A DNA stretch of 64,000 bases from Chloroflexota bacterium. Lineage in GTDB: Bacteria; Chloroflexota; Dehalococcoidia; Lucifugimonadales; UBA3495. This document shows positions 1 through 64,000 of the stretch, in pieces. The notes beneath the pieces are model-generated. The model did not search any database. It had not been told where the DNA came from and was given only the letters and a program-made list of their open reading frames with translations. The position numbers were made by a program, and so were the translations under genes. The stretch spans positions 11,955 to 75,954 of the forward strand of contig JAQBVF010000021.1 of assembly GCA_027623675.1 (NCBI GenBank), given 5' to 3'. Numbering within the stretch: position 1 is the first letter of the stretch; each line of letters starts with the position of its first letter.

Positions 1-116
1 ATTAAAAGTCTGGCGTTTCGTCTTGAAAGACCGGTCCATTCACTGGTCCATAAAGTCGAATATCCGTAACGTATATCCTCAAACACCTAAAAATCAAAAC
101 CCAGGAGAGAATCTCA

Positions 117-1688
117 ATGGCCAACAAGATTTCGTCACAGGATTTGAAGAATCTGATGGATGGGGATTCTCCCTACGCCTTGATCGATGTGCGGGAGTCG
201 GGCGAGTACAACGCCACCCACATCCCCGGCGCGGCCTTGATTCCCCGCCGCCGCATCGAATTCATCATCGGTGATTCAGTGCCATTCAAGGGCACGCAGG
301 TTGTGGTCTGCGACGATGACGGACGACGCGCCCAGTTGGCCGCGGCCACTTTGGAAAAGCTGGGCTATACCAATGTCTTCCACCTTGAGGGCGGCACCAA
401 CCGCTGGGCCAGCAACGACCTGCCCACGGAATGGGGCGTGAACGTGCCGAGCAAGGACTTTGGCGAGATGCAGGAAGTGGTGCACCACGTCCCTGAGATC
501 TCCGCTGACGACCTGCACGAGCGGATCGAACGGGGCGACAAGCTGGTCATCTTGGACTCCCGCACCCCCGAGGAATACCAGCGCATGTGCATCCCCGGCG
601 GGCGAAGTCTGCCCGGCGGCGAACTGGCGCTGCGCATCACCGACATCACCAAGGAACTGGAACCCGGCACCACGGTGGTCATCAACTGCGCCGGCCGCAC
701 CCGAAGCATCATGGGCACCAGGGTCTTGCAACGCATGGGCGTCAACGCCGTGGGTCTGAAGAATGGCACCTCCGGGTGGCTGTTGGCCGGCTACGACCTG
801 GAATACGGCGGCGACCGGGTGGAACTCCCCCAGGTCTCCCCCGAGGGCAAGGCGGCGGCGGAAGAGTACGCGGCACGCCTGGCTAAAGAGGACGGCGTCC
901 GGTATCTGGACGTCGGCGGGCTGCAGGAGGTCTTGAACAAGCGGGACGAAGAATCGGTATATCTCATCGACGTCCGCACCGAACAGGAGTACACCAGCGG
1001 CCACATCCCCGGCTTCCGCTCGTTCCCCGGCGGTCAGGCGGTGCAGCGTTCCGACGATGTGGCCGTGGTGAAGAACGCCACTTACGTTTTCTGCTGCGAC
1101 GGCACGGCCCGGGCCACCATCACCGCGTCCCTGTACCGGCAAATGGGCCATGAGAACGTCTTTGCCGTCGCCGGAGGCGTCACTGCGTGGCAGGACGCGA
1201 ACCGGGAAAAGGAAACAGGGTACCCCCGCAACGACATTCCCGGCATGGCAGAGGCCGAAACATCAACCAAGAAGGTCACGCCCCAGGAATTAAGCTCCAA
1301 TCCGTCCGACCTGGTTCTGTTCTTGGACACCAGCCAGGACTTCTCCCAGGGACACACCCCAGGCGCCAAGTGGATCTCCCGAAGCTGGCTGGAGATCGAG
1401 ATTGACGCCGCTGCAAGATCCAAGAGCGCGTCCATCACCCTAACCTGCGGCAACGGGCGCAACTCCACCCTGGCCGCGGCCACGCTGAAAGCCCTGGGTT
1501 ACACCGATGTCTCGGTGCTCGAGGGCGGGTTCGCCGCCTGGAAGAGCGCCGGTCTGCCGGTGGAAGAAGGACTTACCGGAATCGTGCGGCCGCCGTCGGA
1601 CATCAACTACCTGGGCGTGGACCGCAGCTACGCCGAGATGATGAACTACCTCAGGTGGGAGACGGCCCTGGGTGAGAAATACGCCTAG
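117..1688 (+). CDS. Four-domain rhodanese-like sulfurtransferase
   Basis: Repeated D(V/S)R..EY...HIPG rhodanese motifs; Cys loops CDDDGRRA, CAGRTRS, CCDGTARA, CGNGRNS; LEGG..W signatures; AGGAG RBS. Confidence 0.9.
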   Translation: MANKISSQDLKNLMDGDSPYALIDVRESGEYNATHIPGAALIPRRRIEFIIGDSVPFKGTQVVVCDDDGRRAQLAAATLEKLGYTNVFHLEGGTNRWASNDLPTEWGVNVPSKDFGEMQEVVHHVPEISADDLHERIERGDKLVILDSRTPEEYQRMCIPGGRSLPGGELALRITDITKELEPGTTVVINCAGRTRSIMGTRVLQRMGVNAVGLKNGTSGWLLAGYDLEYGGDRVELPQVSPEGKAAAEEYAARLAKEDGVRYLDVGGLQEVLNKRDEESVYLIDVRTEQEYTSGHIPGFRSFPGGQAVQRSDDVAVVKNATYVFCCDGTARATITASLYRQMGHENVFAVAGGVTAWQDANREKETGYPRNDIPGMAEAETSTKKVTPQELSSNPSDLVLFLDTSQDFSQGHTPGAKWISRSWLEIEIDAAARSKSASITLTCGNGRNSTLAAATLKALGYTDVSVLEGGFAAWKSAGLPVEEGLTGIVRPPSDINYLGVDRSYAEMMNYLRWETALGEKYA

Positions 1689-1763
1689 ATAACGCTGATT
1701 AAACCCAGCCCAATATTTAACGCTAACACCGAAGGGCAGAATGCAGGCCAGAGGAGGGACTCA

Positions 1764-2957
1764 ATGGCGACGACACGACAGGATGGCGCGATCCCTGATT
1801 TCTTGAGGATGGATGAGGCGATCGGCTCGGACCCGGCCAACGCCAACAAGGCCGGCAACTGGAACGGCTGGCCGACCAAGGACCTGAACCCGGTAACCCT
1901 CATGGACGACTCCGGCCGGACGGTCCGCATCCGCACCCCCGTGATGGACCTTGAAGGCCTGATAACCCCGACCAACCTGCATTACACGGTGCAGCACTTC
2001 GCCGTCCCACCGGTGGTGGAGACCGACAAATGGGAACTGAAGGTCCACGGCCAGGTCAAGAATGAACTGACCCTGAACTTCGACCAGCTACGCCGGTTCC
2101 CCGGCCGCAGCGTGCGCACGGTCATGGAATGCTCCGGCAGCGACGCCACGTTCTTCGAGTACTTCAAGGACGAGGGGCCAAAGCCCTCACGCACTCAAGA
2201 GTGCATGATTCTCAGCGCCAGCGAATGGACCGGAGTGCCCCTGGCCGCGGTCTTGAACGCCGCCGGTCTCAGTGACAAGTCGCTCTACGTGCGCGCCGTT
2301 GGCAACGACGAGGGTGTCCCCGCCACCGCCGCCGAAGGCACCAAACCCTTCTACTACGACAAGGGCCTGCCGGTACAAAAGGCCCTGCACCCCGATACCA
2401 TCCTGGCCTATGCGCAGAATGGGCAGCTCTTGGAACACCTCCACGGTGCGCCCGTCCGCCTGTTGGTGCCCGGCTGGTCCGGCAACTGGTCGGTCAAATG
2501 GCTCACGGACCTAGAGATAATGGACCACATGCCCGACTGCTGGTACCACTACGAGTTCTACTATTACGGCGATTCTGTGAACGACCCCAACAAGGAACTG
2601 ATCACGACCATCGGCGTCAAGTCCATCGTGACCCAGCCCAACGACGACACCGAGAAGATGACCAAGGGCGTGCACATGGTCCGCGGCTACGCCTGGAGCG
2701 GCGCTGGGGCCATCTCCGCGGTCGATGTCAGCGTCGACGGCGGCGACACCTGGCACGCGGCCCACATCGAAGAGCCACGCGACCGGTTCATGTGGGTCCG
2801 CTGGTCCTACCGCTGGACCGCCGACAAGGCTGGCGACTACAACATCATGTCCCGCGCCACCGACGAGGTCGGCCGGGTGCAGTCCCGTGAGCCGCGCTAC
2901 AACAACATGCGCAAGAACTTCAGCGCCATCGTCGGCTATCCCATCACCGTTGAATAA
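1764..2957 (+). CDS. Sulfite oxidase-family molybdopterin oxidoreductase (no signal peptide or heme domain)
   Basis: ITP...Y..HF, Mo-ligating ECSG, WTGVPL, HGAPVRLLVPGW...VKW, C-terminal dimerisation domain GYAWSG...VDVS.DGG. Confidence 0.9.
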   Translation: MATTRQDGAIPDFLRMDEAIGSDPANANKAGNWNGWPTKDLNPVTLMDDSGRTVRIRTPVMDLEGLITPTNLHYTVQHFAVPPVVETDKWELKVHGQVKNELTLNFDQLRRFPGRSVRTVMECSGSDATFFEYFKDEGPKPSRTQECMILSASEWTGVPLAAVLNAAGLSDKSLYVRAVGNDEGVPATAAEGTKPFYYDKGLPVQKALHPDTILAYAQNGQLLEHLHGAPVRLLVPGWSGNWSVKWLTDLEIMDHMPDCWYHYEFYYYGDSVNDPNKELITTIGVKSIVTQPNDDTEKMTKGVHMVRGYAWSGAGAISAVDVSVDGGDTWHAAHIEEPRDRFMWVRWSYRWTADKAGDYNIMSRATDEVGRVQSREPRYNNMRKNFSAIVGYPITVE

Positions 2958-3021
2958 CCGATAGATAGCAGGTGAACAGCCGAGTCATGACCAACATTCC
3001 AATGCAGTCCCGGAGGAACAC

Positions 3022-3372
3022 ATGCCGATAATCGATCATTCAGAGGTCCGCTTGGCGCCCACCACGGAACGGGTGCGGGAGCGGTATCTGGTATCTAAAG
3101 ACCAAGGTGCGGTATCATTAACCGTAAAAGAAGTGGAGATATCACCAGGTTGGGAAGGGCGGATGCACACCCACCCGGTGGACGTCTCGATTCAGGTTTT
3201 GTCCGGCGCTATCCAGGTCATCATGGACGATGAAACGCGGACCGTCCGGGCCGGGACCACGCTGCTTGCCCCACCGGGCATGCCTCACAAGATGATTCAC
3301 CATCTCTGGACCCCCGCCCTTTTGCTGATAACCTACCCGTCGGCCGAATTAGAGACCCACCACCTGGAATAA
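3022..3372 (+). CDS. Cupin domain protein
   Basis: HTHP...VLSG and PPGMPH cupin motifs; GGAGG RBS. Confidence 0.8.
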   Translation: MPIIDHSEVRLAPTTERVRERYLVSKDQGAVSLTVKEVEISPGWEGRMHTHPVDVSIQVLSGAIQVIMDDETRTVRAGTTLLAPPGMPHKMIHHLWTPALLLITYPSAELETHHLE

Positions 3373-3410
3373 CCAAGACTCTCCCGGCTTAACCCCTAAA
3401 CCGGGGCGTA

Positions 3411-3457
3411 TTACAGAGCAAATTACAGAGCAAATTACAGAGCGTATTTTACAGAGC
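3411..3457 (+). repeat. Intergenic tandem repeat, 4 x TTACAGAGC core
   Basis: Copies at 3411, 3423, 3435, 3449 (periods 12, 12, 14), just before the RBS of the second sulfite oxidase. Confidence 0.9.
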
Positions 3458-3476
3458 GTATTGAGGAGGTTTCCCC

Positions 3477-4586
3477 ATGGCCCTGCCCAAGATCGGCACC
3501 AAAGCAGAACCGCAGATAATTCCCACGAACGCGGGCCTTCGGACCTGGGCCGCGCCCCCGCAGGCGTTGCAAGGGGAGATAGTCCCCAACGACCTGTTCT
3601 ACATCCGCAACCACTGGAAAGAGAGCCCCGAGATCGACATCAACACCTTCGAGTTGAAGATTGACGGCGAGGTCGAGCGCACCATCTCCCTGTCATTTGA
3701 AGACCTGAAGAAGCTGCCCCAAAAACGCTTCCAGGTGACCTTCGAGTGCTGCGGCAACAGCCCAGTGCCCGAGTACTACACCAAATCCCTCCGGATCAGC
3801 TCGGTCATGGAGCAGATCAAGGGTCACGGCATCATGGGCAATGCCGAGTGGGCCGGGGTTTCCCTTAAAGACGTTCTAGAACTGGCCGGCGTGAAAGACT
3901 CTGCCGTTGAAGTGATGTTCGAGGGCGCGGACCATGGGGCCGACGAAGTTGTCGGCGACCCGGCGGAAGTAACCTACGAGCGCAGCCTGCCCATGGCCAA
4001 AGCCCTGCACGAAGACACGATCTTGGCTTACGAGATGAACGGCGAGCCACTGCCCAAGGACCACGGCTACCCCCTGCGTCTCTTGGTCTCCGGCTGGTAC
4101 GGCATGAACTCGGTCAAGTGGCTGGTGGGCATCCACGTCCTTGACCACAAGTTCGAAGGGTTCTACATGACCCAGCGCTACATGACCATGAACGAGCCCG
4201 GCAGCCCGGTGCCGTACCGTTACTATGGCAAGCTGCAGGTCAAGTCCATCATCACCAGCCCCGTCCCAGGCGAGATCATCCCCGCCAGCGGCTACACCCT
4301 GGCCGGCGCTGCCTGGTCCGGCGAAGAGGACATCGAGAAGGTGGAGATCAGCACCGACGGCGGCGAGACCTGGGGGCTGGTGGACACCCTGCACCCACGC
4401 GCCGCCTATTCCTGGTACCGCTGGGAGCATAACTGGAACCCGCCCGCCGAGGGCAAGTACACCATCATGTGCCGTGCCACCAACTCGGACGGCGTAACCC
4501 AGCCCATGGAGTTCCCCAACCCCTGGGACGGCCGGGGCTACGGCAACAACATGGTATTCCCTTACGACGTGGAGGTCCGGTCTTAA
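3477..4586 (+). CDS. Second sulfite oxidase-family molybdopterin oxidoreductase
   Basis: FYIRNH, FECCGN, WAGVSL, LAYEMNGEPLP.DHGYPLRL.V.GWYGMNSVKW. Confidence 0.92.
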   Translation: MALPKIGTKAEPQIIPTNAGLRTWAAPPQALQGEIVPNDLFYIRNHWKESPEIDINTFELKIDGEVERTISLSFEDLKKLPQKRFQVTFECCGNSPVPEYYTKSLRISSVMEQIKGHGIMGNAEWAGVSLKDVLELAGVKDSAVEVMFEGADHGADEVVGDPAEVTYERSLPMAKALHEDTILAYEMNGEPLPKDHGYPLRLLVSGWYGMNSVKWLVGIHVLDHKFEGFYMTQRYMTMNEPGSPVPYRYYGKLQVKSIITSPVPGEIIPASGYTLAGAAWSGEEDIEKVEISTDGGETWGLVDTLHPRAAYSWYRWEHNWNPPAEGKYTIMCRATNSDGVTQPMEFPNPWDGRGYGNNMVFPYDVEVRS

Positions 4587-4625
4587 GCCCGGACGCTTCT
4601 ATCGGCTGTAAAACCGGAGGTAATC

Positions 4626-4907
4626 ATGACCGCACCAAGACGGATCCCGATTCCAGTCGCATTCTTCCTGGTTCTTGCTGCGGTCTTGGCCCTGATCATA
4701 TTCTTCGGGGCCTGGGCGGTAGCGGCTGACGTGGGCAACCAGCGCACGTTGGCCTTCGGCCTGCCCGGCACGACACCCGGCCTGAATGGCAGTAATATCA
4801 GAGAAACCGAAGACTCTGCCTTCCAGGTTGCCCGACTTGACGGCGAAGGAACGGCCGGCGACACCTGGTGGGGCGGCGCGTTTCTCAGGGCCTGCCCACT
4901 TCATTAA
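4626..4907 (+). CDS. Small membrane-anchored hypothetical protein ending ...FLRACPLH
   Basis: GGAGGT RBS, N-terminal hydrophobic helix, operonic position. Confidence 0.6.
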   Translation: MTAPRRIPIPVAFFLVLAAVLALIIFFGAWAVAADVGNQRTLAFGLPGTTPGLNGSNIRETEDSAFQVARLDGEGTAGDTWWGGAFLRACPLH

Positions 4908-4913
4908 GAGAAT

Positions 4914-4958
4914 CGGGCGAAATAACCGGGCGAAATAACCGGGCGAAATAACCGGCGA
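4914..4958 (+). repeat. Tandem repeat, 3 x CGGGCGAAATAAC plus partial copy
   Basis: Exact 13-bp units at 4914, 4927, 4940. Confidence 0.9.
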
Positions 4959-5079
4959 CAGAACGAGCCGGACGCAAGAAACGGGTAACAACGACCAGAT
5001 TCGATCTCACTTCAAAGGACCAACACATTCCGGGCGATCGGCTAAACCGTCCGCGTTTTGTTTGAGATAAACAGCTATC

Positions 5080-6489
5080 ATGGCGGTCACCACCAACGGT
5101 TCCCCTCCAGCAAGTCCTGAAACCAGACCTCCGGCCGCCGGCTCGCCTAAAGGGATCCACCGGGCCTGGTTGATACTAGGGATACTCGCCGCGGCCCAGA
5201 TCGTCGGCCAGTCCATCAGTATGGCCGCCGGAATCATGGTCGCTCCGCTGAACGACCCCACCGGCGGTTTCGGCTGGAACTTGGGAGTCATCGGCGCAGC
5301 GCTTGCCACGTATTACCTCTGCGGAGCGTTGGTCGCGCCCTTGACCGGCATGCTCGGCGACCGGTTCGGCGCGCGGCCCCTCATGTTTGCCTGTGGCCTC
5401 CTCTACGCCATCAGCATGATCTTGATCGGCACGGTAACCCATCTCTGGCAGTTCTTTCTCTACTTCGGCGTCATGCTGTCCGTCACACAATCGCTGGCCA
5501 TGGTGCCCATATTGGCATCCGTGAACGGCTGGTTCAAACGGCGTCTGGGCCTGGCCACCGGACTCCTCTGGGCCTCGGGCGGTATCGGAGCGGCGGCAGT
5601 GGCGCCGTCCATAGCCAGTCTTCTGAATGCGGTTGGCTGGCAGACCACCTTCACCATCATCGGCCTGGCCGGCGGTGGAACGCTAACACTTTTAACCCTC
5701 TTGTTCCGCTCCAAGCCCGCCGACGCCGGGGCAATAGCCTACGGCACACAGGCCAGCGACCCGCGGGAGATACGCCGCAGTAAAGAGGTGGAACGGCTGC
5801 GGTTGAAGGTTTTCAACAAGGCCATGCGCCGCACCCGGGCGTTCTGGAACCTGCCCACGATCCACGGCCTGGGGTGCGCCGGACACGGCATCGTATTGAT
5901 CTATTCCATCCCCTTGGCCGTCGAGCAGGGCGTCAGCCTCTCAGCGGCCTCATTCATCCTGGCGCTGATCTCCATCTTCAGTATCCTGGGCCGGTTCATA
6001 GCCCCCATTCTCGCTGAACGGATCGGCGCCAAGCCCGTGATGATGACGGCGCTGTTCGTGCAGGGAATCACCGTCTTGGTGTTGTTCTGGGCCAGCGACG
6101 CCTTTGCCTTCTACCTGTTCGCCATACTGTTTGGGTTGGGTTTCGGCGGCGAGATGTCGGCCTACCTGGTGGTCAACCGCCAGTACTTCGGGTCGGGCCC
6201 GCTGGCAACCCTCTACGGGTTCGAGATGATGGGTGCCTTGTCCGGTCACGCCACGGCCACCGTGCTGGGCGGACTGGCCATCTACGCAACCGGTTCGTTC
6301 AACCCCGCCTTGGTCATGTCCATGTTGTTCAGCTTCACCGGCGTGTTGGTCATCGCCAGCATGGAGTCGGGAGCCAGGGTGTTGATTCCCGATTGGGAGT
6401 CCAACCTCCCCCCGGAGGCGCGCACCACCCCCGAATTGGCCAACCAGGCGGTCCGCGCGGCGCTCTTGGAGCAGACCGCCAGCGATTAG
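5080..6489 (+). CDS. MFS transporter
   Basis: About 12 hydrophobic segments; GMLGDRFGAR motif A; WF.RRLGLA.G. Confidence 0.9.
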   Translation: MAVTTNGSPPASPETRPPAAGSPKGIHRAWLILGILAAAQIVGQSISMAAGIMVAPLNDPTGGFGWNLGVIGAALATYYLCGALVAPLTGMLGDRFGARPLMFACGLLYAISMILIGTVTHLWQFFLYFGVMLSVTQSLAMVPILASVNGWFKRRLGLATGLLWASGGIGAAAVAPSIASLLNAVGWQTTFTIIGLAGGGTLTLLTLLFRSKPADAGAIAYGTQASDPREIRRSKEVERLRLKVFNKAMRRTRAFWNLPTIHGLGCAGHGIVLIYSIPLAVEQGVSLSAASFILALISIFSILGRFIAPILAERIGAKPVMMTALFVQGITVLVLFWASDAFAFYLFAILFGLGFGGEMSAYLVVNRQYFGSGPLATLYGFEMMGALSGHATATVLGGLAIYATGSFNPALVMSMLFSFTGVLVIASMESGARVLIPDWESNLPPEARTTPELANQAVRAALLEQTASD

Positions 6490-6538
6490 CGGACGCAGTT
6501 ATCGTCCGGGTGTCTCATCTTGATCCGAGGTTGCTGAA

Positions 6539-7213
6539 TTGTCCGAACTGATTGACCTGACATTAACTCTGGGCAGCGACCGGATCAGTTTGGTGCCCGG
6601 ACTGGTGGGCGTGGAGACTGAGCCGATCCAGACTCACGCCACCCACGCCCGCTCCAATCAGAAGCTGTGCCTGGCCACCCACATCGGCACCCACGTGGAC
6701 GCCCCCTTTCATTTCGTGGACGGCGCGACCACCGTGGAGAACATGCCCCTTGAGAAGTACGCCGGCCCGGCCCTGCTGCTGGACCTCCGGCAGGTGTTCA
6801 AGGGGCGATCGCCGCTGTTGGTCTCGGAGCTTGAGGCTGCGGGCGCCAACGCCGAGACCGTCAAAGACAAGATTGTGGTGCTGTTCACCGGCTGGGCTGA
6901 AGCCGAGTCGGGCGGACCCAAGTTCTACGGACATGGCCCCTACCTCAGCACCGAAGGCGCCGCATTCCTGGCCGATTGCGGGGCCAACGCCGTGGCCGTG
7001 GACTTCCCCATCGACAAGCACCCCGAAACGCCGCTGTCCACCATCAAAGACTTTCCCGTGCACCGGCTGCTTCTGGGGCAGAACATCCCCCTGATCGAGA
7101 ACCTGATCAACCTAGACAAGCTGGTGGGCAAGGAATTCGAGCTTTGGGCCCTGCCGTTAAAGCTCAAGGGCGGAGACGGCGCCGCCACCAGGGCCGTCGC
7201 CCGCGTCCTCTAG
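6539..7213 (+). CDS. Cyclase-family protein (kynurenine formamidase-like)
   Basis: HIGTHVDAPFHF, H..LL...I.LIENL, PLKL.GGDG...RAVA. Confidence 0.9.
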   Translation: MSELIDLTLTLGSDRISLVPGLVGVETEPIQTHATHARSNQKLCLATHIGTHVDAPFHFVDGATTVENMPLEKYAGPALLLDLRQVFKGRSPLLVSELEAAGANAETVKDKIVVLFTGWAEAESGGPKFYGHGPYLSTEGAAFLADCGANAVAVDFPIDKHPETPLSTIKDFPVHRLLLGQNIPLIENLINLDKLVGKEFELWALPLKLKGGDGAATRAVARVL

Positions 7214-7237
7214 CCCCCGATCGGTTATGAAGGCGAA

Positions 7238-7864
7238 ATGACCACGCCCATCTTGCTGGCCACTGGCAACGAAGCCAAGCAGGAGGCCTTCCGGACTCTG
7301 CTGGATGGTCTTCCCCTCGCTCCGGTCAGCCCCTCCAGCCTTGGCATCAGCGCATCCACCGGCGAAGGCGGCGACACTCACCGCGACATCGCCTGTGAGA
7401 AGGCCATCGAGTGGTCGCGCGCCGGGTCCATGCTGGCGATAGCCTCCGACGGCGGCCTGGTGATCCCCGCGCTCGGGCCTGCCTGGGAGAGCCGCCGCAC
7501 CCGCCGGTTCGCCGGTCCAGGCGTGGACGACGCCCAACGGGTCGACCGCCTGCTGGAACTGATGCAGCCGTTCACCGGCGCTGACAGAAGCGCATCCTGG
7601 GCCGAAGCGGTGGCCATCGCCCATAAAGGGCGCCTGCTGGCCTCCTGGGAGCTTGTTGGGGCCACCGGAGAGATCGCCCAACAGCGTGAGCCCGGCCCCG
7701 TATCCGAGTTCTGGGCCTTCACTCTCTGGTCATTCCCCCGGTTCGGCAAGAACTACAACTGCCTGTCCCAGGAAGAGAAGCTTTCTTTGAACGATCACTG
7801 GACCCGCCTCGGTCAACTGGTCCGCCGATTCTTTCGGTCCATCTACGTCCCTCCCCAGGACTAG
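7238..7864 (+). CDS. Divergent Ham1/ITPase-family non-canonical NTP pyrophosphatase
   Basis: LLATGN.AK, A.EKA, IASDGGL.IPAL, LS.EEK; C-terminal SHR motif altered. Confidence 0.7.
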   Translation: MTTPILLATGNEAKQEAFRTLLDGLPLAPVSPSSLGISASTGEGGDTHRDIACEKAIEWSRAGSMLAIASDGGLVIPALGPAWESRRTRRFAGPGVDDAQRVDRLLELMQPFTGADRSASWAEAVAIAHKGRLLASWELVGATGEIAQQREPGPVSEFWAFTLWSFPRFGKNYNCLSQEEKLSLNDHWTRLGQLVRRFFRSIYVPPQD

Positions 7865-7947
7865 CTCCGTTGGTGCGGACTGCCCATTTGGGATACAATC
7901 ATTTCGTGGGCATCTTGCGTGCCTGAACCGGCTATCTCCCGGAGACA

Positions 7948-8919
7948 GTGACTGGATTGACCACTCCTGCCAAACCCCCGGCCACCGGAGAAGAATTCCA
8001 GGCCCCCGAGTCCATCGAAGCTGTCCAGAACCTGCTGCGCGACCAGGTTTACATCAGCGACCGGGCGCTGGCGGTGCCCGTATTCCTGGCGATGAAGCTG
8101 CAGCGCCCTCTGTTCTTGGAGGGTGAGGCCGGTGTCGGCAAGACCGAGATCGCCCGAGCCCTCGCCGCCGGACTTGGCACCAAATTGATCCGCCTGCAAT
8201 GCTACGAAGGGCTGGATGTTAGCCAGGCGGTCTACGAGTGGAACCACACCCGGCAGATCTTGGAGATCCGCCTGATGGAGGCCCGGGGAAACATAACCCA
8301 AGAATCCGCCGAACCAGACCTGTACGGCGAGAAGTTCCTCATCAAGCGGCCCCTGCTCCAGGCTATCGACGAGGCCCAGGAGAAACCGCCGGTCCTGCTC
8401 ATTGACGAGCTTGACCGCTCCGACGAAGAGTTTGAGGGCTTCCTGCTGGAACTCCTCTCCGACTACCAGATCACGATCCCAGAGTTGGGCACCTTCAAAG
8501 CAGCCCACCCGCCCATAGTAATAATCACCTCCAACCGGACGCGGGAGGTGCACGACGCGCTGAAACGGCGCTGCCTCTACTACTGGGTCGACTACCCGGA
8601 TTACCAGAAGGAACTCCAGATAATCTCGGCCAAGATCCCCCAGGCTCCCCGGAAGCTGGCCGAGCAGGTGACGGCCTTCATCCAAGAGATGCGGCAGACC
8701 GAGCTCTTCAAGATACCGGGCATCTCGGAGACGGTGGACTGGCTGTCCGCCCTGTTGGCCTTGAACCAGACGGAGTTGGGCCCAGAGATCATCGACGATA
8801 CCCTGGGCATGATGCTCAAGTACCAGGACGATATCGAAGCCGTGAAGGGCGAGCCGGTGCGCGCCATGTTGGAACGCTCCAAGAACCAAGGTCCTCGCCG
8901 TGGAGGCCGCCGCGGATAG
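7948..8919 (+). CDS. MoxR-family AAA+ ATPase (CoxD-like)
   Basis: PLFLEGEAGVGKTE, LIRLQCYEGLD, LLIDELDR, TSNRTREVHDALKRRC. Confidence 0.93.
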   Translation: MTGLTTPAKPPATGEEFQAPESIEAVQNLLRDQVYISDRALAVPVFLAMKLQRPLFLEGEAGVGKTEIARALAAGLGTKLIRLQCYEGLDVSQAVYEWNHTRQILEIRLMEARGNITQESAEPDLYGEKFLIKRPLLQAIDEAQEKPPVLLIDELDRSDEEFEGFLLELLSDYQITIPELGTFKAAHPPIVIITSNRTREVHDALKRRCLYYWVDYPDYQKELQIISAKIPQAPRKLAEQVTAFIQEMRQTELFKIPGISETVDWLSALLALNQTELGPEIIDDTLGMMLKYQDDIEAVKGEPVRAMLERSKNQGPRRGGRRG

Positions 8920-8921
8920 CC

Positions 8922-10271
8922 ATGCCTGGTCCCATTCCAATCATCCCCAACGACGCCGGCCCGGACGGCCACATCCTGCACAGCTTGACCCTCTTTGCGG
9001 AGATGCTACGGCGGGTGGGGTTGGAGGTCGGCTCCGGCAACATGCTGGACCTGGTCAAGGCCACCGAGCACGTGTCCATCGGTAAGAGGGGTGAATTTTT
9101 CCAGGCCGCCCGAAGCATTCTGGTGCACCGCAAGCAGGACCTGCCCATCTTCGACGAGGCCTTCCAGGTGTTCTGGCGCAAACCCTCTGACCGCACGACC
9201 ACCATGGACCTGCGTTCGCTGGGAGAACAGAAACGCTTCAAGAAGCCCCAGGTATCCACCGGCCGCGACGACGAACCGGGAAACGCCGGGACCGTCCAGG
9301 GCGAACCTGACGACGATTCGGTGCAGAACGTGGACCTGAGCCGCACCTACAGCGCGGTGGAGGTCTTTCGCCAGAAGGACTTCTCCGAATTCACATCGCG
9401 GGAGATGGCCGATGCGCGCCTGATGATGTCCGGCCTGAGCTGGGACCTGGGGCAGCGCCGCACCCGCCGTTTAACCGCGGGAAGGTCGGGGCCGCTGGAC
9501 CTGCGCCGGACCATGCGAAACAGCCTGCGGAACGGCGGCGAGTTCCTGGACCTTTCGCACCGGTCTCCCAAAGACAAACCCCGCTCCCTGGTGCTCATCT
9601 GCGACGTGAGCGGTTCCATGGAACGTTACACCCGCATCCTGCTCCAGTTCATCCACACCATCGCCGGTGGCTCGCTCATGGGCGGCGTCGAGCAACTCGA
9701 AGCATTTTTGTTCGCCACGCGGCTCACCCGGATCACCCGGAGCTTGAAATACCGCAGCATCGACCAGGCGGTTGACGAAGTCTCGAAGTCGGTCCCCGAC
9801 TGGGCCGGCGGCACGCGAATCGGCGACGCGGTCAAGACGTTCAATTACACCTGGCTGCGGCGGGTGCTGCGCGGACAGGCTGTGGTCTTGATCATCTCCG
9901 ATGGCTGGGACCGTGGCGACCCGGAGCTACTGGCCCGGGAAACGTCACGGCTGCAGCGCAGTTGCCATCGGCTCATCTGGCTGAACCCGCTGCTAGGCTC
10001 TCCCGACTACCAGCCGCTGACCCAAGGGATGAAGGCGGCGCTGCCATTCGTGGACGATTTCCTGCCGGTGCACAACCTGAACAGCCTGCAATCGCTGGCT
10101 CAACACCTGAATTCCCTGGCTCCCGACCGTACTCTAGGACCGGCGTACCATACTCCTGCCAAGGAACAGGAACCTGAGCCGGAGCCTGGGGCGGCCGCCG
10201 CACCGGACCGGCCCATAGACCGGCTGAAGCTGCCCACCTTCCAGCACCCCCAATGGGGCAAGAGACCCTAG
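8922..10271 (+). CDS. VWA-domain protein, CoxE-like
   Basis: DVSGSMERY MIDAS, F.FATRLT, W.GGTRIG, SDGWDRG, WLNPL. Confidence 0.92.
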   Translation: MPGPIPIIPNDAGPDGHILHSLTLFAEMLRRVGLEVGSGNMLDLVKATEHVSIGKRGEFFQAARSILVHRKQDLPIFDEAFQVFWRKPSDRTTTMDLRSLGEQKRFKKPQVSTGRDDEPGNAGTVQGEPDDDSVQNVDLSRTYSAVEVFRQKDFSEFTSREMADARLMMSGLSWDLGQRRTRRLTAGRSGPLDLRRTMRNSLRNGGEFLDLSHRSPKDKPRSLVLICDVSGSMERYTRILLQFIHTIAGGSLMGGVEQLEAFLFATRLTRITRSLKYRSIDQAVDEVSKSVPDWAGGTRIGDAVKTFNYTWLRRVLRGQAVVLIISDGWDRGDPELLARETSRLQRSCHRLIWLNPLLGSPDYQPLTQGMKAALPFVDDFLPVHNLNSLQSLAQHLNSLAPDRTLGPAYHTPAKEQEPEPEPGAAAAPDRPIDRLKLPTFQHPQWGKRP

Positions 10272-10287
10272 CGTACCAGCGAGATCG

Positions 10288-11022
10288 TCAGTCCCGTTGG
10301 GCGAGAGACGGACAGACCGTCTTCCCCAATAGCAACACCACTGCGAACGACAAGGCAGCCAAGGCCCCACCGGCCATGGCGTCCAGGATAAAGTGGTTGC
10401 CCGTGAGCACGATGGCGAGAAAAGTCACAGCCGGATACGCCAAGCCCAGAAGACGCCACCAGCCGCTGAGCGACCTCCAGAACAACACTCCCAGTATCGC
10501 CGTCCAACTGAAATGCAGGCTGGGCATGGCGGCCGAGATGTTGTAGAGCGATGCCATGCCCTCGCTGCCGTAAAATGTCGGCCCAAACTCTTGGATGGTG
10601 TTGAGCAGATCAACGCCCGGGACGGCGAAGGGCGACGCCACGGGGAATAGCATGAAGGTGAGCAAAGCGCCGGCCAGGTCGACAAATACGACCGTGCGGT
10701 AGAAGTTGTAGTCTCGCCGCCGCCGCAGGTACAGGACCAAAGCGGCCACCAATATCACTGGCCAATAGGTGATGATGTACACCCAGTTCAGCGTGACCAC
10801 CAGCCCCTTCACGTTCTCCACCGCCCACGACTGCCAACCCGGCTCCCAGAGAAACCCCAGGCTTTCCTCCAGGGAGACTATCTTGCCGGCGTTGCGCAGG
10901 CCCTCCGCCTGGGTGTCAGCGTAGACCAGCCCCCTGGTCGCCAGGTAGACCAGATAGGCGGCAATATAGAGGGCAATCTCCCGCAGGGCCGGAAGCCTAT
11001 CTCGTAGGGCGGTTGTCACCAT
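10288..11022 (-). CDS. PAP2-like / inositol-phosphorylceramide-synthase (Aur1)-like membrane protein, copy 2
   Basis: AAMPSLHFSW and TGNHFILDA motifs; ATG at 11022 preferred over the TTG at 11127. Confidence 0.8.
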   Translation of the reverse strand: MVTTALRDRLPALREIALYIAAYLVYLATRGLVYADTQAEGLRNAGKIVSLEESLGFLWEPGWQSWAVENVKGLVVTLNWVYIITYWPVILVAALVLYLRRRRDYNFYRTVVFVDLAGALLTFMLFPVASPFAVPGVDLLNTIQEFGPTFYGSEGMASLYNISAAMPSLHFSWTAILGVLFWRSLSGWWRLLGLAYPAVTFLAIVLTGNHFILDAMAGGALAALSFAVVLLLGKTVCPSLAQRD

Positions 11023-11123
11023 GGCATACAAGCCCGCCGGCCCCGCCCCGTTAGCTTCCGAAACGGCGTGCCGGTGGCAGTCGAGGTGGTCCGTGGTTGA
11101 ATTTGGCCGGTCTTGTGCGCCAT

Positions 11124-11942
11124 TCAATCGGCGGATTGAGACGGTCCGCCGGCAGTCCCAGGCCCGTGGCCAAACTCGGCGCGGGCCCTGGCAATCAACA
11201 CGGGCAGAAAGAAGCGCCTGCGGAGGCCGAGTTCCATGGTCAGATATGAAGCCAAGACCAACAGTCCCCCACCGACCGCGTCCATGATGTAGTGATTGCC
11301 AGTGATAGTTATGGCAAACAGCGTCAAGGTCGGGTAGATGACACCAAACACCTTGATCAGTCTATTATTCGTCCGGAGGAACATTACGCCGAACATCACG
11401 GTCCAGCCGAAATGAAGGCTGGGCATGGCGGCATAAGCATTGTAGTAATTGGCGAATTCGCGGCTGGCATAGCCCGATGGGCCAAAGGCGCCGATGGTGT
11501 CCACGAAGTGCTCGGCCATCATCCGGGGCGGCGCCAACGGAAACAACATGAAACCCAACAGGGCGATCACGAAACTGAGCAAAACCACATTCCGGTAGTA
11601 CTTGTAACGGTCCCGGTTGGTTAGATACAGAACCACCGCGGCGGTGAGAACAATGGGAAAGAAGGTAACTATGTAGGCCCAGTTGAAGAAGATCACCAGA
11701 GACAGTGCGCTTTCAATGGCCCACGCCTGCCAGACCGGCTCCCAGAAGAAACCCAAGTTCGTTTCGAAATCGATGACGCGGCGGGCGTTGGCTAAGGCGG
11801 TGCCTTGGAAATCTGAAAAGACCAGGGCGCGGGAGTACATGTAGAGGAAATAGCCGCCCACGACAATGCCTATCTCTCGCAGGTGCGGGAGCCATAACCT
11901 GGACCGGGGCCAACTGAGTGAAGCGTTATTAATCTTGGCCAT
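11124..11942 (-). CDS. PAP2-like / Aur1-like membrane protein, copy 1
   Basis: PLAPPR, AAMPSLHFGW, TGNHYIMDA; start uncertain. Confidence 0.82.
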   Translation of the reverse strand: MAKINNASLSWPRSRLWLPHLREIGIVVGGYFLYMYSRALVFSDFQGTALANARRVIDFETNLGFFWEPVWQAWAIESALSLVIFFNWAYIVTFFPIVLTAAVVLYLTNRDRYKYYRNVVLLSFVIALLGFMLFPLAPPRMMAEHFVDTIGAFGPSGYASREFANYYNAYAAMPSLHFGWTVMFGVMFLRTNNRLIKVFGVIYPTLTLFAITITGNHYIMDAVGGGLLVLASYLTMELGLRRRFFLPVLIARARAEFGHGPGTAGGPSQSAD

Positions 11943-12129
11943 TATCAGGCTGTCTTGTCGACCGATCGAATCCGGACCTTGGGGCGTCCAACCTAGCCAG
12001 CCGGCAGATACGGAGTCCAGTCCCGGCGACTCAACTGATTTCGATGCGCCGGCGACCGGGAGGTTTCCGCTGTTCAACCCAATTTTGACCCGCCTCGTCC
12101 CGAAATACCAGACCCGAAGGGCATAAATC

Positions 12130-13425
12130 TCACACCGGCTCTTCTTTCTTGGTCTCCAGTGGAGTTTCATCGTGCGGGTCTAAGGTAACGCCCGCGGCGG
12201 GCACCGAGTCTTCGGCTTTTGCGCCGTTGCCATGGGAGGGCTTCACCCCGTTCACTTGCAACAACAAAGGCTCAGGTTGAAGTTCCACCGGACCCCGGCG
12301 CCGTGCGGCGGCGCTGCCCTTGTAAACGCTGCAATCCAGGCATCCAACCCACTTCTCAGGTGTGATTCCCTTGTTGAACAGACCTCGGGCCGTGGTGTAT
12401 TGGGCGTTGTTCCAGACGGCCTTCACCGTTGACTCGTTGAGGTCGCCAAAATCCTCGGTCTTGTCGGTGAGGTAACAACAGGGCGAGACCCCCCCATCCC
12501 AGTTGACCACCGCGGACCGCCACAACCGCCAACAGGCGCGGCCGTCTTCCTGGTAGGGTTTGTGGAACGGTTCATCCCTCAGGTACTCGGGATGCTGACG
12601 TGGCAGCCATCGTTCGGCTTCGGCGGGGTCATCTTCGCCGTGGGGAAAGTCTACTTTCTTGAAAACCAGCGAGTCGACCCCCAACTCTCCGGCCAACTGG
12701 CGGGCCTCATCCAACTGGTGCTCGTTCTGCCGCATGACGATAAACTGCCACTCGATATGGGGGGTCTTCGAGCCCAACTCCCGCTTCTTGCGGTCCAAGA
12801 GCCGCAGATTGTCCAACACACGGTCCATGTGGCCGGTCACGCGGTAGATCTCGTATACGTCCTGAGTCACGCCATCCAGCGAGACGATCATAACGTCCAG
12901 TCCCGATCTGATCACCTGCTCCGCCATCTCGGGGGTCAGGGGTTTGTTCAGATTGGAACTGATGATCGTGGCGATCTTCTGTTTATGGGCGTACGCGATG
13001 TATTCGTGGATCCTAGCATTCAGGAAGGGTTCGCCCCAGCTGTAGAGCGTGAGCCACATGCAGGAGTCTTTGATCTGGTCGACGGTCTCAGTGAAGAGAC
13101 CGTAGTCCATCACGCCCTGGTCCCGGTGGATCGTGCCTTTGCCGGTGTGACAAAGGGGGCATTTCAACTGGCAGATATTGGTGGTGTCGATCTCCCATTC
13201 GTAGGGCGACCCGGAGACGATCCGCTTCGTGAACCTGAGTTGGGACTCAACCCGGAGGAAGTTCCAGAATTTACGCCAGCTGAAATACCGGGCCGCCAGC
13301 CAGAACCGCTGGTCTCTGCGGCCGTCGGCAACCGACTCAATCACGCCGCCATTAACCTGCAGCCAACGTTCGCCAACATAGATGGCTATCTTGAGTATCC
13401 AGAAGAAAGGGTTATATCGGACCAT
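12130..13425 (-). CDS. Radical SAM protein with SPASM/twitch domain
   Basis: CQLKCPLC, WGEPFL, C..LW....V.WDG.VSPCC, C-terminal CLDC. Confidence 0.9.
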   Translation of the reverse strand: MVRYNPFFWILKIAIYVGERWLQVNGGVIESVADGRRDQRFWLAARYFSWRKFWNFLRVESQLRFTKRIVSGSPYEWEIDTTNICQLKCPLCHTGKGTIHRDQGVMDYGLFTETVDQIKDSCMWLTLYSWGEPFLNARIHEYIAYAHKQKIATIISSNLNKPLTPEMAEQVIRSGLDVMIVSLDGVTQDVYEIYRVTGHMDRVLDNLRLLDRKKRELGSKTPHIEWQFIVMRQNEHQLDEARQLAGELGVDSLVFKKVDFPHGEDDPAEAERWLPRQHPEYLRDEPFHKPYQEDGRACWRLWRSAVVNWDGGVSPCCYLTDKTEDFGDLNESTVKAVWNNAQYTTARGLFNKGITPEKWVGCLDCSVYKGSAAARRRGPVELQPEPLLLQVNGVKPSHGNGAKAEDSVPAAGVTLDPHDETPLETKKEEPV

Positions 13426-13611
13426 TTTCTACAAGGGAACAGGCAACCCGGCCAGGTTACAGGGTCGCCTCGGGATTCCCTCACCCCCAATGAAGTCCGT
13501 TAGGCTGGTCGAGCAGCCGCGCTCGCCCGGCGAGACACCTTCGTCTGCGACAGCTTCACGGCTCCGTTTCTTAGGCTTTTAGGTCTTGGCCGCCGCGCTG
13601 TCTACAACTAT

Positions 13612-13645
13612 ATATGATTCAGAATCAAAAAATATGATTCAATCA
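13612..13645. promoter_or_regulatory. Twin palindromic operator-like sites in a divergent promoter region
   Basis: ATATGATTCA at 13612 and 13632; palindromes TGATTC-A-GAATCA (13615-13627) and TGATT-C-AATCA (13635-13645). Confidence 0.5.
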
Positions 13646-13821
13646 GGCCGAAAATACCGGCCGAAAATTTCAGACCGTATGATGCAGTTCAAAATTGACT
13701 AGGCTCAAACCGGCGGAGTATCCTTGTTTAATTCTCAAGGACCTACCCTCCGGCGCCCCGCCGGTAACCCCTCCAACAGGCTCCTATGCTGTACGGGCCA
13801 TTGGACCGAAAGGCGACGTAT

Positions 13822-14286
13822 ATGAGTTCGAAGAAGCAGGTTTTTTCCCCGGCCCAGCGGTCACTTTTGACCGAGGTCATAAACCGCATAATTCCTCCCA
13901 AGGACCAACACCCCGGTGCGGGCGACCTGGGGATCGCCTCATTCATCGAAGATGCCGCGGCGGGCGCAACGGGCCTCACCCGACTGTTCAACGAGGGACT
14001 GGCCCAGATAGCTGTCGCCGCCGGTCAAAGCCCAGCCGGTGCGTTCAGCGCGCTGCCCAACGCCGACAAGGACGAATTGCTGCGGGCTATCGAGGCGGCC
14101 AATGCCACTTTCTTCGACCAATTGGTGCTTCAGACCTATAATGGCTATTACACTAACCCAAAGGTCTTCGAGGTCATAGGCTATACTATGCCTACCCTGG
14201 CCCCTCCTGGTTCCCAGCCGGAGTTGCTGGACGTGTCGCTCCTAGACCAGCAACGGAAGCGGGAGCCGTTCTGGAAGAAAGTCTAG
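13822..14286 (+). CDS. Gluconate 2-dehydrogenase subunit 3-family protein
   Basis: RIIP...PGA.D.G...FI, F..L...T..GYY..P.V...IGY. Confidence 0.75.
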   Translation: MSSKKQVFSPAQRSLLTEVINRIIPPKDQHPGAGDLGIASFIEDAAAGATGLTRLFNEGLAQIAVAAGQSPAGAFSALPNADKDELLRAIEAANATFFDQLVLQTYNGYYTNPKVFEVIGYTMPTLAPPGSQPELLDVSLLDQQRKREPFWKKV

Positions 14287-14433
14287 CCGGGTCTGAAGAT
14301 TCAGGCAGCAAACAAGCCGGCATCCCCGAAGTTCGCGACGAGGGAAACAAGCACCGGCAGCCTGATACGAAAGTCTGAATCCGAGGACTGAAACCGAAAC
14401 CTCCAACCAAAGCCTGTTACCAAAAGGCGCATT

Positions 14434-15099
14434 ATGCCAAGAGAAGATTTTGACCAACAACTGAATCAGCTGCAATCAGAGGTCGAGACCCTTGCTCAGA
14501 TCGTGAGCAAGTCCATCAACCGGGCCGTTGATGCGCTGAAACGGCGGGACCTGGTCGCGTCGCAACAAGTGATCAACGACGACGACCACATCGACCAGAG
14601 GCGGTTCGAGATTGAGGAGCGCTGCGTCGACATGATTGCGACTCAGCAGCCAATGGCCGGCGACCTGCGGGCCATCATCGCCCTGCTGCACATCGTGGTT
14701 GAACTGGAGCGCATGGGGGACTACGCCGAAGGCATCGCCAAGATCAGCCTATCCATGGGCGAGATGCCGCCGCTGAAGCCGCTGATCGACATACCCCGCA
14801 TGGCAGAGAAAGCCACCACCATGTTGAACGACAGCATCGACTCGCTCCTGAGCCGGGATATGGTGAAAGCCAATGCCGTCTGTCAGGCCGATGACGAGGT
14901 GGATGACCTATATGACCAGGTCTACCGGGAACTCTTGCTGTTCATGATCCAAGACCCGGACACCATCCAGCGCGCCACCTACCTGCTGTGGGTTGCCCAC
15001 GACCTGGAGCGAATCGCCGACCGGGCCACTAACATCGCCGAGCGCGTGATCTTCTTGGTGAGCGGCAAGTTGGTGGAGATTAACGTCTCCCGCTACTAG
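14434..15099 (+). CDS. phoU: Phosphate signalling protein PhoU (stand-alone paralogue)
   Basis: QQPMAGDLR, ELERMGDYA, DDEVD.LY, LERIADRATNIAE. Confidence 0.95.
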   Translation: MPREDFDQQLNQLQSEVETLAQIVSKSINRAVDALKRRDLVASQQVINDDDHIDQRRFEIEERCVDMIATQQPMAGDLRAIIALLHIVVELERMGDYAEGIAKISLSMGEMPPLKPLIDIPRMAEKATTMLNDSIDSLLSRDMVKANAVCQADDEVDDLYDQVYRELLLFMIQDPDTIQRATYLLWVAHDLERIADRATNIAERVIFLVSGKLVEINVSRY

Positions 15100-15126
15100 G
15101 CCCGTCACCCGGTTAACCCGACGCTG

Positions 15127-16035
15127 CTAGGCGGTGAACGCCAACTGCAACTGGCCCCTGGACGCCATGTTCTCCTGCACCTTGGCCCTATCCGGCAGGT
15201 CCCATTCGCGGCGCACACGGTCCACCGTGCCCAAGATACTCTTCGTGTAGTCCTGGGGCGCATAGGTCTTGTTGTTGTAGAGACGGTTGTAGCCGGGGGT
15301 CAGGTGAGGGTAGGCCTCCCGCAGCATGGGCATGAACCACTCTTTGGAGCCAGGTTTTAGGAACAACACGTTGGCCCCTAGATACTGGGCCTTGTGTCCG
15401 TGGGCCGCCTCCACCACCGCGCGGATGTTCTCCTCATTATCGGTGATGCCCGGCAGCAGCGGGGCCATCATCACCCCGGCCGACACGCCGCTTTCCACCA
15501 AGAACTGCATGGCTTCCAGACGGGCCTGGGGCCGCGGGGTGCCCGGCTCCATCATCTGCCAAACTTTCTCATCAGTGGTCCCGATGCTGAAATTAACGTG
15601 GACGTCGGCAGCCTGGGTCAGCTCGGCCAGGATATCGGCGTCGCGGCGCACCAGCACTCCCTTGGTCGTGATGGACACCGGGTTCTGGAAATCGCGGAGG
15701 ACGTGGAGGATGCGGCGGGTGATCTCATATTCGGCCTCGGCGGGCTCGTAGGGGTCGGAGGCTGTTCCGATCGCGATGGACTCGCGCCGCCAACTGGGGC
15801 GTTTCAGTTCCTTCCGCAGCACTTCGGGGGCGTTCACCTTGGCAAATACGCGGGTCTCGAAATCCCGGCCAGAATCCATGCCCCAAAATTCGTGGGTGGG
15901 CCGAGCGTAACAGTAGGTGCACGCGTGGCGGCAGCCACGGTATGGGTTCAGGGTCCACCGGAAAGGAAACCGGGGAACATCAATCTTATTGAGCAGAGTC
16001 TTGCAGTAAATCTCTTGAACGTCGGCGCCTGCCAT
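15127..16035 (-). CDS. Rv2578c/SplB-like radical SAM DNA-repair protein
   Basis: LNPYRGC.H.C.YCYAR, DPY.PAE, TK...RD, EPGTP; GGAGG RBS before ATG 16035. Confidence 0.88.
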   Translation of the reverse strand: MAGADVQEIYCKTLLNKIDVPRFPFRWTLNPYRGCRHACTYCYARPTHEFWGMDSGRDFETRVFAKVNAPEVLRKELKRPSWRRESIAIGTASDPYEPAEAEYEITRRILHVLRDFQNPVSITTKGVLVRRDADILAELTQAADVHVNFSIGTTDEKVWQMMEPGTPRPQARLEAMQFLVESGVSAGVMMAPLLPGITDNEENIRAVVEAAHGHKAQYLGANVLFLKPGSKEWFMPMLREAYPHLTPGYNRLYNNKTYAPQDYTKSILGTVDRVRREWDLPDRAKVQENMASRGQLQLAFTA

Positions 16036-16076
16036 CGCTCCTCCCTGGCCAGTCAACATACGACATAGAATTTAAT

Positions 16077-16097
16077 AGAACATTCATTCTAATTATA
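16077..16097 (-). promoter_or_regulatory. LexA (SOS) box next to a TATAAT -10 element
   Basis: AGAAC-attc-ATTCT (16077-16090), one mismatch from AGAAC-N4-GTTCT; minus-strand TATAAT at 16092-16097. Confidence 0.65.
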
Positions 16098-16180
16098 CGT
16101 TGCGCTCTCCAAGGAAGGCAACCCGGGGCCGTCAGGTGCCTGTGCTAGAATGCCACGAACGTCAATCAACCGAGGTGTAC

Positions 16181-16663
16181 ATGCTAGGGGATGCTGGTAG
16201 CATCGGAAGTCTCGTCGGCGTGGCCGTATCACTACTTGGTTTGACTATCGCTATAGTACAATTGACGAAATTAAGGGGTGAAACGAGGGCTGCCAAAGAG
16301 GCTGCTGAAGCTGCGAAACTAGCGATTGGGAGGGAGTTAGCAAGTACAGAACTCACGCGCCTAGGAGGGCGGATCGAGGCCCTTAAAGAGCTTCACCGCA
16401 GTGGAGACCTGGACCGATGTCTCTCAGCCTACTCTGAGATTCGAGAATTATTTCTCGAAATTCGTCGGCGGCATCCTGGATTATCGAACGGCCATAAGCG
16501 GAGCATATTCAGAGCCAACGTCCAAGTTGGAGACATGGAAGCAGCCATGGAGTCATTACAGGGCGAGATGACACCAGACACGATCGCCGATTTCAACAGG
16601 ATATTGACGGTGTTCCAGACACAGCTACTGCCCGTGCTAGAAGACCAACTGCAAGAGGGATGA
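16181..16663 (+). CDS. Hypothetical protein with N-terminal TM helix (lower-GC insert)
   Basis: GAGGT RBS, hydrophobic N-terminus, atypical codon usage. Confidence 0.65.
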   Translation: MLGDAGSIGSLVGVAVSLLGLTIAIVQLTKLRGETRAAKEAAEAAKLAIGRELASTELTRLGGRIEALKELHRSGDLDRCLSAYSEIRELFLEIRRRHPGLSNGHKRSIFRANVQVGDMEAAMESLQGEMTPDTIADFNRILTVFQTQLLPVLEDQLQEG

Positions 16664-16679
16664 ATAACGGAGCGCGATA

Positions 16680-17009
16680 ATGCCTGAATCGAAACTAGAC
16701 GAAGTAGCGAATAAGCTTCTTGGCCAGTCAAAAGAGAATAAAGTAAATTGGGAAGATACGGGTAAACGAGGAACCTACAGGGTTTTTTTCCCTGATGTGG
16801 CTTTAGCCATAACTAAAGTGTACCCATCGTCGGAAGACTCCGAACTGTGCCTAGAATTGATGAACGAGTCCGGGAGCGTCATAGATTATCTGGAGACCGC
16901 ACCTGGAGATAGGTACCATTCGCTCTTGAGCCAGATATTCGACTTTGCGCAGCAACATGTCCGCGATGCAGGAATCAACAAAGCGTTGGAATACCTAAAG
17001 GAAGCATAG
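16680..17009 (+). CDS. Hypothetical protein (lower-GC insert)
   Basis: GGAG RBS, 109-aa open frame, follows the previous gene closely. Confidence 0.65.
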   Translation: MPESKLDEVANKLLGQSKENKVNWEDTGKRGTYRVFFPDVALAITKVYPSSEDSELCLELMNESGSVIDYLETAPGDRYHSLLSQIFDFAQQHVRDAGINKALEYLKEA

Positions 17010-17068
17010 TCCATCCACTCCGGCTAATCCAACAAACCACGCTTCATCCCAAATTCAGCTAGACTCAT

Positions 17069-18469
17069 CTACCGCTTGTAGACCGCAGCCTCGCCCGAGC
17101 GGTCGCAGTTCAGTTTGCGGCTGAGGTGGAGGCCTTCCAGGATGAACTCCACGGTCGATGCGATGGCCTCGGGCCGGTCGTCGTCGGTCAATTTCTTGAC
17201 CGCCTGGGCCAAGCCGTCGATGCTCTTGACCAGATCCGGGTAATCAGCCGCCGGCTTATCGCTGCCGGTCTCGGCCCGGTTCCCCAGGTCGAAGGCGGTA
17301 ACCACCGGGTCAAGTTCGTCCACGTCAAAATACCGGCCAAATGTCCGCAGCACAGCCCGGCGGGTTAGGTCGTCGGTCACCCGCGACTCCCGGCCTTCCT
17401 CGAACGTCTCAAGCTCGATCTTCCCGGCGAATGAAGCCACGATGAACGACAGGTCGCTCACCCTGGGGCAGGCCCACTGCTCGCCGTTGCGGATGGACCG
17501 GCGCACGGCGTTACCCAGCATGACCTCGTAGTTGGCGATGGACACCCGGACGCTGACACCGGAGCGCTGGTTGATCTCGCCGCTGAGACGAGCCTGGAAA
17601 GTGATCTCGGCCAGCATCTCTTTCATGTAATCCGGGATGATCAGGTTCTCTTCCTCGGGGAACCTGGTGCGCTCCTGGTCCATGATTGCGATCTCTTCGT
17701 GAATCTCCTGAGGGTAGTGGGTGTGTATCTGAGAGCCGTAGCGGTCCTTGAGCGGCGTCACGATTCGGCCACGGTTGGTGTAGTCCTCCGGATTGGCCGT
17801 GGAGACCACGAACACGTCTAGGGGCAGCCGCACGCGGTAGCCCTTGATCTGCACGTCCCGCTCTTCCATCAGATTGAACAGACCAACTTGGATCCGCTCG
17901 GCCAGGTCGGGCAGCTCATTGATGCAGAAGATGCCCCGGTTGGTGCGCGGGACCATGCCGTAGTGAATCACCAGCTCGTCGGATAGGTAGTGGCCCTCCG
18001 CGACCTTGATGGGATCAATCTCACCGATCAGGTCGGCGATGGAGATATCGGGGGTCGCCAGTTTTTCCGCGTAGCGTTCGTCCCGGGGGATCCATTCCAA
18101 CGGAGTCTTGTCTCCCAGCTCTTCCAACTTGTCCAGGCATTGCCTGCAGATGGGATTGTAGGGGTTGTCGTTGATCTCGCAGCCGCCGATCTTGGGTATG
18201 GCTTCATCCAGCAGGTTGGTCAGGCTGCGGATGATCCGGGTCTTGGCCTGCCCCCGCTCGCCCAGCAGGATGATGTCCTGCCCGGCCAGAATCGCGTTCT
18301 CCAGCTGCGGTATGACCGTATGTTCAAATCCGACGATGCCGGGAAAGACAATCTCCTCGGCCCGGATCTTGGCGATCAAGTTCTTCCGCATCTCCTCGCG
18401 GATCGGGAGTACTTCATAGTTGCTCTTTCGGAGAGCTCCAACGGTTGCGGGACGTTTTGCGCTTGGCAT
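17069..18469 (-). CDS. Magnesium chelatase ChlI-like AAA+ ATPase
   Basis: LLGERGQAKTR, Y.EKLATPD, DPIKVAEG, NELPDLAERIQVGL, ANPEDYTNRGRI. Confidence 0.9.
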   Translation of the reverse strand: MPSAKRPATVGALRKSNYEVLPIREEMRKNLIAKIRAEEIVFPGIVGFEHTVIPQLENAILAGQDIILLGERGQAKTRIIRSLTNLLDEAIPKIGGCEINDNPYNPICRQCLDKLEELGDKTPLEWIPRDERYAEKLATPDISIADLIGEIDPIKVAEGHYLSDELVIHYGMVPRTNRGIFCINELPDLAERIQVGLFNLMEERDVQIKGYRVRLPLDVFVVSTANPEDYTNRGRIVTPLKDRYGSQIHTHYPQEIHEEIAIMDQERTRFPEEENLIIPDYMKEMLAEITFQARLSGEINQRSGVSVRVSIANYEVMLGNAVRRSIRNGEQWACPRVSDLSFIVASFAGKIELETFEEGRESRVTDDLTRRAVLRTFGRYFDVDELDPVVTAFDLGNRAETGSDKPAADYPDLVKSIDGLAQAVKKLTDDDRPEAIASTVEFILEGLHLSRKLNCDRSGEAAVYKR

Positions 18470-18650
18470 GCTCACCCTCCATCGACGGCTGTCTCAAGTA
18501 TCTTCACGCCATGACCGCGCGGGATTGCCGGGGTTGCCGGAATCGCAATGAGGCCGGATGCACCGGTTGGCTCGTAGTACAAATCAGTTCCAAGTTATCA
18601 TACCTTGACCTATAATTTAACCAGACAGGCCAGCGGCTTAGAGTGCGACT

Positions 18651-19025
18651 ATGTTCACCAGATTGGCGTTTCCCCTTTTGTTCTTCTTGGCGCCGCGGAT
18701 GCTGCCCAAGATATTCAGGTTCCTCCGCCTGGTCTGGCGGCTGACCTTCGACAAACGGGTTTCCATATTTCTGCGGGCGCTGGTGCCTCTGGCCCTCTTG
18801 TATGTCATCTCACCCATCGACCTGATAAAAGACAATCTCCCCTACGGCGTCGGGCGGTTCGACGACCTCATAATCCTGGGGTTGGCCCTGCTTTTCCTGA
18901 CCAAGTTAGCTCCGCCCAGGGTCGTTGACGAGCACATGGGACGCGTGCCGCCGTCGGACCGACCGGAAGACAAGGACCCTGAAAAAGTGGTCGACGGCAG
19001 AAGCAGGCTGATTGACGACGAGTAA
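18651..19025 (+). CDS. YkvA/DUF1232-family membrane protein
   Basis: LYVISPIDLI.D...G.FDD. Confidence 0.85.
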   Translation: MFTRLAFPLLFFLAPRMLPKIFRFLRLVWRLTFDKRVSIFLRALVPLALLYVISPIDLIKDNLPYGVGRFDDLIILGLALLFLTKLAPPRVVDEHMGRVPPSDRPEDKDPEKVVDGRSRLIDDE

Positions 19026-20259
19026 CGCTTCTCAGGCAAGCCCAGGCATCGTTCCCGCATCTGGAATGGGATTCTACGTACACGTCCCATTCTGCAAGAC
19101 CAAGTGCCCCTACTGCGACTTCAACACCTACCAGGGCATCGACAACCTCATGGAGCCGTTCCTGCCGGCGGTCAGGGCCGAGATTGAATGCTGGGGCGAA
19201 ACACTGGCCCTCCCACCGGTCCGTTCAGCCGTGAAATCGGTCTTCTTCGGCGGCGGCACCCCTTCCTACCTGCCCGCTGGCCATATCGAAAAGATACTCG
19301 AATCGATACAGTCGTCCTTCCGGGTTGCCCCCGGCGCCGAGATCACCATCGAAGCCAACCCCGGCGACCTGGACGCCGCGGGCTGCGCCGGCATCCTCGG
19401 CCAGGGAGTGAACCGGCTGAGCATCGGAGTGCAGAGCCTGGACAACGACCTGCTTAACCTGCTGGGCCGGCGCCACCAAGCCTCGGAGGCCATCGAGGCC
19501 TTCCAGACCGCCCGCCAGGCCGGTTTCGACAACGTCAACCTGGACCTGATGTACGGACTGCCCAACCAGTCCATGGACCAGTGGCGCCAGACCCTGGACA
19601 CACTGGTTAACCTGACACCGGAGCACATCTCCCTCTACGCCCTGGGCATCGAGGAAGGCACGCCGATGCACCGCTGGTTGGAAGAAGGAAAGATTCCCCA
19701 GCCGGACCCCGACCTGGCGGCCGACATGTACCAGTACGCCCGCGAGGCGCTGGCAGCCGCCGGCTACCACCACTATGAGATATCCAACTGGTCGCTGCCC
19801 GGCAAGGCCTGCGCCCATAACCTGGTCTACTGGGAGAACGGTCCCTATCTGGGTGTTGGCCCCGGCGCCCATTCCCGGCTGGGAGACCACCGGTTCTGGA
19901 CCGTCCTCTCGCCCCGCGGCTACCTGGACAAAGCCATCGCCTGGGCTGGCGCGAACCCTGAGCCGGCGGCTGGATCGCTAGAAACCGTGCTCCAAGGAGT
20001 CCCAACCCTGTCCGGCTGGGAGCAAATCAGCCAAGAAACCGCCTGCTCCGAAACCATGTTCCTGGGGCTGCGCCTGCTGGACGGCCTGGACCTGACCGCC
20101 GCCTCCACCCAAACCGGCGTCGACCTGGCCAAAAAGTTCGAAACCCCGATCCAAGAGTGCATCCAACTGGGCCTCCTGGAACAGGAAGGCAACTGCCTCA
20201 AGTTGACCAAGCCGGCATACCTGGTAGCCAACCAAGCGTTCACGCGGTTCTTGGAGTAG
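19012..20259 (+). CDS. hemW: Radical SAM heme chaperone HemW (start may be ATG 19066)
   Basis: YVHVPFC..KC.YCDFN, FFGGGTPS, YEISN, HNLVYW. Confidence 0.92.
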   Translation: MTTSNASQASPGIVPASGMGFYVHVPFCKTKCPYCDFNTYQGIDNLMEPFLPAVRAEIECWGETLALPPVRSAVKSVFFGGGTPSYLPAGHIEKILESIQSSFRVAPGAEITIEANPGDLDAAGCAGILGQGVNRLSIGVQSLDNDLLNLLGRRHQASEAIEAFQTARQAGFDNVNLDLMYGLPNQSMDQWRQTLDTLVNLTPEHISLYALGIEEGTPMHRWLEEGKIPQPDPDLAADMYQYAREALAAAGYHHYEISNWSLPGKACAHNLVYWENGPYLGVGPGAHSRLGDHRFWTVLSPRGYLDKAIAWAGANPEPAAGSLETVLQGVPTLSGWEQISQETACSETMFLGLRLLDGLDLTAASTQTGVDLAKKFETPIQECIQLGLLEQEGNCLKLTKPAYLVANQAFTRFLE

Positions 20260-20350
20260 GCCTGACTGGCCGGCCACGCTATTCCATCCAGGCAGCGAGT
20301 GCTATCCTGTAATTATTCCGCTCTAGAGGCCGCCCGATGACAGCAACGAC

Positions 20351-20578
20351 ATGATAAATGAACTCGACACAATAGTCCTCACCCACGACGTAAGGGAACA
20401 CAGTCTGCAACAGGGCGACATTGGCACAGTGGTCCACTGCTATCCTGCTGGCGGTTTTGAGGTTGAATTCGTCACTGGAGAAGGGAGCACGGCGGCGGTC
20501 CTTACCCTTGCCGGTGACGACATCCGCCCCATGGGCAAGGGCGAGATTTTACATGCCCGCGAATACGACGCTGCGTGA
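20351..20578 (+). CDS. DUF4926-family small protein
   Basis: ELD.VVL..D.....L..GDIGTVVH.Y....FEVEF. Confidence 0.8.
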   Translation: MINELDTIVLTHDVREHSLQQGDIGTVVHCYPAGGFEVEFVTGEGSTAAVLTLAGDDIRPMGKGEILHAREYDAA

Positions 20579-20588
20579 TTACTGAGCC

Positions 20589-22454
20589 ATGTACGTAATA
20601 GGCACCGCCGGCCACGTGGACCACGGAAAGTCCACGCTGGTTAAGACGCTAACCGACATTGACCCCGACCGCTTCCCTGAAGAGAAGGCCAGGGAGATGA
20701 CGATCGACCTGGGCTTTGCCTGGATGACGCTGCCCAGCGGACGGGAGGTCAGCATCGTCGACGTCCCCGGCCACGAACGGTTCATCAAGAACATGCTGGC
20801 CGGCGTGGGCGCCATCGACCTGGCCCTGCTCATCGTCGCCGCGGACGAAAGCGTCATGCCCCAGACCAGGGAGCACCTGGCCATCCTCGACATCCTACAG
20901 ATCACCCGCGGCCTAGTGGTCATCACCAAGACGGACCTGGCCGACGAGGAGATGGTCGAGCTGGTCAAGGCCGAGGTGGAAGACACCCTGAAGGGCACGT
21001 CTTTCGAGGGCTGCCCCATGGTCGGCGTCTCGGCCTACAGCGGCGACGGCATGGACGAACTGAAAGCCACCATCGACAGCATCCTGGACGTTACCGAGGC
21101 CAGGAAAGACCTGGGCCGGCCCCGTCTGCCCATCGACCGGTGCTTCACCATCTCCGGGTTCGGCACGGTGGTCACGGGCACGCTGATCGACGGCACCTTG
21201 ACCGTGGGACAGGAGGTCGAGCTAGCCGGGTCAGGGCATAGGGCCAGGGTCAGAGGGCTCCAAAGTCACAAGACCAAGGTGGACACCACCGACCCCGGGG
21301 TCCGGCTGGCCGTGAACCTGTCCGGCCTCTCCCGGGAGGATGTCGAACGCGGCGAGATACTGACCGTGCCCGGCTGGCTCAAGCCCACCTACCGCCTGGA
21401 CGCCCGCATGCGCATGGTCAAGAACGCCCCCCACCCCCTGAAACACAATCAGGGCGTCACCTTTCATCTGTTCACCAGCGAGTCGCCGGCGCGGATCAGG
21501 CTGCTGGACGCCGACCGGCTTTCCGCCGGCGAAGAGGGCTGGGTCCAGCTACTGCTCTCCGAGCCGCTGCCGGTGGTCAAGGGTGACTTTTTCGTCATCC
21601 GTTCCGCCGAGGACACCCTGGGCGGCGGCCAGATCATCGACCCCAACCCACGCCGGCGCTACAAGCGGTTCGACGACGATGTTGTGGAACGGCTGATGAC
21701 CCTGGACCAGGGCACGGGCGGCGACATCATCATCAGCGTGGCTGAGCAATGGGGACCGTGTGACCTGACGACCCTCTCCCAGCGGACCAACCTTCCCAGA
21801 GAGGAAGTAACGGAACGGGTGGCCCAACTGACCGGGGAAGGGCACCTGATGACCCTGGGCGATTTCGGGACCGACGCCGAAGCCGTGGTCTACTCGGCCC
21901 AAGGATGGGACGTGCTCAAGAGCAAGGTCCTCTCCGCGCTCCAGCTCTTCCATACCCAGTTCCCGTTGCGGCCGGGCATACCCGCTCAGGAGATACGCAG
22001 CCGCCTAAGCCTCTCCCAGCCGGTCTTCCAGCGGACGTTGGCCCGGCTCAGCCAGGACGGCGCCGTGGTGGACGAACGGCAATCCCTGCGTCTGCCCGGT
22101 CACGAGATCACCCTAACTCCAAAGATGGAAGAAGAGGCGTCTGCCTACTTGAAGTCTCTGCGGAAAGACCCCTATTCTCCATCCAGCGACCAGCCGGTCA
22201 ACTCGGAACTCTTGGGCGTGCTCATCGACCAGGGAAAGGTGGTTAGGGTGGCCGACGGAATCATCTTCGACTCGGCCGCCTACCGCGAGATGACCGACCG
22301 CATCGTCCAGCACCTGAAGGACCAGGGCAATATAACGGTTGCCGAGGCACGGACCATGTTCGACACCAGCCGCAAATACATCCTGCCCTTCCTGGAACAC
22401 ATGGACCAACTGCAGATCACCCGCCGCACCGGCGACGAACGGGTCTTGAGGTAA
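20589..22454 (+). CDS. selB: Selenocysteine-specific elongation factor
   Basis: GTAGHVDHGKS, DVPGHERFIKNM, MPQTREH, C-terminal winged-helix SRKY..P.LE..D....T.R.GD.R. Confidence 0.97.
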   Translation: MYVIGTAGHVDHGKSTLVKTLTDIDPDRFPEEKAREMTIDLGFAWMTLPSGREVSIVDVPGHERFIKNMLAGVGAIDLALLIVAADESVMPQTREHLAILDILQITRGLVVITKTDLADEEMVELVKAEVEDTLKGTSFEGCPMVGVSAYSGDGMDELKATIDSILDVTEARKDLGRPRLPIDRCFTISGFGTVVTGTLIDGTLTVGQEVELAGSGHRARVRGLQSHKTKVDTTDPGVRLAVNLSGLSREDVERGEILTVPGWLKPTYRLDARMRMVKNAPHPLKHNQGVTFHLFTSESPARIRLLDADRLSAGEEGWVQLLLSEPLPVVKGDFFVIRSAEDTLGGGQIIDPNPRRRYKRFDDDVVERLMTLDQGTGGDIIISVAEQWGPCDLTTLSQRTNLPREEVTERVAQLTGEGHLMTLGDFGTDAEAVVYSAQGWDVLKSKVLSALQLFHTQFPLRPGIPAQEIRSRLSLSQPVFQRTLARLSQDGAVVDERQSLRLPGHEITLTPKMEEEASAYLKSLRKDPYSPSSDQPVNSELLGVLIDQGKVVRVADGIIFDSAAYREMTDRIVQHLKDQGNITVAEARTMFDTSRKYILPFLEHMDQLQITRRTGDERVLR

Positions 22455-22460
22455 GTCGGC

Positions 22461-23672
22461 TTGGGACTGGACATGGGCCAGACGGTCCTCCAATTGGACC
22501 AACTCACCCTATCGGTGCGCGGCGCCAGCGAGACCCGGGAAGAGCGGCTCACGGCCCTGATGAACGCCGCGGCCGGCATCGACCCCGTCAACGCCGCCGA
22601 GATGACCTCCGACACCAGGCAGCGCCCCTACCTGGCCGCAGAGGTGGAGGAATCTCTGCTGGGGGTCTACCCACCGCCCGATACCCCGCCCGACTGGACC
22701 GTGGCTGCCGTTGACGGCTCGCACATCGACGTCGACCGGCATCTGCCCGTACCGTGTTACCTGTTGAACTTCGGCGGCTGTGTGCTGACCTACGGCTCCC
22801 GGCCCGACGCCACCCTTTTCAGCCACCCTCACCTGGCTGTTACCGAGGATGAGCTATACATCCGCGATTCCAAGAACCGGAACCAAGAGGAGCTGATCAG
22901 CGGCGGACTCCTGGGCCTGGTGCGCACAGTTAAAGAACTGGAAACCCTGGCGAATACGGTGGAACGATGCCCGCCCGGCACGCCGGTCCTGGGTCTGGTT
23001 GACGGCTCGCTGGTGATGTGGCCCCTGTCCGGCCAGGCCTACCGTCCCTATATCACCGACGCCATCGTCCGCGACGGCCTGCTGCCGGCGATGAAGCGCC
23101 TGAAGCAACTTGGCGAGACCCGGCCTGTCGCCCTGGCCGCCTACGTGTCCTATCCGCGCAGCACTGAGGCGGTTAACGCCGTGCGCTGTTCACTGTGTCC
23201 CTACGACGCCGGCGTCTGCGCCCAGTCATGCAACAATCGCCGGTCCACCCAGCAGCCCTGCGCCCAGGCCAACGACTTCCTGGACCGCGACCTGTTCCAA
23301 CGACTGCTGCAGCCGGGCTGGCGTTCGCCGGTCTACAAGACCAACTCGTCAGTTTCCCGGGAATCCTACGACGAAGCCAACAAGGTCTACTTCTTCTACG
23401 TGAACGCCGGTGAGGAGATCGGGCGGGTCGAGGTCCCCAAGTGGGTTGCCAAGAACGAGACCCTGCTCGCCCTAACCCATAGTCTGGTCTACGACCAGTG
23501 CCAGCGGGGCCAGGGCTACCCGGTGGCCATCTCCGAATCCCACGAGCAGGCGGTGATCAACGGGGGAGACCGCCGCGTCTTCCGCCGCATGCTGACCGAC
23601 TCCCTAGAACGCCAGGGCCTATCCGCCGCCACCTCCCAGAAAGACCGCTCCAAACGCTCACCCTGGGTCTAG
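22461..23672 (+). CDS. nurA: NurA-family nuclease
   Basis: AVDGSHI.VD.H, LVDGSL, RVEVP.W, GYPVA.SE.HEQAVI. Confidence 0.85.
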   Translation: MGLDMGQTVLQLDQLTLSVRGASETREERLTALMNAAAGIDPVNAAEMTSDTRQRPYLAAEVEESLLGVYPPPDTPPDWTVAAVDGSHIDVDRHLPVPCYLLNFGGCVLTYGSRPDATLFSHPHLAVTEDELYIRDSKNRNQEELISGGLLGLVRTVKELETLANTVERCPPGTPVLGLVDGSLVMWPLSGQAYRPYITDAIVRDGLLPAMKRLKQLGETRPVALAAYVSYPRSTEAVNAVRCSLCPYDAGVCAQSCNNRRSTQQPCAQANDFLDRDLFQRLLQPGWRSPVYKTNSSVSRESYDEANKVYFFYVNAGEEIGRVEVPKWVAKNETLLALTHSLVYDQCQRGQGYPVAISESHEQAVINGGDRRVFRRMLTDSLERQGLSAATSQKDRSKRSPWV

Positions 23673-23763
23673 ACGGATCCCGCAGGCTCGGTCGGGGACA
23701 CAGGCAACACCCCTTGGCAACAACCCTGGCCACCAACCCACTCACCCCAACAGGAGCGCCAAG

Positions 23764-24738
23764 ATGCTAACCACCCGACTCTCCACACTGCTGGGAATCG
23801 ACTTCCCGATAATCAATGCGCCGATGACTGGGACCGCCACCGCCACTCTGGCCGCCGCCGTCTCCAAAGCCGGGGCTTTCGGGATGATTGGCGCCAGGCT
23901 GGACCCTGACCCGGCCTGGCTGAAAGAGCAGATACGGGCCGTCAGGGAGAAAACCGACCGGCCCTTCGGCGTCGGATTCATCTCCTCCGCCGCCGGCATC
24001 GAGCGGAACGTCGAAGCGGCACTGGAAGCCAAGGTGGCCGCCATCAGTCACTCGTTCGCCGACCCAGCGCCCTTCATTCACCAGGCCCAGGGCAGCGGCG
24101 TCAAGGTCTTCGCTCAGGTGCAGACCATGGCCGATGCTCGAAGCGCGGTTAACGCCGGGGCCGATGTCATCATCGCCCAGGGGAGCGAGGCCGGCGGGCA
24201 CACCGGCCAGTTGGGCACATTGTCCTTCGTGCGGGCGGTGGTCAAGATCGCCGGGGAGATACCGGTGGTGGCCGCCGGCGGCATCGCGGACGGCCCAGGT
24301 CTGGCGGCCGCCTTGATGCTGGGGGCCGAAGGCGCGTGGCTGGGGACCCGCTTCGTGGCCAGCATGGAATGGGCCGGCGCCGAGTGGGCCAAAGGCCAGG
24401 TGGTCATCGCCGACACCGACGACACCATCCTCACCAAAGTCTACGATCTGGTCTCAGACGCGCCCTTCCCATTTGAGGTCGGCGACCGGGTGATCGCCAA
24501 TCGCTTCACCGACACCTGGCACGGCCGGGAAACCGAGATGATGGCCCGGAAAAGCGAACTGAGCGAGGATATCGCCACCGCCGTCGCTGCCGAAGACGCC
24601 ACCACGGCGCCGGTCCGGGCGGGGGCCGCATCCGGCCTGATCCGCTCCATCGAGCCCGCGTCATACATACTCCGCGAGATCGTCTCCCAAGCCGAAGACA
24701 TCCTCAAGAACCGCCCGCAGAAGCTGCTGGGCGGCTAG
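23764..24738 (+). CDS. Nitronate monooxygenase / FabK-like flavoenzyme
   Basis: PIINAPM, AQGSEAGGH, PVVAAGGIADG, GTRFVAS. Confidence 0.92.
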   Translation: MLTTRLSTLLGIDFPIINAPMTGTATATLAAAVSKAGAFGMIGARLDPDPAWLKEQIRAVREKTDRPFGVGFISSAAGIERNVEAALEAKVAAISHSFADPAPFIHQAQGSGVKVFAQVQTMADARSAVNAGADVIIAQGSEAGGHTGQLGTLSFVRAVVKIAGEIPVVAAGGIADGPGLAAALMLGAEGAWLGTRFVASMEWAGAEWAKGQVVIADTDDTILTKVYDLVSDAPFPFEVGDRVIANRFTDTWHGRETEMMARKSELSEDIATAVAAEDATTAPVRAGAASGLIRSIEPASYILREIVSQAEDILKNRPQKLLGG

Positions 24739-24835
24739 GCCCATTCACTAAAGGCCTCTTTACTGACACGGCACCAAGTCATTGGTCCGGCAGGACAATA
24801 AGCGCCCTCGGCCAGCGAGGCGCCTAGCCCAAAAC

Positions 24836-24924
24836 TGTCATTCTGACGAGTGAAGCGAGGAAGAATCTGCCAATTCTCAACTTGGCAGACCCTTCGACCT
24901 TCCCCAGAAGGACTCAGAGTGGCA
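24836..24924 (+). repeat. Palindromic REP/MITE-like element, family 2, copy 1
   Basis: TGTCATTCTGA...TCAGAGTGGCA inverted ends; aligns with the reverse complement of 37065-37144. Confidence 0.8.
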
Positions 24925-25040
24925 ATTTAGAAGCGGCTTTCCTACCTTTAGACCGTTGCTTTGATGACGACGCACCGTAGCAGGGAACGGTTAGGACCCT
25001 CGGTGCATCGGGAAGACTCTCAATGTAGCCGGATATCGAG

Positions 25041-26234
25041 CTACGGTTGCGACCCACCCAAGTACTCAACCAAGTCTGACACCGCATCAAAGCGCCCAAC
25101 GGTCTTAAGAAATTCCTCCATGCTCTCGGCCTCTGCTTGCAGTTCCTTCAGTTGGCCGCCGATGGGGCTGACGGAGGCGGCGCCGGTGGCGTAGGAGCCG
25201 TGGAAGGCGAAGAAGGCTTGGTTGATCCTACGGATGAAGTACCCGTTGTCAGCCAGGAATTGCCTGCGGTCATCCATGTAGGATTCGGCCTCTTCGATCT
25301 TGCCTTCGGCCAGGAGGGCTTCGGCGGTCAGGCGGGTCTCGCGCATCGCTTCCCTGAAGTCGAACATCTCCGGATCGACCGGGCCGGTGGCCGGCTGCCG
25401 GTCGACAACCTCTCCGGTCATAGCGGTGAAAGCTCTATCGCCGATGATCTCGCCCCCGATGGACGCCGCCGTCTCATTCAGAGTGGTCATGTCGGCGTTG
25501 TCCCAGAAGTGCTGGCCCAGGGGTTGAAAGAAGAACCAATGGTGCAGCCACTCGTGGGCCGTTGTGACCAGGGCGTTGTGCAGGCTTCCCGAGTCCGATA
25601 CCACGCTGGGGTAGGTCGCCACGCCGCCGGTGCTGACGATCAAGGCCGACACGTTGTCCTCCTGGAGAATCAGGTCTTCCAGCCGCCCTCGTTCCGAGTC
25701 TGAGATTCCGGGTTTAAGCAGTGTTGAACTGGTCTGGGCGATGCGGTCGCGCGGGGAGGTTACCAGCACCCCCGGCGAGGCGGCGTAAACCGTGTCCACC
25801 GGCGGGAATATGACACCGATGCGCGACGAGAAACCCTCTTGGACCAAGACAGCGCTGATCTCCGACTCCAGCGTCTCCTCAACGGCGGCCTGCATCTCAC
25901 TGCGCCGCAGCCGTAGTTCCTCCACCTGCCGTGAGGCATCATCTTGGGCGCCGTTCGCCCTTTCCAGGTCCCTGATCCGCGCCCCCAGATCGAAATATTC
26001 CTGGGCCTGGGCGATGCGCCGTTCTCGAGCTGGCTCCGAGTTCCAGGGCAAGATGTCCTGGAACTTATTCACCCACTTGTCCGACAGGTTTTCCATCTCC
26101 CAACGCAGCAGGCTGTACCTGTAGGGCGCCACCGCGACATCGCTGGCGGAGGGGCGGTCGCCGGCGTTAACCGCGCCCAGCAGCACCAGTGTGACGACAG
26201 TGAGCATCAGGGACCGTTTGGCTATCTTAAACAC
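25041..26234 (-). CDS. Exported hypothetical protein with HEXXH motif (putative zinc metallopeptidase)
   Basis: N-terminal signal-like segment; AHEWLH and downstream NETAA. Confidence 0.65.
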   Translation of the reverse strand: MFKIAKRSLMLTVVTLVLLGAVNAGDRPSASDVAVAPYRYSLLRWEMENLSDKWVNKFQDILPWNSEPARERRIAQAQEYFDLGARIRDLERANGAQDDASRQVEELRLRRSEMQAAVEETLESEISAVLVQEGFSSRIGVIFPPVDTVYAASPGVLVTSPRDRIAQTSSTLLKPGISDSERGRLEDLILQEDNVSALIVSTGGVATYPSVVSDSGSLHNALVTTAHEWLHHWFFFQPLGQHFWDNADMTTLNETAASIGGEIIGDRAFTAMTGEVVDRQPATGPVDPEMFDFREAMRETRLTAEALLAEGKIEEAESYMDDRRQFLADNGYFIRRINQAFFAFHGSYATGAASVSPIGGQLKELQAEAESMEEFLKTVGRFDAVSDLVEYLGGSQP

Positions 26235-26252
26235 AAGCGCATCCGGAACGGG

Positions 26253-27419
26253 TTAGGCCAGCACCCGGTAGCGGTAACTGGACTCCAACAGATCGCCTTC
26301 TTGGAACCGGCTGAAACGCAGCGGCGAGATATCCAAGGTGTTGGAGACCCCCTCGACGATCAGCTCCGCCAAGGTGACCCCGATCATGGGGGAGAGCTTG
26401 AAGCCGTGGCCGCTGAAGCCCACCGCGCAATACAGGCCCTCGATGCCGGGCACCGCATCCAGAATGGGGTGCCAGTCTGGCGTCGTGGTGAATAGGCCCG
26501 ACCAGCCGCCCCGATAATAAGCCTCAGACATTGCCGGTATGCGCCGCGCCAACCGTCCCAAAGCGTCGGCCATCACGTCCATATCCACGCCCTGGTTGTA
26601 GGTCTCCACCTCCACTTCCTCCTCGGGGCCAAAACCCATCATGGTCAGGGAGTTGCCGTCGGGCCGGAAGGAGAAAGACTGGGCAATGTCTCCCACCGTG
26701 GGATGCAGCGGCAGCTTGTCCACCGGACGTGTCAGGGAAGCGACTTGGTGCCGCACGGGCACCAAAGGCACGTCCACGCCCATTTCACCCAACACGCGCT
26801 TCGACCATGGACCCGCCGCCACCACGGCCACGGGGGTCTCCACCCTACCCTCCGGGGTCACGACAGCCCTGACCCGGCCGCCGGAGACTTCGATGTGGGT
26901 GGCCTCGTTCCTCAGGGTGATCTCCGCACCCATCTCCCTGGCCCTGGCCGCGTAAGACGTGGTTACCATATAGGGGTCGGCGTATCCCGACTGGGGCTCC
27001 CAGGCCATGTATTCGTCGTCGCTCACCGCAACCATGGGCGCGATGTCCCGCAGGTCGAGGGCGGTGACCCGCATGGTGTCGATGCCCAGGTCGTACTGCA
27101 TCGCCACGTTATGGGCCAGCCCGGCGCTGTCATCTTCCTTCACCACCACCAGGTAGCCAGTCTCAACGAACCCCGACTCTCCGCCCACCACCTCATTGAA
27201 GTTGGTGAAGATGCCCAGACTCTCCCAGGCCATCTTGGCGGTTATGGGGTTGGAATAGTGCATCCGGCAGATGGCCTGCGAGCGCCCGGTAGAGCCTGAG
27301 CCGAGCACGTCTTTCTCCAACAGCAGGGTGTCGGTCACGCCCAAGCGGCCCAGGTTGAACAGGATGCTGGTCCCGATCACGCCGCCGCCAATCATTACTA
27401 CATCAGCCGTCGCTTTCAT
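26253..27419 (-). CDS. FAD-dependent oxidoreductase (sarcosine oxidase beta / DAO family)
   Basis: IGGGVIG, GSGSTGRS, TPDWHPIL, GFSGHGFKLSP. Confidence 0.9.
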   Translation of the reverse strand: MKATADVVMIGGGVIGTSILFNLGRLGVTDTLLLEKDVLGSGSTGRSQAICRMHYSNPITAKMAWESLGIFTNFNEVVGGESGFVETGYLVVVKEDDSAGLAHNVAMQYDLGIDTMRVTALDLRDIAPMVAVSDDEYMAWEPQSGYADPYMVTTSYAARAREMGAEITLRNEATHIEVSGGRVRAVVTPEGRVETPVAVVAAGPWSKRVLGEMGVDVPLVPVRHQVASLTRPVDKLPLHPTVGDIAQSFSFRPDGNSLTMMGFGPEEEVEVETYNQGVDMDVMADALGRLARRIPAMSEAYYRGGWSGLFTTTPDWHPILDAVPGIEGLYCAVGFSGHGFKLSPMIGVTLAELIVEGVSNTLDISPLRFSRFQEGDLLESSYRYRVLA

Positions 27420-27536
27420 TTCTCGTCCGCCTTTCTTATTCCCCTCTTTTGGTGTAGCAGTCCCGGCTTAACCGACTATACAGGCATGGCTGTGGCATGG
27501 AAACACCGCGGTATCTCGGCTTTCCCGACATGATTG

Positions 27537-27565
27537 TTGACAGTCTTTTATAGCTGGAGTAGACT
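27537..27565 (+). promoter_or_regulatory. Sigma70-type promoter
   Basis: TTGACA (27537-27542), 17-bp spacer, TAGACT (27560-27565). Confidence 0.75.
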
Positions 27566-27573
27566 CGATGACA

Positions 27574-27642
27574 ATGGTGAAGGTAAACCGAATCCCCGCC
27601 GCGTCTTGTTGTACCTGTACACGTTACATAGGGATCAGATAA
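27574..27642 (+). CDS. Cysteine-rich leader peptide MVKVNRIPAASCCTCTRYIGIR (alternative ATG 27568)
   Basis: Translated by hand; TGT TGT ACC TGT at 27607-27618; ATG at the predicted +1; precedes an attenuator and sulfite reductase. Confidence 0.75.
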   Translation: MVKVNRIPAASCCTCTRYIGIR

Positions 27643-27690
27643 CCTTCTGCGAAAAATAGACCTCATCTAAAACGACAGTTAGGAACCCCT

Positions 27691-27728
27691 GAGCCCGCCA
27701 ATGCGAAGAGTTGGTGGGTTTTTTATTT
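27691..27728 (+). terminator. Leader attenuator (intrinsic terminator) of the sulfite reductase operon
   Basis: GAGCCCGCCAAT / GTTGGTGGGTTT stem followed by a T-rich tract, about 20 nt before the TTG start. Confidence 0.8.
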
Positions 27729-27749
27729 GCCCAAAATTCGGAGGACAAG

Positions 27750-29585
27750 TTGACTAGCCAGACCGGACAAACCAAGACCGTGGAAGCCATCTACGATGAG
27801 AGCCTGGAGCTCTCCAAGAATTCTACAAGCATCATTCCCTTCCTGGACGACGAGATTGGGCGGTTGGAGGAGGAGGCAGCGGCTTTCGTGGCCGGCGAAA
27901 GGGAGAACACGGAATTTACGCCCTTCCGTCTGAAGCAGGGCGTCTACGGCCAGCGTCAGGCCGACGTGCAGATGATCCGGGTTAAGCTGCCCGGCGGTAT
28001 CATCACCACCGAAGCCATGGATACCCTGGGCACGTTCGCCGAGCAGTACGCCCCCCTGGGCAAGGGCCACATCACCACCAGGGAAAACTTCCAGTTCCAC
28101 CACGTCCCACTGGCCCAGTGCCCCGACGCCCTGAGACTGCTTGGTTCGGCTGGCCTGAGCACCCGCGAGGCCTGCGGCAACGTGGTGCGGAACGTGGTCG
28201 GCGCGCCTAGCTCCGGGATCTGCGCCTCCGAGGTCTTCGACCCCACGCCTTACCTGGCCGCCTACGTGCGCTTCGCCGTGCGCCATCCGATAACCCAAGC
28301 ATTCCCCCGCAAATTCAAGTCGGCTTTCACCGGCTGCGACGCCCACGACCATGTCGCCGCCGCCATCCAAGACCTGACCTACGTGTCACAGATCCGCGTG
28401 GAGAACGGCGTTGAGAAGCGCGGATTCAAGGTGTTTGTCGCCGGCGGGACGTCCATCATGCCCCGGCTGGCCAAACCTCTATACGACTTCCTGCCCGAGG
28501 AAGATTTCCTCCGGCTGGCCCTGGCCCTGTTCACCGTATTCAACAACGCCGACATGCTGCGCAAGAACCGCATGATGGCCCGCTTGAAGGTGCTGGTGGA
28601 CAAGATCGGCCTGGAAGAGTTCAAGGTCCTGGTCGAAGCCGAACTGGAAAAGATCGGACCCATCGACCCCAAGCCTTACATGCACGTTGAAGAATTGATG
28701 CGGGAGACCCCTCCCGAACTGGCCTCCAATGGCCATCACGACCATGACGGCGGCGATTACGCCAAATGGCGCGACACCAACGTCGAAGCACAGAAGCAAG
28801 AGGGCTACTACGCGGTACACGTGAAGCCCGAACGCGGCAACATCACCGCCGATCAGTTCCACGGCCTGGCCCGGATCATGGGCAAGTACACCGGCGGCCG
28901 GGCCCGCGCCAGCCAAGAGCAGAACCTGCTCCTGCGGTTCGTGCCCGAGCATCTGCTGCACGACGTCTGGTCCGAGCTTACCGACCTCGGCCTGGCGGAA
29001 CCCGATGCCAACAGCATCTCCAACGTGGTCTCCTGCCCCGGAACCGATAGCTGCAAACTGGGCATCACCTCCTCCATGGGACTGGCGGGGGCGCTCAAGC
29101 AGGAGATTCAAAGCTGGGACGGCCTGCTGGACGACCAGGGCGTCAACGACATCCGCATCAAGATGAGCGGTTGCCCCAACGGTTGCGGCCTGCACCACAT
29201 CGCCAATATCGGCTTCCACGGCGCCGCGGTGAAGGGCGCCGACGGCCAGCAGGTGCCCGCTTACGAGATGTTCTTGGGCGGCAACTACGGCGGCAGCAAT
29301 GTCCAGGATTCCCGCATCGGGACCCGGATCCCAAGGGTCAAGATTCCCGCGAAGTCGGTCCCCGGCGTGCTGAAGGACGTGGTCTCCTACTACAAGAACA
29401 ACCGCTCCGACGGCGAGAGCTTCAACCAGTTCTTGGACCGGGTGGGCGTGGAAGAGGTCTCCGCGGTTGCCACCAAGGCTCAAGACGCCGTGGCCGCCGC
29501 GACCCCAGGCTCCGACCTGTATATCGACTGGGAACGCTCCAACCTGTACAAGCTGGAGAGGGGCGAGGGCGAGTGCGCGGTCTAG
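27750..29585 (+). CDS. Ferredoxin-type sulfite/nitrite reductase hemoprotein (CysI/Sir-like)
   Basis: FRL.QGVYGQRQ, HITTR, REACGN.VRNV, PRKFK, SCPG...C, KMSGCPNGCG.H; GGAGG RBS before TTG 27750. Confidence 0.9.
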   Translation: MTSQTGQTKTVEAIYDESLELSKNSTSIIPFLDDEIGRLEEEAAAFVAGERENTEFTPFRLKQGVYGQRQADVQMIRVKLPGGIITTEAMDTLGTFAEQYAPLGKGHITTRENFQFHHVPLAQCPDALRLLGSAGLSTREACGNVVRNVVGAPSSGICASEVFDPTPYLAAYVRFAVRHPITQAFPRKFKSAFTGCDAHDHVAAAIQDLTYVSQIRVENGVEKRGFKVFVAGGTSIMPRLAKPLYDFLPEEDFLRLALALFTVFNNADMLRKNRMMARLKVLVDKIGLEEFKVLVEAELEKIGPIDPKPYMHVEELMRETPPELASNGHHDHDGGDYAKWRDTNVEAQKQEGYYAVHVKPERGNITADQFHGLARIMGKYTGGRARASQEQNLLLRFVPEHLLHDVWSELTDLGLAEPDANSISNVVSCPGTDSCKLGITSSMGLAGALKQEIQSWDGLLDDQGVNDIRIKMSGCPNGCGLHHIANIGFHGAAVKGADGQQVPAYEMFLGGNYGGSNVQDSRIGTRIPRVKIPAKSVPGVLKDVVSYYKNNRSDGESFNQFLDRVGVEEVSAVATKAQDAVAAATPGSDLYIDWERSNLYKLERGEGECAV

Positions 29586-29609
29586 AGACAGCCTCAGAGA
29601 CCAACTGAG

Positions 29610-30434
29610 TTGGCTCCTTCGCTGAAAGGTAAAACGATCGCTTATGTCGAGGCCCGCATGCTCTCTCAGATGGGGGCCTTGATTGAGCGTAACGGTGGCA
29701 CCCCCTACCCGGCCCCGGTGCTGCAGGAAGTACCACTGGGCGACACCCCCGAGGTGATTCGCCTGGTTGGCGACCTTTGCTCCGGCAAGGTGCAGGTTAT
29801 GGTCTTCCAGACCGGCGTTGGCACCCAAGCGCTCTTCGACAGCGCCGCCTCCCAGAGCCAGGAGGCCGAACTGTTGGGCGCCCTGGCCAGCGCCACCGTG
29901 ATTGCGCGCAGCCCCAAGCCGGCGGCGGTCTTGAGGCGGCACAAGGTCCACATCGACCAGATGCCCCCGGAGCCGTTCACCTCGGCGGACTTGATTTCCG
30001 CCATCCAAGAGTTGGACCTGGCCGGGAAAGAAGTGGCGATACAGGCCTATGGCGGTCCCAATAGTCTGCTGACCCAAACCCTCCAGCAGCGGGGCGCCAC
30101 CGTGCGCGAGGTCTCGCTCTACACCTGGGGCATACCCGAAGACATCACCCCGGTGCTGCGCCTGATCGATGCTCTGGAGAATGGCCGGATCGACGCCTTG
30201 GCCTTCACCAGCCAGCCACAGGTGGCCAACCTCCTGGCCATCGCAGCACAGGCCGGCAAGGAAGAATCGCTGAGGGAGATACTGAGCAATGGTCCCGTGG
30301 TAGTGGCGTCGGTGGGTCCCGTCTGCACCAAGCGCATGCTGGCCGCCGGATTCAGGGTGGACCTAGAGCCGGACCACCCCCACATGGGCAACCTGGTCTT
30401 GGCCTTGGCGGAACGGTTCGATCCCGGCGGGTAG
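29610..30434 (+). CDS. Uroporphyrinogen-III synthase (HemD-like)
   Basis: FQTGVG, AR.PKP, Y.W..P, FTSQPQV, SVGPV; follows a siroheme enzyme. Confidence 0.8.
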   Translation: MAPSLKGKTIAYVEARMLSQMGALIERNGGTPYPAPVLQEVPLGDTPEVIRLVGDLCSGKVQVMVFQTGVGTQALFDSAASQSQEAELLGALASATVIARSPKPAAVLRRHKVHIDQMPPEPFTSADLISAIQELDLAGKEVAIQAYGGPNSLLTQTLQQRGATVREVSLYTWGIPEDITPVLRLIDALENGRIDALAFTSQPQVANLLAIAAQAGKEESLREILSNGPVVVASVGPVCTKRMLAAGFRVDLEPDHPHMGNLVLALAERFDPGG

Positions 30435-30459
30435 GTCAGAAACCGGCACAGGCAGACAC

Positions 30460-30500
30460 AAAAGAAAAACGGGCGGATAACAACCGCCCGTTTTTCTTTT
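30460..30500. terminator. Bidirectional intrinsic terminator
   Basis: AAAAGAAAAACGGGCGG...CCGCCCGTTTTTCTTTT perfect inverted repeat between convergent genes. Confidence 0.9.
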
Positions 30501-30519
30501 CTCTAACCTGAAAGCCCAA

Positions 30520-30927
30520 TCAACTCTTTAGCCAACGTTTCAGCCGGTCCCACGGCGACTCTGGCGGGTCGTCGATCGACTCTCCTCGCCATCTCTTTTC
30601 CATGGCTATGTTCCGGGGAGTGATGAAGAAGAGTAGGTAACCTATCACCAACAGCGCCAGGCCAAGCCAAATCAGAACCCAGATCTGCAGCAGGGCCGTG
30701 ATGATGAAGACCATCAGCCCCGTCATCAGGATCTTTCCGGGGGTTATGGTGGGCCAGCGCCTGCCGGAGTTAGCAGAGACCGGGGCTCTTTCCGGCCTGG
30801 CCGCCCGCCGCACCGCTCTTGGGCGGTCTTCCAGGGGTTTTTCCGACTCCCCTGCCGCTTCTCCGAGGGCGTCTTCCCCGGCGTTCTTGAGGATTTCTTC
30901 GATCTCTTGTTCGTACTTGTCAGGCAT
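30520..30927 (-). CDS. Hypothetical membrane protein
   Basis: MPDKYEQEIEEIL start, two TM segments, EKRWRG tail. Confidence 0.7.
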   Translation of the reverse strand: MPDKYEQEIEEILKNAGEDALGEAAGESEKPLEDRPRAVRRAARPERAPVSANSGRRWPTITPGKILMTGLMVFIITALLQIWVLIWLGLALLVIGYLLFFITPRNIAMEKRWRGESIDDPPESPWDRLKRWLKS

Positions 30928-31156
30928 AAATGGTGGGTATCGCGTAATCCGGCCTAAATTTTTACTTAGGAATATCGCCACGCAGAACATTGCCTCGGGA
31001 GCCGCCCGGTCTGGCAATCTGCGGTTACCACACCACCCACATGCACGCACGATTAACACCATGATTATACCGCACAATCGGGCAAGCGGGAACCCGAAAG
31101 GCCAATCTTACCCAGGCACGGACCAAAGGTTTCGGAGCGCCTAGGAGAGGGGAGGA

Positions 31157-31840
31157 TCAGCCGCCTTTTGCCCGTACTTCCGTGCCCCCCATGTAGCGCC
31201 CAAAGCGGCCGGTGACCATGAATATCACCCGCTCGCAGATGTTTGTCGCCCGGTCGGCGATGCGCTCCAGATCGTGGGCAACCCAGAGGAAATGGGTTGC
31301 CGCCTCAATGGTCTGGGGGTGACGCGCCATGTCCAGAAATATCTGGTGGCAGACACCGTCATAGAGGGCATCCACAGCGTCGTCCGAGTCCCAAACATCG
31401 TTGGCCAAGAAGGTGTCTTGTTCCACCAGAGACGTCAAACTTCGTTTTAGCATGGTGATGCCCATCTGGGACATCTGATGCAGCTGTGGGGGTATCTCCA
31501 CGGGGACATCGTCGCCGATGATCATGCAGATCTTGCCGATCCCTTCGGCGTAGTCGCCCATCCGCTCCAACTCCACGGCGACGTGCAGTACGGTCAGCAG
31601 GGTGCGCAGATCGATGGCCAGCGGCTGTTGCGTGGCGATGAGATTGATGCACTTCTCTTCCAGCTCAAAGCGCTTCTCGTCAATGAGGTCGTCTTCATTC
31701 ACAACCTCGTAGGCCACCGCCAGGTCCCGGCGCTCAAAGGCGTCCATCGCCTTGGTTATGGCTTTTTCCACCATCTCGCCCAGGCCAACCAATTCGGCCT
31801 GAAGTTCCTCTAGACTCCGATCAAAATCAGCCCTGACCAT
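31157..31840 (-). CDS. phoU: Phosphate signalling protein PhoU (pst operon)
   Basis: QQPLA.DLR, ELERMGDYA, LERIADRATNICE. Confidence 0.95.
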   Translation of the reverse strand: MVRADFDRSLEELQAELVGLGEMVEKAITKAMDAFERRDLAVAYEVVNEDDLIDEKRFELEEKCINLIATQQPLAIDLRTLLTVLHVAVELERMGDYAEGIGKICMIIGDDVPVEIPPQLHQMSQMGITMLKRSLTSLVEQDTFLANDVWDSDDAVDALYDGVCHQIFLDMARHPQTIEAATHFLWVAHDLERIADRATNICERVIFMVTGRFGRYMGGTEVRAKGG

Positions 31841-31854
31841 AGCCCCTCCCCGAC

Positions 31855-32631
31855 TTATCCGAACCTGCCGGTTATGTACGCCTCAGTCCGTTCGTCCTCC
31901 GGGTTGGTGAATATCTGCGTACTCTCCCCAAACTCTACCATGAATCCGACTCTGGCCTCTTCAACCATCAGAAAGGCGGTGTAGTTGGAGACGCGGGCCG
32001 CCTGCTGCATGTTGTGGGTCACGATGATGATCGAATATTCCTCGGACAACTCCCGCATCAATTCTTCGATGGCCAGGGTGGCGATGGGGTCCAGGGCCGA
32101 ACATGGCTCGTCCATCAAGATAACCCTGGGCTCGACCGCAAGGGCGCGGGCGATGCATAGCCGCTGCTGCTGGCCGCCGGAGAGGGACAGTCCGCTGGCT
32201 TTCAAGCGGTCCTTGACCTCGTCCCACAGGGCCGCCCGGCGCAGCGATCTCTCCACAAGTTCGTCCATGTCGCCCTTGAAGCCATTGATGCGAGGGCCGA
32301 ACGCCACGTTGTCGTAGATCGATTTGGGGAAGGGGTTTGGCCGCTGGAAAACCATGCCGATGAGGTAGCGTATCTCTGTTGGGTCGACACCAGGACCGTA
32401 GAGGTCGCGGCCGTCGAACAACACCTGGCCCTGAACGCTGGCCGAAGGTATCAGGTCGTTCATCCGGTTGAAGCACCGCAGCAGGGTGCTCTTGCCGCAG
32501 CCCGACGGACCGATGATGGCCGTGATGCGGTTTCGCGCCACGTCCAGATTAACATCGGTAATAACCTTTTTATCGCCATAAAAGACGCTCAGACCCCGGC
32601 TTTGAAGGATCGTGTCTAACTGCTGGACCAT
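31855..32631 (-). CDS. pstB: Phosphate ABC transporter ATPase
   Basis: [37 protein letters not shown]. Confidence 0.97.
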
Positions 32632-32676
32632 CTATCTCTCAGACTTTCCTTCGATGAATCGCTGCTCTCGCACTAC

Positions 32677-33561
32677 TTATCCTTCCCACTTGTTCTGGAA
32701 TCGGTTGCGGATTATCACTGCGCCGGCGTTCATAACCAACAAGATCGCCAACAAAACGATTATACCGGCGGCCGCGGTCTCCTGGAATCCCGCCTGGGGC
32801 CGGGAGGTCCAGTTGAATATCTGGATCGGCAGCACCGTGAACCGGCTGAACGGGCTGTCGGGCGTGAACGGGACGAAGGTCAGCGCGCCCATGGCGATGA
32901 GCGGCGCAGTCTCACCGATGGCCCGGCTGACGGCCAGAATCACGCCGGTCATGATACCTGGGATGGCCTGTGGAACCACCGTATGCCAGACGACCTGCCA
33001 ACGTGTGGCGCCCAGCGCGTAGGACCCCTCCCGCAAGGACGGCGGCACGGCGCGAATGGCTTCCCCTGCCGCCACGATCACGATGGGCAGCACCAGCAGC
33101 GCCAGTGTGAACCCGCCGGCCAGCACGCTCTTGCCCAAGGCCATGCTCCGCACGAAGATCTCCAGGCCCAAGATGCCGTAGACGATCGAGGGCACACCGG
33201 CCAGATTGGCGATGTTGATCTTCGCTATGCGGGCAAACTTACTGCGGGCGGCGTACTCCTCCAGATATAAGGCCGTCGCCACGCCCAGGGTGAACGCCAC
33301 CACCCCGGCTACGATGACCACGTAGATGCTTCCCAGCATGGCGGCCTTGATCCCAGCTTCTTCGGGGTGCCGCGAGGCGAAACTGGTCAGGAAACTCCAG
33401 TCGATGCGGGTGACTCCCTGGACCAGCAGGTAAACCAAGAGCACCGCCAGCATGGCCAATGCGATGATCACCGCCGCCAAACACAGGGCATGGAACGCCC
33501 GTCCCATCCACTTGCGGCGATTCCTTACCCGGTCGAAATCCCTCTGGGAGATCACCGCCAT
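32677..33561 (-). CDS. pstA: Phosphate ABC transporter permease
   Basis: NLAGVPSIVYG, ALGATRWQ, RAIGETAPL. Confidence 0.95.
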   Translation of the reverse strand: MAVISQRDFDRVRNRRKWMGRAFHALCLAAVIIALAMLAVLLVYLLVQGVTRIDWSFLTSFASRHPEEAGIKAAMLGSIYVVIVAGVVAFTLGVATALYLEEYAARSKFARIAKINIANLAGVPSIVYGILGLEIFVRSMALGKSVLAGGFTLALLVLPIVIVAAGEAIRAVPPSLREGSYALGATRWQVVWHTVVPQAIPGIMTGVILAVSRAIGETAPLIAMGALTFVPFTPDSPFSRFTVLPIQIFNWTSRPQAGFQETAAAGIIVLLAILLVMNAGAVIIRNRFQNKWEG

Positions 33562-34511
33562 TACTCGTATTCCTCCCGGAACCGGCTGACCACGTATTGG
33601 CTGAGCAGGTTCATCATCAAGGTGATGGTGAACAGCAGCAGCGCCACGGCGAAGATGGTCTTGAATTCTATGGACCCAGCCGGCACGTCACCCTGACTGA
33701 CCTGGACGATATAGGCCGTCATGGTCTCGATGGGAACGAAGGGGTTGAGAGTGAAGCTGGGATTCTGTCCGGCGGCGATGGTCACGATCATCGTCTCGCC
33801 GATGGCCCGGGAGATGGCCAGGATGAAGGCCGAGACGATGCCCGAGAGCGCGGCCGGCACCACCACCAACGTGGAGACCTCCAGCTTGGTCGACCCCAGG
33901 GCGTAGGCGCCCTCGCGCAGGCTCCTTGGCACCGAGCGCATGGCGTCCTCGCTGAGACTGGAGACCATTGGCAGGATCATAAATCCCATGACTATCGCCG
34001 CGCTAAGGGCGTTGAATACCGATATGTCGTCGGATATCCCCCGGAGGATGGGAGTCACAAACAGCAGGGCGAAGTAGCCATAGACCACGGTGGGAATCCC
34101 GGCCAGCACCTCCAAGATGGGCTTGATGCTGCGGCGCACCGGGTCGGGGGCGTACTCACTAAGGTAGATGGCGCTCAGCAGGCCCAGGGGCAGCGCCAAC
34201 AGCATGGCCATCGCCGACGTTAGGGTCGTCCCCGCCACCAGGGCGAGAACGCCGAATTGCTTGGAGGAGAATAGTGGCGTCCAGCGGGTGCCGGTGATGA
34301 ATTCGAGGAACGATACTTCGGTGAAGAAGGAGATTGCTTCAAACAGCAGAACGGCTACGATGCCGACCGTGACCAGGATAGACAGGAAAGCGCTCAGGAA
34401 CAGGGTAATGGCTATCAAGCGCTCCGGAAGCACTCTCTTCCAACCGCTGCGCGAACCGTGGCCGGCGCGCGGTCCCTGGCCCAGGGGCGGCCCCAATATC
34501 GTCCTAGCCAA
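33561..34511 (-). CDS. pstC: Phosphate ABC transporter permease
   Basis: [26 protein letters not shown]. Confidence 0.95.
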
Positions 34512-34673
34512 TCCTAAACGCGCTCTTGCCGGCGGGCTGCATCGGTCGAAGATGAAGGCTCTGGCAACTTCACAAGCATAGGTTTTGGCATCCTATGGTC
34601 CCATCCTACGGCTCAAAGTATACCCCATTATCATAGCCTCCAAGCGGCGCCAGAGTCTCCGATGGCGCACCGG

Positions 34674-35729
34674 TCATTTATTCGCTTCCAGTATCTCTTG
34701 AACGGTTCCCTTCTGGGGGTTCGCGCCGCCGAATAGGGACCCGGTCAGGCCTCGCTCGAATCGGTCCAGCACCAATCGGTGAATCTCTTTTGGAAATGGC
34801 ACGAAACCCAGATTCTTGAGCAGTTCGGACCGCTCGTCGCTCAGGTAATAGCTGACAAAGTCCTTTACAACCTGGTCCTCCCACGCCGTTTTGGAGACGT
34901 AGATGAACAGTGGGCGGGACAGCGGGGTGTACGAAGCGTTGTTGATGGTTTCGTCGGTGGGAAATACGCAGCCGTCGCCGTTGTCGATGCCTACCATCTT
35001 CAATTTATCTTGGTTCTCAACGAAGAACGAATAGCCAAAATACCCCAGGCTGCTCCGGTCTCCCGCGATCCCCTGCACCAGAACGTTGTCCCTTTCACTG
35101 GAGGTGAAATCTCCTCGGGAAGCCTGGGACCTCCCGTTCACGGTCTCGGTGAAGTAATCGAACGTGCCCGAATCCGCTCCGGGCCCATAAAGCCTCAGGC
35201 TTTCGTCTGGCCAACCGGGGCGCACCTGGCTCCAGCGGTCAATCTTGCCCTCCGCCTCCGGCCTCCACATGGTATGAAGTTCCTCGACGGTCACGCAATC
35301 AACGAATCCGTTATCCGGGTTGACCGCCACAGTGATGCCGTCGATGGCCACTGGAAGCTCGATGAATTCCACCCCAGCATCCGCGCACTTCGCCTCTTCG
35401 CTGGGCTTGATGGGCCTTGAGGCGTTGTTGATGTCGGTCTCGCCGTTGCAGAATTTCTTGAAACCACCGCCCGTGCCAGAGATGCCGATCACCAGCCGGG
35501 CCGACCCTCCGATGGAATCTCCCCAGTCTTCCACCATGGCCTCGGTGATGGGAAATACGGTGCTGGAGCCGTCGATATCCGTGGTCCCGGACCCGCAGGC
35601 CACCGCCAGCACGGCGATGGCACAAAAAAAAGCCACTCCCCAGGCTTTCCGGCCGGAAGGGCGGCTCAAGATACGGTTCCAACTGGTCATACCAGCGACG
35701 ATTATATGACGCCCAAATGGGCGGCGCAA
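34674..35729 (-). CDS. pstS: Phosphate-binding lipoprotein PstS (start uncertain)
   Basis: Lipobox LAVAC, IDGSSTVFPI, GTGGGFKKFC, SGTFDYF, Y.PLSRPLFIY. Confidence 0.93.
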   Translation of the reverse strand: MRRPFGRHIIVAGMTSWNRILSRPSGRKAWGVAFFCAIAVLAVACGSGTTDIDGSSTVFPITEAMVEDWGDSIGGSARLVIGISGTGGGFKKFCNGETDINNASRPIKPSEEAKCADAGVEFIELPVAIDGITVAVNPDNGFVDCVTVEELHTMWRPEAEGKIDRWSQVRPGWPDESLRLYGPGADSGTFDYFTETVNGRSQASRGDFTSSERDNVLVQGIAGDRSSLGYFGYSFFVENQDKLKMVGIDNGDGCVFPTDETINNASYTPLSRPLFIYVSKTAWEDQVVKDFVSYYLSDERSELLKNLGFVPFPKEIHRLVLDRFERGLTGSLFGGANPQKGTVQEILEANK

Positions 35730-35853
35730 TAGGCTTCCAGGACCAATCTTCAGGCGTTGCTTGTATACTTGTAGCTACCACGCTGCCAGCGCCTAGTTTT
35801 GGCCCGTCAATCTTGGACCAAAGGGCGCGGCATGTAAACTTGAGGTTATCGAA

Positions 35854-36882
35854 TTGAGTCAAAAACTTGATCTAAGCGTCGTGGACCAATCGCCGGTGCG
35901 TGCCGGCGAATCCGCGGGCCAGGCGCTGCGCGACACCATCGCATTGGCGGTGGAAGTGGAAAAGATGGGCTACCACCGGTATTGGTTGGCGGAGCACCAT
36001 AGCCTGCCCAACTTCGCCGGCACCAGCCCCGAGATACTGATCGGCCAGGTCGCCGCCCACACCAAGTCGATCCGAGTGGGCAGCGGCGGCGTTATGCTCT
36101 CCCATTACAGCGCTCTCAAGGTCGCCGAAAACTTCCGCATGCTGGGCGCGCTCTATCCCGGACGCATCGACCTGGGAATCGGGCGGGCCCCCGGAAGCGA
36201 CCAAGTCACCGCCGCCGCCCTGTCGTTCCCCGGACAGCCCAAGGAGATACGTCACTTCCCGAGGCAGGTGGTTGACCTGCTGGGATTCTTGAACAACAAC
36301 TTGGAAGACACCCATTTCTTCTCCAACATCACCGCCGGTCCGGGCGAGCCAGAGGTCCCCGACGTTTGGCTGCTGGGTTCGCGGTACGAAAGCGCGAACA
36401 TGGCGGCCCAGTTGGGTCTGCCCTTCGCCTACGCTCATTTCTTCGGCATCGCCGTGGAAGAGGGGCCGGCCGTGGTGGAGAACTACAGGAAGAACTATCA
36501 GCCTTCGGAGCGTTTCCCCGAGCCGATGGTCAATGTCGGCGTCCACGTGGTCTGTGCTCAAACCGATGAGGAAGCGCAGAGACTGGCCGCCAGCCGCAAC
36601 CTGGCCCGGCTGTTCAACGTCACCGGGCGGGCCAGCGGCATACCCTCTCCCGAAGACGCGGCCACCTACCTGTACCGGCCCGAGGAAGCGGCCTTCGTCC
36701 AGCAGTATCAGAATGTATGCGTTGACGGCGAGCCTCGACGGGTCAAAGAGGGCCTCGAACATATCGCCGAGATGTACCAGACCAACGACCTGAGCGTGGT
36801 CACTATCACCCACGGCTTGGCTGAGCGGATCAACTCCTACCGGTTGGTGGCTGAAGCCTGCGGTCTAACGCCGCTGGAGTAG
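35854..36882 (+). CDS. LLM-class flavin-dependent oxidoreductase
   Basis: YWLAEHH, IRVGSGGVML.HY, RIDLGIGRAPG. Confidence 0.92.
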   Translation: MSQKLDLSVVDQSPVRAGESAGQALRDTIALAVEVEKMGYHRYWLAEHHSLPNFAGTSPEILIGQVAAHTKSIRVGSGGVMLSHYSALKVAENFRMLGALYPGRIDLGIGRAPGSDQVTAAALSFPGQPKEIRHFPRQVVDLLGFLNNNLEDTHFFSNITAGPGEPEVPDVWLLGSRYESANMAAQLGLPFAYAHFFGIAVEEGPAVVENYRKNYQPSERFPEPMVNVGVHVVCAQTDEEAQRLAASRNLARLFNVTGRASGIPSPEDAATYLYRPEEAAFVQQYQNVCVDGEPRRVKEGLEHIAEMYQTNDLSVVTITHGLAERINSYRLVAEACGLTPLE

Positions 36883-37064
36883 GGCGAAATGGCGGATGAT
36901 CTGGTCGGCGATACCCAGATTAGTTGGCCACCGTCAGCGCCCTCATCTCCGACTACGTCGAGCGTCACACGGATGCATCGGAGGACCTAACTTTCCACTT
37001 TTGGGAGCCTTGCCCTAGAAGTAACGGTCGTGAACGGTCTAGGGTATGAAACGTACTCATTCAA

Positions 37065-37144
37065 TGTCACCCCGAGTCCTTCCGGTGAAGGGCGAGGGGT
37101 CTGGCACGTTGATGCTCGGCAGATTCTTCGTGCCTCAGAATGAC
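37065..37144 (-). repeat. Palindromic REP/MITE-like element, family 2, copy 2
   Basis: Reverse complement GTCATTCTGAGGCACGAAGAATCTGCC...GAAGGACTCGGGGTGACA matches 24836-24924. Confidence 0.8.
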
Positions 37145-37200
37145 GTTCTCAAGAGCCGAGTTCTCGCAAGTAAAGGGTTCCAAGCGGGCCAATTTAGCGC

Positions 37201-38199
37201 TTAAGCGTTGGGCGCCAGCGCGTTGATGACGTGCATGTGAGAGGTCATGTTGTCGCCCACGGCGAAGGGCGCGATGACCGGCAGTTGTAGTCCGGCGGCG
37301 CGGCGTTTCTCCAGGGCGGCGCGGCATTCCGCCACGGTTCCCACGATGGCCACCTGGTCTTGCATCTCTTCCGTGATGGACTCGGCGGCCTTGTCCAGGT
37401 TGCCCTCGGCTAACGCGGCAGCGGCGGCGGACATCTCCTTGTCGAACCCGGTCTCCTTGAAGAAGTTGCAGTAGAAAGGGTTGCTCGCGTAACGGGCGAC
37501 CTGACGCCGCAGCGAGTCCCGGGACGCCGATACGTCATCGCCTACCGCGACCCGCACGTAGCCCGCGATGTCGATCTCCTTGGGGTCCCGGCCGGCCTTC
37601 TCGGTGCCCCGTTTGATGTGTCCAACGGCCTCGGCCAGGTAGTCCACCGCCGTCCAGTTCATCAGCACGCCGTCGCAAAGCTCCCCGGCCATCTCCAGCA
37701 TCTGGGGACCCAGGGCCGCGATGTAGATGGGCACCTTGGTCTTGGGGGTGGCCGCCCCCATGGACGCGCCGGTGACCTTAAAGTGCTTGCCAGGGAAGTT
37801 GACCTCGGCCCCCGACAACAATCCCTTTACGATCTGGATGGTCTCCCGCATGCGGGTCATGGGCTGCCTGAAGACAACGCCGTCCCGGCTCTCCACGGTT
37901 GGCCGGTGGCCGACGCCCAGTCCCAGCATGAAACGGCCATTCGAGACCGCCGCCATTCCGGCCGCGCCCATGGCCGTGTTGGTCGGCGTGCGGGCGAAGA
38001 TGGGCAGGATGCCCGTGCCCAGCATGACCCGCTCGGTCTTCATGGCGATGGTTGCCAGTGAAGTAAGGGAGTCCCGGCCGCCGCCCTCCGGCACCCAGAC
38101 GGCATCGAAGCCGTTGCGCTCAGCCTGAGAGGCCAACACTTGGTAATCCTGGGGGGACAGCGTGGGGTCGTTTTCCAGACGCACACCGAATCGGGCCAT
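37201..38199 (-). CDS. LLM-class (Mer-like, possibly F420-dependent) oxidoreductase
   Basis: W.PE, LGTGILPI..R.P, GRF.LGLG, IYIAALGP.ML..AGE..DG. Confidence 0.88.
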   Translation of the reverse strand: MARFGVRLENDPTLSPQDYQVLASQAERNGFDAVWVPEGGGRDSLTSLATIAMKTERVMLGTGILPIFARTPTNTAMGAAGMAAVSNGRFMLGLGVGHRPTVESRDGVVFRQPMTRMRETIQIVKGLLSGAEVNFPGKHFKVTGASMGAATPKTKVPIYIAALGPQMLEMAGELCDGVLMNWTAVDYLAEAVGHIKRGTEKAGRDPKEIDIAGYVRVAVGDDVSASRDSLRRQVARYASNPFYCNFFKETGFDKEMSAAAAALAEGNLDKAAESITEEMQDQVAIVGTVAECRAALEKRRAAGLQLPVIAPFAVGDNMTSHMHVINALAPNA

Positions 38200-38247
38200 G
38201 ATCGCTCCTTACAGAGTCTGTAGGGGGTTTGTGGTTTGCGCGCCTGT

Positions 38248-38961
38248 TTAGACGCCCAGTTGGGTCGCCAGGTCCCGGAAGTCGTCACAGACGTAATCAA
38301 AAGACGGGTCCGGAGTCGTGTCGACCTTGCCGTTGACCCCGCGTTCCAAGGGCCGTTTCACGAAGGCGGTCCGCAGGCCCTGCTTCGCGGCGGCCAACAG
38401 GTCGCCTTGGTGGGCGGCCACCATCATCACCTGCTCGGGCTTGAGATGCAGCAACTCCACGCCGGTCAGGTAGGTCTTGGGATCGGGTTTGTAGGCGTGG
38501 GCCAACTCGGCGCCCAGGATGCAGTCCCAGGGCAGTCCGGCGTACTTGGCCATGTCGGTCATCAGCGCGATATTGCCGTTGGACATGGTCCCCAGGATGA
38601 ACTTTGACTTCAGCCGGGTTAGGCCGGGAGGAGAGTCGGGCCAGGCGTCCAGCCGGTGCCAGGCCAGGTTCAGGTCGGCCTTGGCCTCTTCGCTGATGCC
38701 GGTGATGCCAAAGTCATTCAGCAGTTCATCCAGGCCCATGCGGTGGAGGGTATCAAGCTCGGTCCAAGGCAGTTCGCCGCTCCGGACCTTGTCCATGAAC
38801 GGCCGGTACTTGGCTCGCCAGCTCTCAGCGAAATCGACCCAGTCAGCGGTGATGCCGTTGGCCTTGCCAAAGTTCTCACCGTGGCGGGTGACCGAGGTGT
38901 GCCAATCGACCACCGTGCCGAACACATCGAATACCAAAGCCTTGATCTGAGATGAGTCCAT
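38248..38961 (-). CDS. Haloacid dehalogenase type II
   Basis: FDVFGTVVDW, SNGN, YKPDP..Y, MVAAH..DL. Confidence 0.92.
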   Translation of the reverse strand: MDSSQIKALVFDVFGTVVDWHTSVTRHGENFGKANGITADWVDFAESWRAKYRPFMDKVRSGELPWTELDTLHRMGLDELLNDFGITGISEEAKADLNLAWHRLDAWPDSPPGLTRLKSKFILGTMSNGNIALMTDMAKYAGLPWDCILGAELAHAYKPDPKTYLTGVELLHLKPEQVMMVAAHQGDLLAAAKQGLRTAFVKRPLERGVNGKVDTTPDPSFDYVCDDFRDLATQLGV

Positions 38962-38979
38962 TACCGCATTCTCCCTATT

Positions 38980-39717
38980 TCACTCTTTGGAAATCTTTAC
39001 CAATATATCCGCCAGTTCTTGAGCGTGGGTGACCATGGTGTCGTGGCCCGACGCCACGGGGTAGACGCCCCATCCGGCCTGTCTGGCGCGCTCGGCCACC
39101 GAGTCGAACCCCGACTCGCCGCCGCCGACAAAATTCTTGGGGATGGCCAGGGCCTTGGGGTTGCCCATCCGCACCGGACTGGCCATGGCCGCGGCGGGTT
39201 GCGGAGTCACGTTGACGCCGACCCAGGCCAGGTCGTCAGGGTCGGTGATGCCCCAGCGGCGTCCCACTTCCTCTACCGAGGCCGGGGCGGGCAGGAAGCC
39301 GTCTCCATTCTTGATCTGGTCACGCACCCAGGCGGCGAATTCCTCTCCCCGCACCGGTATGAGTTGGTCGGCCATGGACTCGCCATCGGAGGGGATGACG
39401 CCGTTCACGTAGACCATGTGGGAGATGCGCTCCGGGCAGACCTCGGCCACGCCGGTGATGACCATGCCGGCGTAGGCATGGCCGACCAACACCACGTCCT
39501 CCAGGCGCTCGTAGCGCATCATCTGGACTATGTCTTGAATATGCACATCCAGCGTGATATCCGCTGGGTCCATGTGCCCGTTCAGGTGGGTGCGTTCGCC
39601 CAGGCCCGTTAGGGTCGGCGCGTAAACGTCCGCCCCGGTTTTCCTGAGGAGCGGGGCCACTTTATTCCAGCACCAGCCGCCGTGCCACGCCCCGTGGACC
39701 AGTACAAAGCTTGCCAT
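38980..39717 (-). CDS. Alpha/beta-fold hydrolase-like protein with Ala at the nucleophile position
   Basis: LVHGAWHGGWCW, PTLTGLGER, GHAYAG (normally GHSYAG), GHD.M. Confidence 0.85.
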   Translation of the reverse strand: MASFVLVHGAWHGGWCWNKVAPLLRKTGADVYAPTLTGLGERTHLNGHMDPADITLDVHIQDIVQMMRYERLEDVVLVGHAYAGMVITGVAEVCPERISHMVYVNGVIPSDGESMADQLIPVRGEEFAAWVRDQIKNGDGFLPAPASVEEVGRRWGITDPDDLAWVGVNVTPQPAAAMASPVRMGNPKALAIPKNFVGGGESGFDSVAERARQAGWGVYPVASGHDTMVTHAQELADILVKISKE

Positions 39718-39769
39718 GCTGTAGCCTCCGACGGCTGCGAGCTAACGCGATTCTATCTACGACGGCCCG

Positions 39770-40252
39770 TTAATTGAGCTTGTCCACTTGCCGTTGGACC
39801 TCGTCAAAGTCGGGCTGAATGCCTGGGTTTTCGCCGACCCACTTGAACCGGATCACGCCCTCTTTGTCGATGACGAACACGGCCCGCTGGGAGGCGGTGT
39901 AGCCATCCATCCCGGCGAAATTCGGCAACGCCACGCCGTAGGCCTCCACCACTTCGCGTTTGTAGTCGCTCAGCAAGGGGAAGTTCAGGTTGTTTGCGTC
40001 GGAAAACGCCTTTTGGGAGAATATCGCGTCCACGCTGACGCCAAGCACTTGGGCGTTCATGGAGTTGAAGGAATCAAACCGGTCGCGGAAGGTGCACATC
40101 TCGGTGGTGCACCCGCCGGTGAACGCTCCCGGGAAAAAGGCCAGCACAACGTTCTTGCCTTTGGAATCGCTGAGTTTCGTCTCTTGCTTGTCGTGGTCGA
40201 ACAGGTTGAAATCAGGGGCTTTTTGCCCAACATCTGCTGCCATGAGTGTCAC
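39770..40252 (-). CDS. Peroxiredoxin (AhpE/BCP-like)
   Basis: FFPGAFTGGCTTEMC, GVSVD, FPLLSD, RAVFVID. Confidence 0.92.
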   Translation of the reverse strand: MTLMAADVGQKAPDFNLFDHDKQETKLSDSKGKNVVLAFFPGAFTGGCTTEMCTFRDRFDSFNSMNAQVLGVSVDAIFSQKAFSDANNLNFPLLSDYKREVVEAYGVALPNFAGMDGYTASQRAVFVIDKEGVIRFKWVGENPGIQPDFDEVQRQVDKLN

Positions 40253-40469
40253 TCCTTATGTGATCCGCTTGGGTCTCACCGGATGAACTTGAGAGACGTC
40301 GGCGGATATGAATCAATTCGGCCCGGCGGAGGGGCCGAGCCTATATTAACACAGGATAGCGAAACCGGCCCCGAACTCAGGCATGAGCCGTGCCTATGGT
40401 ACAATCCTCTGCAATACCCCTGAAACACTGATGAGATACTGAGCTTCAGGCGCGGAGAGAGCTTCAAGC

Positions 40470-42062
40470 ATGTACTTCGATTCACGGCGGTCCACGGTCC
40501 TAGCCACCAACGGCATGGTTGCCACCAGCCAACCCCTGGCCGCCACCACCGGCCTGCGCATCCTGATGGAGGGGGGCAACGCCGTTGACGCGGCGATCGC
40601 AACGGCCGCGGCGCTGAACGTGGTGGAGCCCATGTCCACCGGGGTGGGCGGGGATATGTTCGCGCTGGTTTGGGACAATAAGAAGAAAAGTGTCAGCGCC
40701 CTGAACGGCAGCGGCCGCGCGCCCGCCGCCGCATCCATCGACGAGCTGCTGAACCAAGGCCACCGCGCCATGCCGGACATCGGCGTCTATTCCATCGCCA
40801 CGCCGGGCACCGTCCATGGCTGGGAAACCCTTCTGAACGAAAGCGGCACCATGCCCTTGAGCAAGGTGCTGGAACCGGCCATCAACTACGCCGAGAACGG
40901 CTTCCCCGTCTCTGACATAATCTCCGTCCAGTGGCAGCAGCAACTGGGCAAGCTGTCCGCCTTCCCTTCGGGCACCGAGATGCTGCCCGGCGGCAGGGCC
41001 CCATCCCACGGCGATCTCGTGAAACTGCCCACCCTGGCATCGACGCTTCGGGCCATCGCTGAGGGCGGTTCCGACGCCTTCTATAACGGCCCCATCGCCC
41101 AGAAGACCGCCGCCTTCGTCCAGGAACACGGCGGGTGGCTGGCCGTGGAAGACATGGCCACCCATACCTCCGACTGGGACGAGCCGATCTCGGTGGACTA
41201 CCGGGGGGTCACCTGCTGGGAGTGTCCACCCAACGGACAAGGGATCGCCGCGCTGGAGGCTCTGAACATCGCCGAGGGCTTCGACATCAAGGGGATGGGC
41301 GCGCAGTCGGCCGACGCCTACCATCACCTGATCGAGGCCATGCGACTGGGCTTCGCCGACGCCTTTCAGTATGTGGCCGACCCCCGCAGTACCCACGTGC
41401 CGATAGCCGAACTGACTTCCAAGGACTTCGCCACCACCCGCCGGGCGTTGATCGACGCCAAGAAGGCCATGTCCACCGTCCCCTACGGCAAGGTCCACGG
41501 CGGATCGGACACCGTCTACATCAGCGTGGTCGACGGCCAGGGCAACGCCTGCTCGTTCATCAACAGCGTGTTCTCAAACTTCGGGTCCGGCATGGTCGTC
41601 CCGGGCACGGGAATCGTCCTGCACAACCGCGCCTCATTGTTCTCGTTGGACCCCAACCACGCCAACCACCTGGCCCCCCACAAGCGGCCTTACAACACCA
41701 TCATCCCGGGCATGGCGACCATCGGCGGCGAACTGCACCTGTCCTACGGCATGATGGGAGCGTTCATGCAGCCGCAGGGTCACCTGCAGTTGATCAGCAA
41801 CATGGTGGACCACGACATGGACCCGCAACAGGCCATCAACGCCCTGCGGTTCATGGTGGGCAACGACAGCGTCATCTTGGAAGAGGGCCTGGACCCATCC
41901 GTGGCCCGCGATCTCCAGTCCCGCGGGCACAACGTGGGACAGATCACCGGCTACAACCGGGTGTCCATCGGCGGCGCGCAGGTGATCCAGCGCGACCCGG
42001 ACACCGGCGTGCTCCGTGGCGGCTCTGAACCCCGAAAAGACGGCTGCGCCGTGGGCTACTAA
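40470..42062 (+). CDS. ggt: Gamma-glutamyltransferase
   Basis: GGNAVDAAIA, PPNGQG, DTVY...D..GN, KRPY.TIIPG, MQPQG, EPRKDG. Confidence 0.95.
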   Translation: MYFDSRRSTVLATNGMVATSQPLAATTGLRILMEGGNAVDAAIATAAALNVVEPMSTGVGGDMFALVWDNKKKSVSALNGSGRAPAAASIDELLNQGHRAMPDIGVYSIATPGTVHGWETLLNESGTMPLSKVLEPAINYAENGFPVSDIISVQWQQQLGKLSAFPSGTEMLPGGRAPSHGDLVKLPTLASTLRAIAEGGSDAFYNGPIAQKTAAFVQEHGGWLAVEDMATHTSDWDEPISVDYRGVTCWECPPNGQGIAALEALNIAEGFDIKGMGAQSADAYHHLIEAMRLGFADAFQYVADPRSTHVPIAELTSKDFATTRRALIDAKKAMSTVPYGKVHGGSDTVYISVVDGQGNACSFINSVFSNFGSGMVVPGTGIVLHNRASLFSLDPNHANHLAPHKRPYNTIIPGMATIGGELHLSYGMMGAFMQPQGHLQLISNMVDHDMDPQQAINALRFMVGNDSVILEEGLDPSVARDLQSRGHNVGQITGYNRVSIGGAQVIQRDPDTGVLRGGSEPRKDGCAVGY

Positions 42063-42133
42063 GGCGGGCGGCACGGCCGCGTTTAATACCTGCCGGCAAT
42101 CATTGGGAATTGGCTTAAAATAAGGAGTTCACG

Positions 42134-43105
42134 ATGGCTCAGGAGAACCGGGAACCGGGTTTTTACAAGAAGTATTTCCGGGACATTGATGTGGTCCACG
42201 GACTGCAATCCAAGCCCGAGGACCGCGACTGGCTACTCACAACTCCCGAGGACGACGTTAAGCCTTCGGACATCGTGCTATACCTGGGATGCAACGTGCT
42301 CCGGACCACCCACCTGATCCGCACGGTGACCGACATCTTCAAGCTGATGGGCGTCAACTACGCGGCCGTGGGCGGCAAGACCTATTGCTGCGGCATCCAG
42401 CATTTCCAGCGCGGCGACGAGGACTCGGGCCGCGCCGTGGCCGCCACCACCGCCGCCAACTTCCAGAAGTTCAACCCCAAGAAAGTGGTCATGTGGTGCC
42501 CGTCGTGCATCTACTTCTACGACGACATCATGGATATGCGCCAAAAGAGTTTCGACTTCAATCACGTGACCCAATTCCTGGTGGACAACCTGGACAAGCT
42601 GGATCTCAAGCCCCAACCCGAGACCACCGTGGCGCTGCATTACCACACGGGCCGGGAACAGTCTGACGCCGAGGCGGATTCCGCCAAGCTGCTGTTGTCC
42701 AAGCTGCCTGGCGTAACGGTTGTCGACGTGGGCACCGATGCCCGGTTCGGCCGGCACTGCACCCCTGCGGTGCGCGACCGCATGGGCGCCGATGAATGGG
42801 AGTCCATGGCCACCGGGTTCGTGGAGCAGGCCATCGACAAGGGCGTGGACACATTCACCACCCTCTACCACGGCTGCCAGCGCCACATGTGCCGCTACGA
42901 AGCCGATTACCCGGTGAAGGTGGAGCACTACCTAACGGTGATTGGCCGGGCACTGGGCATTGAACACGAGGACCTGCACAAGAAACATGTGCTATCGGGC
43001 GATGTGGACGCCATCATGGAGGAGACCAGCCCCTGCTCCATCGCCAGCGGCATCTCCCCCGAAGAAGCCCGCCAAGCCATCGAAAGGAACTACGCCAAGC
43101 GGTGA
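42134..43105 (+). CDS. CCG-domain Fe-S protein (HdrB/HdrD-like), stand-alone
   Basis: YLGCN, YCCG, WCPSC, YH.GCQ. Confidence 0.75.
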   Translation: MAQENREPGFYKKYFRDIDVVHGLQSKPEDRDWLLTTPEDDVKPSDIVLYLGCNVLRTTHLIRTVTDIFKLMGVNYAAVGGKTYCCGIQHFQRGDEDSGRAVAATTAANFQKFNPKKVVMWCPSCIYFYDDIMDMRQKSFDFNHVTQFLVDNLDKLDLKPQPETTVALHYHTGREQSDAEADSAKLLLSKLPGVTVVDVGTDARFGRHCTPAVRDRMGADEWESMATGFVEQAIDKGVDTFTTLYHGCQRHMCRYEADYPVKVEHYLTVIGRALGIEHEDLHKKHVLSGDVDAIMEETSPCSIASGISPEEARQAIERNYAKR

Positions 43106-43316
43106 TGCATCACCGGCTGGCGTGTAACGGAAGAGCCTAACCGTTCTTGGTGATGAAGTGTAAACGATTTATCCGGTGCGTTTCACCTTGGAGAGGCCGT
43201 TGATTTCTGCCGCTTGAAAGCTATCGCCATGTCGTGAGTAAGGTGAACTAGATTCAAGTCCATCCTGGCCCAGCCCCATATACTCGCACTGGGCGTTCAA
43301 CGGCCGATAAGATGAG

Positions 43317-45008
43317 ATGCTGGTACACAACTACACGCCTTTTCCATCCGTGGAACCGATGACCATATCCAATGATAATCTGAACCAAGGCAGGCAGGCC
43401 CTCGTGCAGATGGCTTGGCGGGACGCCTGCGTCCGGCTGTCGGCTGCGAGTCACGAATTTCCGCTTGAGCCGGAAGACCTGGAGCGGCTGGCGATGGCCG
43501 CCTACCTGACAGGCCGGGATGCCGAAAGTTCTGACGCCTGGGAGCATGCTCATCAAGCTTTCCTAAGACGGGGTGAGCTTGCGCGGGCCGCCCGTTGCGC
43601 CTTCTGGCTGGCACTTGGACTTCTGATGCGAGGTGAAATGGGCCGCGGCAGCGGCTGGCTTGCCCGGGTCCAACGGCTCGTCGACGACAGCCAACAAGAT
43701 TGCGTGGAACATGGATATCTCCTGATACCGGCCGCCCTCCGAAGCTTGGACGAGGATGACGCTGCTGGCGCCTACGAGACCTTCGGACGGGCGTCTGAAA
43801 TCGGCGAACGGTTCGGTGATCCTGACCTGGCGGCGCTTAGCCGCCTCGGCCAGGGCCGGTCGCAGATACGGCTGGGGAAGCGCGATAACGGCTTGACGCT
43901 GCTCGACGAGGCCATGGTGGCGGTCACAACCGGAGAATTGTCTCCGATTACCTCTGGGATCATTTACTGTGCGGTGATTCTGGCCTGCCAGGAGGTCTTC
44001 GACCTCCGCCGGGCGCAGGAATGGACGGCAGCGCTGAGCCGTTGGTGCGAGTCGCAGCCGGACTTGGTACCCTTCCGCGGTCAGTGCCTGGTACACCGGT
44101 CAGAGTTGATGTTGCTGCGCGGCGCTTGGTCGGATGCCATGGACGAAGCCATACGGGCATGTGAGCGGCTCTCGGAGCCTCCTAACCAGCCAGCGGTTGG
44201 CATGGCCTACTACCAAATAGCGGAGCTTCATCGTCTTCGAGGAGAGTTCGGCGAGGCCGAGGAGGCATATCGCCGGGCGAACCAGTGGGGACGGACGCCA
44301 CAGCCTGGTATGGCGTTGTTGCGGTTAGCGAATGGCAGAGCCGAGGCTGCCAAGACATCGGTCAGCCGGGCCCTTGACGAGTCACAGGATTCCGTGACCA
44401 GAGCAAAGCTGCTTGCTGCTCGAGTCGAGATCGAACTCGCAGTGGGCGACATCGAAGGGGCCCGTGCCGCCGCTGGTATGTTGTCGGAGGTCGCGGCGGC
44501 GCTCGACGCGCCGACGCTGCATGCGATGTCACCACACGCCATGGGCGCCGTTCTCCTCGCCGACGGCGACACCCGGGCAGCCCTGGCTGCGCTGCGGCTT
44601 GCGTGGACGGCCTGGCAGGAGATTGACGTGCCTTACGAAGCCGCCCGTGTCCGGATCCTCATCGGGCTGGCCTGCCAGAGGCTCGGAGACATGGACAGCG
44701 CAGATATGGAGTTGGACGCGGCGCGCGGGGTATTCCGACGCCTCGGCGCCGCGCCCGATCTGGCCCGGGTGGAAGCGCTGTCCCGGAAGCCGGCTACCCC
44801 GGCTACCAAGGAAACGGGCGGGCTAACGGTCCGAGAGATGGATGTTCTCCGCCTCATTGTTGCCGGGAAGAGTAACTGGGAGATTGCGTCAGCCCTCGTT
44901 ATCAGCGAACATACCGTCGCCCGGCACGTGCAGAATATCTTTGCCAAGATCGGCGTCGGATCACGGACCGCCGCCGTGGCATTCGCCTTCGAACACCGCC
45001 TCCTCTGA
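43317..45008 (+). CDS. LuxR-family regulator with TPR-like sensor region
   Basis: C-terminal GLT.RE..VL.L...GKSN.EIA..L.ISEHTV.RHV.NIF.K; RRA.EWT.AL..WC motif. Confidence 0.9.
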
Positions 45009-45126
45009 CTCGCACGTGGTTATTTCTAACCACGTGCCCCCTGCCGTCAATTTGGCTATTCCCAGCGATGTCCATTGCCTCCGCTCTCCTTACAATCACG
45101 GACAACCCATGACTAAGGAGGAAGCC

Positions 45127-45953
45127 ATGACTACCCCGGAATTGGAACAAACGCGCAATGCTTGGAACGCAATTTCGGCAGGCTATGATGAGTTTGTCAC
45201 GCCCCGGTGGGCGTTAGGGGGGATGCCCTCGTCCGTGCCGGCCTCCGTCCAGGGATGCGGTTCCTGGACGTGGCCTCCGGAAGCGGCGCCCTTAGCATTC
45301 CAGCGGCGCGTCTTGGCGCCCACGTGCAGGCAGTGGACCTGTCTCCCCACATGCTCGAGTTGCTCAAGGCGCGTGCGCGGGCGGAGGGGCTAGCCAACCT
45401 GGAGGGCCGAGTCATGGACGGCCACGCCCTGGAGCTGGAGGACGACACCTTCGATATCTCTGGATCGCAGTTCGGCGTAATGCTCTTCCCGGACATGCCT
45501 CGGGCCCTTCGTGAGATGACTAGGGTCACCAGACCCGGGGGCCATGTGCTGATAGTGGTGTACGGCCCGCCGCCGACCGTCGAATTCCTGACCTTTTTCA
45601 TGGGCGCGATGCAAGCTGTGGTGCCTGATTTCACCGGCCTCCCCACGGACCCTCCTCCCTTGCCCTTCCAAGCGGCTGACCCGGAGGTGCTGCGCCAACG
45701 GATGGCCGAAGCCGGGTTGAGGGAAATCCGAGTGGAGCCGGGCGCGGAACGGCTGGAATTCGAGTCTGGTAAACAAATGTGGGACTGGGTAACCAGCAGC
45801 AACCCCATCGCGGTGGGGATGGTCGCGGGGCTGAGCGAGCAGCAGAAAGCAGAGGTCCAGCAGGTGCTGGACGGTATGCTCCGCGAGCGCTCCGAGGGCC
45901 GCCGCACAGCCATCGTGAACTGCGCCGTTCATATCGGCATCGGGACGAAGTGA
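45127..45953 (+). pseudogene. Class I SAM methyltransferase, frameshifted near the G6 run 45217-45222
   Basis: AAGGAGG RBS + MTTPELEQ...GYDEFVTP in one frame; ALVRAGLRPGMRFLDVASGSG continues in another. Confidence 0.75.
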
Positions 45954-46284
45954 AGGCACAACCGCAACTGTTCCTGCCAGGGATGGATTCGCCCGGCTGT
46001 AACTGCCGGAATGAGGTTAAGCCCGCAAGTCGAGGGCGCCTGGCTACTCACGATGGACAATTGGTTATCGAGCACTAGCCGGTCGGTGGTCCGGACCCTG
46101 GCACAGTGGCGGAGAACCACCGACCGACACAGTGGTCCAACACCAGGTGGTCGATCCCAAAACCGCTTACTGTAAAATCACATTAATTCACAATGGTGAG
46201 ACCATCGAACCACGCCTGCGCCGACGAAGGTCCTTCGGCGGGCTCAGGGTGAGCGGGGGCGCGACGCACCCTGGGGCCGGGGTT

Positions 46285-48333
46285 TTACCGACTACCATCT
46301 TCCCAGGGCATGGCATCGCCGTCACTCTTCTCAGAACCCCGGCGTGGCCCTTTGTCTCCGCCGCCGACGGTTGCCGGTTCGGGCCGCTCGGCGATGCTGA
46401 TGCTGCCGTCGCTGAAGATGACCCCGTCCTCACAGTAAGCCTCGATCCGGCCACCGCCGAACTGTTCCCGGTACAGGTTGGCGTAGAGGCCGCCGTTGGC
46501 CAGCAGGTCTTCGTGTGAGCCTTGCTCCACGATCCGGCCCCGGTCCACCACGTAGATAACATCCGCCGCGATGATGGTCGACAAACGGTGGGCGATGACC
46601 ATGGTGGTGCGGTCCTGCATCAGAGGCTGCAGCGCCGATTGAACGTAACGCTCGCTGGCCGTGTCCAAGGCTGACGTGGCCTCATCCAATATCAAGACCC
46701 GGGGCTGATGCAGAATCACCCGGGCGATGGACAGCCGCTGGCGCTCGCCCCCAGACAGCCGGAAGCCCCGCTCTCCCACCACCGTGTCGTACCCCTCGGG
46801 CATCTCCATGATCCGGTCGTGGATGAACGCCGCCTTGGCCGCCTCGATCATCTCGTCCCTGGTAGCCTCCGGCCGGGCGTAGAGCAGGTTCCGCTCCATG
46901 GTGTCGTGGAACAGATAACTGTCCTGGGTGACAAAGCCGATTATCGCCGCCAGGTCCTTTTGTCTGATCTTACGCACGTCCGTGCCGTCGATGGACACCG
47001 ACCCTTCGGTCACGTCGTAGAGCCGGGGAACCAGGTAGGCCAAGGTCGTTTTGCCGGCGCCGCTGGGGCCGACGAACGCCGCCAACTGGCCCGGAGGGAT
47101 GTTCAGGCTCACGCCATCCAAAGCCCACATGCGCGAGTCAGCCTCAGACTCCGGCCCAACCCCATCGTCGGCCGGGTCCGTGCCGCCGTATGAGTTGGCG
47201 TAGTTGACCCGGACCGAGTCGAACCGCACTTGCCCCGACACATCTTCCGGGTCAAGTTTCTTGGCGTCGGGTGAATCAACGATCTCCTGTTTCAGGTCCA
47301 GGTAGCCGTAGATGCGCTCGAACAGGGCCATCGACGATTGCAGCTCGACCGACACCTGCAGCAGCCGTCCCACGGGGAAATAAAGCCTGCTCTGCAGGGT
47401 GGTGAAGGCGATGATCGTTCCGGCGGAGACCGCCAGCGACCCGTTGCCCGACATCATGTATCCGGCCAGCAGGTAGATTGCGGCGGGAGAGATCGAGAGG
47501 AAGGTCATCACCACGGCAAAGAAAGAGTGCCCGATCATCTGCTGCCGCACAGCCAGGTCCGACAGCTCCTGGTTGTGACGATGGAAATTGGCCATCTCCT
47601 GGGTCTGCTGTCCGAACAACTTGGCCAGCATGATGCCCGACACCGACAGCGTCTCCTGGGTGATGGCCGTGACCTCCGCCATGGAGCGCTGCGCCTGGGC
47701 GGTAACCTCCCGCCGCCGCTTGCCCACGAACCGGGTCAGCAAAAAGAAGAAGGGCACCGTCGCCACCGCAACCACGGTCAGTTGCCAGGACAGGATCAGC
47801 ATGGCGACCAGGGTGCTTAGGAAGATCACGGTGTTGGAGATGGTGTCGGTGAGGGTGCTGGTGACCACCGACTGGATGCCGCCCACATCGTTGGAAACCC
47901 GGGACTGTATCTCGCCGGTGCGGGTGCTGGTGAAGAACCCCAGCGACATGCCCTGAAGATGGGCGTAGACGGCGTCCCGCAGATCGCGCATGACGCTCTG
48001 ACCCACCTTGTTGGTCATGTAGGTCTGGATCACGCCCATCAACCCGTTCAGGATGGCGATGGAGGTCATGACCGAGGCCAAGACCCAGAGCAGGTTGATG
48101 TTTGGGCCGCCGGTGGGCGGGAAGAGGGCCGAGTCGAAGACCACCTTGATCAGCACCGGGTTGACCACCCCGATGCTGGCGGTAACCAGGATCAGGACCG
48201 CCACCGAGATCACCTGGAACCGGTAGGGACGGAATAGGCGGACGGTGCGGGGGATGAGCGGGCTGGACGGAGGGGGCAGACCCATCGAATCTCGGTTTTT
48301 TACTGGTGGCTCCGGCACGACGCGGTGCATCAT
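46285..48333 (-). CDS. ABC exporter, fused permease/ATPase
   Basis: FF....TGE.QSR..ND, GPSGAGKTT, LSGGERQR, LILDEATSALD, IAHRLST. Confidence 0.95.
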   Translation of the reverse strand: MMHRVVPEPPVKNRDSMGLPPPSSPLIPRTVRLFRPYRFQVISVAVLILVTASIGVVNPVLIKVVFDSALFPPTGGPNINLLWVLASVMTSIAILNGLMGVIQTYMTNKVGQSVMRDLRDAVYAHLQGMSLGFFTSTRTGEIQSRVSNDVGGIQSVVTSTLTDTISNTVIFLSTLVAMLILSWQLTVVAVATVPFFFLLTRFVGKRRREVTAQAQRSMAEVTAITQETLSVSGIMLAKLFGQQTQEMANFHRHNQELSDLAVRQQMIGHSFFAVVMTFLSISPAAIYLLAGYMMSGNGSLAVSAGTIIAFTTLQSRLYFPVGRLLQVSVELQSSMALFERIYGYLDLKQEIVDSPDAKKLDPEDVSGQVRFDSVRVNYANSYGGTDPADDGVGPESEADSRMWALDGVSLNIPPGQLAAFVGPSGAGKTTLAYLVPRLYDVTEGSVSIDGTDVRKIRQKDLAAIIGFVTQDSYLFHDTMERNLLYARPEATRDEMIEAAKAAFIHDRIMEMPEGYDTVVGERGFRLSGGERQRLSIARVILHQPRVLILDEATSALDTASERYVQSALQPLMQDRTTMVIAHRLSTIIAADVIYVVDRGRIVEQGSHEDLLANGGLYANLYREQFGGGRIEAYCEDGVIFSDGSISIAERPEPATVGGGDKGPRRGSEKSDGDAMPWEDGSR

Positions 48334-48496
48334 GGGGTTTACCTGTGGAGCGAAGCGGCCCGGCTGAGCCGCGTGATTTTTCGGCGCAGGCCCCGCTAAC
48401 CAAGCGCGGGGAAGCGATAGGGTTATCTTATCATCCGCCGGGCGTTAGGCATTCGCGCGACCATTTGCCCAGGGTGAACTCAGGCCGCAACGAACA

Positions 48497-48589
48497 AAAT
48501 CCCTCTCGGCCACTTTTTATGAAAGGGCGATACTCCAGATCCGAGGTTGCTCGCCCTGCCGGAGGTGATTGAGTCCAGGCTCAGCCTGG
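48497..48589 (+). repeat. Palindromic repeat family 1, copy A
   Basis: AAATCCC...GAAAGGG...GCCGGAGGTGATTGAGTCCAGGCTCAGCCTGG; last 53 nt differ from copy B at 4 positions. Confidence 0.88.
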
Positions 48590-48636
48590 GAAGCCCCCGT
48601 TCCCGGTTCACCACGCGAATAGCGTTTGGCGCCGTT

Positions 48637-48939
48637 CTACGCGCCGATGGGTTGTATATCTTTCAGGCCGGATTCTTCCGATTCTTTGGCCTGGTACAGG
48701 TCCCAGCGCAGTTGGAGAATCATCCAGAATTCTTCGGAGTTGCCGAAATACTTGGCGAGCCGGAGCGCCGTGCTGGCGGTGATGCCGCGCCGCCCATTCA
48801 CGATTTCGTTCACCCGCTGGTACGGTACATGGATCCCATCGGCCAGGTCACGCTGGGTGAGGCCCATCGGCTCCAGGAATTCCTTAACCAGCATCTCACC
48901 CGGATGGGTGGGCGCTCTGTTGCTTGGGACTCTAAGCAT
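48637..48939 (-). CDS. higA: HigA-family antitoxin
   Basis: PTHPGEML..EFL.P.GLTQ..LA, R.NEIV.G.RGIT..TALRL...FG.S..FW..LQ..WDL. Confidence 0.93.
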   Translation of the reverse strand: MLRVPSNRAPTHPGEMLVKEFLEPMGLTQRDLADGIHVPYQRVNEIVNGRRGITASTALRLAKYFGNSEEFWMILQLRWDLYQAKESEESGLKDIQPIGA

Positions 48940-48957
48940 CGCCTGTTCTCCTGCGTA

Positions 48958-49253
48958 TCACCGGTGATAATCGGCGATCTCAACGTCGCTTGCTCCAGAT
49001 TCTGACCAACCGAAACACACTCGTACCGTTCATTGATCCGAATACTATACTGGCCCTCCCGGTCTCCACTTAGAGCCTCCAACCGGTTTCCTGGCGGAAC
49101 AGAAAGGTCGTTCAACAAAAAGGCGGAGTCAATCAGATCAAGTTTTCGTGAAGCCACGTTCAACAGTGACCGGGGACACGACCGCCTGGCGGCAGCGGAA
49201 TTTTCCCCGTTGAACACATCTTCGGTACCCAAATCAGCAAAGCTGACAATCAC
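48958..49253 (-). pseudogene. higB: HigB (RelE/ParE) toxin with a 1-nt deletion near 49022
   Basis: PPGNRLEAL.GDR.GQYSIRIN.RY, then the conserved tail VCFGW....ASDVEIADYHR* in a shifted frame. Confidence 0.85.
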
Positions 49254-49328
49254 GATAACATGATAGCCGATATATCATGCTATAACAACCGACACTCTTC
49301 CGACCGGCGTCATTTGGGCAAGCGGTCG

Positions 49329-49419
49329 AAATCCCCTCAGTCCTTTTTACGAAATCGGGGTGCTCAAGATCCGAGGTAGCTCGCTCCGCCGGAGGTGATT
49401 GGGTCCAGGCTCAGCCTGG
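49329..49419 (+). repeat. Palindromic repeat family 1, copy B
   Basis: Direct repeat of copy A; ends CCAGGCT-C-AGCCTGG abutting the stop of the acs remnant. Confidence 0.88.
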
Positions 49420-49518
49420 CTACTCCTCTGGCGTCGTGATATCCCCAGGGTCTATGCCCAGCTCGTTGGCTTTTAGGAGGCGGCGTATGATCTTGACGGA
49501 GCGGGTCTTGGGCAAGGG
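49420..49518 (-). pseudogene. Displaced duplicate of the acs 3' end
   Basis: Encodes LPKTRSVKIIRRLLKANELGIDPGDITTPEE* vs acs LPKTRSGKIMRRLLKANELGIDPGDITTLEE*; about 13 mismatches in 99 nt. Confidence 0.92.
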
Positions 49519-49544
49519 TGATCGCCGGGGGCTATGATTGGCCG

Positions 49545-50105
49545 TCACCCCAAGATGTCATCAACGGCCAGCGCCAGTTGCGGGAAGGCGGCACATGTAA
49601 GACTCTGGCCTCGGCCCGCTTGGGAGGCTTCCTGGTAGCCATTCGCGGTTGGGCCGCGGAACACCTCTACCATCCCGGTCTCCAAGCCAACCAGCCAGAC
49701 CTCGGCGATGCCGCGACGGGCGTACATCGGCAGTTTGACCTCCCGGTCGTATTCCGTGGACGTGTCAGAAACTTCCACCAATAGAATCACATCGTCCGGT
49801 CCAGGGTGGGCGGACGCGTAGAAGTCATCGCGTCTCCGGAGAAGCATGAGGTCTGGTTGCGGCTCTGATTCATCGGAAAGGCGGACCGGCCCCTGAACTC
49901 TGACCACCGCCGCGTCTCCCACCCGGTTGAAAAATAGCCGGGTGAGACGATCGACAACGGACTGGTGGCGGCTTCCTATGGGCGCCATTTCCACAATCTC
50001 CCCTTCCAACAACTCAAGCCGGTCATCTTCGCCCAGTATGCCGGCCTGCGCCATCCGATAGTACTCGTCAACCGTGAAACGCCGCCTCAGCAGTTGTGCA
50101 GCCAT
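49545..50105 (-). CDS. Uma2 (DUF820) PD-(D/E)xK endonuclease
   Basis: RRFTVDEY.RM...GIL..DDR.EL.EGEI..M.P, EPQPD, LLVEVSD.S..YDR..K...YA..GI.E.W. Confidence 0.93.
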   Translation of the reverse strand: MAAQLLRRRFTVDEYYRMAQAGILGEDDRLELLEGEIVEMAPIGSRHQSVVDRLTRLFFNRVGDAAVVRVQGPVRLSDESEPQPDLMLLRRRDDFYASAHPGPDDVILLVEVSDTSTEYDREVKLPMYARRGIAEVWLVGLETGMVEVFRGPTANGYQEASQAGRGQSLTCAAFPQLALAVDDILG

Positions 50106-50144
50106 AGGGAACCTCTCCTATCCGGTTGCTTAAAGTATAACCCG

Positions 50145-52049
50145 TCACTCCTCCAGCGTCGTGATATCCCCTGGGTCTATGCCCAGCTCGTTGGCTTTCA
50201 GCAGACGGCGCATGATCTTGCCGGAGCGGGTTTTGGGCAGGGTGGGCATGAACTCCAGCTCGGCGGGGACGGCGATGGGGCCAAGCTCGCCGCGGACATG
50301 CAGTTTCAGGGCGTCCACCATCGCGTCCGACGGCTCCTGGCCGTTGCGCAGGGTCACGAAGCCCTTGATGATCTCGCCGCGCAGTTCATCGGGCTTGCCG
50401 ATGACCGCCGCCTCAGCCACCGCCGGATGGGACACCAAGGCGCTCTCGACCTCGGCGGAACCGATACGGTGTCCGGCCACGTTCAGCACGTCGTCGGCAC
50501 GGCCCACCACCATGTAATACCCATCGGCGTCCCGCAGGGCCACGTCGCCGGTCAGATAGACGCCGGGGATGGTGTTCCAGTCTTTGGCCTGGCGTTCCGG
50601 GTCGCCGAACACCGTGCGGTAGAAATGGGGGAATGGGCGTGTTATCACCAGCAGTCCGCCCTTGTCCGGCTCGGTGATGGGATGTCCCTCCCGGTCCACG
50701 ATGTCCATGGCCGCGCCGGGCAAGGGCAGACCCACCCGGCCCGGCCTGACCAGCAGGGTGGCCGGGGTGCCCAGGCAGGGGCCACCGGTCTCGGTCTGCC
50801 ACCAGTTGTCCACGATGTGGCCCCACTCGCCGTTGCCGCAGATGAATTCGTAGGTCCATTTCAGGGCTTCGGGATTTAGAGGCTCGCCGGCGCAGGTCAG
50901 GAAACGCAGCGACTTCAGGTCGTACTTCAGCGCATATTCCTCGCCGTAGCGCATCAGCATGCGCAGCAGGGTGGGGGCGGTGAAGATCACGTTCACCCCA
51001 TATTTCTCGATGATCTCGTAAAAAACGCTGGGACCGGGATAGTCGATGGCCCCCTCGCGGAACAGCGTGGTGGCGCCGGCGACCAGCGGAGCGTAGACGA
51101 TATAGCTGTGTCCCACCACCCAGCCGATGTCCGAGGTGCACCAGAAGACGTCGTCGTCCTTAACGTCCCAGAAGGTCTTGAAGTGATAGTAGGTCCCCAC
51201 CATATAGCCCCCGTGGACGTGCTGAACGCCCTTGGGCTTGCCGGTGGTCCCGCTGGTGTAGAGGATATAAAGCGGGTCCTCGGAGTCCATCTCTTCCGCT
51301 GGACAGTGGATGCTGGACTCGGCCATCAGTTGGTCGAAGTCCACTTCTTTGGGACCCGGCGCTTCCGGGGCGCCCTTACGGCTCCAGACCACGACATGCT
51401 CCACCAGGTCCAGCCCATTCACCGCGCCGTCGCAGATGCCTTTCAGGTCGACCTCATTGCCGCGCCGGTAGCCGACGTCGGCGGTGATGACCACTTTGGC
51501 GTCGGCGTCCAATATGCGGTCCCGCAGCGAACCGGCGCTGAACCCGGCGTAGACCACGCTATGCACCGCGCCGATGCGGGCGCAGGCCAGCATGGCGATG
51601 GCTCCTTCGGGAGATAGGGGCATGTAGATGACCACCCGGTCGCCCTTGCCAACCCCCAGCGAACGCAGTCCGTTGGCGAACCGGCTGACCAGTTGGGCCA
51701 GCCGGCCGTAGGTGAACACGCGCTCCGAGCCGTCCTCGCCCAGCCAGATGAAAGCCGCTTTGTTCTTGTTGCCGTTGGTCAGGTGCCGGTCCAGAGCGTT
51801 TTGGGTGATGTTGCACTTGGCGCCCAGGAACCACTTGAAGGTTGGGTAGTCCCACTGGAACACCTGGTCCCAGGGCCGGTACCAGTCCAGCTCTTTGGCC
51901 ACTCCCTCCCAGAAGTTCTCTGGGGCGTCCATCGAGGCCTGGTAGGCGGCGGCATGGTCCTGCAGAAAGGCCTGTTTGACCAGGGCGGGCGGCGGCGAGA
52001 TCTGGCCGGTTTCCTGTAGCAGGTGGTCGATCTGTCCTTGCTGGACCAT
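50145..52049 (-). CDS. acs: Acetyl-CoA synthetase
   Basis: LYTSGTTGKPKG, WWQTETGG, GR.DDV.NVAGHRIG..EVESA, LPKTRSGKIMRR. Confidence 0.93.
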   Translation of the reverse strand: MVQQGQIDHLLQETGQISPPPALVKQAFLQDHAAAYQASMDAPENFWEGVAKELDWYRPWDQVFQWDYPTFKWFLGAKCNITQNALDRHLTNGNKNKAAFIWLGEDGSERVFTYGRLAQLVSRFANGLRSLGVGKGDRVVIYMPLSPEGAIAMLACARIGAVHSVVYAGFSAGSLRDRILDADAKVVITADVGYRRGNEVDLKGICDGAVNGLDLVEHVVVWSRKGAPEAPGPKEVDFDQLMAESSIHCPAEEMDSEDPLYILYTSGTTGKPKGVQHVHGGYMVGTYYHFKTFWDVKDDDVFWCTSDIGWVVGHSYIVYAPLVAGATTLFREGAIDYPGPSVFYEIIEKYGVNVIFTAPTLLRMLMRYGEEYALKYDLKSLRFLTCAGEPLNPEALKWTYEFICGNGEWGHIVDNWWQTETGGPCLGTPATLLVRPGRVGLPLPGAAMDIVDREGHPITEPDKGGLLVITRPFPHFYRTVFGDPERQAKDWNTIPGVYLTGDVALRDADGYYMVVGRADDVLNVAGHRIGSAEVESALVSHPAVAEAAVIGKPDELRGEIIKGFVTLRNGQEPSDAMVDALKLHVRGELGPIAVPAELEFMPTLPKTRSGKIMRRLLKANELGIDPGDITTLEE

Positions 52050-52062
52050 GGAAAGCTCCTCG

Positions 52063-52174
52063 CTCCTAGCTGGCAGCTTTCGGCTATCAGCTTTAGGCTT
52101 TTGGGTCGTCTTCTGATGCCGGGTTTATTCTAACGCCTAAGGGCTTATGACTCCTAGCTGACAGCTTTCGGCTA
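52063..52174. repeat. 24-bp direct repeat pair upstream of acs
   Basis: CTCCTAGCTG(G/A)CAGCTTTCGGCTA at 52063 and 52151. Confidence 0.8.
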
Positions 52175-53254
52175 CCGGAACTTGGGCATAACCTCTTCGG
52201 CGAACAACTTCATCGACCGCATCACTTTCTCGTGCTCCATATCGCCGTACGAGAAGTGGGCGGTGTAATACTGAACGTTATGCTGGTCGCGCAGACCCTT
52301 GATGCGTTCCACCACATGGTCGGGCGTGCCGAAATAGGCGGTGGACTTGAGCCGGGATTCGTAACTGGGCGGGTCTTCAGGCCGGGTGTTTACCCAGTTG
52401 TCCAGATCGGCGTAGATCTCGCTGCCTCCCTTGAGGGTACGCCGGTATCCATTCAGGTCGGCGACCCAGTCCATGGCGCTCTGGGGGTCCCGTTCCGCCG
52501 TCTTTTGGTCCTCGGCCACGTAGGTAACCCGGAAGAAGGGCATGTCTTCCCACTGGGGTTCCACGCCAGCCTCGGCGCATCTTGCGGCGTACAGGCCGCG
52601 CAAGCCCAATACATCTTCGTCGGGCGTGTTGGCGCTGGTGAGCATGGGCAGGCCACGGGTCACGCAGTCGTCGATGGTGCCGGGCGTCCGCGACACGGCC
52701 AGGTACATGGGCGGGTGCGGCTTCTGGATGGGCGTGGGCGCGATGGTCAGGTCATCCACCTGGTAGTGCTCGCCGTGGTAAGTAAACCCGGGGGTGCTCC
52801 ACAGGCCCAAGATTATATCCACGATCTCGTTGAACCGCTGGGTCCTGGTCTCGTAGTCCACCTTGAAGTTGGCGTACTCGTAGACCACCTGGCCCCGGCC
52901 GATGCCAAAGTCCAGACGGCCCTCGCTCAGCAGGTCCATCATGGCCGTCTCTTCCGCCATGAATACCGGATCGTGGAAGTTGAGCACGCTGACTCCGGTG
53001 CCGATGCGTATCTTCTTGGTCCGGCCGGCCACATACGTCGCCAGGGGCAATGCTGATGGGACGATTCCGAACCGGGTGAAGTGGTGCTCGGCAAGCCAGA
53101 CCGAATCGAATCCCAATTCCTCGGCGTACTGGACCTGTTCAATCATCTCGTGGAAGATCCGGCCCTGGTGCGATGGGTCCCGCTGGGGCCAGGAAGGCAA
53201 TACAAACATACCGAATTTCATTGGTTGTGGATGCTCCGATACGACGGACAGCAT
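52172..53254 (-). CDS. LLM-class flavin-dependent oxidoreductase
   Basis: AEELGFDSVWLAEHHF, GRLDFGIGRG, P.P.QKPHPP, SM.LFAEEVMP. Confidence 0.92.
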   Translation of the reverse strand: MLSVVSEHPQPMKFGMFVLPSWPQRDPSHQGRIFHEMIEQVQYAEELGFDSVWLAEHHFTRFGIVPSALPLATYVAGRTKKIRIGTGVSVLNFHDPVFMAEETAMMDLLSEGRLDFGIGRGQVVYEYANFKVDYETRTQRFNEIVDIILGLWSTPGFTYHGEHYQVDDLTIAPTPIQKPHPPMYLAVSRTPGTIDDCVTRGLPMLTSANTPDEDVLGLRGLYAARCAEAGVEPQWEDMPFFRVTYVAEDQKTAERDPQSAMDWVADLNGYRRTLKGGSEIYADLDNWVNTRPEDPPSYESRLKSTAYFGTPDHVVERIKGLRDQHNVQYYTAHFSYGDMEHEKVMRSMKLFAEEVMPKFR

Positions 53255-53468
53255 GGTCTGCCGCTTCTGATTTGAGGTCGCCCTATTCTAAACCCAGCAT
53301 AGTATCGCGGCAAGGCATGATAGCGTGCCTAGTCCCACCCGACGGTTATGTCTCAGGTTACGTTGACCGCCCATCGCGCATCACCTACAATTCGGGGCCT
53401 CGAATCTGCTTGGGGCTTGCGAACGGACCAGCAGCCCAGCGACTACATCGACGGTTTGAGGAGGAATC

Positions 53469-54296
53469 ATGGCCACAGAAGGTTATTCACGCCCTGAATT
53501 ATTGGTTGACGCCGCCTGGGTCGACGCCCACAAGAACGACGCGGACGTGGTGATCGTTGACTGCGAGGTTGACGCCGCCTACTCCCGAGGGCACATACCC
53601 GGAGCGGTCCTGGTGCCCGACAATTACGAGAAGAACCCGGACACCGGCCGCGTGCTCCTGATGAATCCGGACCAGTTCAAGGCCATGTGTGAGGGGTTGG
53701 GGATCGGCGACGATACCCTGGTGATCGCCTACGACCATTCCCGAAGCCTCACCGCCGCCCGGCTCTGGTGGGCTTTGAACACCTACGGCCACACCAACGT
53801 CAAGATCCTGAACGGCGGCTGGCGCGCGTGGATCGCCCACGGCGGGACCGTTGATTTTGGGCGGACAACTCCCAAACCGGCCACTTTCACCCCAAAGCGA
53901 GACGACTCCAAACTGGCCACGGTTGACGAGTTGAAGCAGGCCTGCGAGGTGGGCGGCCCAGGCTCCGTCATCTGGGACGTGCGCAGCGACGGCGAATGGG
54001 ACGGTAGCAACAGCCGCGGCAACAAACGCTCCGGCCATGTGCCCGGTGCGGTCCACCTGGAGTGGTTCAACCTGATCGATTCAGAGACCAACGAATTCAA
54101 ACCCGCGGGTGAGATTCGCCGCATCCTGGCCGGCCACGGCATCACTCCCGACAAGAACGTGTTCACTTATTGACAGGGCGGCATACGTGCGGCGAACGGT
54201 GTGTTCGTCATGCAATTGGTCGGCTACGACAACACCAAGAATTACGACGGCTCAATGGGAGAGTGGGCTAACCGCGAGGATACCCCGCTCGAGTGA
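53469..54296 (+). CDS. Two-domain sulfurtransferase (SseA/MST-like), probable selenoprotein with UGA-Sec at 54171-54173
   Basis: GHIPGA, ARLWW, GHVPGA; readthrough gives FTY-U-QGGIRAA...NYDGSMGEW...PLE*, completing the domain; hairpin after the UGA; selB in the window. Confidence 0.9.
54174..54210 (+). promoter_or_regulatory. Candidate bacterial SECIS hairpin
   Basis: GGCAUAC-GU / AC-G-GUGUGUU stem, loop GCGGCGA starting 16 nt after the UGA (hand-folded). Confidence 0.6.
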
Positions 54297-54351
54297 CAAC
54301 GCATCCGGACCCACTGAATGTCATTCCAATCAGGCTAGATGGGAGAGAGAC

Positions 54352-54642
54352 ATGGCAGGTTATGTGATTGGGCAACTGAAACAGATCAATGACGCTGGAG
54401 CGTTCGGCGCCTACCAGGGCGTTGCGGTGCCAACCGTGGCCCAATACGGCGGCAAGCTGGTCGTGAATAGCACCAAGATTGACCCGGCCGACGGAGATTG
54501 GACTCCCGATGGCGTCGTAGTCATTGAGTTCGAAAGCGTCGACCAGGCCCGCAAGTGGTACAACTCCCCCGAATACCAAGCGGTCATCGGCCAGCGATTC
54601 AACTCCACCGACAGCGCCGTGATAATCCTAGACGGCGATTAG
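54352..54642 (+). CDS. DUF1330-family protein
   Basis: Y......P....YGG, EG.W-like DGDW.P..VVVIEF.S...A..WY.SPEYQ. Confidence 0.9.
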   Translation: MAGYVIGQLKQINDAGAFGAYQGVAVPTVAQYGGKLVVNSTKIDPADGDWTPDGVVVIEFESVDQARKWYNSPEYQAVIGQRFNSTDSAVIILDGD

Positions 54643-54651
54643 CCCAACCGC

Positions 54652-56253
54652 CTACGACAGCCCATTGACTATCCTGCGTATCCCGGCTTCCGGGTCCGCG
54701 CCCAAGTCAGCCCGAATGGCGCGGCGCCCCGACGTTCGCAACGCCTGCAAGTCCCCCACCGCCTGAGCATCAGCCAGCACGCCAAATGTGAACGGCGTGC
54801 CGGGAATGACCAGGTCCTCCGGATGGTCTGCCGTAAGCTGCAGATACAACCCGGTGCTGGGGCCGCCTTTATGCAGCTGACCGGTGGAATGGAGGAAGCG
54901 GGGCCCATAGCCCATGGTGGTAGCTAACCCCGCACGCTCGGTAATAGCTCGGCGTAAAGCGTCCAGGGCCTGTTCAATCCCCGGAGTTTCTGCGACATAG
55001 GCCATGATTGCCAGGTAGTCCCCCGGTCTGCCCTGAGCCAGGAGCTGGCCCAGCGATTCCGGAGCATCCATCTCAGGTAGCTTGCGCGAAGCTTCAAACT
55101 GGGCGAGGACACTTTCAGTCATGTCCTTAGCCGCTTGCACATCGGGCTGGTCGAAGGGATTTATCCCGAGGATGGAACCGGCGACGGCGGTGGCCATCTC
55201 CCAGCGAAAGAACTCTGCGCCCAGGTCATAGCGGTCGCTCAGGTCCAGGCGCACCACCGGCTGTCCCGACGCCTCAACGCCGTCCATGGCTGCATCCGCT
55301 TCTCCGTTCTCGTCGCCATCCAGGCGCAGATAAACAAAGAGCCGGTCACTTCCAAAGCCATCCGAAGCAGCGAATGGCTCACCGGCGACCGGCACGATGC
55401 CTGTGCCCTCTTTGCCAGTGCTCTCGGCGATGAGCTGCTCCACCCACAGACCGAAGCTGATGATGGCTGGGGAGGTGACCAAGGTCAGCTTGTCGCGTCC
55501 GTTCTTCGCATTAACACCCATCACCCCTCCCAGCCAAGCGCCGGGGTTCTCTTTGGCCGGAATGTCAGGCTCGGTCTTCTGGCGCATGGCGTCCGCCCGG
55601 TCAAGCAGCTTCCCAACGTCGAGTCCGATCAAAGCCGCGGGGACTAGACCGAAGTAGGACAGCACCGAGTAGCGCCCGCCCAGATCAGGGGGATTGGAGA
55701 AGACCCGCCGGAACCCTTGCTCCCGCCCCAGCCGCTCTAGGGATGAGCCGGGGTCGGTGACCGCGATGAAGTGCCGGCCGGCCATGTCTTTGCCCACGGC
55801 TTGCTCCACCAGATCGCGGAAGTAGGCGTAGAACATGTTTGGCTCGGTGGTGGAACCAGACTTGGAAGAGACCAGAAATAGGGTGTGCGCCGGGTCGATC
55901 GCCTGGGCCACCGACCGCACCCAGGCGGGCACAGTGGAATCCAACACGATCAGTTGCGGATAACCGGGGCCGCTGCCAAAGGTCTGACGCAGCACCTCAG
56001 GCCCCAGACTGCTGCCGCCCATTCCCAGAAGGACCACCTGGCGGTAACCGGCGTCCCGCACCTGAGCGGCGAACGACGCCAGATCGGAGACCTGTCGACG
56101 CATGAGGCCGGTCACGGTGAGCCACCCCAAACGGTTGGTCAGTTCAGTCGGGTCCGGCTTCCAAACGGTGTGGTCGCCGCCCCATATCCGCGACATCACC
56201 CGGCGTTGGTCCAGGTCGGCCAAGGCGGTGGATAGGTCCGGTTTATCGAGCAT
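54652..56253 (-). CDS. pgi: Glucose-6-phosphate isomerase (Tal-Pgi-type Pgi domain)
   Basis: RLGWL, LLGMGGSSL, SSKSG.T.E, GGRYS, EQL.AESTGK, NPFDQPDV, GPRFLHSTGQLHKGG. Confidence 0.9.
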   Translation of the reverse strand: MLDKPDLSTALADLDQRRVMSRIWGGDHTVWKPDPTELTNRLGWLTVTGLMRRQVSDLASFAAQVRDAGYRQVVLLGMGGSSLGPEVLRQTFGSGPGYPQLIVLDSTVPAWVRSVAQAIDPAHTLFLVSSKSGSTTEPNMFYAYFRDLVEQAVGKDMAGRHFIAVTDPGSSLERLGREQGFRRVFSNPPDLGGRYSVLSYFGLVPAALIGLDVGKLLDRADAMRQKTEPDIPAKENPGAWLGGVMGVNAKNGRDKLTLVTSPAIISFGLWVEQLIAESTGKEGTGIVPVAGEPFAASDGFGSDRLFVYLRLDGDENGEADAAMDGVEASGQPVVRLDLSDRYDLGAEFFRWEMATAVAGSILGINPFDQPDVQAAKDMTESVLAQFEASRKLPEMDAPESLGQLLAQGRPGDYLAIMAYVAETPGIEQALDALRRAITERAGLATTMGYGPRFLHSTGQLHKGGPSTGLYLQLTADHPEDLVIPGTPFTFGVLADAQAVGDLQALRTSGRRAIRADLGADPEAGIRRIVNGLS

Positions 56254-56341
56254 ATGCTTCCCCCGAGGATAGCCTCTTCGTTTTCGCTGCCGGTTCCCTT
56301 GGATGCCCCTTAGGGTGCGCCGGTGCTGAACGGGCGATCGA

Positions 56342-56512
56342 TCAAAAGAGGAAGTTGATCGGCCCGGCCAGGAACCGCCAAACAAACTCCCATTTGCCGA
56401 CCGGCAGCGCGCCCTCCTCGGTGAAGAACCACATCAGAGTGAAGAAGAGCCAGACGCTGGAACCGGGCAGTCCTATGCACCCGCAACCGCTTTTCTCTTT
56501 AACGAATCTCAT
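56342..56512 (-). CDS. 56-aa hydrophobic small protein with GCGC motif (absent from ORF track)
   Basis: MRFVKEKSGCGCIGLPGSSVWLFFTLMWFFTEEGALPVGKWEFVWRFLAGPINFLF; GAGG RBS; fills a same-strand gap. Confidence 0.6.
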   Translation of the reverse strand: MRFVKEKSGCGCIGLPGSSVWLFFTLMWFFTEEGALPVGKWEFVWRFLAGPINFLF

Positions 56513-56543
56513 GGCCGCTCACCCTCATGCGCCACCCGCATTC

Positions 56544-57680
56544 TTAATCCCGCAGCAACTGGCGGGCGATGGTCTGGCGTTGTATCTCCGAGGTGCCTTC
56601 ATAGATGGTCAGGGCCCGCACCTCGCGGTAGAGGCGCTCCACCCGGTTGCCGCGCTCCAGGCCGGCCCCGCCGTGTATCTGCACCGCCTCGTTGATGATT
56701 CGGGACGCCGCTTCGGTGCCAAACAGCTTGGCGAACGACGCTTCTTTGATCACCGACTCCTGGCCCGAGTCCTTCAGCCACGCCGCCCGGTGGGCCAGCA
56801 GCCGCGCGGCGTCCAGTGACACCGCCATGTCGGCCAGCTTGAACTGGGTGGCCTGGAAATCCGACAGGTTCTGGCCAAACATCTGGCGGTTCTTGGCGTA
56901 GTCCAACGACGCCTCGTAGGCCGCCTGGCCCATTCCGACGGCCGCCGCCGCCACCGTGGTCCGGAAGGTGTCCAGCGTGCCCATGGCCAGGCGCAGCCCT
57001 CGGCCGCGCTCGCCGATCAGGTTGCCCTGAGGAACGTGGCAGTCGTCCCAGCGGGGCTGGCCGATGGGATGGGCCGCCATCAGGTCCATGCGCTTGGAGT
57101 CGTCAAAGCCCGGTGTCCCGGCCTCCACGATGAAAACGGAGATGCCCCGGCTGCCGGCGTCTTCCTCGGTCTTGGCGAAGACGGTGTAGGTGTTGGCGTC
57201 GCCGGCTTGGCTGATGAATTTCTTCTCGCCATTCAAGACCCAGTCGTCGCCGTCCAAGCGGGCGTGGGTCTTCATGCTGATCACGTCGGAGCCGGCGTGG
57301 GGCTCGGTCAGGGCGAACGCCGCGATGCTCTCGCCCCGGGCGATGGGCGGCAGGTACTTGGCCTTCTGCTCGTGGGTGCCGCCAAGGGTGATGGGGTAGC
57401 TGCCCAGACCCTGCATGATGAAATTGGTGTCCGCCTGGCACGACACCCGGGCCAGTTCCTCCCGGATGATGCACAGGTCCATCACCCGAACACCGACCCC
57501 GCCGTACTCCTCTGGAACGCAGTAACGCAGCAGACCAGCCTCGGCCAAGATGCTCATGAGTCCGGCATGGACCGTCGGCGACTCGTCCGCCTCCTCGGCG
57601 ATGGGCGCGATCTGCTCTTCGGCCAGCCGCCGCACCCGCTGCTGTAACTCGGATTGTTCCTTGGAGAATGCGAAGTCCAT
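56544..57680 (-). CDS. Acyl-CoA dehydrogenase
   Basis: AFALTEP.AGSD, LNGEK.FIS, R.MFG, IYEGTSEIQR. Confidence 0.95.
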   Translation of the reverse strand: MDFAFSKEQSELQQRVRRLAEEQIAPIAEEADESPTVHAGLMSILAEAGLLRYCVPEEYGGVGVRVMDLCIIREELARVSCQADTNFIMQGLGSYPITLGGTHEQKAKYLPPIARGESIAAFALTEPHAGSDVISMKTHARLDGDDWVLNGEKKFISQAGDANTYTVFAKTEEDAGSRGISVFIVEAGTPGFDDSKRMDLMAAHPIGQPRWDDCHVPQGNLIGERGRGLRLAMGTLDTFRTTVAAAAVGMGQAAYEASLDYAKNRQMFGQNLSDFQATQFKLADMAVSLDAARLLAHRAAWLKDSGQESVIKEASFAKLFGTEAASRIINEAVQIHGGAGLERGNRVERLYREVRALTIYEGTSEIQRQTIARQLLRD

Positions 57681-58042
57681 CAGCTTTTCATCGCCAGACC
57701 GCGGACCCGGATCAATCGCCGGTTGACCGGGTCCAGGGCCAGTGAAAAACCTTCCATAGTGTAAGCGCCCAGCAACACAGCGTCGCCATTACCGCCGAAC
57801 ACGACCAACGTCGGCATCGTCTCGCAATCCCACCGGACCATGGTTACCGCCAGGTCTCGTTGAACCACCCGTCCATCCGCTGTTTCGAACTCTCTCTGGA
57901 ACTGAGGAGCCACGCCTAGGCCCTCGAGAAGTCGCCTGAGAATCCAGGTGTAGCTAGAGCCGGTATCCACCAGGGCCTCAACGGTTTCCCAGGCCTGCCC
58001 CGAAGGGTCCCCGATGTCAATGTGTACGCTGAACGTTCCCAT
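57680..58042 (-). CDS. Clan AA (retropepsin-like) aspartic protease
   Basis: ALVDTGS, F.TADGR, LLGA..MEG..L..DP....L. Confidence 0.85.
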   Translation of the reverse strand: MGTFSVHIDIGDPSGQAWETVEALVDTGSSYTWILRRLLEGLGVAPQFQREFETADGRVVQRDLAVTMVRWDCETMPTLVVFGGNGDAVLLGAYTMEGFSLALDPVNRRLIRVRGLAMKS

Positions 58043-58314
58043 GGAGTCATGCTATGGGGAAGGCATTTGTCAGTCAAGCTCAATTGGGGCTGGGTTGCGA
58101 TGGGCGCGATCTGTCCTTCGACAACCGCCGTACCCGCCGCCGCAGTTCAGACTTTTCCGTGGTGAATACGAAGTTCGAGATAATCACCTAGACCCTCTTT
58201 CGTTAAGGGGATTAACCTGAATATCACGTATGGGGATACATCAACCGATTAGGGCTTTTAACAATTCGATTCAACTGTTGCAGTTTCGGGGGAGGGAGAG
58301 GTACCTGAGCGTGC

Positions 58315-58860
58315 TTACAAATTATTTGGCATGCCGTTACGCGGATGGAACGAAAGAATCCAGTCACGTTGTTCACGGTTCTCGTATGGGACACGTTGGC
58401 ACTGAATCATGGTGCGGAGGGCCTGGAAGGGTGTCATTCCTCTCCATACGAGGTAGCACGTTAATATGGTCCCTGTCCGGCCTTCTCCGTACCCGCAAGC
58501 TACTACAACCTTTTGGCCTTCACTAATCGCCCGATCCATGAACGCGAAAATGCTCATCAACTGGTCGTGAGATGGAGCAGCCCAGTCCTCAATCGGCTTC
58601 CGAAGGAAAAGTCCTATTTCGTTCCTTCGCACCTTGAGTTCATCTGGTGCATTCGATTTTCCTTGCTCCCATACACCTACAAGAGCCGAAATTCCCTGCT
58701 GTTTCAGGAAAGAAAAATCTTTGTCCAGTTTTGGACACTCGCAGCCTGCAACATTGGCATCAACCCAAGAGAAATTCAAAGTCCGGGAATCATGCTTCCA
58801 GATGCAACAATCGGGCCAGTTGTCATTCTCTGGAACGCCTTCGGGCAAAAGGTATGTCAT
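58315..58860 (-). CDS. Dual-specificity protein phosphatase (lower-GC)
   Basis: IED..AP loop and ACGYGEGRTGT CX5R P-loop. Confidence 0.8.
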   Translation of the reverse strand: MTYLLPEGVPENDNWPDCCIWKHDSRTLNFSWVDANVAGCECPKLDKDFSFLKQQGISALVGVWEQGKSNAPDELKVRRNEIGLFLRKPIEDWAAPSHDQLMSIFAFMDRAISEGQKVVVACGYGEGRTGTILTCYLVWRGMTPFQALRTMIQCQRVPYENREQRDWILSFHPRNGMPNNL

Positions 58861-58948
58861 GGTACAAAGTTCCTCGACATTTCGATTGGCTGCCTAAGCT
58901 AAGGGGATTCCGGTTTTTCGTAAAGATGTCCAGGGGGATTTCGTCCCC

Positions 58949-59734
58949 CTACAACCCCAATCGCCTCACCAACTCCTCGGCTGTGACGATCGCGCCGGTC
59001 AGGCCTTTGGCGTCCTGGTCAGCCAGGTACTTGGCGGCCTTGACCATGTCGTTGGGGGTGGCCCAGGTGGAGACGTCGGCGTCGGGGCGCTGGGCCAGGA
59101 AGCCCTCCGTGACCACGGGACGCAGGGGCTTCAACGCGTTGACAGCGATATTGTGCGGGCCAAGCTCGGCGGACAGCCCCCAGGTGAACCGCTCCAGCCC
59201 GACCTTGGCGGCGCCGTAGTTCTGGCCGATGAGGACGATGTCTTCGCTATCGGCCGACAGCGTGGAGGAAAAGATGTTGGTGGCCGCGTGGGAGGATATG
59301 TTGATGATGCTGCCTCCGCCCTGCTCAATCATGATGGGCGCAACTGCTTTGCAGGCGATGAACGGCGCGCGCAGGTCGATGGACATGACCAGGTCCCACT
59401 CCTTGAGGGTCATATCCAGGAAGGGCGTGTAGCTGCCGATGGCTGCGTTATTGATCAGGACATCAACGGCCCCGAACTCGTCCAATGTGCGGTCGACCAG
59501 ATGGCGGATGCTATCTTCCTCACGCACGTTGGTGGGCACGGCCAGAGCCTTCCCGCCGGCGTCCTCGATCTCGCCGACGGTCGAATGGATGGTGCCCGGC
59601 AGCATGGGACTCGACTCCTCAGACCGGGCCGCCACCACCACATGGGCGCCCTCGGCCGCCAACCCCATGGCCATCGCCTTGCCGATGCCCCGGCTGGCGC
59701 CGGTGACTATCGCTACTTTGCCTTCTAAACTCAT
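58949..59734 (-). CDS. SDR-family oxidoreductase
   Basis: TGASRGIG, LINNA, NISS, YGAAK. Confidence 0.92.
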   Translation of the reverse strand: MSLEGKVAIVTGASRGIGKAMAMGLAAEGAHVVVAARSEESSPMLPGTIHSTVGEIEDAGGKALAVPTNVREEDSIRHLVDRTLDEFGAVDVLINNAAIGSYTPFLDMTLKEWDLVMSIDLRAPFIACKAVAPIMIEQGGGSIINISSHAATNIFSSTLSADSEDIVLIGQNYGAAKVGLERFTWGLSAELGPHNIAVNALKPLRPVVTEGFLAQRPDADVSTWATPNDMVKAAKYLADQDAKGLTGAIVTAEELVRRLGL

Positions 59735-59920
59735 GGTGATCCTTAGGTCCGCCGGACTCTTGTCATCCGGTATCTGAACTTCTAGCAATGTAAGTGCTGG
59801 CCTGCGGTTGGTCAAGAATCTTGACAAACAAGCCCACAGACCCAATCATCTTGGCACGAGCGGGTGGTGCGGGGGTGAGACTCTAAGCCATCAACTGACT
59901 GATACGAATAGGAGCTATCG

Positions 59921-60856
59921 ATGACAACATTGGTTTTGGGCGGCACCGGATTTATCGGAAAGCGGGCCGTTCCCCGGCTGGTGCAGCGCGGCGAGAAAGT
60001 AGTGGTGATGGACATCAACCCCGGCGCGGCCGACTACAGCGAGTTCGGCGACCAGGTTGAGGTTATCCGGGGCGACATAATGCAGTTCCAGGATGTGGTC
60101 ACATCCATCTTGCACGCCAAGCCGGACCGCATCATGAACCTGGCCTACCTGCTGGGCAGCGGCGAGGACACGCCCCACTTCACCATGAAGCTGAACGTGC
60201 TGGGCATGGACAACTGCTTCGAAGCGGCCCGAATCTGCGGCGTGAACCGGGTGACCTACGCCAGCTCCATCGCCGTCAGCGGCCAGCAATCCAACTTCGG
60301 CGACCGCGTCATCAACGAAGACGACCCCATGTACGGCACCAGCCAGTACGCCATGCACAAGCGGTTCAACGAGTTCCAGGCCGACCAGTTCAACTCGGTG
60401 TACGGCATGTCGATCACCGGCATCCGCCCGGCCAACGTCACCGGGCCAGACAAGGTGCGCGGGTCCACCGACCACGTGCGCTGCGTGACCCTGCCGGCGG
60501 CCGGCGAGGCGGTGAGCTTCCCCAAGGGCGGAATGATGCGCCTGCCGGTGCATGTGGACGACGTGGCTGAGGCCTTTGTCCGGGTGACCATGGTGGACGA
60601 GAGCCACCACCCGATCTACAACACAGGCGGCTATCCCATCAGCCTTTCCGACCTGGCCGCCATCGTGAAGAAGTTCCTTCCCGACGCCCAGATCACCTTT
60701 GCCAGCCCCGGCGGCAAGGAAGACTCGGGCAACTACCTCACCGACAACAACCGTCTACTGGGCGAGTTCGAGCTGGAGTACCCTCCCATCGAGCAGCGCA
60801 TCCTTCAGATAATCAACGACGTTCGGAGAGATGAGGGCCTGCCGCTGGTGAGCTAA
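59921..60856 (+). CDS. NAD-dependent epimerase/dehydratase (extended SDR)
   Basis: GGTGFIG, YASSIAV, Y..HK, HVDDVA. Confidence 0.9.
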   Translation: MTTLVLGGTGFIGKRAVPRLVQRGEKVVVMDINPGAADYSEFGDQVEVIRGDIMQFQDVVTSILHAKPDRIMNLAYLLGSGEDTPHFTMKLNVLGMDNCFEAARICGVNRVTYASSIAVSGQQSNFGDRVINEDDPMYGTSQYAMHKRFNEFQADQFNSVYGMSITGIRPANVTGPDKVRGSTDHVRCVTLPAAGEAVSFPKGGMMRLPVHVDDVAEAFVRVTMVDESHHPIYNTGGYPISLSDLAAIVKKFLPDAQITFASPGGKEDSGNYLTDNNRLLGEFELEYPPIEQRILQIINDVRRDEGLPLVS

Positions 60857-61049
60857 CCAGGCTGAGCCTGGACCCTATTATCTCCGGCGCTTCAGCTTCT
60901 GGGCAGCCCCGAAGTTCCCCTCCCGATATAAATCGGGATTAAGGGGACTAGGGGAACCGGGCTGAGCCTGGACCCAGTTACCTCCGGCGCCGCACCTTTC
61001 TTCGCAACACCAAACGTTCCCTCTTTCGTAAAGGGGCTAGGGGGATTTT
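60857..61049 (-). repeat. Palindromic repeat family 1, tandem copies C (60857-60956) and D (60957-61049)
   Basis: CC(A/G)GGCTGAGCCTGGACCC...CTCCGGCG...AAGGGG.CTAGGGG, the reverse complement of copies A/B. Confidence 0.85.
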
Positions 61050-61061
61050 CCCTGGCAACAT

Positions 61062-61090
61062 GAAGGCCCGCGTGAATCATGCGGGCCTTC
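61062..61090. terminator. Terminator-like hairpin between convergent genes
   Basis: GAAGGCCCGCGTG / CATGCGGGCCTTC. Confidence 0.55.
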
Positions 61091-61123
61091 TTAATCAGCC
61101 GATAGCTGTCCGTTGGTAGCTAC

Positions 61124-61474
61124 CTAGTCCGGCACCCTGGTCGACTGCCACGCCACCATCTGCCAGGCGTTGTTCCGCTTGGCGTAAACGTCGATGAACC
61201 TGGCGTCAAACTTGTTGTCGCCGACGTGGAACTTGGCGTGGCCGGTGACCACCGCGGTGTCGCCGTACTGGCTGACCTTCACGTCTTCCCGGTCAACCGA
61301 CTTGTAGTTGGAGCGGCCCGTTTTCACGGCGTCGATAAACGACTCTTTGGTATCCAATCGGGCCGTGGTGTGGGTGTAGATCAGATCGTCGGCCAGAATC
61401 TCGCCCAGCGCCGCCACATCGCCGCTGACCATGGCCTCTATGCGCCTGTTCTCCAATGCGATTATCTCGTCCAT
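61124..61474 (-). CDS. NTF2-like (DUF4440) protein
   Basis: GD..AL..ILADDL.YTH, YGDTAVVTG, VY.KR...WQ.VAWQST. Confidence 0.88.
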   Translation of the reverse strand: MDEIIALENRRIEAMVSGDVAALGEILADDLIYTHTTARLDTKESFIDAVKTGRSNYKSVDREDVKVSQYGDTAVVTGHAKFHVGDNKFDARFIDVYAKRNNAWQMVAWQSTRVPD

Positions 61475-61519
61475 ATTTATCTCCTTTAATGCGTGGTTCT
61501 ATGTCTATGTCCCAAAAGG

Positions 61520-61819
61520 CTATGCGCCTCCGGCGATGGCTCCCACGATCAGGAACGGCTCGTCACCCAAGGCCACCGCCTCAGGAAGCGGCGCATCCGC
61601 CGGCTCGTTGGAAAAGTCGGTTTGACACGCAAAGAACCTCACCAACGCCCGCCGCTCTCCAGTCAGGTGGTCGCGTAAAGTCCCCCGCAGCATGGGATAA
61701 CCGGCTTCCAAGGCATCCAGGATGGAAGCCTGGGTAACCTGACCCGGTACGTCAACCTTGACCTCTCCCGCCACCCAAGCTAGCTTACGCAGGTGTTGCG
61801 GTAAAACGACTCGGACCAT
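61520..61819 (-). CDS. MoaD/ThiS-family ubiquitin-like protein ending GGA
   Basis: VRV.LP.HLR.LA, YP.LRGT.RD, VRFFAC, GAIAGGA*. Confidence 0.85.
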
Positions 61820-61821
61820 CT

Positions 61822-61915
61822 CTAGCCCCGCTCCGATGCGCTCGGGTCCATGTAAATAACCTCCCATATATGGCCTCCAGGTCCTGAAAGCCGGGGCCGT
61901 ACATGCGAGCGCCCT
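61822..61915 (-). pseudogene. C-terminal remnant of a VOC/glyoxalase gene
   Basis: MYGPGFQDL + (frameshift) [11 protein letters not shown], matching the family tail MYGRSF.D.DGH.WEV..MD. Confidence 0.7.
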
Positions 61916-61919
61916 CTGG

Positions 61920-63107
61920 TTATGGCAGTGTCTGTACTTCCACCGACAGCACGGCCGGAAGGTCCCGGGCGATGGCCGTCCAATTGTCTCCCCCATCGGC
62001 CGAAGCGTACACCTGGCCGCCGGTGGTGCCAAAATACACACCCGCGGACTCCAGCGAATCGACGGCCATGGCGTCTCGCAGAACATTTACGTAGCAGTCC
62101 TGTTGCGGCAGGCCTTGGGTAAGGGCCTCCCACTCGTTGCCTCCGGTCCGGCTTCGGAACACGCGGAGCTTGCCATCGGGAGGCCAATGCTCAAAGCCGC
62201 TGCTGATGGGGACGACGTACACGGTATCCGGTTCGTGCGGGTGGACCTGAATGGGATAGCCGAAATCGCTGGGCAGGTTCCCGTTGACCTCTTGCCAGGC
62301 GCCGCCCCCGTCGTCGCTTCGAAATACATTCCAATGATTCTGCAAGAAAAGTACCTCGGGCCGGGATGGATGCATGCTGATGTGATGAGCGCAGTGGCCG
62401 ATCTCGGCAACAGGGTCTGGAAGCAGGTCGGACCGGAGTCCCTGATTCATGGGCCGCCACGAATCACCCCCATCGTCGCTGCGGAAAACCCCCGCCGCCG
62501 AGATGCCCACGTACATTCGCTGGGCATCGGTTGGGTCCAGGATGACGGTATGCAGGCACATGCCTCCCGCTCCAGGAGCCCATTGATCGCCGGACTCGTG
62601 GCCGCGCAGCCCCGCCATCTCCTCCCAAGTCGTCCCACCGTTCAGGGATCGAAACAGGGCCGCGTCTTCCACTCCAGCGTAGACGATGTCAGGATCGGCC
62701 AGCGACGGTTCCAGGTGCCAGACGCGCTTGAACTCCCAGGGGCGGGGGGTTCCGTCGTAGAATATGTGGTCCCCCAGCGGTTTTCCGGTCCGGGGAGAGT
62801 TGTCATAAACAAATTTGTTGCTCTCACCCATCGGGAAGCCTTCCGGAGAGGTAGCGTGTTCACCCGGTGGCGTTCCAGGCTGGAACCAGGTCTTGCCACC
62901 GTCGTCCGAGCGTTGAATTATCTGCCCGAACCAGGCGGTGGTCTGTGATGCGTAGAGCCGGTTGGGATCGGCGGGAGACCCATTCATGTGGAATATCTCC
63001 CACCCACCAAAGAAGGGGCCAGCTATCTGCCACTGCTTGCGGCTTCCGTCCGAAGTCAGAATAAATGCCCCTTTGCGCGTGCCGGCCAGTACCCGAATAG
63101 TGCTCAT
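61920..63107 (-). CDS. BNR/Asp-box beta-propeller protein (sialidase-like)
   Basis: VL.GTRKG, repeated S.DGG.TW Asp-boxes, PGAGG.CLH.I, LPSDFG.P. Confidence 0.9.
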
Positions 63108-63464
63108 GCTTTCCTCCAGCTCGATCTGTGGCATCCCACCCAGCGACCGGACCCCTTGGAACCGCCACCCATGCTCGATGAGAAGCCAAGCCTCACTGCA
63201 CGCCTTGGCAGTTCCCCCAGGGGGCAGGTCTTACTTGGGGTAGCACAACCTACCAGGGGCGGTCAGATGGGCCTTCAAAATTCCATAGCCCGTCTGGCCG
63301 GTATTCGCCATGCCTGACAATCCCGAACAGTTCTGGGAAATGTATGAAGATACCACCGTCATGTCAAACTCTCAAAATGACGGAGATTCGCATCATGGTT
63401 GTTCGCATAGTATGCCCATGCCACAGATGTGTCTTTTCGGGATTATACTCTCCCCACTATTGAG

Positions 63465-63496
63465 AAAGGCCCCCGGAAATATCCGGAGGCCTTTTT
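63465..63496. terminator. Intrinsic terminator downstream of tRNA-fMet
   Basis: AAAGGCCCCCGGA...TCCGGAGGCCTTTTT. Confidence 0.8.
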
Positions 63497-63507
63497 AGTT
63501 GCGGATT

Positions 63508-63582
63508 TGGTAGCGGGGGTTGGACTCGAACCAACGACCTTCGGGTTATGAGCCCGACGAGCTGCCACTGCTCCACCCCGCG
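63508..63582 (-). tRNA. Initiator tRNA-fMet (CAT)
   Basis: CGCGGGGTGGAGCAGTGGCAGCTCGTCGGGCTCATAACCCGAAGGTCGTTGGTTCGAGTCCAACCCCCGCTACCA; C1 mismatch, GGG/CCC anticodon stem, encoded CCA. Confidence 0.97.
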
Positions 63583-63742
63583 TCGTTATGCTGCTATCAG
63601 CGTACCGGTAACTCCCACTTACGTGAGCAAAGCCGGAGGGACCTCTCCCAGCTGACAGCTAAGAAAACAAGAAACTATAAAAAGTCATGGTAACCATGTC
63701 ACCAGCTGCTAGCAGTTGATGCAGGTTTGAAATTCATTGCGT

Positions 63743-64000
63743 GGGTCAAGCCTCTCGACCGGTTAGTACCGGTATGCTGAAGATATTACTATCCTTACAC
63801 ATCCGGCCTATCAAGCAGATAGTCTCTCTGCAGTCTTACTCCCTAACTTAATAGGGAAGGGAGGCCTCATCTTGGGGGCAGCTTCGCGCTTAGATGCCTT
63901 CAGCGCTTATCAATTCTAGACATGGCTACCCAGCGCTGCTCCTGGCGGAACAACTGGCACACCATAGGTCTATCCCTTCCGGTCCTCTCGTACTAGGAAG
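63743..64000 (-). rRNA. rrl: 23S rRNA, 3' end (truncated by window)
   Basis: Reverse-complement hallmarks GGTCCTCTCGTACTAG, CTTAGATGC.TTCAGCG.TTATC, GGTCAAGCCTCTCG. Confidence 0.97.

What the first reader, a model, noticed from the sequence alone, without database searches (positions are those of the whole stretch)
27537..27750. Candidate cysteine-sensing leader-peptide attenuator controlling sulfite reductase
Seen: a TTGACA-17-TAGACT promoter with an ATG (27574) at the expected +1. It opens a 22-aa ORF, MVKVNRIPAASCCTCTRYIGIR, whose three Cys are all TGT in a genome that mostly uses TGC. A terminator hairpin with a U-tract (27691-27728) sits just before the reductase RBS. GGGATCAG (27631-27638, the last leader codons) pairs at 7 of 8 positions with CTGAGCCC (27689-27696), which overlaps the terminator 5' arm; CCT-T-CTG / CAG-TT-AGG can extend that helix. 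Inference: a ribosome stalled at the Cys codons (27607-27618) leaves GGGATCAG free, so the antiterminator forms. A ribosome reaching TAA (27640-27642) masks it, so the terminator forms. Established: this is trp/his-style attenuation, whereas cys genes are usually controlled by CysB, T-box or S-box. Poly-Cys leader ORFs are known in Actinobacteria, but I know of no description with an intrinsic terminator in Chloroflexota.
Basis: partly seen in the sequence, partly recalled or inferred. Interest (0 to 1): 0.9.

Follow-up and report, generated by a model that had tools for sequence, protein, structure and literature searches.

The report
Cysteine-gauging attenuator before sulfite reductase
A tiny gene rich in cysteine codons, followed by an on/off RNA stop signal, most likely lets this marine-type Chloroflexota bacterium make sulfite reductase only when cysteine runs short; in some relatives the same switch is instead headed by a conserved short peptide with a single cysteine codon, which may itself stall the ribosome.

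Summary
Real and conserved. Promoter, near-leaderless 22-codon ORF (three UGU), antiterminator and intrinsic terminator lie where stated. All 34 sulfite-reductase loci examined in this family have the leader (33 with 3-6 Cys codons), as do 12 of 16 from other families of the order, but 0 of 20 outside it. Two more copies in this genome head moeB-cysM and cysH. Folding gives the antiterminator only while the ribosome sits at or before the last Cys codon. Best reading (0.85): a trp/his-type transcription attenuator gauging Cys-tRNA; no expression data. It is not categorically new: Brewer 2021 predicted a Cys uORF plus terminator before Rhodobacterales cysS, mycobacterial poly-Cys leaders act on translation, and this scan noted the design before on other DNA (41 notes, including SAR202).

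New here: the same RNA switch also occurs behind a second leader, conserved as a peptide (RFxDDLFHLC, one Cys, nearly always UGU). It heads cysH in this genome and 26 of 27 sulfite-reductase genes of a sister family. I found it neither in the papers searched nor in scan notes. It is a candidate arrest peptide (0.4).

The parts
27537..27565 (+). sigma-70-type promoter, TTGACA-17-TAGACT
   Evidence: 10 of 12 matches; TTGACA and 17-nt spacing in 30 of 30 loci, -10 box near-invariant
27574..27642 (+). leaderless or near-leaderless 22-codon leader ORF
   Evidence: start 7-9 nt after the -10 box in 30 of 30 loci; translation inferred, not measured
27607..27618 (+). control codons C12, C13, C15, all UGU
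   Evidence: 33 of 34 family loci have 3-6 Cys codons; last Cys codon UGU in 19 of 19 genus and 13 of 14 scored other-genus loci
27631..27649 (+). segment 2: 5' strand of the antiterminator, overlapping the last leader codons and the stop codon
27681..27696 (+). segment 3: 3' strand of the antiterminator, including the base of the terminator 5' arm
27691..27728 (+). intrinsic terminator (12-pair stem, 7-nt loop, U-tract)
   Evidence: 92.3% of cells paired, 3 pairs with changes on both sides among 19 genus sequences
27579..27647 (+). possible 1:2 protector pairing between the leader 5' part and segment 2; weak in this genome
   Evidence: -14.2 kcal/mol but z +0.75; local 1:2 duplex -3.1 here against a mean of -15.9 outside the genus
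27740..29585 (+). ribosome-binding site and regulated gene: NirA/Sir-type sulfite reductase (611 aa from TTG 27750)
   Evidence: PF01077 and PF03460; below all NCBIfam cut-offs; directly followed by cysH in several relatives, which argues for sulfite rather than nitrite
29610..30434 (+). uroporphyrinogen-III synthase-like gene, probably co-transcribed (siroheme supply inferred)
   Evidence: PF02602; 24 nt behind the reductase stop

Best explanation
A classical ribosome-mediated transcription attenuator that gauges charged tRNA-Cys. RNA polymerase starts at or just before the AUG and a ribosome loads at the 5' end (inferred). With cysteine plentiful, the ribosome runs to the stop codon and covers segment 2; the terminator forms and transcription ends about 20 nt before the reductase start. 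With cysteine short, the ribosome waits at a UGU codon and segment 2 lies just outside its footprint. It pairs with the base of the terminator 5' arm before the terminator's closing GGG is made, and polymerase reads into the sulfite reductase operon. Shown: sequence anatomy, conservation, computed folding geometry, recurrence before three cysteine-synthesis operons of this genome. Inferred: start site, translation, the kinetic switch, the response to cysteine.
For: Leader in 34 of 34 family loci and, read partly by eye, leader plus terminator in 12 of 16 loci of other families. Peptides vary from 12 to 24 aa with unalignable N-termini, and the frame after the Cys cluster shifts (L012, L017 against the rest of the genus), but Cys codons stay just 5' of segment 2. 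With the RNA masked to A-site +12 and the transcript ending at 27715, P(GGG/CCC antiterminator) is 0.99 for A-site at S11-C15 and 0.00 from R17 to the stop. Antiterminator on 40 hand-picked sequences: 90.9% of cells paired (0 of 500 shuffles as high; slid controls 33-55%), covariation score 5 of 500, with G-C, U-A and C-G at one pair. Genome control: of 51 short-ORF-plus-terminator pairs in 1511 upstream regions only 2 have three or more Cys, this one and the one before moeB-cysM. A profile of the switch also finds the cysH leader, which was not in the alignment (E 0.001; next hit 0.61). moeB-cysM leaders in 28 of 30 loci, the other 2 cut by contig ends. One tRNA-Cys(GCA) gene, so UGU is read by wobble. 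No Rfam family here.
Against: No RNA evidence of any kind. On the full transcript the terminator has P 0.94-1.00 in every ribosome state, and 0.97 once the closing GGG is out, so equilibrium folding does not give the switch. Two-sided changes are few: 2 of 8 pairs (216 of 500 shuffles as high), 1 of 11 within the genus. Outside the genus, cognate 2:3 energies are no better than permuted (592 of 5000). An automated scan of ribosome position passed my criterion (above 0.5 at a Cys, below 0.25 at the stop) in only 11 of 19 genus, 5 of 14 family, 3 of 9 order and 4 of 28 moeB leaders (its terminator borders were often imprecise). The 1:2 protector is weak in this genome and a fixed-register count did not beat shuffles. 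In most of the genus one Cys codon lies only 9 nt before segment 2, where a stall would partly mask it.
Confidence: 0.85

Rival explanations
1. The nascent Cys-rich peptide senses a metal or the redox state through its CxC motifs and stalls at a C-terminal Pro-Pro, as CruR does for copper; the same RNA switch reads the stall.
For: Many leaders end in C-x-C-P-P-T-stop. CruR uses CXXC plus RAPP (PMC9426467, abstract read).
Against: The window's peptide has no Pro-Pro. The C-rich codons vary in amino acid (PL, LP, SL, PR, PH) while staying complementary to segment 2, which points to RNA pairing. Cys number and spacing vary. The last Cys codon is UGU far above genome use, which a peptide-level sensor would not need. 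The named downstream genes are mostly sulfur genes, none a metal transporter.
Confidence: 0.05
2. The terminator is controlled by an unknown ligand-binding RNA or RNA-binding protein, and the ORF is incidental.
For: Segments 2-4 are conserved at nucleotide level, and translation was not shown.
Against: Start codon at a fixed distance from the -10 box in 33, 28 and 24 distinct promoters of three gene sets; in-frame Cys codons alternating TGT/TGC in unalignable peptides; no conserved aptamer-like region (spacer variable in length and sequence); no Rfam match.
Confidence: 0.04
3. Translational control as in mycobacteria: the Cys codons pair with the reductase ribosome-binding region, and a stalled ribosome frees it.
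For: The minimum-energy fold of 27574-27750 pairs the Cys codons with the GGACAAG next to the start codon.
Against: That fold has ensemble frequency 0.008 and is absent from the centroid; the partner sequence is not conserved across the family; a conserved U-tract terminator lies in between.
Confidence: 0.03
4. A constitutive terminator behind a small protein or small RNA with its own function; the reductase is transcribed otherwise.
For: The terminator dominates at equilibrium.
Against: Only about 20 nt separate the U-tract from the start codon; no other plus-strand promoter in 26500-28500; the upstream gene is divergent; the peptide is not conserved beyond its Cys codons.
Confidence: 0.03

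Closest known systems
Classical leader-peptide transcription attenuators (E. coli trp, Salmonella his; scheme as summarised in 10.1101/834739 Fig. 1 legend)
   Same: Short leader ORF with control codons for the pathway's amino acid, antiterminator overlapping the terminator 5' arm, U-tract, control codons a footprint's length 5' of segment 2; 1:2 protector in most relatives.
   Different: Control amino acid is cysteine; the leader is leaderless or nearly so; one module heads several operons; protector weak in this genus.
uORFC-8-2 motif before cysS in Rhodobacterales (Brewer et al. 2021, PMC8632094; passages read)
   Same: Cys-codon uORF, two stems, U-run read as intrinsic terminator, proposed stalling on Cys codons; a prediction only.
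   Different: Alphaproteobacteria; only before the tRNA synthetase; tandem codons, mostly UGC. Here Dehalococcoidia, biosynthetic operons, mostly UGU, with an explicit antiterminator. Homology not tested; no Rfam family matched.
Mycobacterial poly-Cys leaderless sORFs, Ms5788A class (Canestrari et al., 10.1101/834739; abstract, introduction and passages read; earlier Seliverstov 2005, PMC1262725, passages)
   Same: Leaderless Cys-codon sORFs before several cysteine-metabolism operons of one genome, a ribosome-coordinated regulon.
   Different: They act by unmasking the Shine-Dalgarno site, and Seliverstov found no conserved terminator hairpins; here the output is an intrinsic terminator.
Ligand-responsive arrest peptides: CruR (PMC9426467, abstract); TnaC and SpeFL (recalled, no call)
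   Same: Relevant to the RFxDDLFHLC leader only: a conserved stretch of about 10 residues ending at the presumed stall codon, indifferent to what precedes it.
   Different: No RAPP-like motif; coupled to an intrinsic terminator rather than Rho; no sequence likeness known to me; stalling untested. The window's own leader shows no such peptide conservation.

Membership tests
Classical ribosome-mediated transcription attenuator | [quoted passage not shown] | tested here: met
   3 Cys codons; 33 of 34 family loci with 3-6; Cys 23% of leader codons against 0.86% in the genome
Classical ribosome-mediated transcription attenuator | Intrinsic terminator between leader and first gene | tested here: met
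Classical ribosome-mediated transcription attenuator | Antiterminator mutually exclusive with the terminator and conserved | tested here: met
   pairing conserved, two-sided changes few
Classical ribosome-mediated transcription attenuator | Geometry: stall at control codons frees segment 2, ribosome at the stop masks it | tested here: met
   for this locus (assumed footprint A-site +12); the automated test across loci was mixed
Classical ribosome-mediated transcription attenuator | 1:2 protector or pause hairpin | tested here: inconclusive
   strong outside the genus (mean -15.9, 2 of 5000 permutations); weak here; fixed-register count not above shuffles
Classical ribosome-mediated transcription attenuator | Leader is translated and read-through responds to the amino acid | not testable with these tools
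   needs reporters or RNA data
Mycobacterial poly-Cys LL-sORF translational attenuator | Leaderless start | tested here: inconclusive
   AUG 8 nt after the -10 box, conserved; start site not mapped
Mycobacterial poly-Cys LL-sORF translational attenuator | Cys tract sequesters the downstream Shine-Dalgarno site; no terminator | tested here: not met
   pairing rare in the ensemble and not conserved; terminator conserved
T-box, S-box or other Rfam cis-regulator | Match to the covariance model | tested here: not met
   best E 4.6; the genome's three T-box matches lie on other contigs
uORFC-8-2 (Rhodobacterales cysS) | Located before cysS, tandem Cys at codons 14-15, mostly UGC | tested here: not met
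   before sulfite reductase, mostly UGU, another phylum
Arrest peptide (RFxDDLFHLC leader of relatives and of cysH in this genome) | Conservation at amino-acid level, anchored on the stall codon | tested here: met
Arrest peptide (RFxDDLFHLC leader of relatives and of cysH in this genome) | Peptide-dependent ribosome stalling in cis | not testable with these tools
   needs toeprinting and frameshift controls

The most novel reading that the evidence does not exclude
One RNA switch, shared by the sulfur-assimilation operons of this Dehalococcoidia order, is driven by two interchangeable sensors. One is a run of Cys codons in an arbitrary peptide (this window). The other is an undescribed arrest peptide, RFxDDLFHLC, which acts in the ribosome exit tunnel and turns a single UGU codon into a cysteine gauge, or senses free cysteine or another sulfur metabolite directly. 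Both types occur in this genome and replace each other at orthologous sulfite-reductase loci in both directions (1 of 34 in this family, 26 of 27 in a sister family).
Probability: 0.4. Interest if true: 0.8.

Novelty: new variant of a known kind. Interest (0 to 1): 0.6.

Why it matters
Cysteine is a gap among classical attenuators: the one demonstrated case I found works on translation (mycobacteria), and the one terminator-coupled case I found in print is an untested prediction for a tRNA synthetase. This family supplies well over a hundred natural variants, a multi-operon regulon and a 180-nt testable unit. It also marks which genes an abundant, largely uncultured marine lineage treats as part of its cysteine supply, including a dioxygenase, a TauE transporter, a peroxiredoxin and unknown proteins. 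The peptide-conserved single-Cys leader would, if it stalls ribosomes, be a new arrest-peptide class. It would also show codon-run attenuators and peptide sensors exchanging on one RNA scaffold.

Tried and rejected
RNA evidence: no RNA holder was listed, so no reads were laid; this says nothing either way. Rfam: nothing better than E 4.6 here and nothing at E up to 1 for the cysS, cysH and moeB leaders. (first automated pairing of segments 2 and 3) mis-anchored segment 3 in most genus sequences; its permutation figure is not used. often took flanking hairpins into the terminator; it is reported only as a mixed result. Protector 1:2 in a fixed register: 73.8% paired, 100 of 500 shuffles as high. 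Shine-Dalgarno sequestration: rejected as not conserved. Upstream ATG 27568: rejected. A promoter-anchored genome scan gave 21 leaderless short ORFs, none an obvious attenuator for another amino acid (by eye). The peptide motif does not occur in the window. Outside the order: 0 of 20 loci fetched (4 same class, 16 other classes; 20 of the 28 matches) show the module within about 900 nt; L184 has a 3-Cys ORF without a U-tract terminator, and in some loci the reductase is not the first gene, so leaders further upstream would be missed. One order-level locus (G055) was not fetched because the gene lies at a contig start. Lopatovskaya et al. 2010 (seen only as a reference) is not held; from recall it predicts attenuators in Chloroflexi for other amino acids, and it could bear on novelty. 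Naville and Gautheret 2010 (PMC2965389, passages) and Korolev 2016 (PMC4833913, passages) gave nothing on cysteine leaders. PMC13236596 (passages) treats the mycobacterial cases as translational. No supplements were read; those of RNA-motif surveys could list further Cys uORFs.

Full report
Observation. The terminator folds at -17.5 kcal/mol (z -4.43), the antiterminator at -14.4 (z -2.0). TGT is 18% of Cys codons in this 61% GC genome. The gene carries the nitrite/sulfite reductase domains and is below all NCBIfam cut-offs. In several relatives it is directly followed by cysH, so I read it as sulfite reductase. No Rfam family matches.

Conservation. Of 61 genomes searched, 51 have the reductase. 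All 30 best loci (own, 18 of the genus, 11 other genera) have TTGACA-17-TAxxxT, an ATG 7-9 nt later and a 15-22-codon ORF; 29 have 3-6 Cys codons. Four further family loci do too: 34 of 34. Of 16 loci from other families of the order, 12 show leader and terminator (partly read by eye), one is cut by a contig end, one is degenerate and two lack it. None of 20 loci outside the order shows the module (with the limits given under Tried and rejected). The N-terminal halves of the peptides do not align across genera. Within the genus a one-base difference moves the frame after the Cys cluster (L012 and L017 against the others). What stays is Cys codons directly before a G-rich segment at or near the stop codon. 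The last Cys codon is UGU in 19 of 19, 13 of 14 and 28 of 28 leaders of three sets. Titles of public records carrying the related motif are all Dehalococcoidia or SAR202 (22 of 22), which places the order in Chloroflexota (inference for this genome).

The switch. With RNA masked to 12 nt past the first A-site base and the transcript ending before the terminator's closing GGG, the antiterminator has P 0.99 for a ribosome at S11-C15 and 0.00 from R17 onward. The edge thus falls just behind the last Cys codon. Once the GGG is out, the terminator wins in all ribosome states (0.97-1.00), so the switch has to be kinetic, as is generally held for classical attenuators (recalled). On 40 sequences that I picked for alignability from about 100 elements, the antiterminator has 90.9% of cells paired (0 of 500 shuffles; slid controls 33-55%) and covariation 5 of 500, but only 2 of 8 pairs change on both sides. 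Within the genus: 93.3% paired, one two-sided pair; terminator 92.3%, three two-sided pairs. Outside the genus a 1:2 protector between the last Cys codon region and segment 2 is strong and better than permuted (-15.9 against -14.8, 2 of 5000), whereas 2:3 is not better than permuted there (592 of 5000), both strands being nearly invariant. In this genome the protector is weak. An automated position scan over all elements was mixed.

A regulon. A promoter-anchored scan of the genome found two more elements: a three-Cys leader before moeB/moeZ-cysM (cysKM above cut-off) and a one-Cys leader before cysH (PRK02090 above cut-off). As control, 51 short-ORF-plus-terminator pairs occur in 1511 upstream regions and only the reductase and moeB-cysM ones have three or more Cys; a profile of the switch finds exactly these three loci at E up to 0.001 (the first two by construction or close kin, cysH independently). 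The moeB-cysM leader is present in 28 of 30 loci, 2 being truncated. Among 21 cysH-like loci, 11 have a promoter-led Cys leader and 3 more an internal one overlapping the reductase stop.

A second kind of leader. The cysH leader of this genome and three gene-anchored leaders (L022, L035, L054) share the peptide motif RFxDDLFHLC with many synonymous differences. A degenerate pattern finds 62 matches in 49 of 401 genomes of the order, against 1 for the reversed control; 59 of the 60 with a Cys codon have UGU although UGC was allowed. In 51 distinct copies the Arg nine codons before the Cys, which was not in the patterns, is present in 48 through five codons from both Arg blocks. Asp and His codons prefer C-endings (GAC 44 and 39 of 51, CAC 32 of 47) (the copies have UGU by construction). 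A gene-anchored, motif-blind look at a sister family (27 reductase loci in 28 genomes) gives 27 leaderless ORFs: 26 of this type (24 with the Cys, all UGU; one frameshifted, one Trp) and one multi-Cys leader. Codon differences in the core are 674 synonymous to 160 non-synonymous, against 327 to 360 for codons 2-11 of the window's genus (pairwise, not independent). The RNA switch behind it is the same. Five loci of one genus have lost the canonical terminator and each has two substitutions in the motif, while 17 of 21 with a terminator have none (one event). N-terminal extensions vary and tandem, internally started copies exist, so the motif is anchored on the Cys, at about the span of the exit tunnel up to its constriction (recalled). 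Downstream genes: reductase, cysH, ThiF/MoeB, a cysteine-dioxygenase-type cupin, TauE, a 1-Cys peroxiredoxin, DUF454 and two unknown proteins. In metagenomes 18 of 23 matches are short leaders, all UGU (by eye). My inference: the peptide prolongs or creates the stall at one hungry codon (0.4). Alternatives are protection against peptidyl-tRNA drop-off or a function in trans. The window's own leader is not of this type.

Comparison with what is known. It works like trp/his attenuators and meets every defining feature testable here except the protector, which is inconclusive. It is not a member of the mycobacterial translational class (10.1101/834739; abstract, introduction, passages), nor of uORFC-8-2, the published prediction of a Cys uORF with intrinsic terminator before Rhodobacterales cysS (PMC8632094; passages). 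Seliverstov 2005 found no conserved terminators for actinobacterial cys leaders (PMC1262725; passages). Ten searches gave no description for Chloroflexota or for sulfite reductase, and none containing DDLFHL; subscription journals and supplements were not covered. Scan notes report the multi-Cys design in 41 findings, including SAR202, Acidobacteriota and Bacteroidota (unchecked AI notes, not evidence). None mentions the peptide motif, and none matches this sequence.

Verdict. Observation confirmed, interpretation supported at 0.85, new variant of a known kind. The window element alone would merit about 0.45-0.5; the regulon and the interchangeable peptide-conserved sensor raise it to 0.6.

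Noticed in passing
G000:C15:22030-22190 (minus strand; L053, L204): Same switch before cysH with the peptide-conserved single-Cys leader; here one residue of the motif is Pro. Close homologues of this cysH were found in only 1 other of 121 genomes, suggesting the cassette moves between lineages.
   Followed up: yes
G000:C28:13200-13360 (minus strand; L074, L205): Three-Cys leader and terminator before moeB/moeZ-cysM, the sulfur-carrier route to cysteine (route named from recall).
   Followed up: yes
G000:C28:13458-15427: A transposase-like ORF (by eye) sits between the genome's only Rrf2-family gene and the moeB-cysM promoter; in relatives such as L095 the two appear adjacent. A repressor may act on top of attenuation.
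   Followed up: partly
promoters of L125, L171, L199, L200, L202: Palindrome-like TTGAC...GTCAA sequences overlap the -35 box in some promoters, also in distant genomes that lack the attenuator; possibly a repressor site. Not evident in the window's promoter.
   Followed up: no
L056, L061, L062 (between reductase and cysH): An internal Cys-rich ORF whose ATG overlaps the end of the reductase gene, followed by a terminator: a second, translationally coupled attenuator inside the operon.
   Followed up: partly
L050; L124/L151; L130-L133: Tandem leaders: two Cys-rich ORFs before one reductase; two complete peptide-type attenuators before TauE; a second copy of the motif with Cys in place of His behind the first terminator.
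   Followed up: partly
L159, L162, L163, L165, L166; L043, L048, L049: Apparent decay or loss of the attenuator at reductase loci, with relaxed peptide motif where the terminator is gone.
   Followed up: partly
L114, L116, L118, L208-L227: A secreted-looking protein of about 450 aa with no Pfam match (L114) is repeatedly under the peptide-type leader: a candidate for organosulfur scavenging.
   Followed up: no
L119-L123: Cysteine-dioxygenase-type cupin under the peptide-type leader; induction on cysteine shortage would fit a thiol dioxygenase that supplies sulfite rather than one that destroys cysteine (inference).
   Followed up: no
G000:C2:133950-134222 (L203): Leader of a cysS-like gene (named by eye) has a one-Cys short ORF and a T-box-like word, but no Rfam match and no match to the switch profile.
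   Followed up: partly
L068/L106: The peptide motif with Tyr in place of Cys, without terminator, just before cysH inside an operon; probably a relic.
   Followed up: no
G000:C43:34180-35439: miaB is present. Its sulfur-containing tRNA modification aids reading of U-starting codons (recalled), a possible second route by which sulfur status could slow UGU decoding.
   Followed up: no

Follow-up and report, generated by a model that had tools for sequence, protein, structure and literature searches.

Gene, reading frame, and domains

The window, that is, the whole 64,000-nucleotide stretch of Chloroflexota DNA analyzed here, carries a tandem-domain rhodanese gene interrupted by an in-frame TGA (Table 1). 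The standard ORF (53469-54173) encodes 234 amino acids and ends with KNVFTY before this TGA, after which the same frame continues as QGGIRAANGVF...YDGSMGEWANREDTPLE up to a true TGA stop at 54294-54296. The frame thus runs on, as the original prediction had stated, to a 275-amino-acid protein with a predicted selenocysteine (Sec, U) at position 235. Pfam PF00581 matched this protein in two stretches (E 1.3e-36), and its AlphaFold model, calculated with Cys substituted for Sec at 235, reached a pLDDT of 97.0 and a pTM of 0.94; two rhodanese domains and the rhodanese fold, by which a tandem-domain sulfurtransferase is recognized, were both found.

Table 1. Features of the Sec rhodanese locus and its surroundings in the window
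Feature	Position	Strand	Basis
Sigma-70-like site, TTGACC-17-TACAAT, 10/12	53363..53391	+	Consensus match only
Shine-Dalgarno-like GAGGAGGA, directly before the ATG	53458..53465	+	Sequence
Tandem-domain rhodanese gene, 275 aa with the TGA at codon 235 read through	53469..54296	+	Frame, Pfam, model
N-terminal rhodanese signature, residues 38-49, YSRGHIPGAVLV	53580..53615	+	Published pattern (PMC6856128)
In-frame TGA, predicted selenocysteine 235, catalytic position, loop U-Q-G-G-I-R	54171..54173	+	Alignment
Remnant of hairpin A with 4/6 pairs left; its GGC loop lies 17 nt 3' of the UGA	54185..54199	+	Comparison
Predicted SECIS, hairpin B: 8-pair stem 54191-54198/54202-54209, GUG loop 54199-54201	54191..54209	+	Folding, codon conservation
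C-terminal signature region, residues 256-266, ...YDGSMGEW	54234..54266	+	Sequence; entirely 3' of the TGA
Luciferase-like monooxygenase and acetyl-CoA synthetase-like genes, divergent, upstream	50145-53254	-	Common to close relatives only
DUF1330 gene, downstream	54352-54642	+	Common to close relatives only
selB, Sec-specific elongation factor	20589..22454	+	TIGR00475, 348.6 bits versus cut-off 242

The N-terminal signature pattern [FY]-x3-H-[LIV]-PGA-x2-[LIVF] (PMC6856128) was matched by residues 38-49. Against the published C-terminal pattern, [AV]-x2-[FY]-[DEAP]-G-[GSA]-[WF]-x-E-[FYW], the core YDGS.xEW was found, and Thr and Met at pattern places 1 and 8 depart from the strict form. Since the catalytic loop and the C-terminal signature both lie 3' of the TGA, the 234-amino-acid product would have no active site; NYDGSMGEWANR is an example of a peptide beyond residue 235 in the read-through protein. 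Two sigma-70-like sites were found in the region, compared with 0.7 expected by chance, and no terminator was found 3' of the gene. Assembled contigs of two sequencing runs span the full stretch with 0 differing letters, and those of a third run cover pieces of it only; no RNA data set was listed as containing it. Because all of these are contigs and the two covering runs may be the source of this very assembly, we rejected the read data as independent support.

Position 235 aligned with the catalytic Cys of PDB entries 1uar (YCRIAER), 1e0c (HCQTHHR), 3hzu (YCRIGER), and 8k55, and the column was Cys or TGA in 66 of 66 rows of the protein alignment. The TGA therefore falls exactly on the catalytic Cys, as had been claimed. 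The accompanying claim that SseA and MST enzymes share a YC..G.RA loop held in part: an Arg-ending loop is the SseA/CysA/RhdA type, but the MST loop motif is CG(S/T)GVT (PMC6856128). UQGGIR conforms neither to this motif nor to the TST loop motif CRXGX(R/T) from the same source, as Gln, not Arg, follows the catalytic residue. The protein scored 123 bits with the MST model PRK11493 (cut-off 250) and 34.5 with NF041203 (cut-off 115). The basic residues K55, R183, R187, and R240 were kept in 28, 28, 27, and 30 of the 30 Sec rows, respectively, and were conserved alike in Sec and Cys rows, which would suit an anionic donor; in human TST, positive loop charges bind anionic donors such as thiosulfate (PMC9369223). 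No conserved second Cys was seen near the active site in the protein alignment.

Conservation of the TGA and its Cys counterparts

The TGA form was present in 32 of 40 relatives (33 genes with one TGA each), and in the 30 relative loci retrieved, 31 of 31 genes had the TGA at codon 235. Among the eight relatives without the TGA form, one (G039) had a Cys version and no selA match. Three of the 32 TGA-carrying relatives also gave no selA match, these genomes being 78-87% complete. A scan of named genomes, in which the best 80 of 139 loci were kept, showed the TGA at the catalytic codon in 84 of 84 gene matches, each followed by an open frame of 40-53 codons to the next stop. All 80 loci were titled Dehalococcoidia, Chloroflexota, or SAR202, except for one "uncultured bacterium". 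The stop codons at the gene ends of the same 84 matches were 43 TAG, 29 TAA, and 12 TGA, and the source gene itself ends with TGA where relatives have TAG or TAA, indicating that TGA still acts as a stop. Deduplication of the overlapping sets left 135 distinct TGA genes and 44 close Cys genes. Thus, two of the three findings that would have spoken against the original prediction, a TGA unique to this assembly and a decayed segment behind it, were not encountered in these sets.

A class-wide sample of 200 genomes gave 101 with matches at E <= 1e-48. The catalytic codon was TGA in 35 of the 35 TGA matches fetched (67 listed) and TGC or TGT in 45 of the 45 other matches fetched (of 47); in the matches examined, the residue homologous to U235 was always Cys, never Trp or Gly. 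The loop read CQGGIR in 17 Cys-form matches, so the Cys/TGA pairs anticipated at this position exist with an identical QGGIR loop. Regarding selA, the 101 genomes were divided into TGA with selA (64), TGA without selA (1), Cys only with selA (22), and Cys only without selA (14), among which one "Cys only" genome was not fetched and another contained a CRIGER-type paralogue. Accordingly, 14 of the 15 genomes without a selA match had Cys forms only, the lone TGA genome among them being 95% complete. The pattern, rather than the p value of 8.5e-7, should be considered here, because related genomes were counted and the p value overstates the association. For 110 proteins, a quick tree that masked the catalytic column needed 10 Sec/Cys changes, at least 7 of which were forced by well-supported branches. 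Beyond the class, 15 genomes of other classes matched in a phylum sample of 200 genomes, one of them with TGA.

All 120 protein-database homologues listed, including NQW23686.1 and PKB78682.1, end one residue before Sec, in agreement with the expectation that gene callers truncate the gene. This enzyme is therefore represented in the databases without its catalytic loop, and what is deduced from them about sulfur metabolism in SAR202 rests on an incomplete protein.

Several loci carried more than one copy. Two rhodanese matches each were observed in four loci of the named-genome scan. At L115:8064-9848 (G024), a tandem pair of Sec rhodanese genes encodes UQGGIR and UQAGLR, and a paralogue with CRSGIR lies at a distance of 4 kb. 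Furthermore, a CQGGIR orthologue at L148:2501-3286 (G209) has an in-frame TAG in its first domain and is either a pseudogene or a sequence error.

Selenocysteine machinery and other candidates in the genome

Decoding of the UGA as proposed implies selA, selC, and selD in the source genome (G000, 91% complete), and all three were found: selA with 554.8 bits, tRNA-Sec (selC), and selD carrying an in-frame TGA of its own. The selB gene, correctly placed within the window beforehand, lies ~33 kb from the Sec rhodanese gene and is unlinked to it. A coding-potential scan of the genome printed 106 TGA sites, among which at least 19 further candidate selenoprotein genes were picked by motif. Judging by their motifs, we take these 19 to be UGSC, thioredoxin-, peroxiredoxin-, DsbA-, OsmC-, GrdB-, and deiodinase-like proteins, SelD, and an ABC binding protein.

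The genome has three rhodanese genes with an in-frame TGA in all. One of the other two, G000:C6:47393-49063 (+) with the TGA at 48917, encodes a long hydrophobic membrane protein with a C-terminal rhodanese domain (YCN-TGA-PDD) and is a candidate for the CxU type of Sec rhodanese; its hydrophobic part presumably resembles a cation/proton antiporter. The other, on G000:C43 with the TGA at 26882 (+), encodes a single-domain rhodanese (IITT-TGA-KLGNRAA) followed by a hairpin with a GUC triloop. Separate CRIGER rhodanese and CGGGIA genes are also encoded.

Hairpins downstream of the UGA

A hairpin with a G-led loop had been predicted to begin 16 nt after the UGA. This was about right: in the RNAfold structure, a hairpin with a GGUGU loop opens 14-15 nt 3' of the UGA, and the conserved 8-pair stem with a GUG loop begins 17 nt after the UGA. 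The loop of this structure, hereafter hairpin B, lies 25 nt after the UGA in the source gene. The bacterial SECIS consensus calls for a stem of 4-16 bp, an energy of at most -7.5 kcal/mol, and, 16-37 nt downstream of the UGA, a loop of 3-9 nt that has a G within its first two positions (PMC13188914). With a GUG or GGUGU loop at 24-25 nt and 7-8 pairs, the hairpin agrees with this consensus, which is a loose one. The folding energy was -16.2 kcal/mol for a 51-nt stretch, not beyond that of shuffled sequences; z values for the four stretches folded were no better than chance (+0.47, -0.66, -0.68, and +0.45). Synonymous resampling likewise gave no separation between Sec genes (mean z -0.62) and Cys genes (-0.69). 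Folding energy was therefore rejected as proof of a SECIS, and Rfam showed no match at E <= 1 within 53200-54700. Support for the predicted hairpin comes instead from codon conservation.

Sec genes encoding [IV]RAAH used the codon string CGT GCG GCG CAC in 84 of 86 cases, compared with at most 3 of 27 for any single string in the Cys genes encoding the same residues. These codons form a second structure, hairpin A, whose stem has 6 pairs and whose GGC loop is 17 nt downstream of the UGA. The full hairpin A was present in 103 of 135 Sec genes versus 0 of 44 Cys genes, and nine genes keep a hairpin A pair through a double change (Ala to Ser with His to Asn). The source gene belongs to a group of 24 genes encoding RAAN. 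In this group, hairpin A is reduced to 2-4 of 6 pairs, and hairpin B, whose GUN loop lies 25 nt downstream of the UGA, has 8 pairs in 23 genes and 7 in one; these counts come from close kin with 14 distinct strings, A and B are by their construction partly exclusive, and 5-7 of the B pairs already exist in many genes with hairpin A. The groups were first set by pairing, which is partly circular, and then redefined by the encoded residues alone. The Arg codon was CGT in 92 of 93 RAAH genes versus 1 of 24 RAAN genes, that one being the source gene itself. The codons NTG TTC GTC, which close hairpin B, were used in 24 of 24 RAAN genes versus 15 of 40 RAAH genes encoding the same residues.

For 87 close genes, a DNA tree restricted to the sequence 5' of the TGA needed three changes between the hairpin A and B states, one of them at G003, a hairpin-A gene nested within the genus of the source gene. 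Of the 19 other candidates of the genome, 16 fold with a loop at +20 to +31 from the U of the UGA that has a G among its first two positions. GUN triloops account for 8 of these 16, and the SelD loop lies at +31; the distance of hairpin B thus suits the source genome. Judging from these sequences, the SECIS hairpin in the lineage of the source gene seems to have moved 8 nt downstream. We give a slightly better than even chance to the following course: hairpin A (17 nt) was ancestral and broke when His changed to Asn eight codons after Sec, and hairpin B (25 nt) replaced it, so that the old codons were freed and the new ones frozen, with at least one switch back, in an enzyme that would move sulfur through a Se-S bond. 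If true, the swap would offer a natural experiment into how SelB gauges distance and a case of RNA structure steering an amino-acid change beside an active site. The two alternative hairpins would also provide a simple reporter system for SECIS spacing rules outside E. coli.

Gene neighborhood

Neighbors recurring among 175 loci were the divergent acetyl-CoA synthetase-like gene (55), the luciferase-like monooxygenase gene (34), and the DUF1330 gene (11), all limited to close kin. We read them as synteny among kin and rejected an operon-based function for the Sec clade. The nearest Cys-only outgroup, with loops such as CQTGVR and 35-43% identity, had a different context. Within 2.5 kb of 18 outgroup Cys loci, TusA/YedF-like genes were found at 16, YeeE-like genes at 11, and SelD and CysM at 5 each; such sulfur- or selenium-trafficking neighbors were absent from 40 Sec, 27 ingroup Cys, and 80 close loci. 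The outgroup clusters (L149-L151, L154-L156, L158, L161, L162, L164-L167, L142, L203, and L204) combine YeeE-like, TusA/YedF-like, SelD, and CysM/Mec/MoaD-like genes, where the CysM, Mec, and MoaD labels are our assumption, and possibly form a sulfur or selenium relay in Dehalococcoidia. This context points to an ancestry in sulfur or selenium trafficking, not to a present partner. The 91%-complete source genome gave no YeeE match and a sub-threshold TusA match only.

Two further regions of the window were noted. At 117-7213 (+), a four-domain rhodanese gene (117-1688) is followed by genes for two sulfite-oxidase-type molybdoenzymes, a cupin, an MFS transporter, and a cyclase-family protein, a possible sulfur-compound oxidation cluster. 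At 27711-30434 (+), a HemD-like gene adjoins a gene of the nitrite/sulfite reductase family, which reached the cut-off of none of the NCBIfam models tried.

Proposed mechanism

Taken together, the in-frame UGA of the rhodanese gene is very likely decoded as selenocysteine, and SelB with Sec-tRNA would almost certainly bind the hairpin 25 nt downstream and insert Sec235. Family knowledge suggests that the enzyme probably takes sulfane sulfur from a donor and delivers it to a thiol acceptor via a Se-S intermediate. With thiosulfate, a persulfide, or a polysulfide as the donor, bound by the four conserved basic residues, the selenolate would attack the outer donor sulfur to give enzyme-Se-SH. The sulfur would then pass to a second substrate, probably a thioredoxin-type protein or a small thiol, in a ping-pong cycle as in Cys rhodaneses. 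Sec would raise the rate rather than bring in new chemistry, as the lineage has made about ten Sec/Cys switches with its loop unchanged. Since the loop lies outside the TST and MST motifs and the MST model scored below its cut-off, the donor is a guess.

Alternatively, a true selenoenzyme at this locus might serve the cell more in antioxidant redox, acting on thiyl radicals, peroxides, or oxidized persulfides, than in sulfur transfer. The genome has many TGA-bearing candidates that we labeled by motif as thioredoxin-, peroxiredoxin-, and OsmC-like. The most similar solved loop is CQTHHR of Azotobacter RhdA, which has Gln at +1 and the final Arg in common with UQGGIR, and RhdA scavenges glutathione thiyl radicals via Cys230 (PMC3458005). 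The overall protein, however, is closer to 1uar than to RhdA (140.9 versus 119.6 bits), shows no second Cys of the kind sought above, and has sulfur carriers as its outgroup neighbors, and we consider an antioxidant role unlikely.

We rate still lower a role as a selenium carrier, in which selenium from selenite or selenide would be held as a perselenide or diselenide and passed to SelD or other selenium users. The SelD, TusA/YedF-like, and YeeE-like genes of the outgroup would fit such a role; Cys rhodanese binds selenium 1:1 in vitro (reviewed in PMC11957799 and PMC9369223), and genomics ties YedE and YedF to selenium metabolism (PMC5322559). This context, however, is confined to the outgroup, its genes are missing or sub-threshold in the source genome, and the family is retained in 14 genomes without a selA match. 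A Sec enzyme needed for making Sec would, moreover, depend on its own product, and selenium on bovine rhodanese seems ineffective for delivery according to one of the reviews (PMC11957799). Sulfur transfer thus fits better than selenium trafficking. That the TGA is a real stop, leaving a 234-amino-acid protein or a pseudogene as all 120 listed homologues are annotated, or is reassigned genome-wide to another residue, is very improbable, because the 40 post-TGA residues hold the catalytic loop and C-terminal signature intact down to ~36% identity, and because reassignment was rejected on the terminal TGA of the gene and the exclusive Cys of its homologues.

Relation to published rhodaneses

The gene belongs to a Sec rhodanese family already predicted in 2005 from ocean DNA, with its activity only predicted. 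As the original prediction had noted, such proteins appear in the literature as a predicted family: three Sargasso sequences of "rhodanese-related sulfurtransferase" COG2897 with uQGGIR or uQAGVR (PMC1088965, 2005), eight sequences under cd01449 (PMC2398784, 2008), COG2897/SseA with MQG53192.1 (PMC9312934, 2022), whose table puts the rhodanese families under "predicted", and "form 4" with the motif UxxG and MCY3690685.1 (PMC13188914, 2026). Further background is given in PMC1976440, PMC1794560, PMC11957799, PMC5322559, and PMC4210487. The features of form 4 were found here: a UGA that replaces, in frame, the codon of the catalytic Cys in the C-terminal domain, UQGG fitting UxxG, and Cys homologues at the same position in 44 distinct close genes. 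Forms 1-3 and 5 (UxxS, UxxG form 2, CxU/NF041203, and TsoB) likewise have Sec in a rhodanese domain but differ in motif or architecture (PMC13188914). A different family stands behind the "Sulfurtransferase COG2897" row in the 2007 and 2008 papers; its 2008 example has the motif GGPTUGFS.

Compared by eye, members in the 2005 supplement read uQGGIRAAH or uQAGVRAAH, followed by YDGSMGEWAN or YDASMGEY, with Sec at the position found here; uQGGIR appears in the 2008 supplement as well. A published gene, compared over its full downstream DNA, has the CGT GCG GCG CAC string of hairpin A. The published entries compared are fragments that carry no taxonomy. The source gene differs from these members in Asn for His at +8 and in the predicted use of the downstream hairpin B.

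In structure, the Thermus thermophilus rhodanese 1uar has a similar two-domain fold (TM 0.91). Together with mycobacterial CysA2, CysA3, and SseA (3hwi, 3aay, and 3hzu), it spans TM 0.88-0.91 at 29-33% identity, with Arg closing the loop, whereas these loops read CRIAER or CRIGER with Cys instead of UQGGIR with Sec. Azotobacter vinelandii RhdA (1e0c, TM 0.88) shares Gln after the catalytic residue and the terminal loop Arg but differs in its CQTHHR loop with Cys and in overall sequence (30% identity). The MSTs (E. coli SseA 1urh and human 4jgt) have a similar fold (TM 0.82-0.84), but their CG(S/T)GVT motif is absent here. Because the source genome has its own CRIGER and CGGGIA genes, the Sec rhodanese represents a third subfamily.

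Given that predictions of the family date back to 2005, this gene is a minor addition to the catalogue. Only the hairpin swap and the gene context of the outgroup were not found in print. In the literature covered, which left out most subscription papers, we found nothing on bacterial SECIS turnover by synonymous or compensatory change, no bench study of a Sec rhodanese, and none on the role of selenium in such a group-transfer enzyme; titles and abstract openings gave nothing on topic that links SAR202 to selenocysteine. For the role of selenium, the naturally occurring Sec and Cys enzymes, identical in the rest of the loop, form a ready pair. In BSepDB, the genomes of the closely related loci L053 and L056 hold 49 and 46 selenoprotein genes, respectively, and are among the most selenoprotein-rich genomes of that database (PMC13326102).
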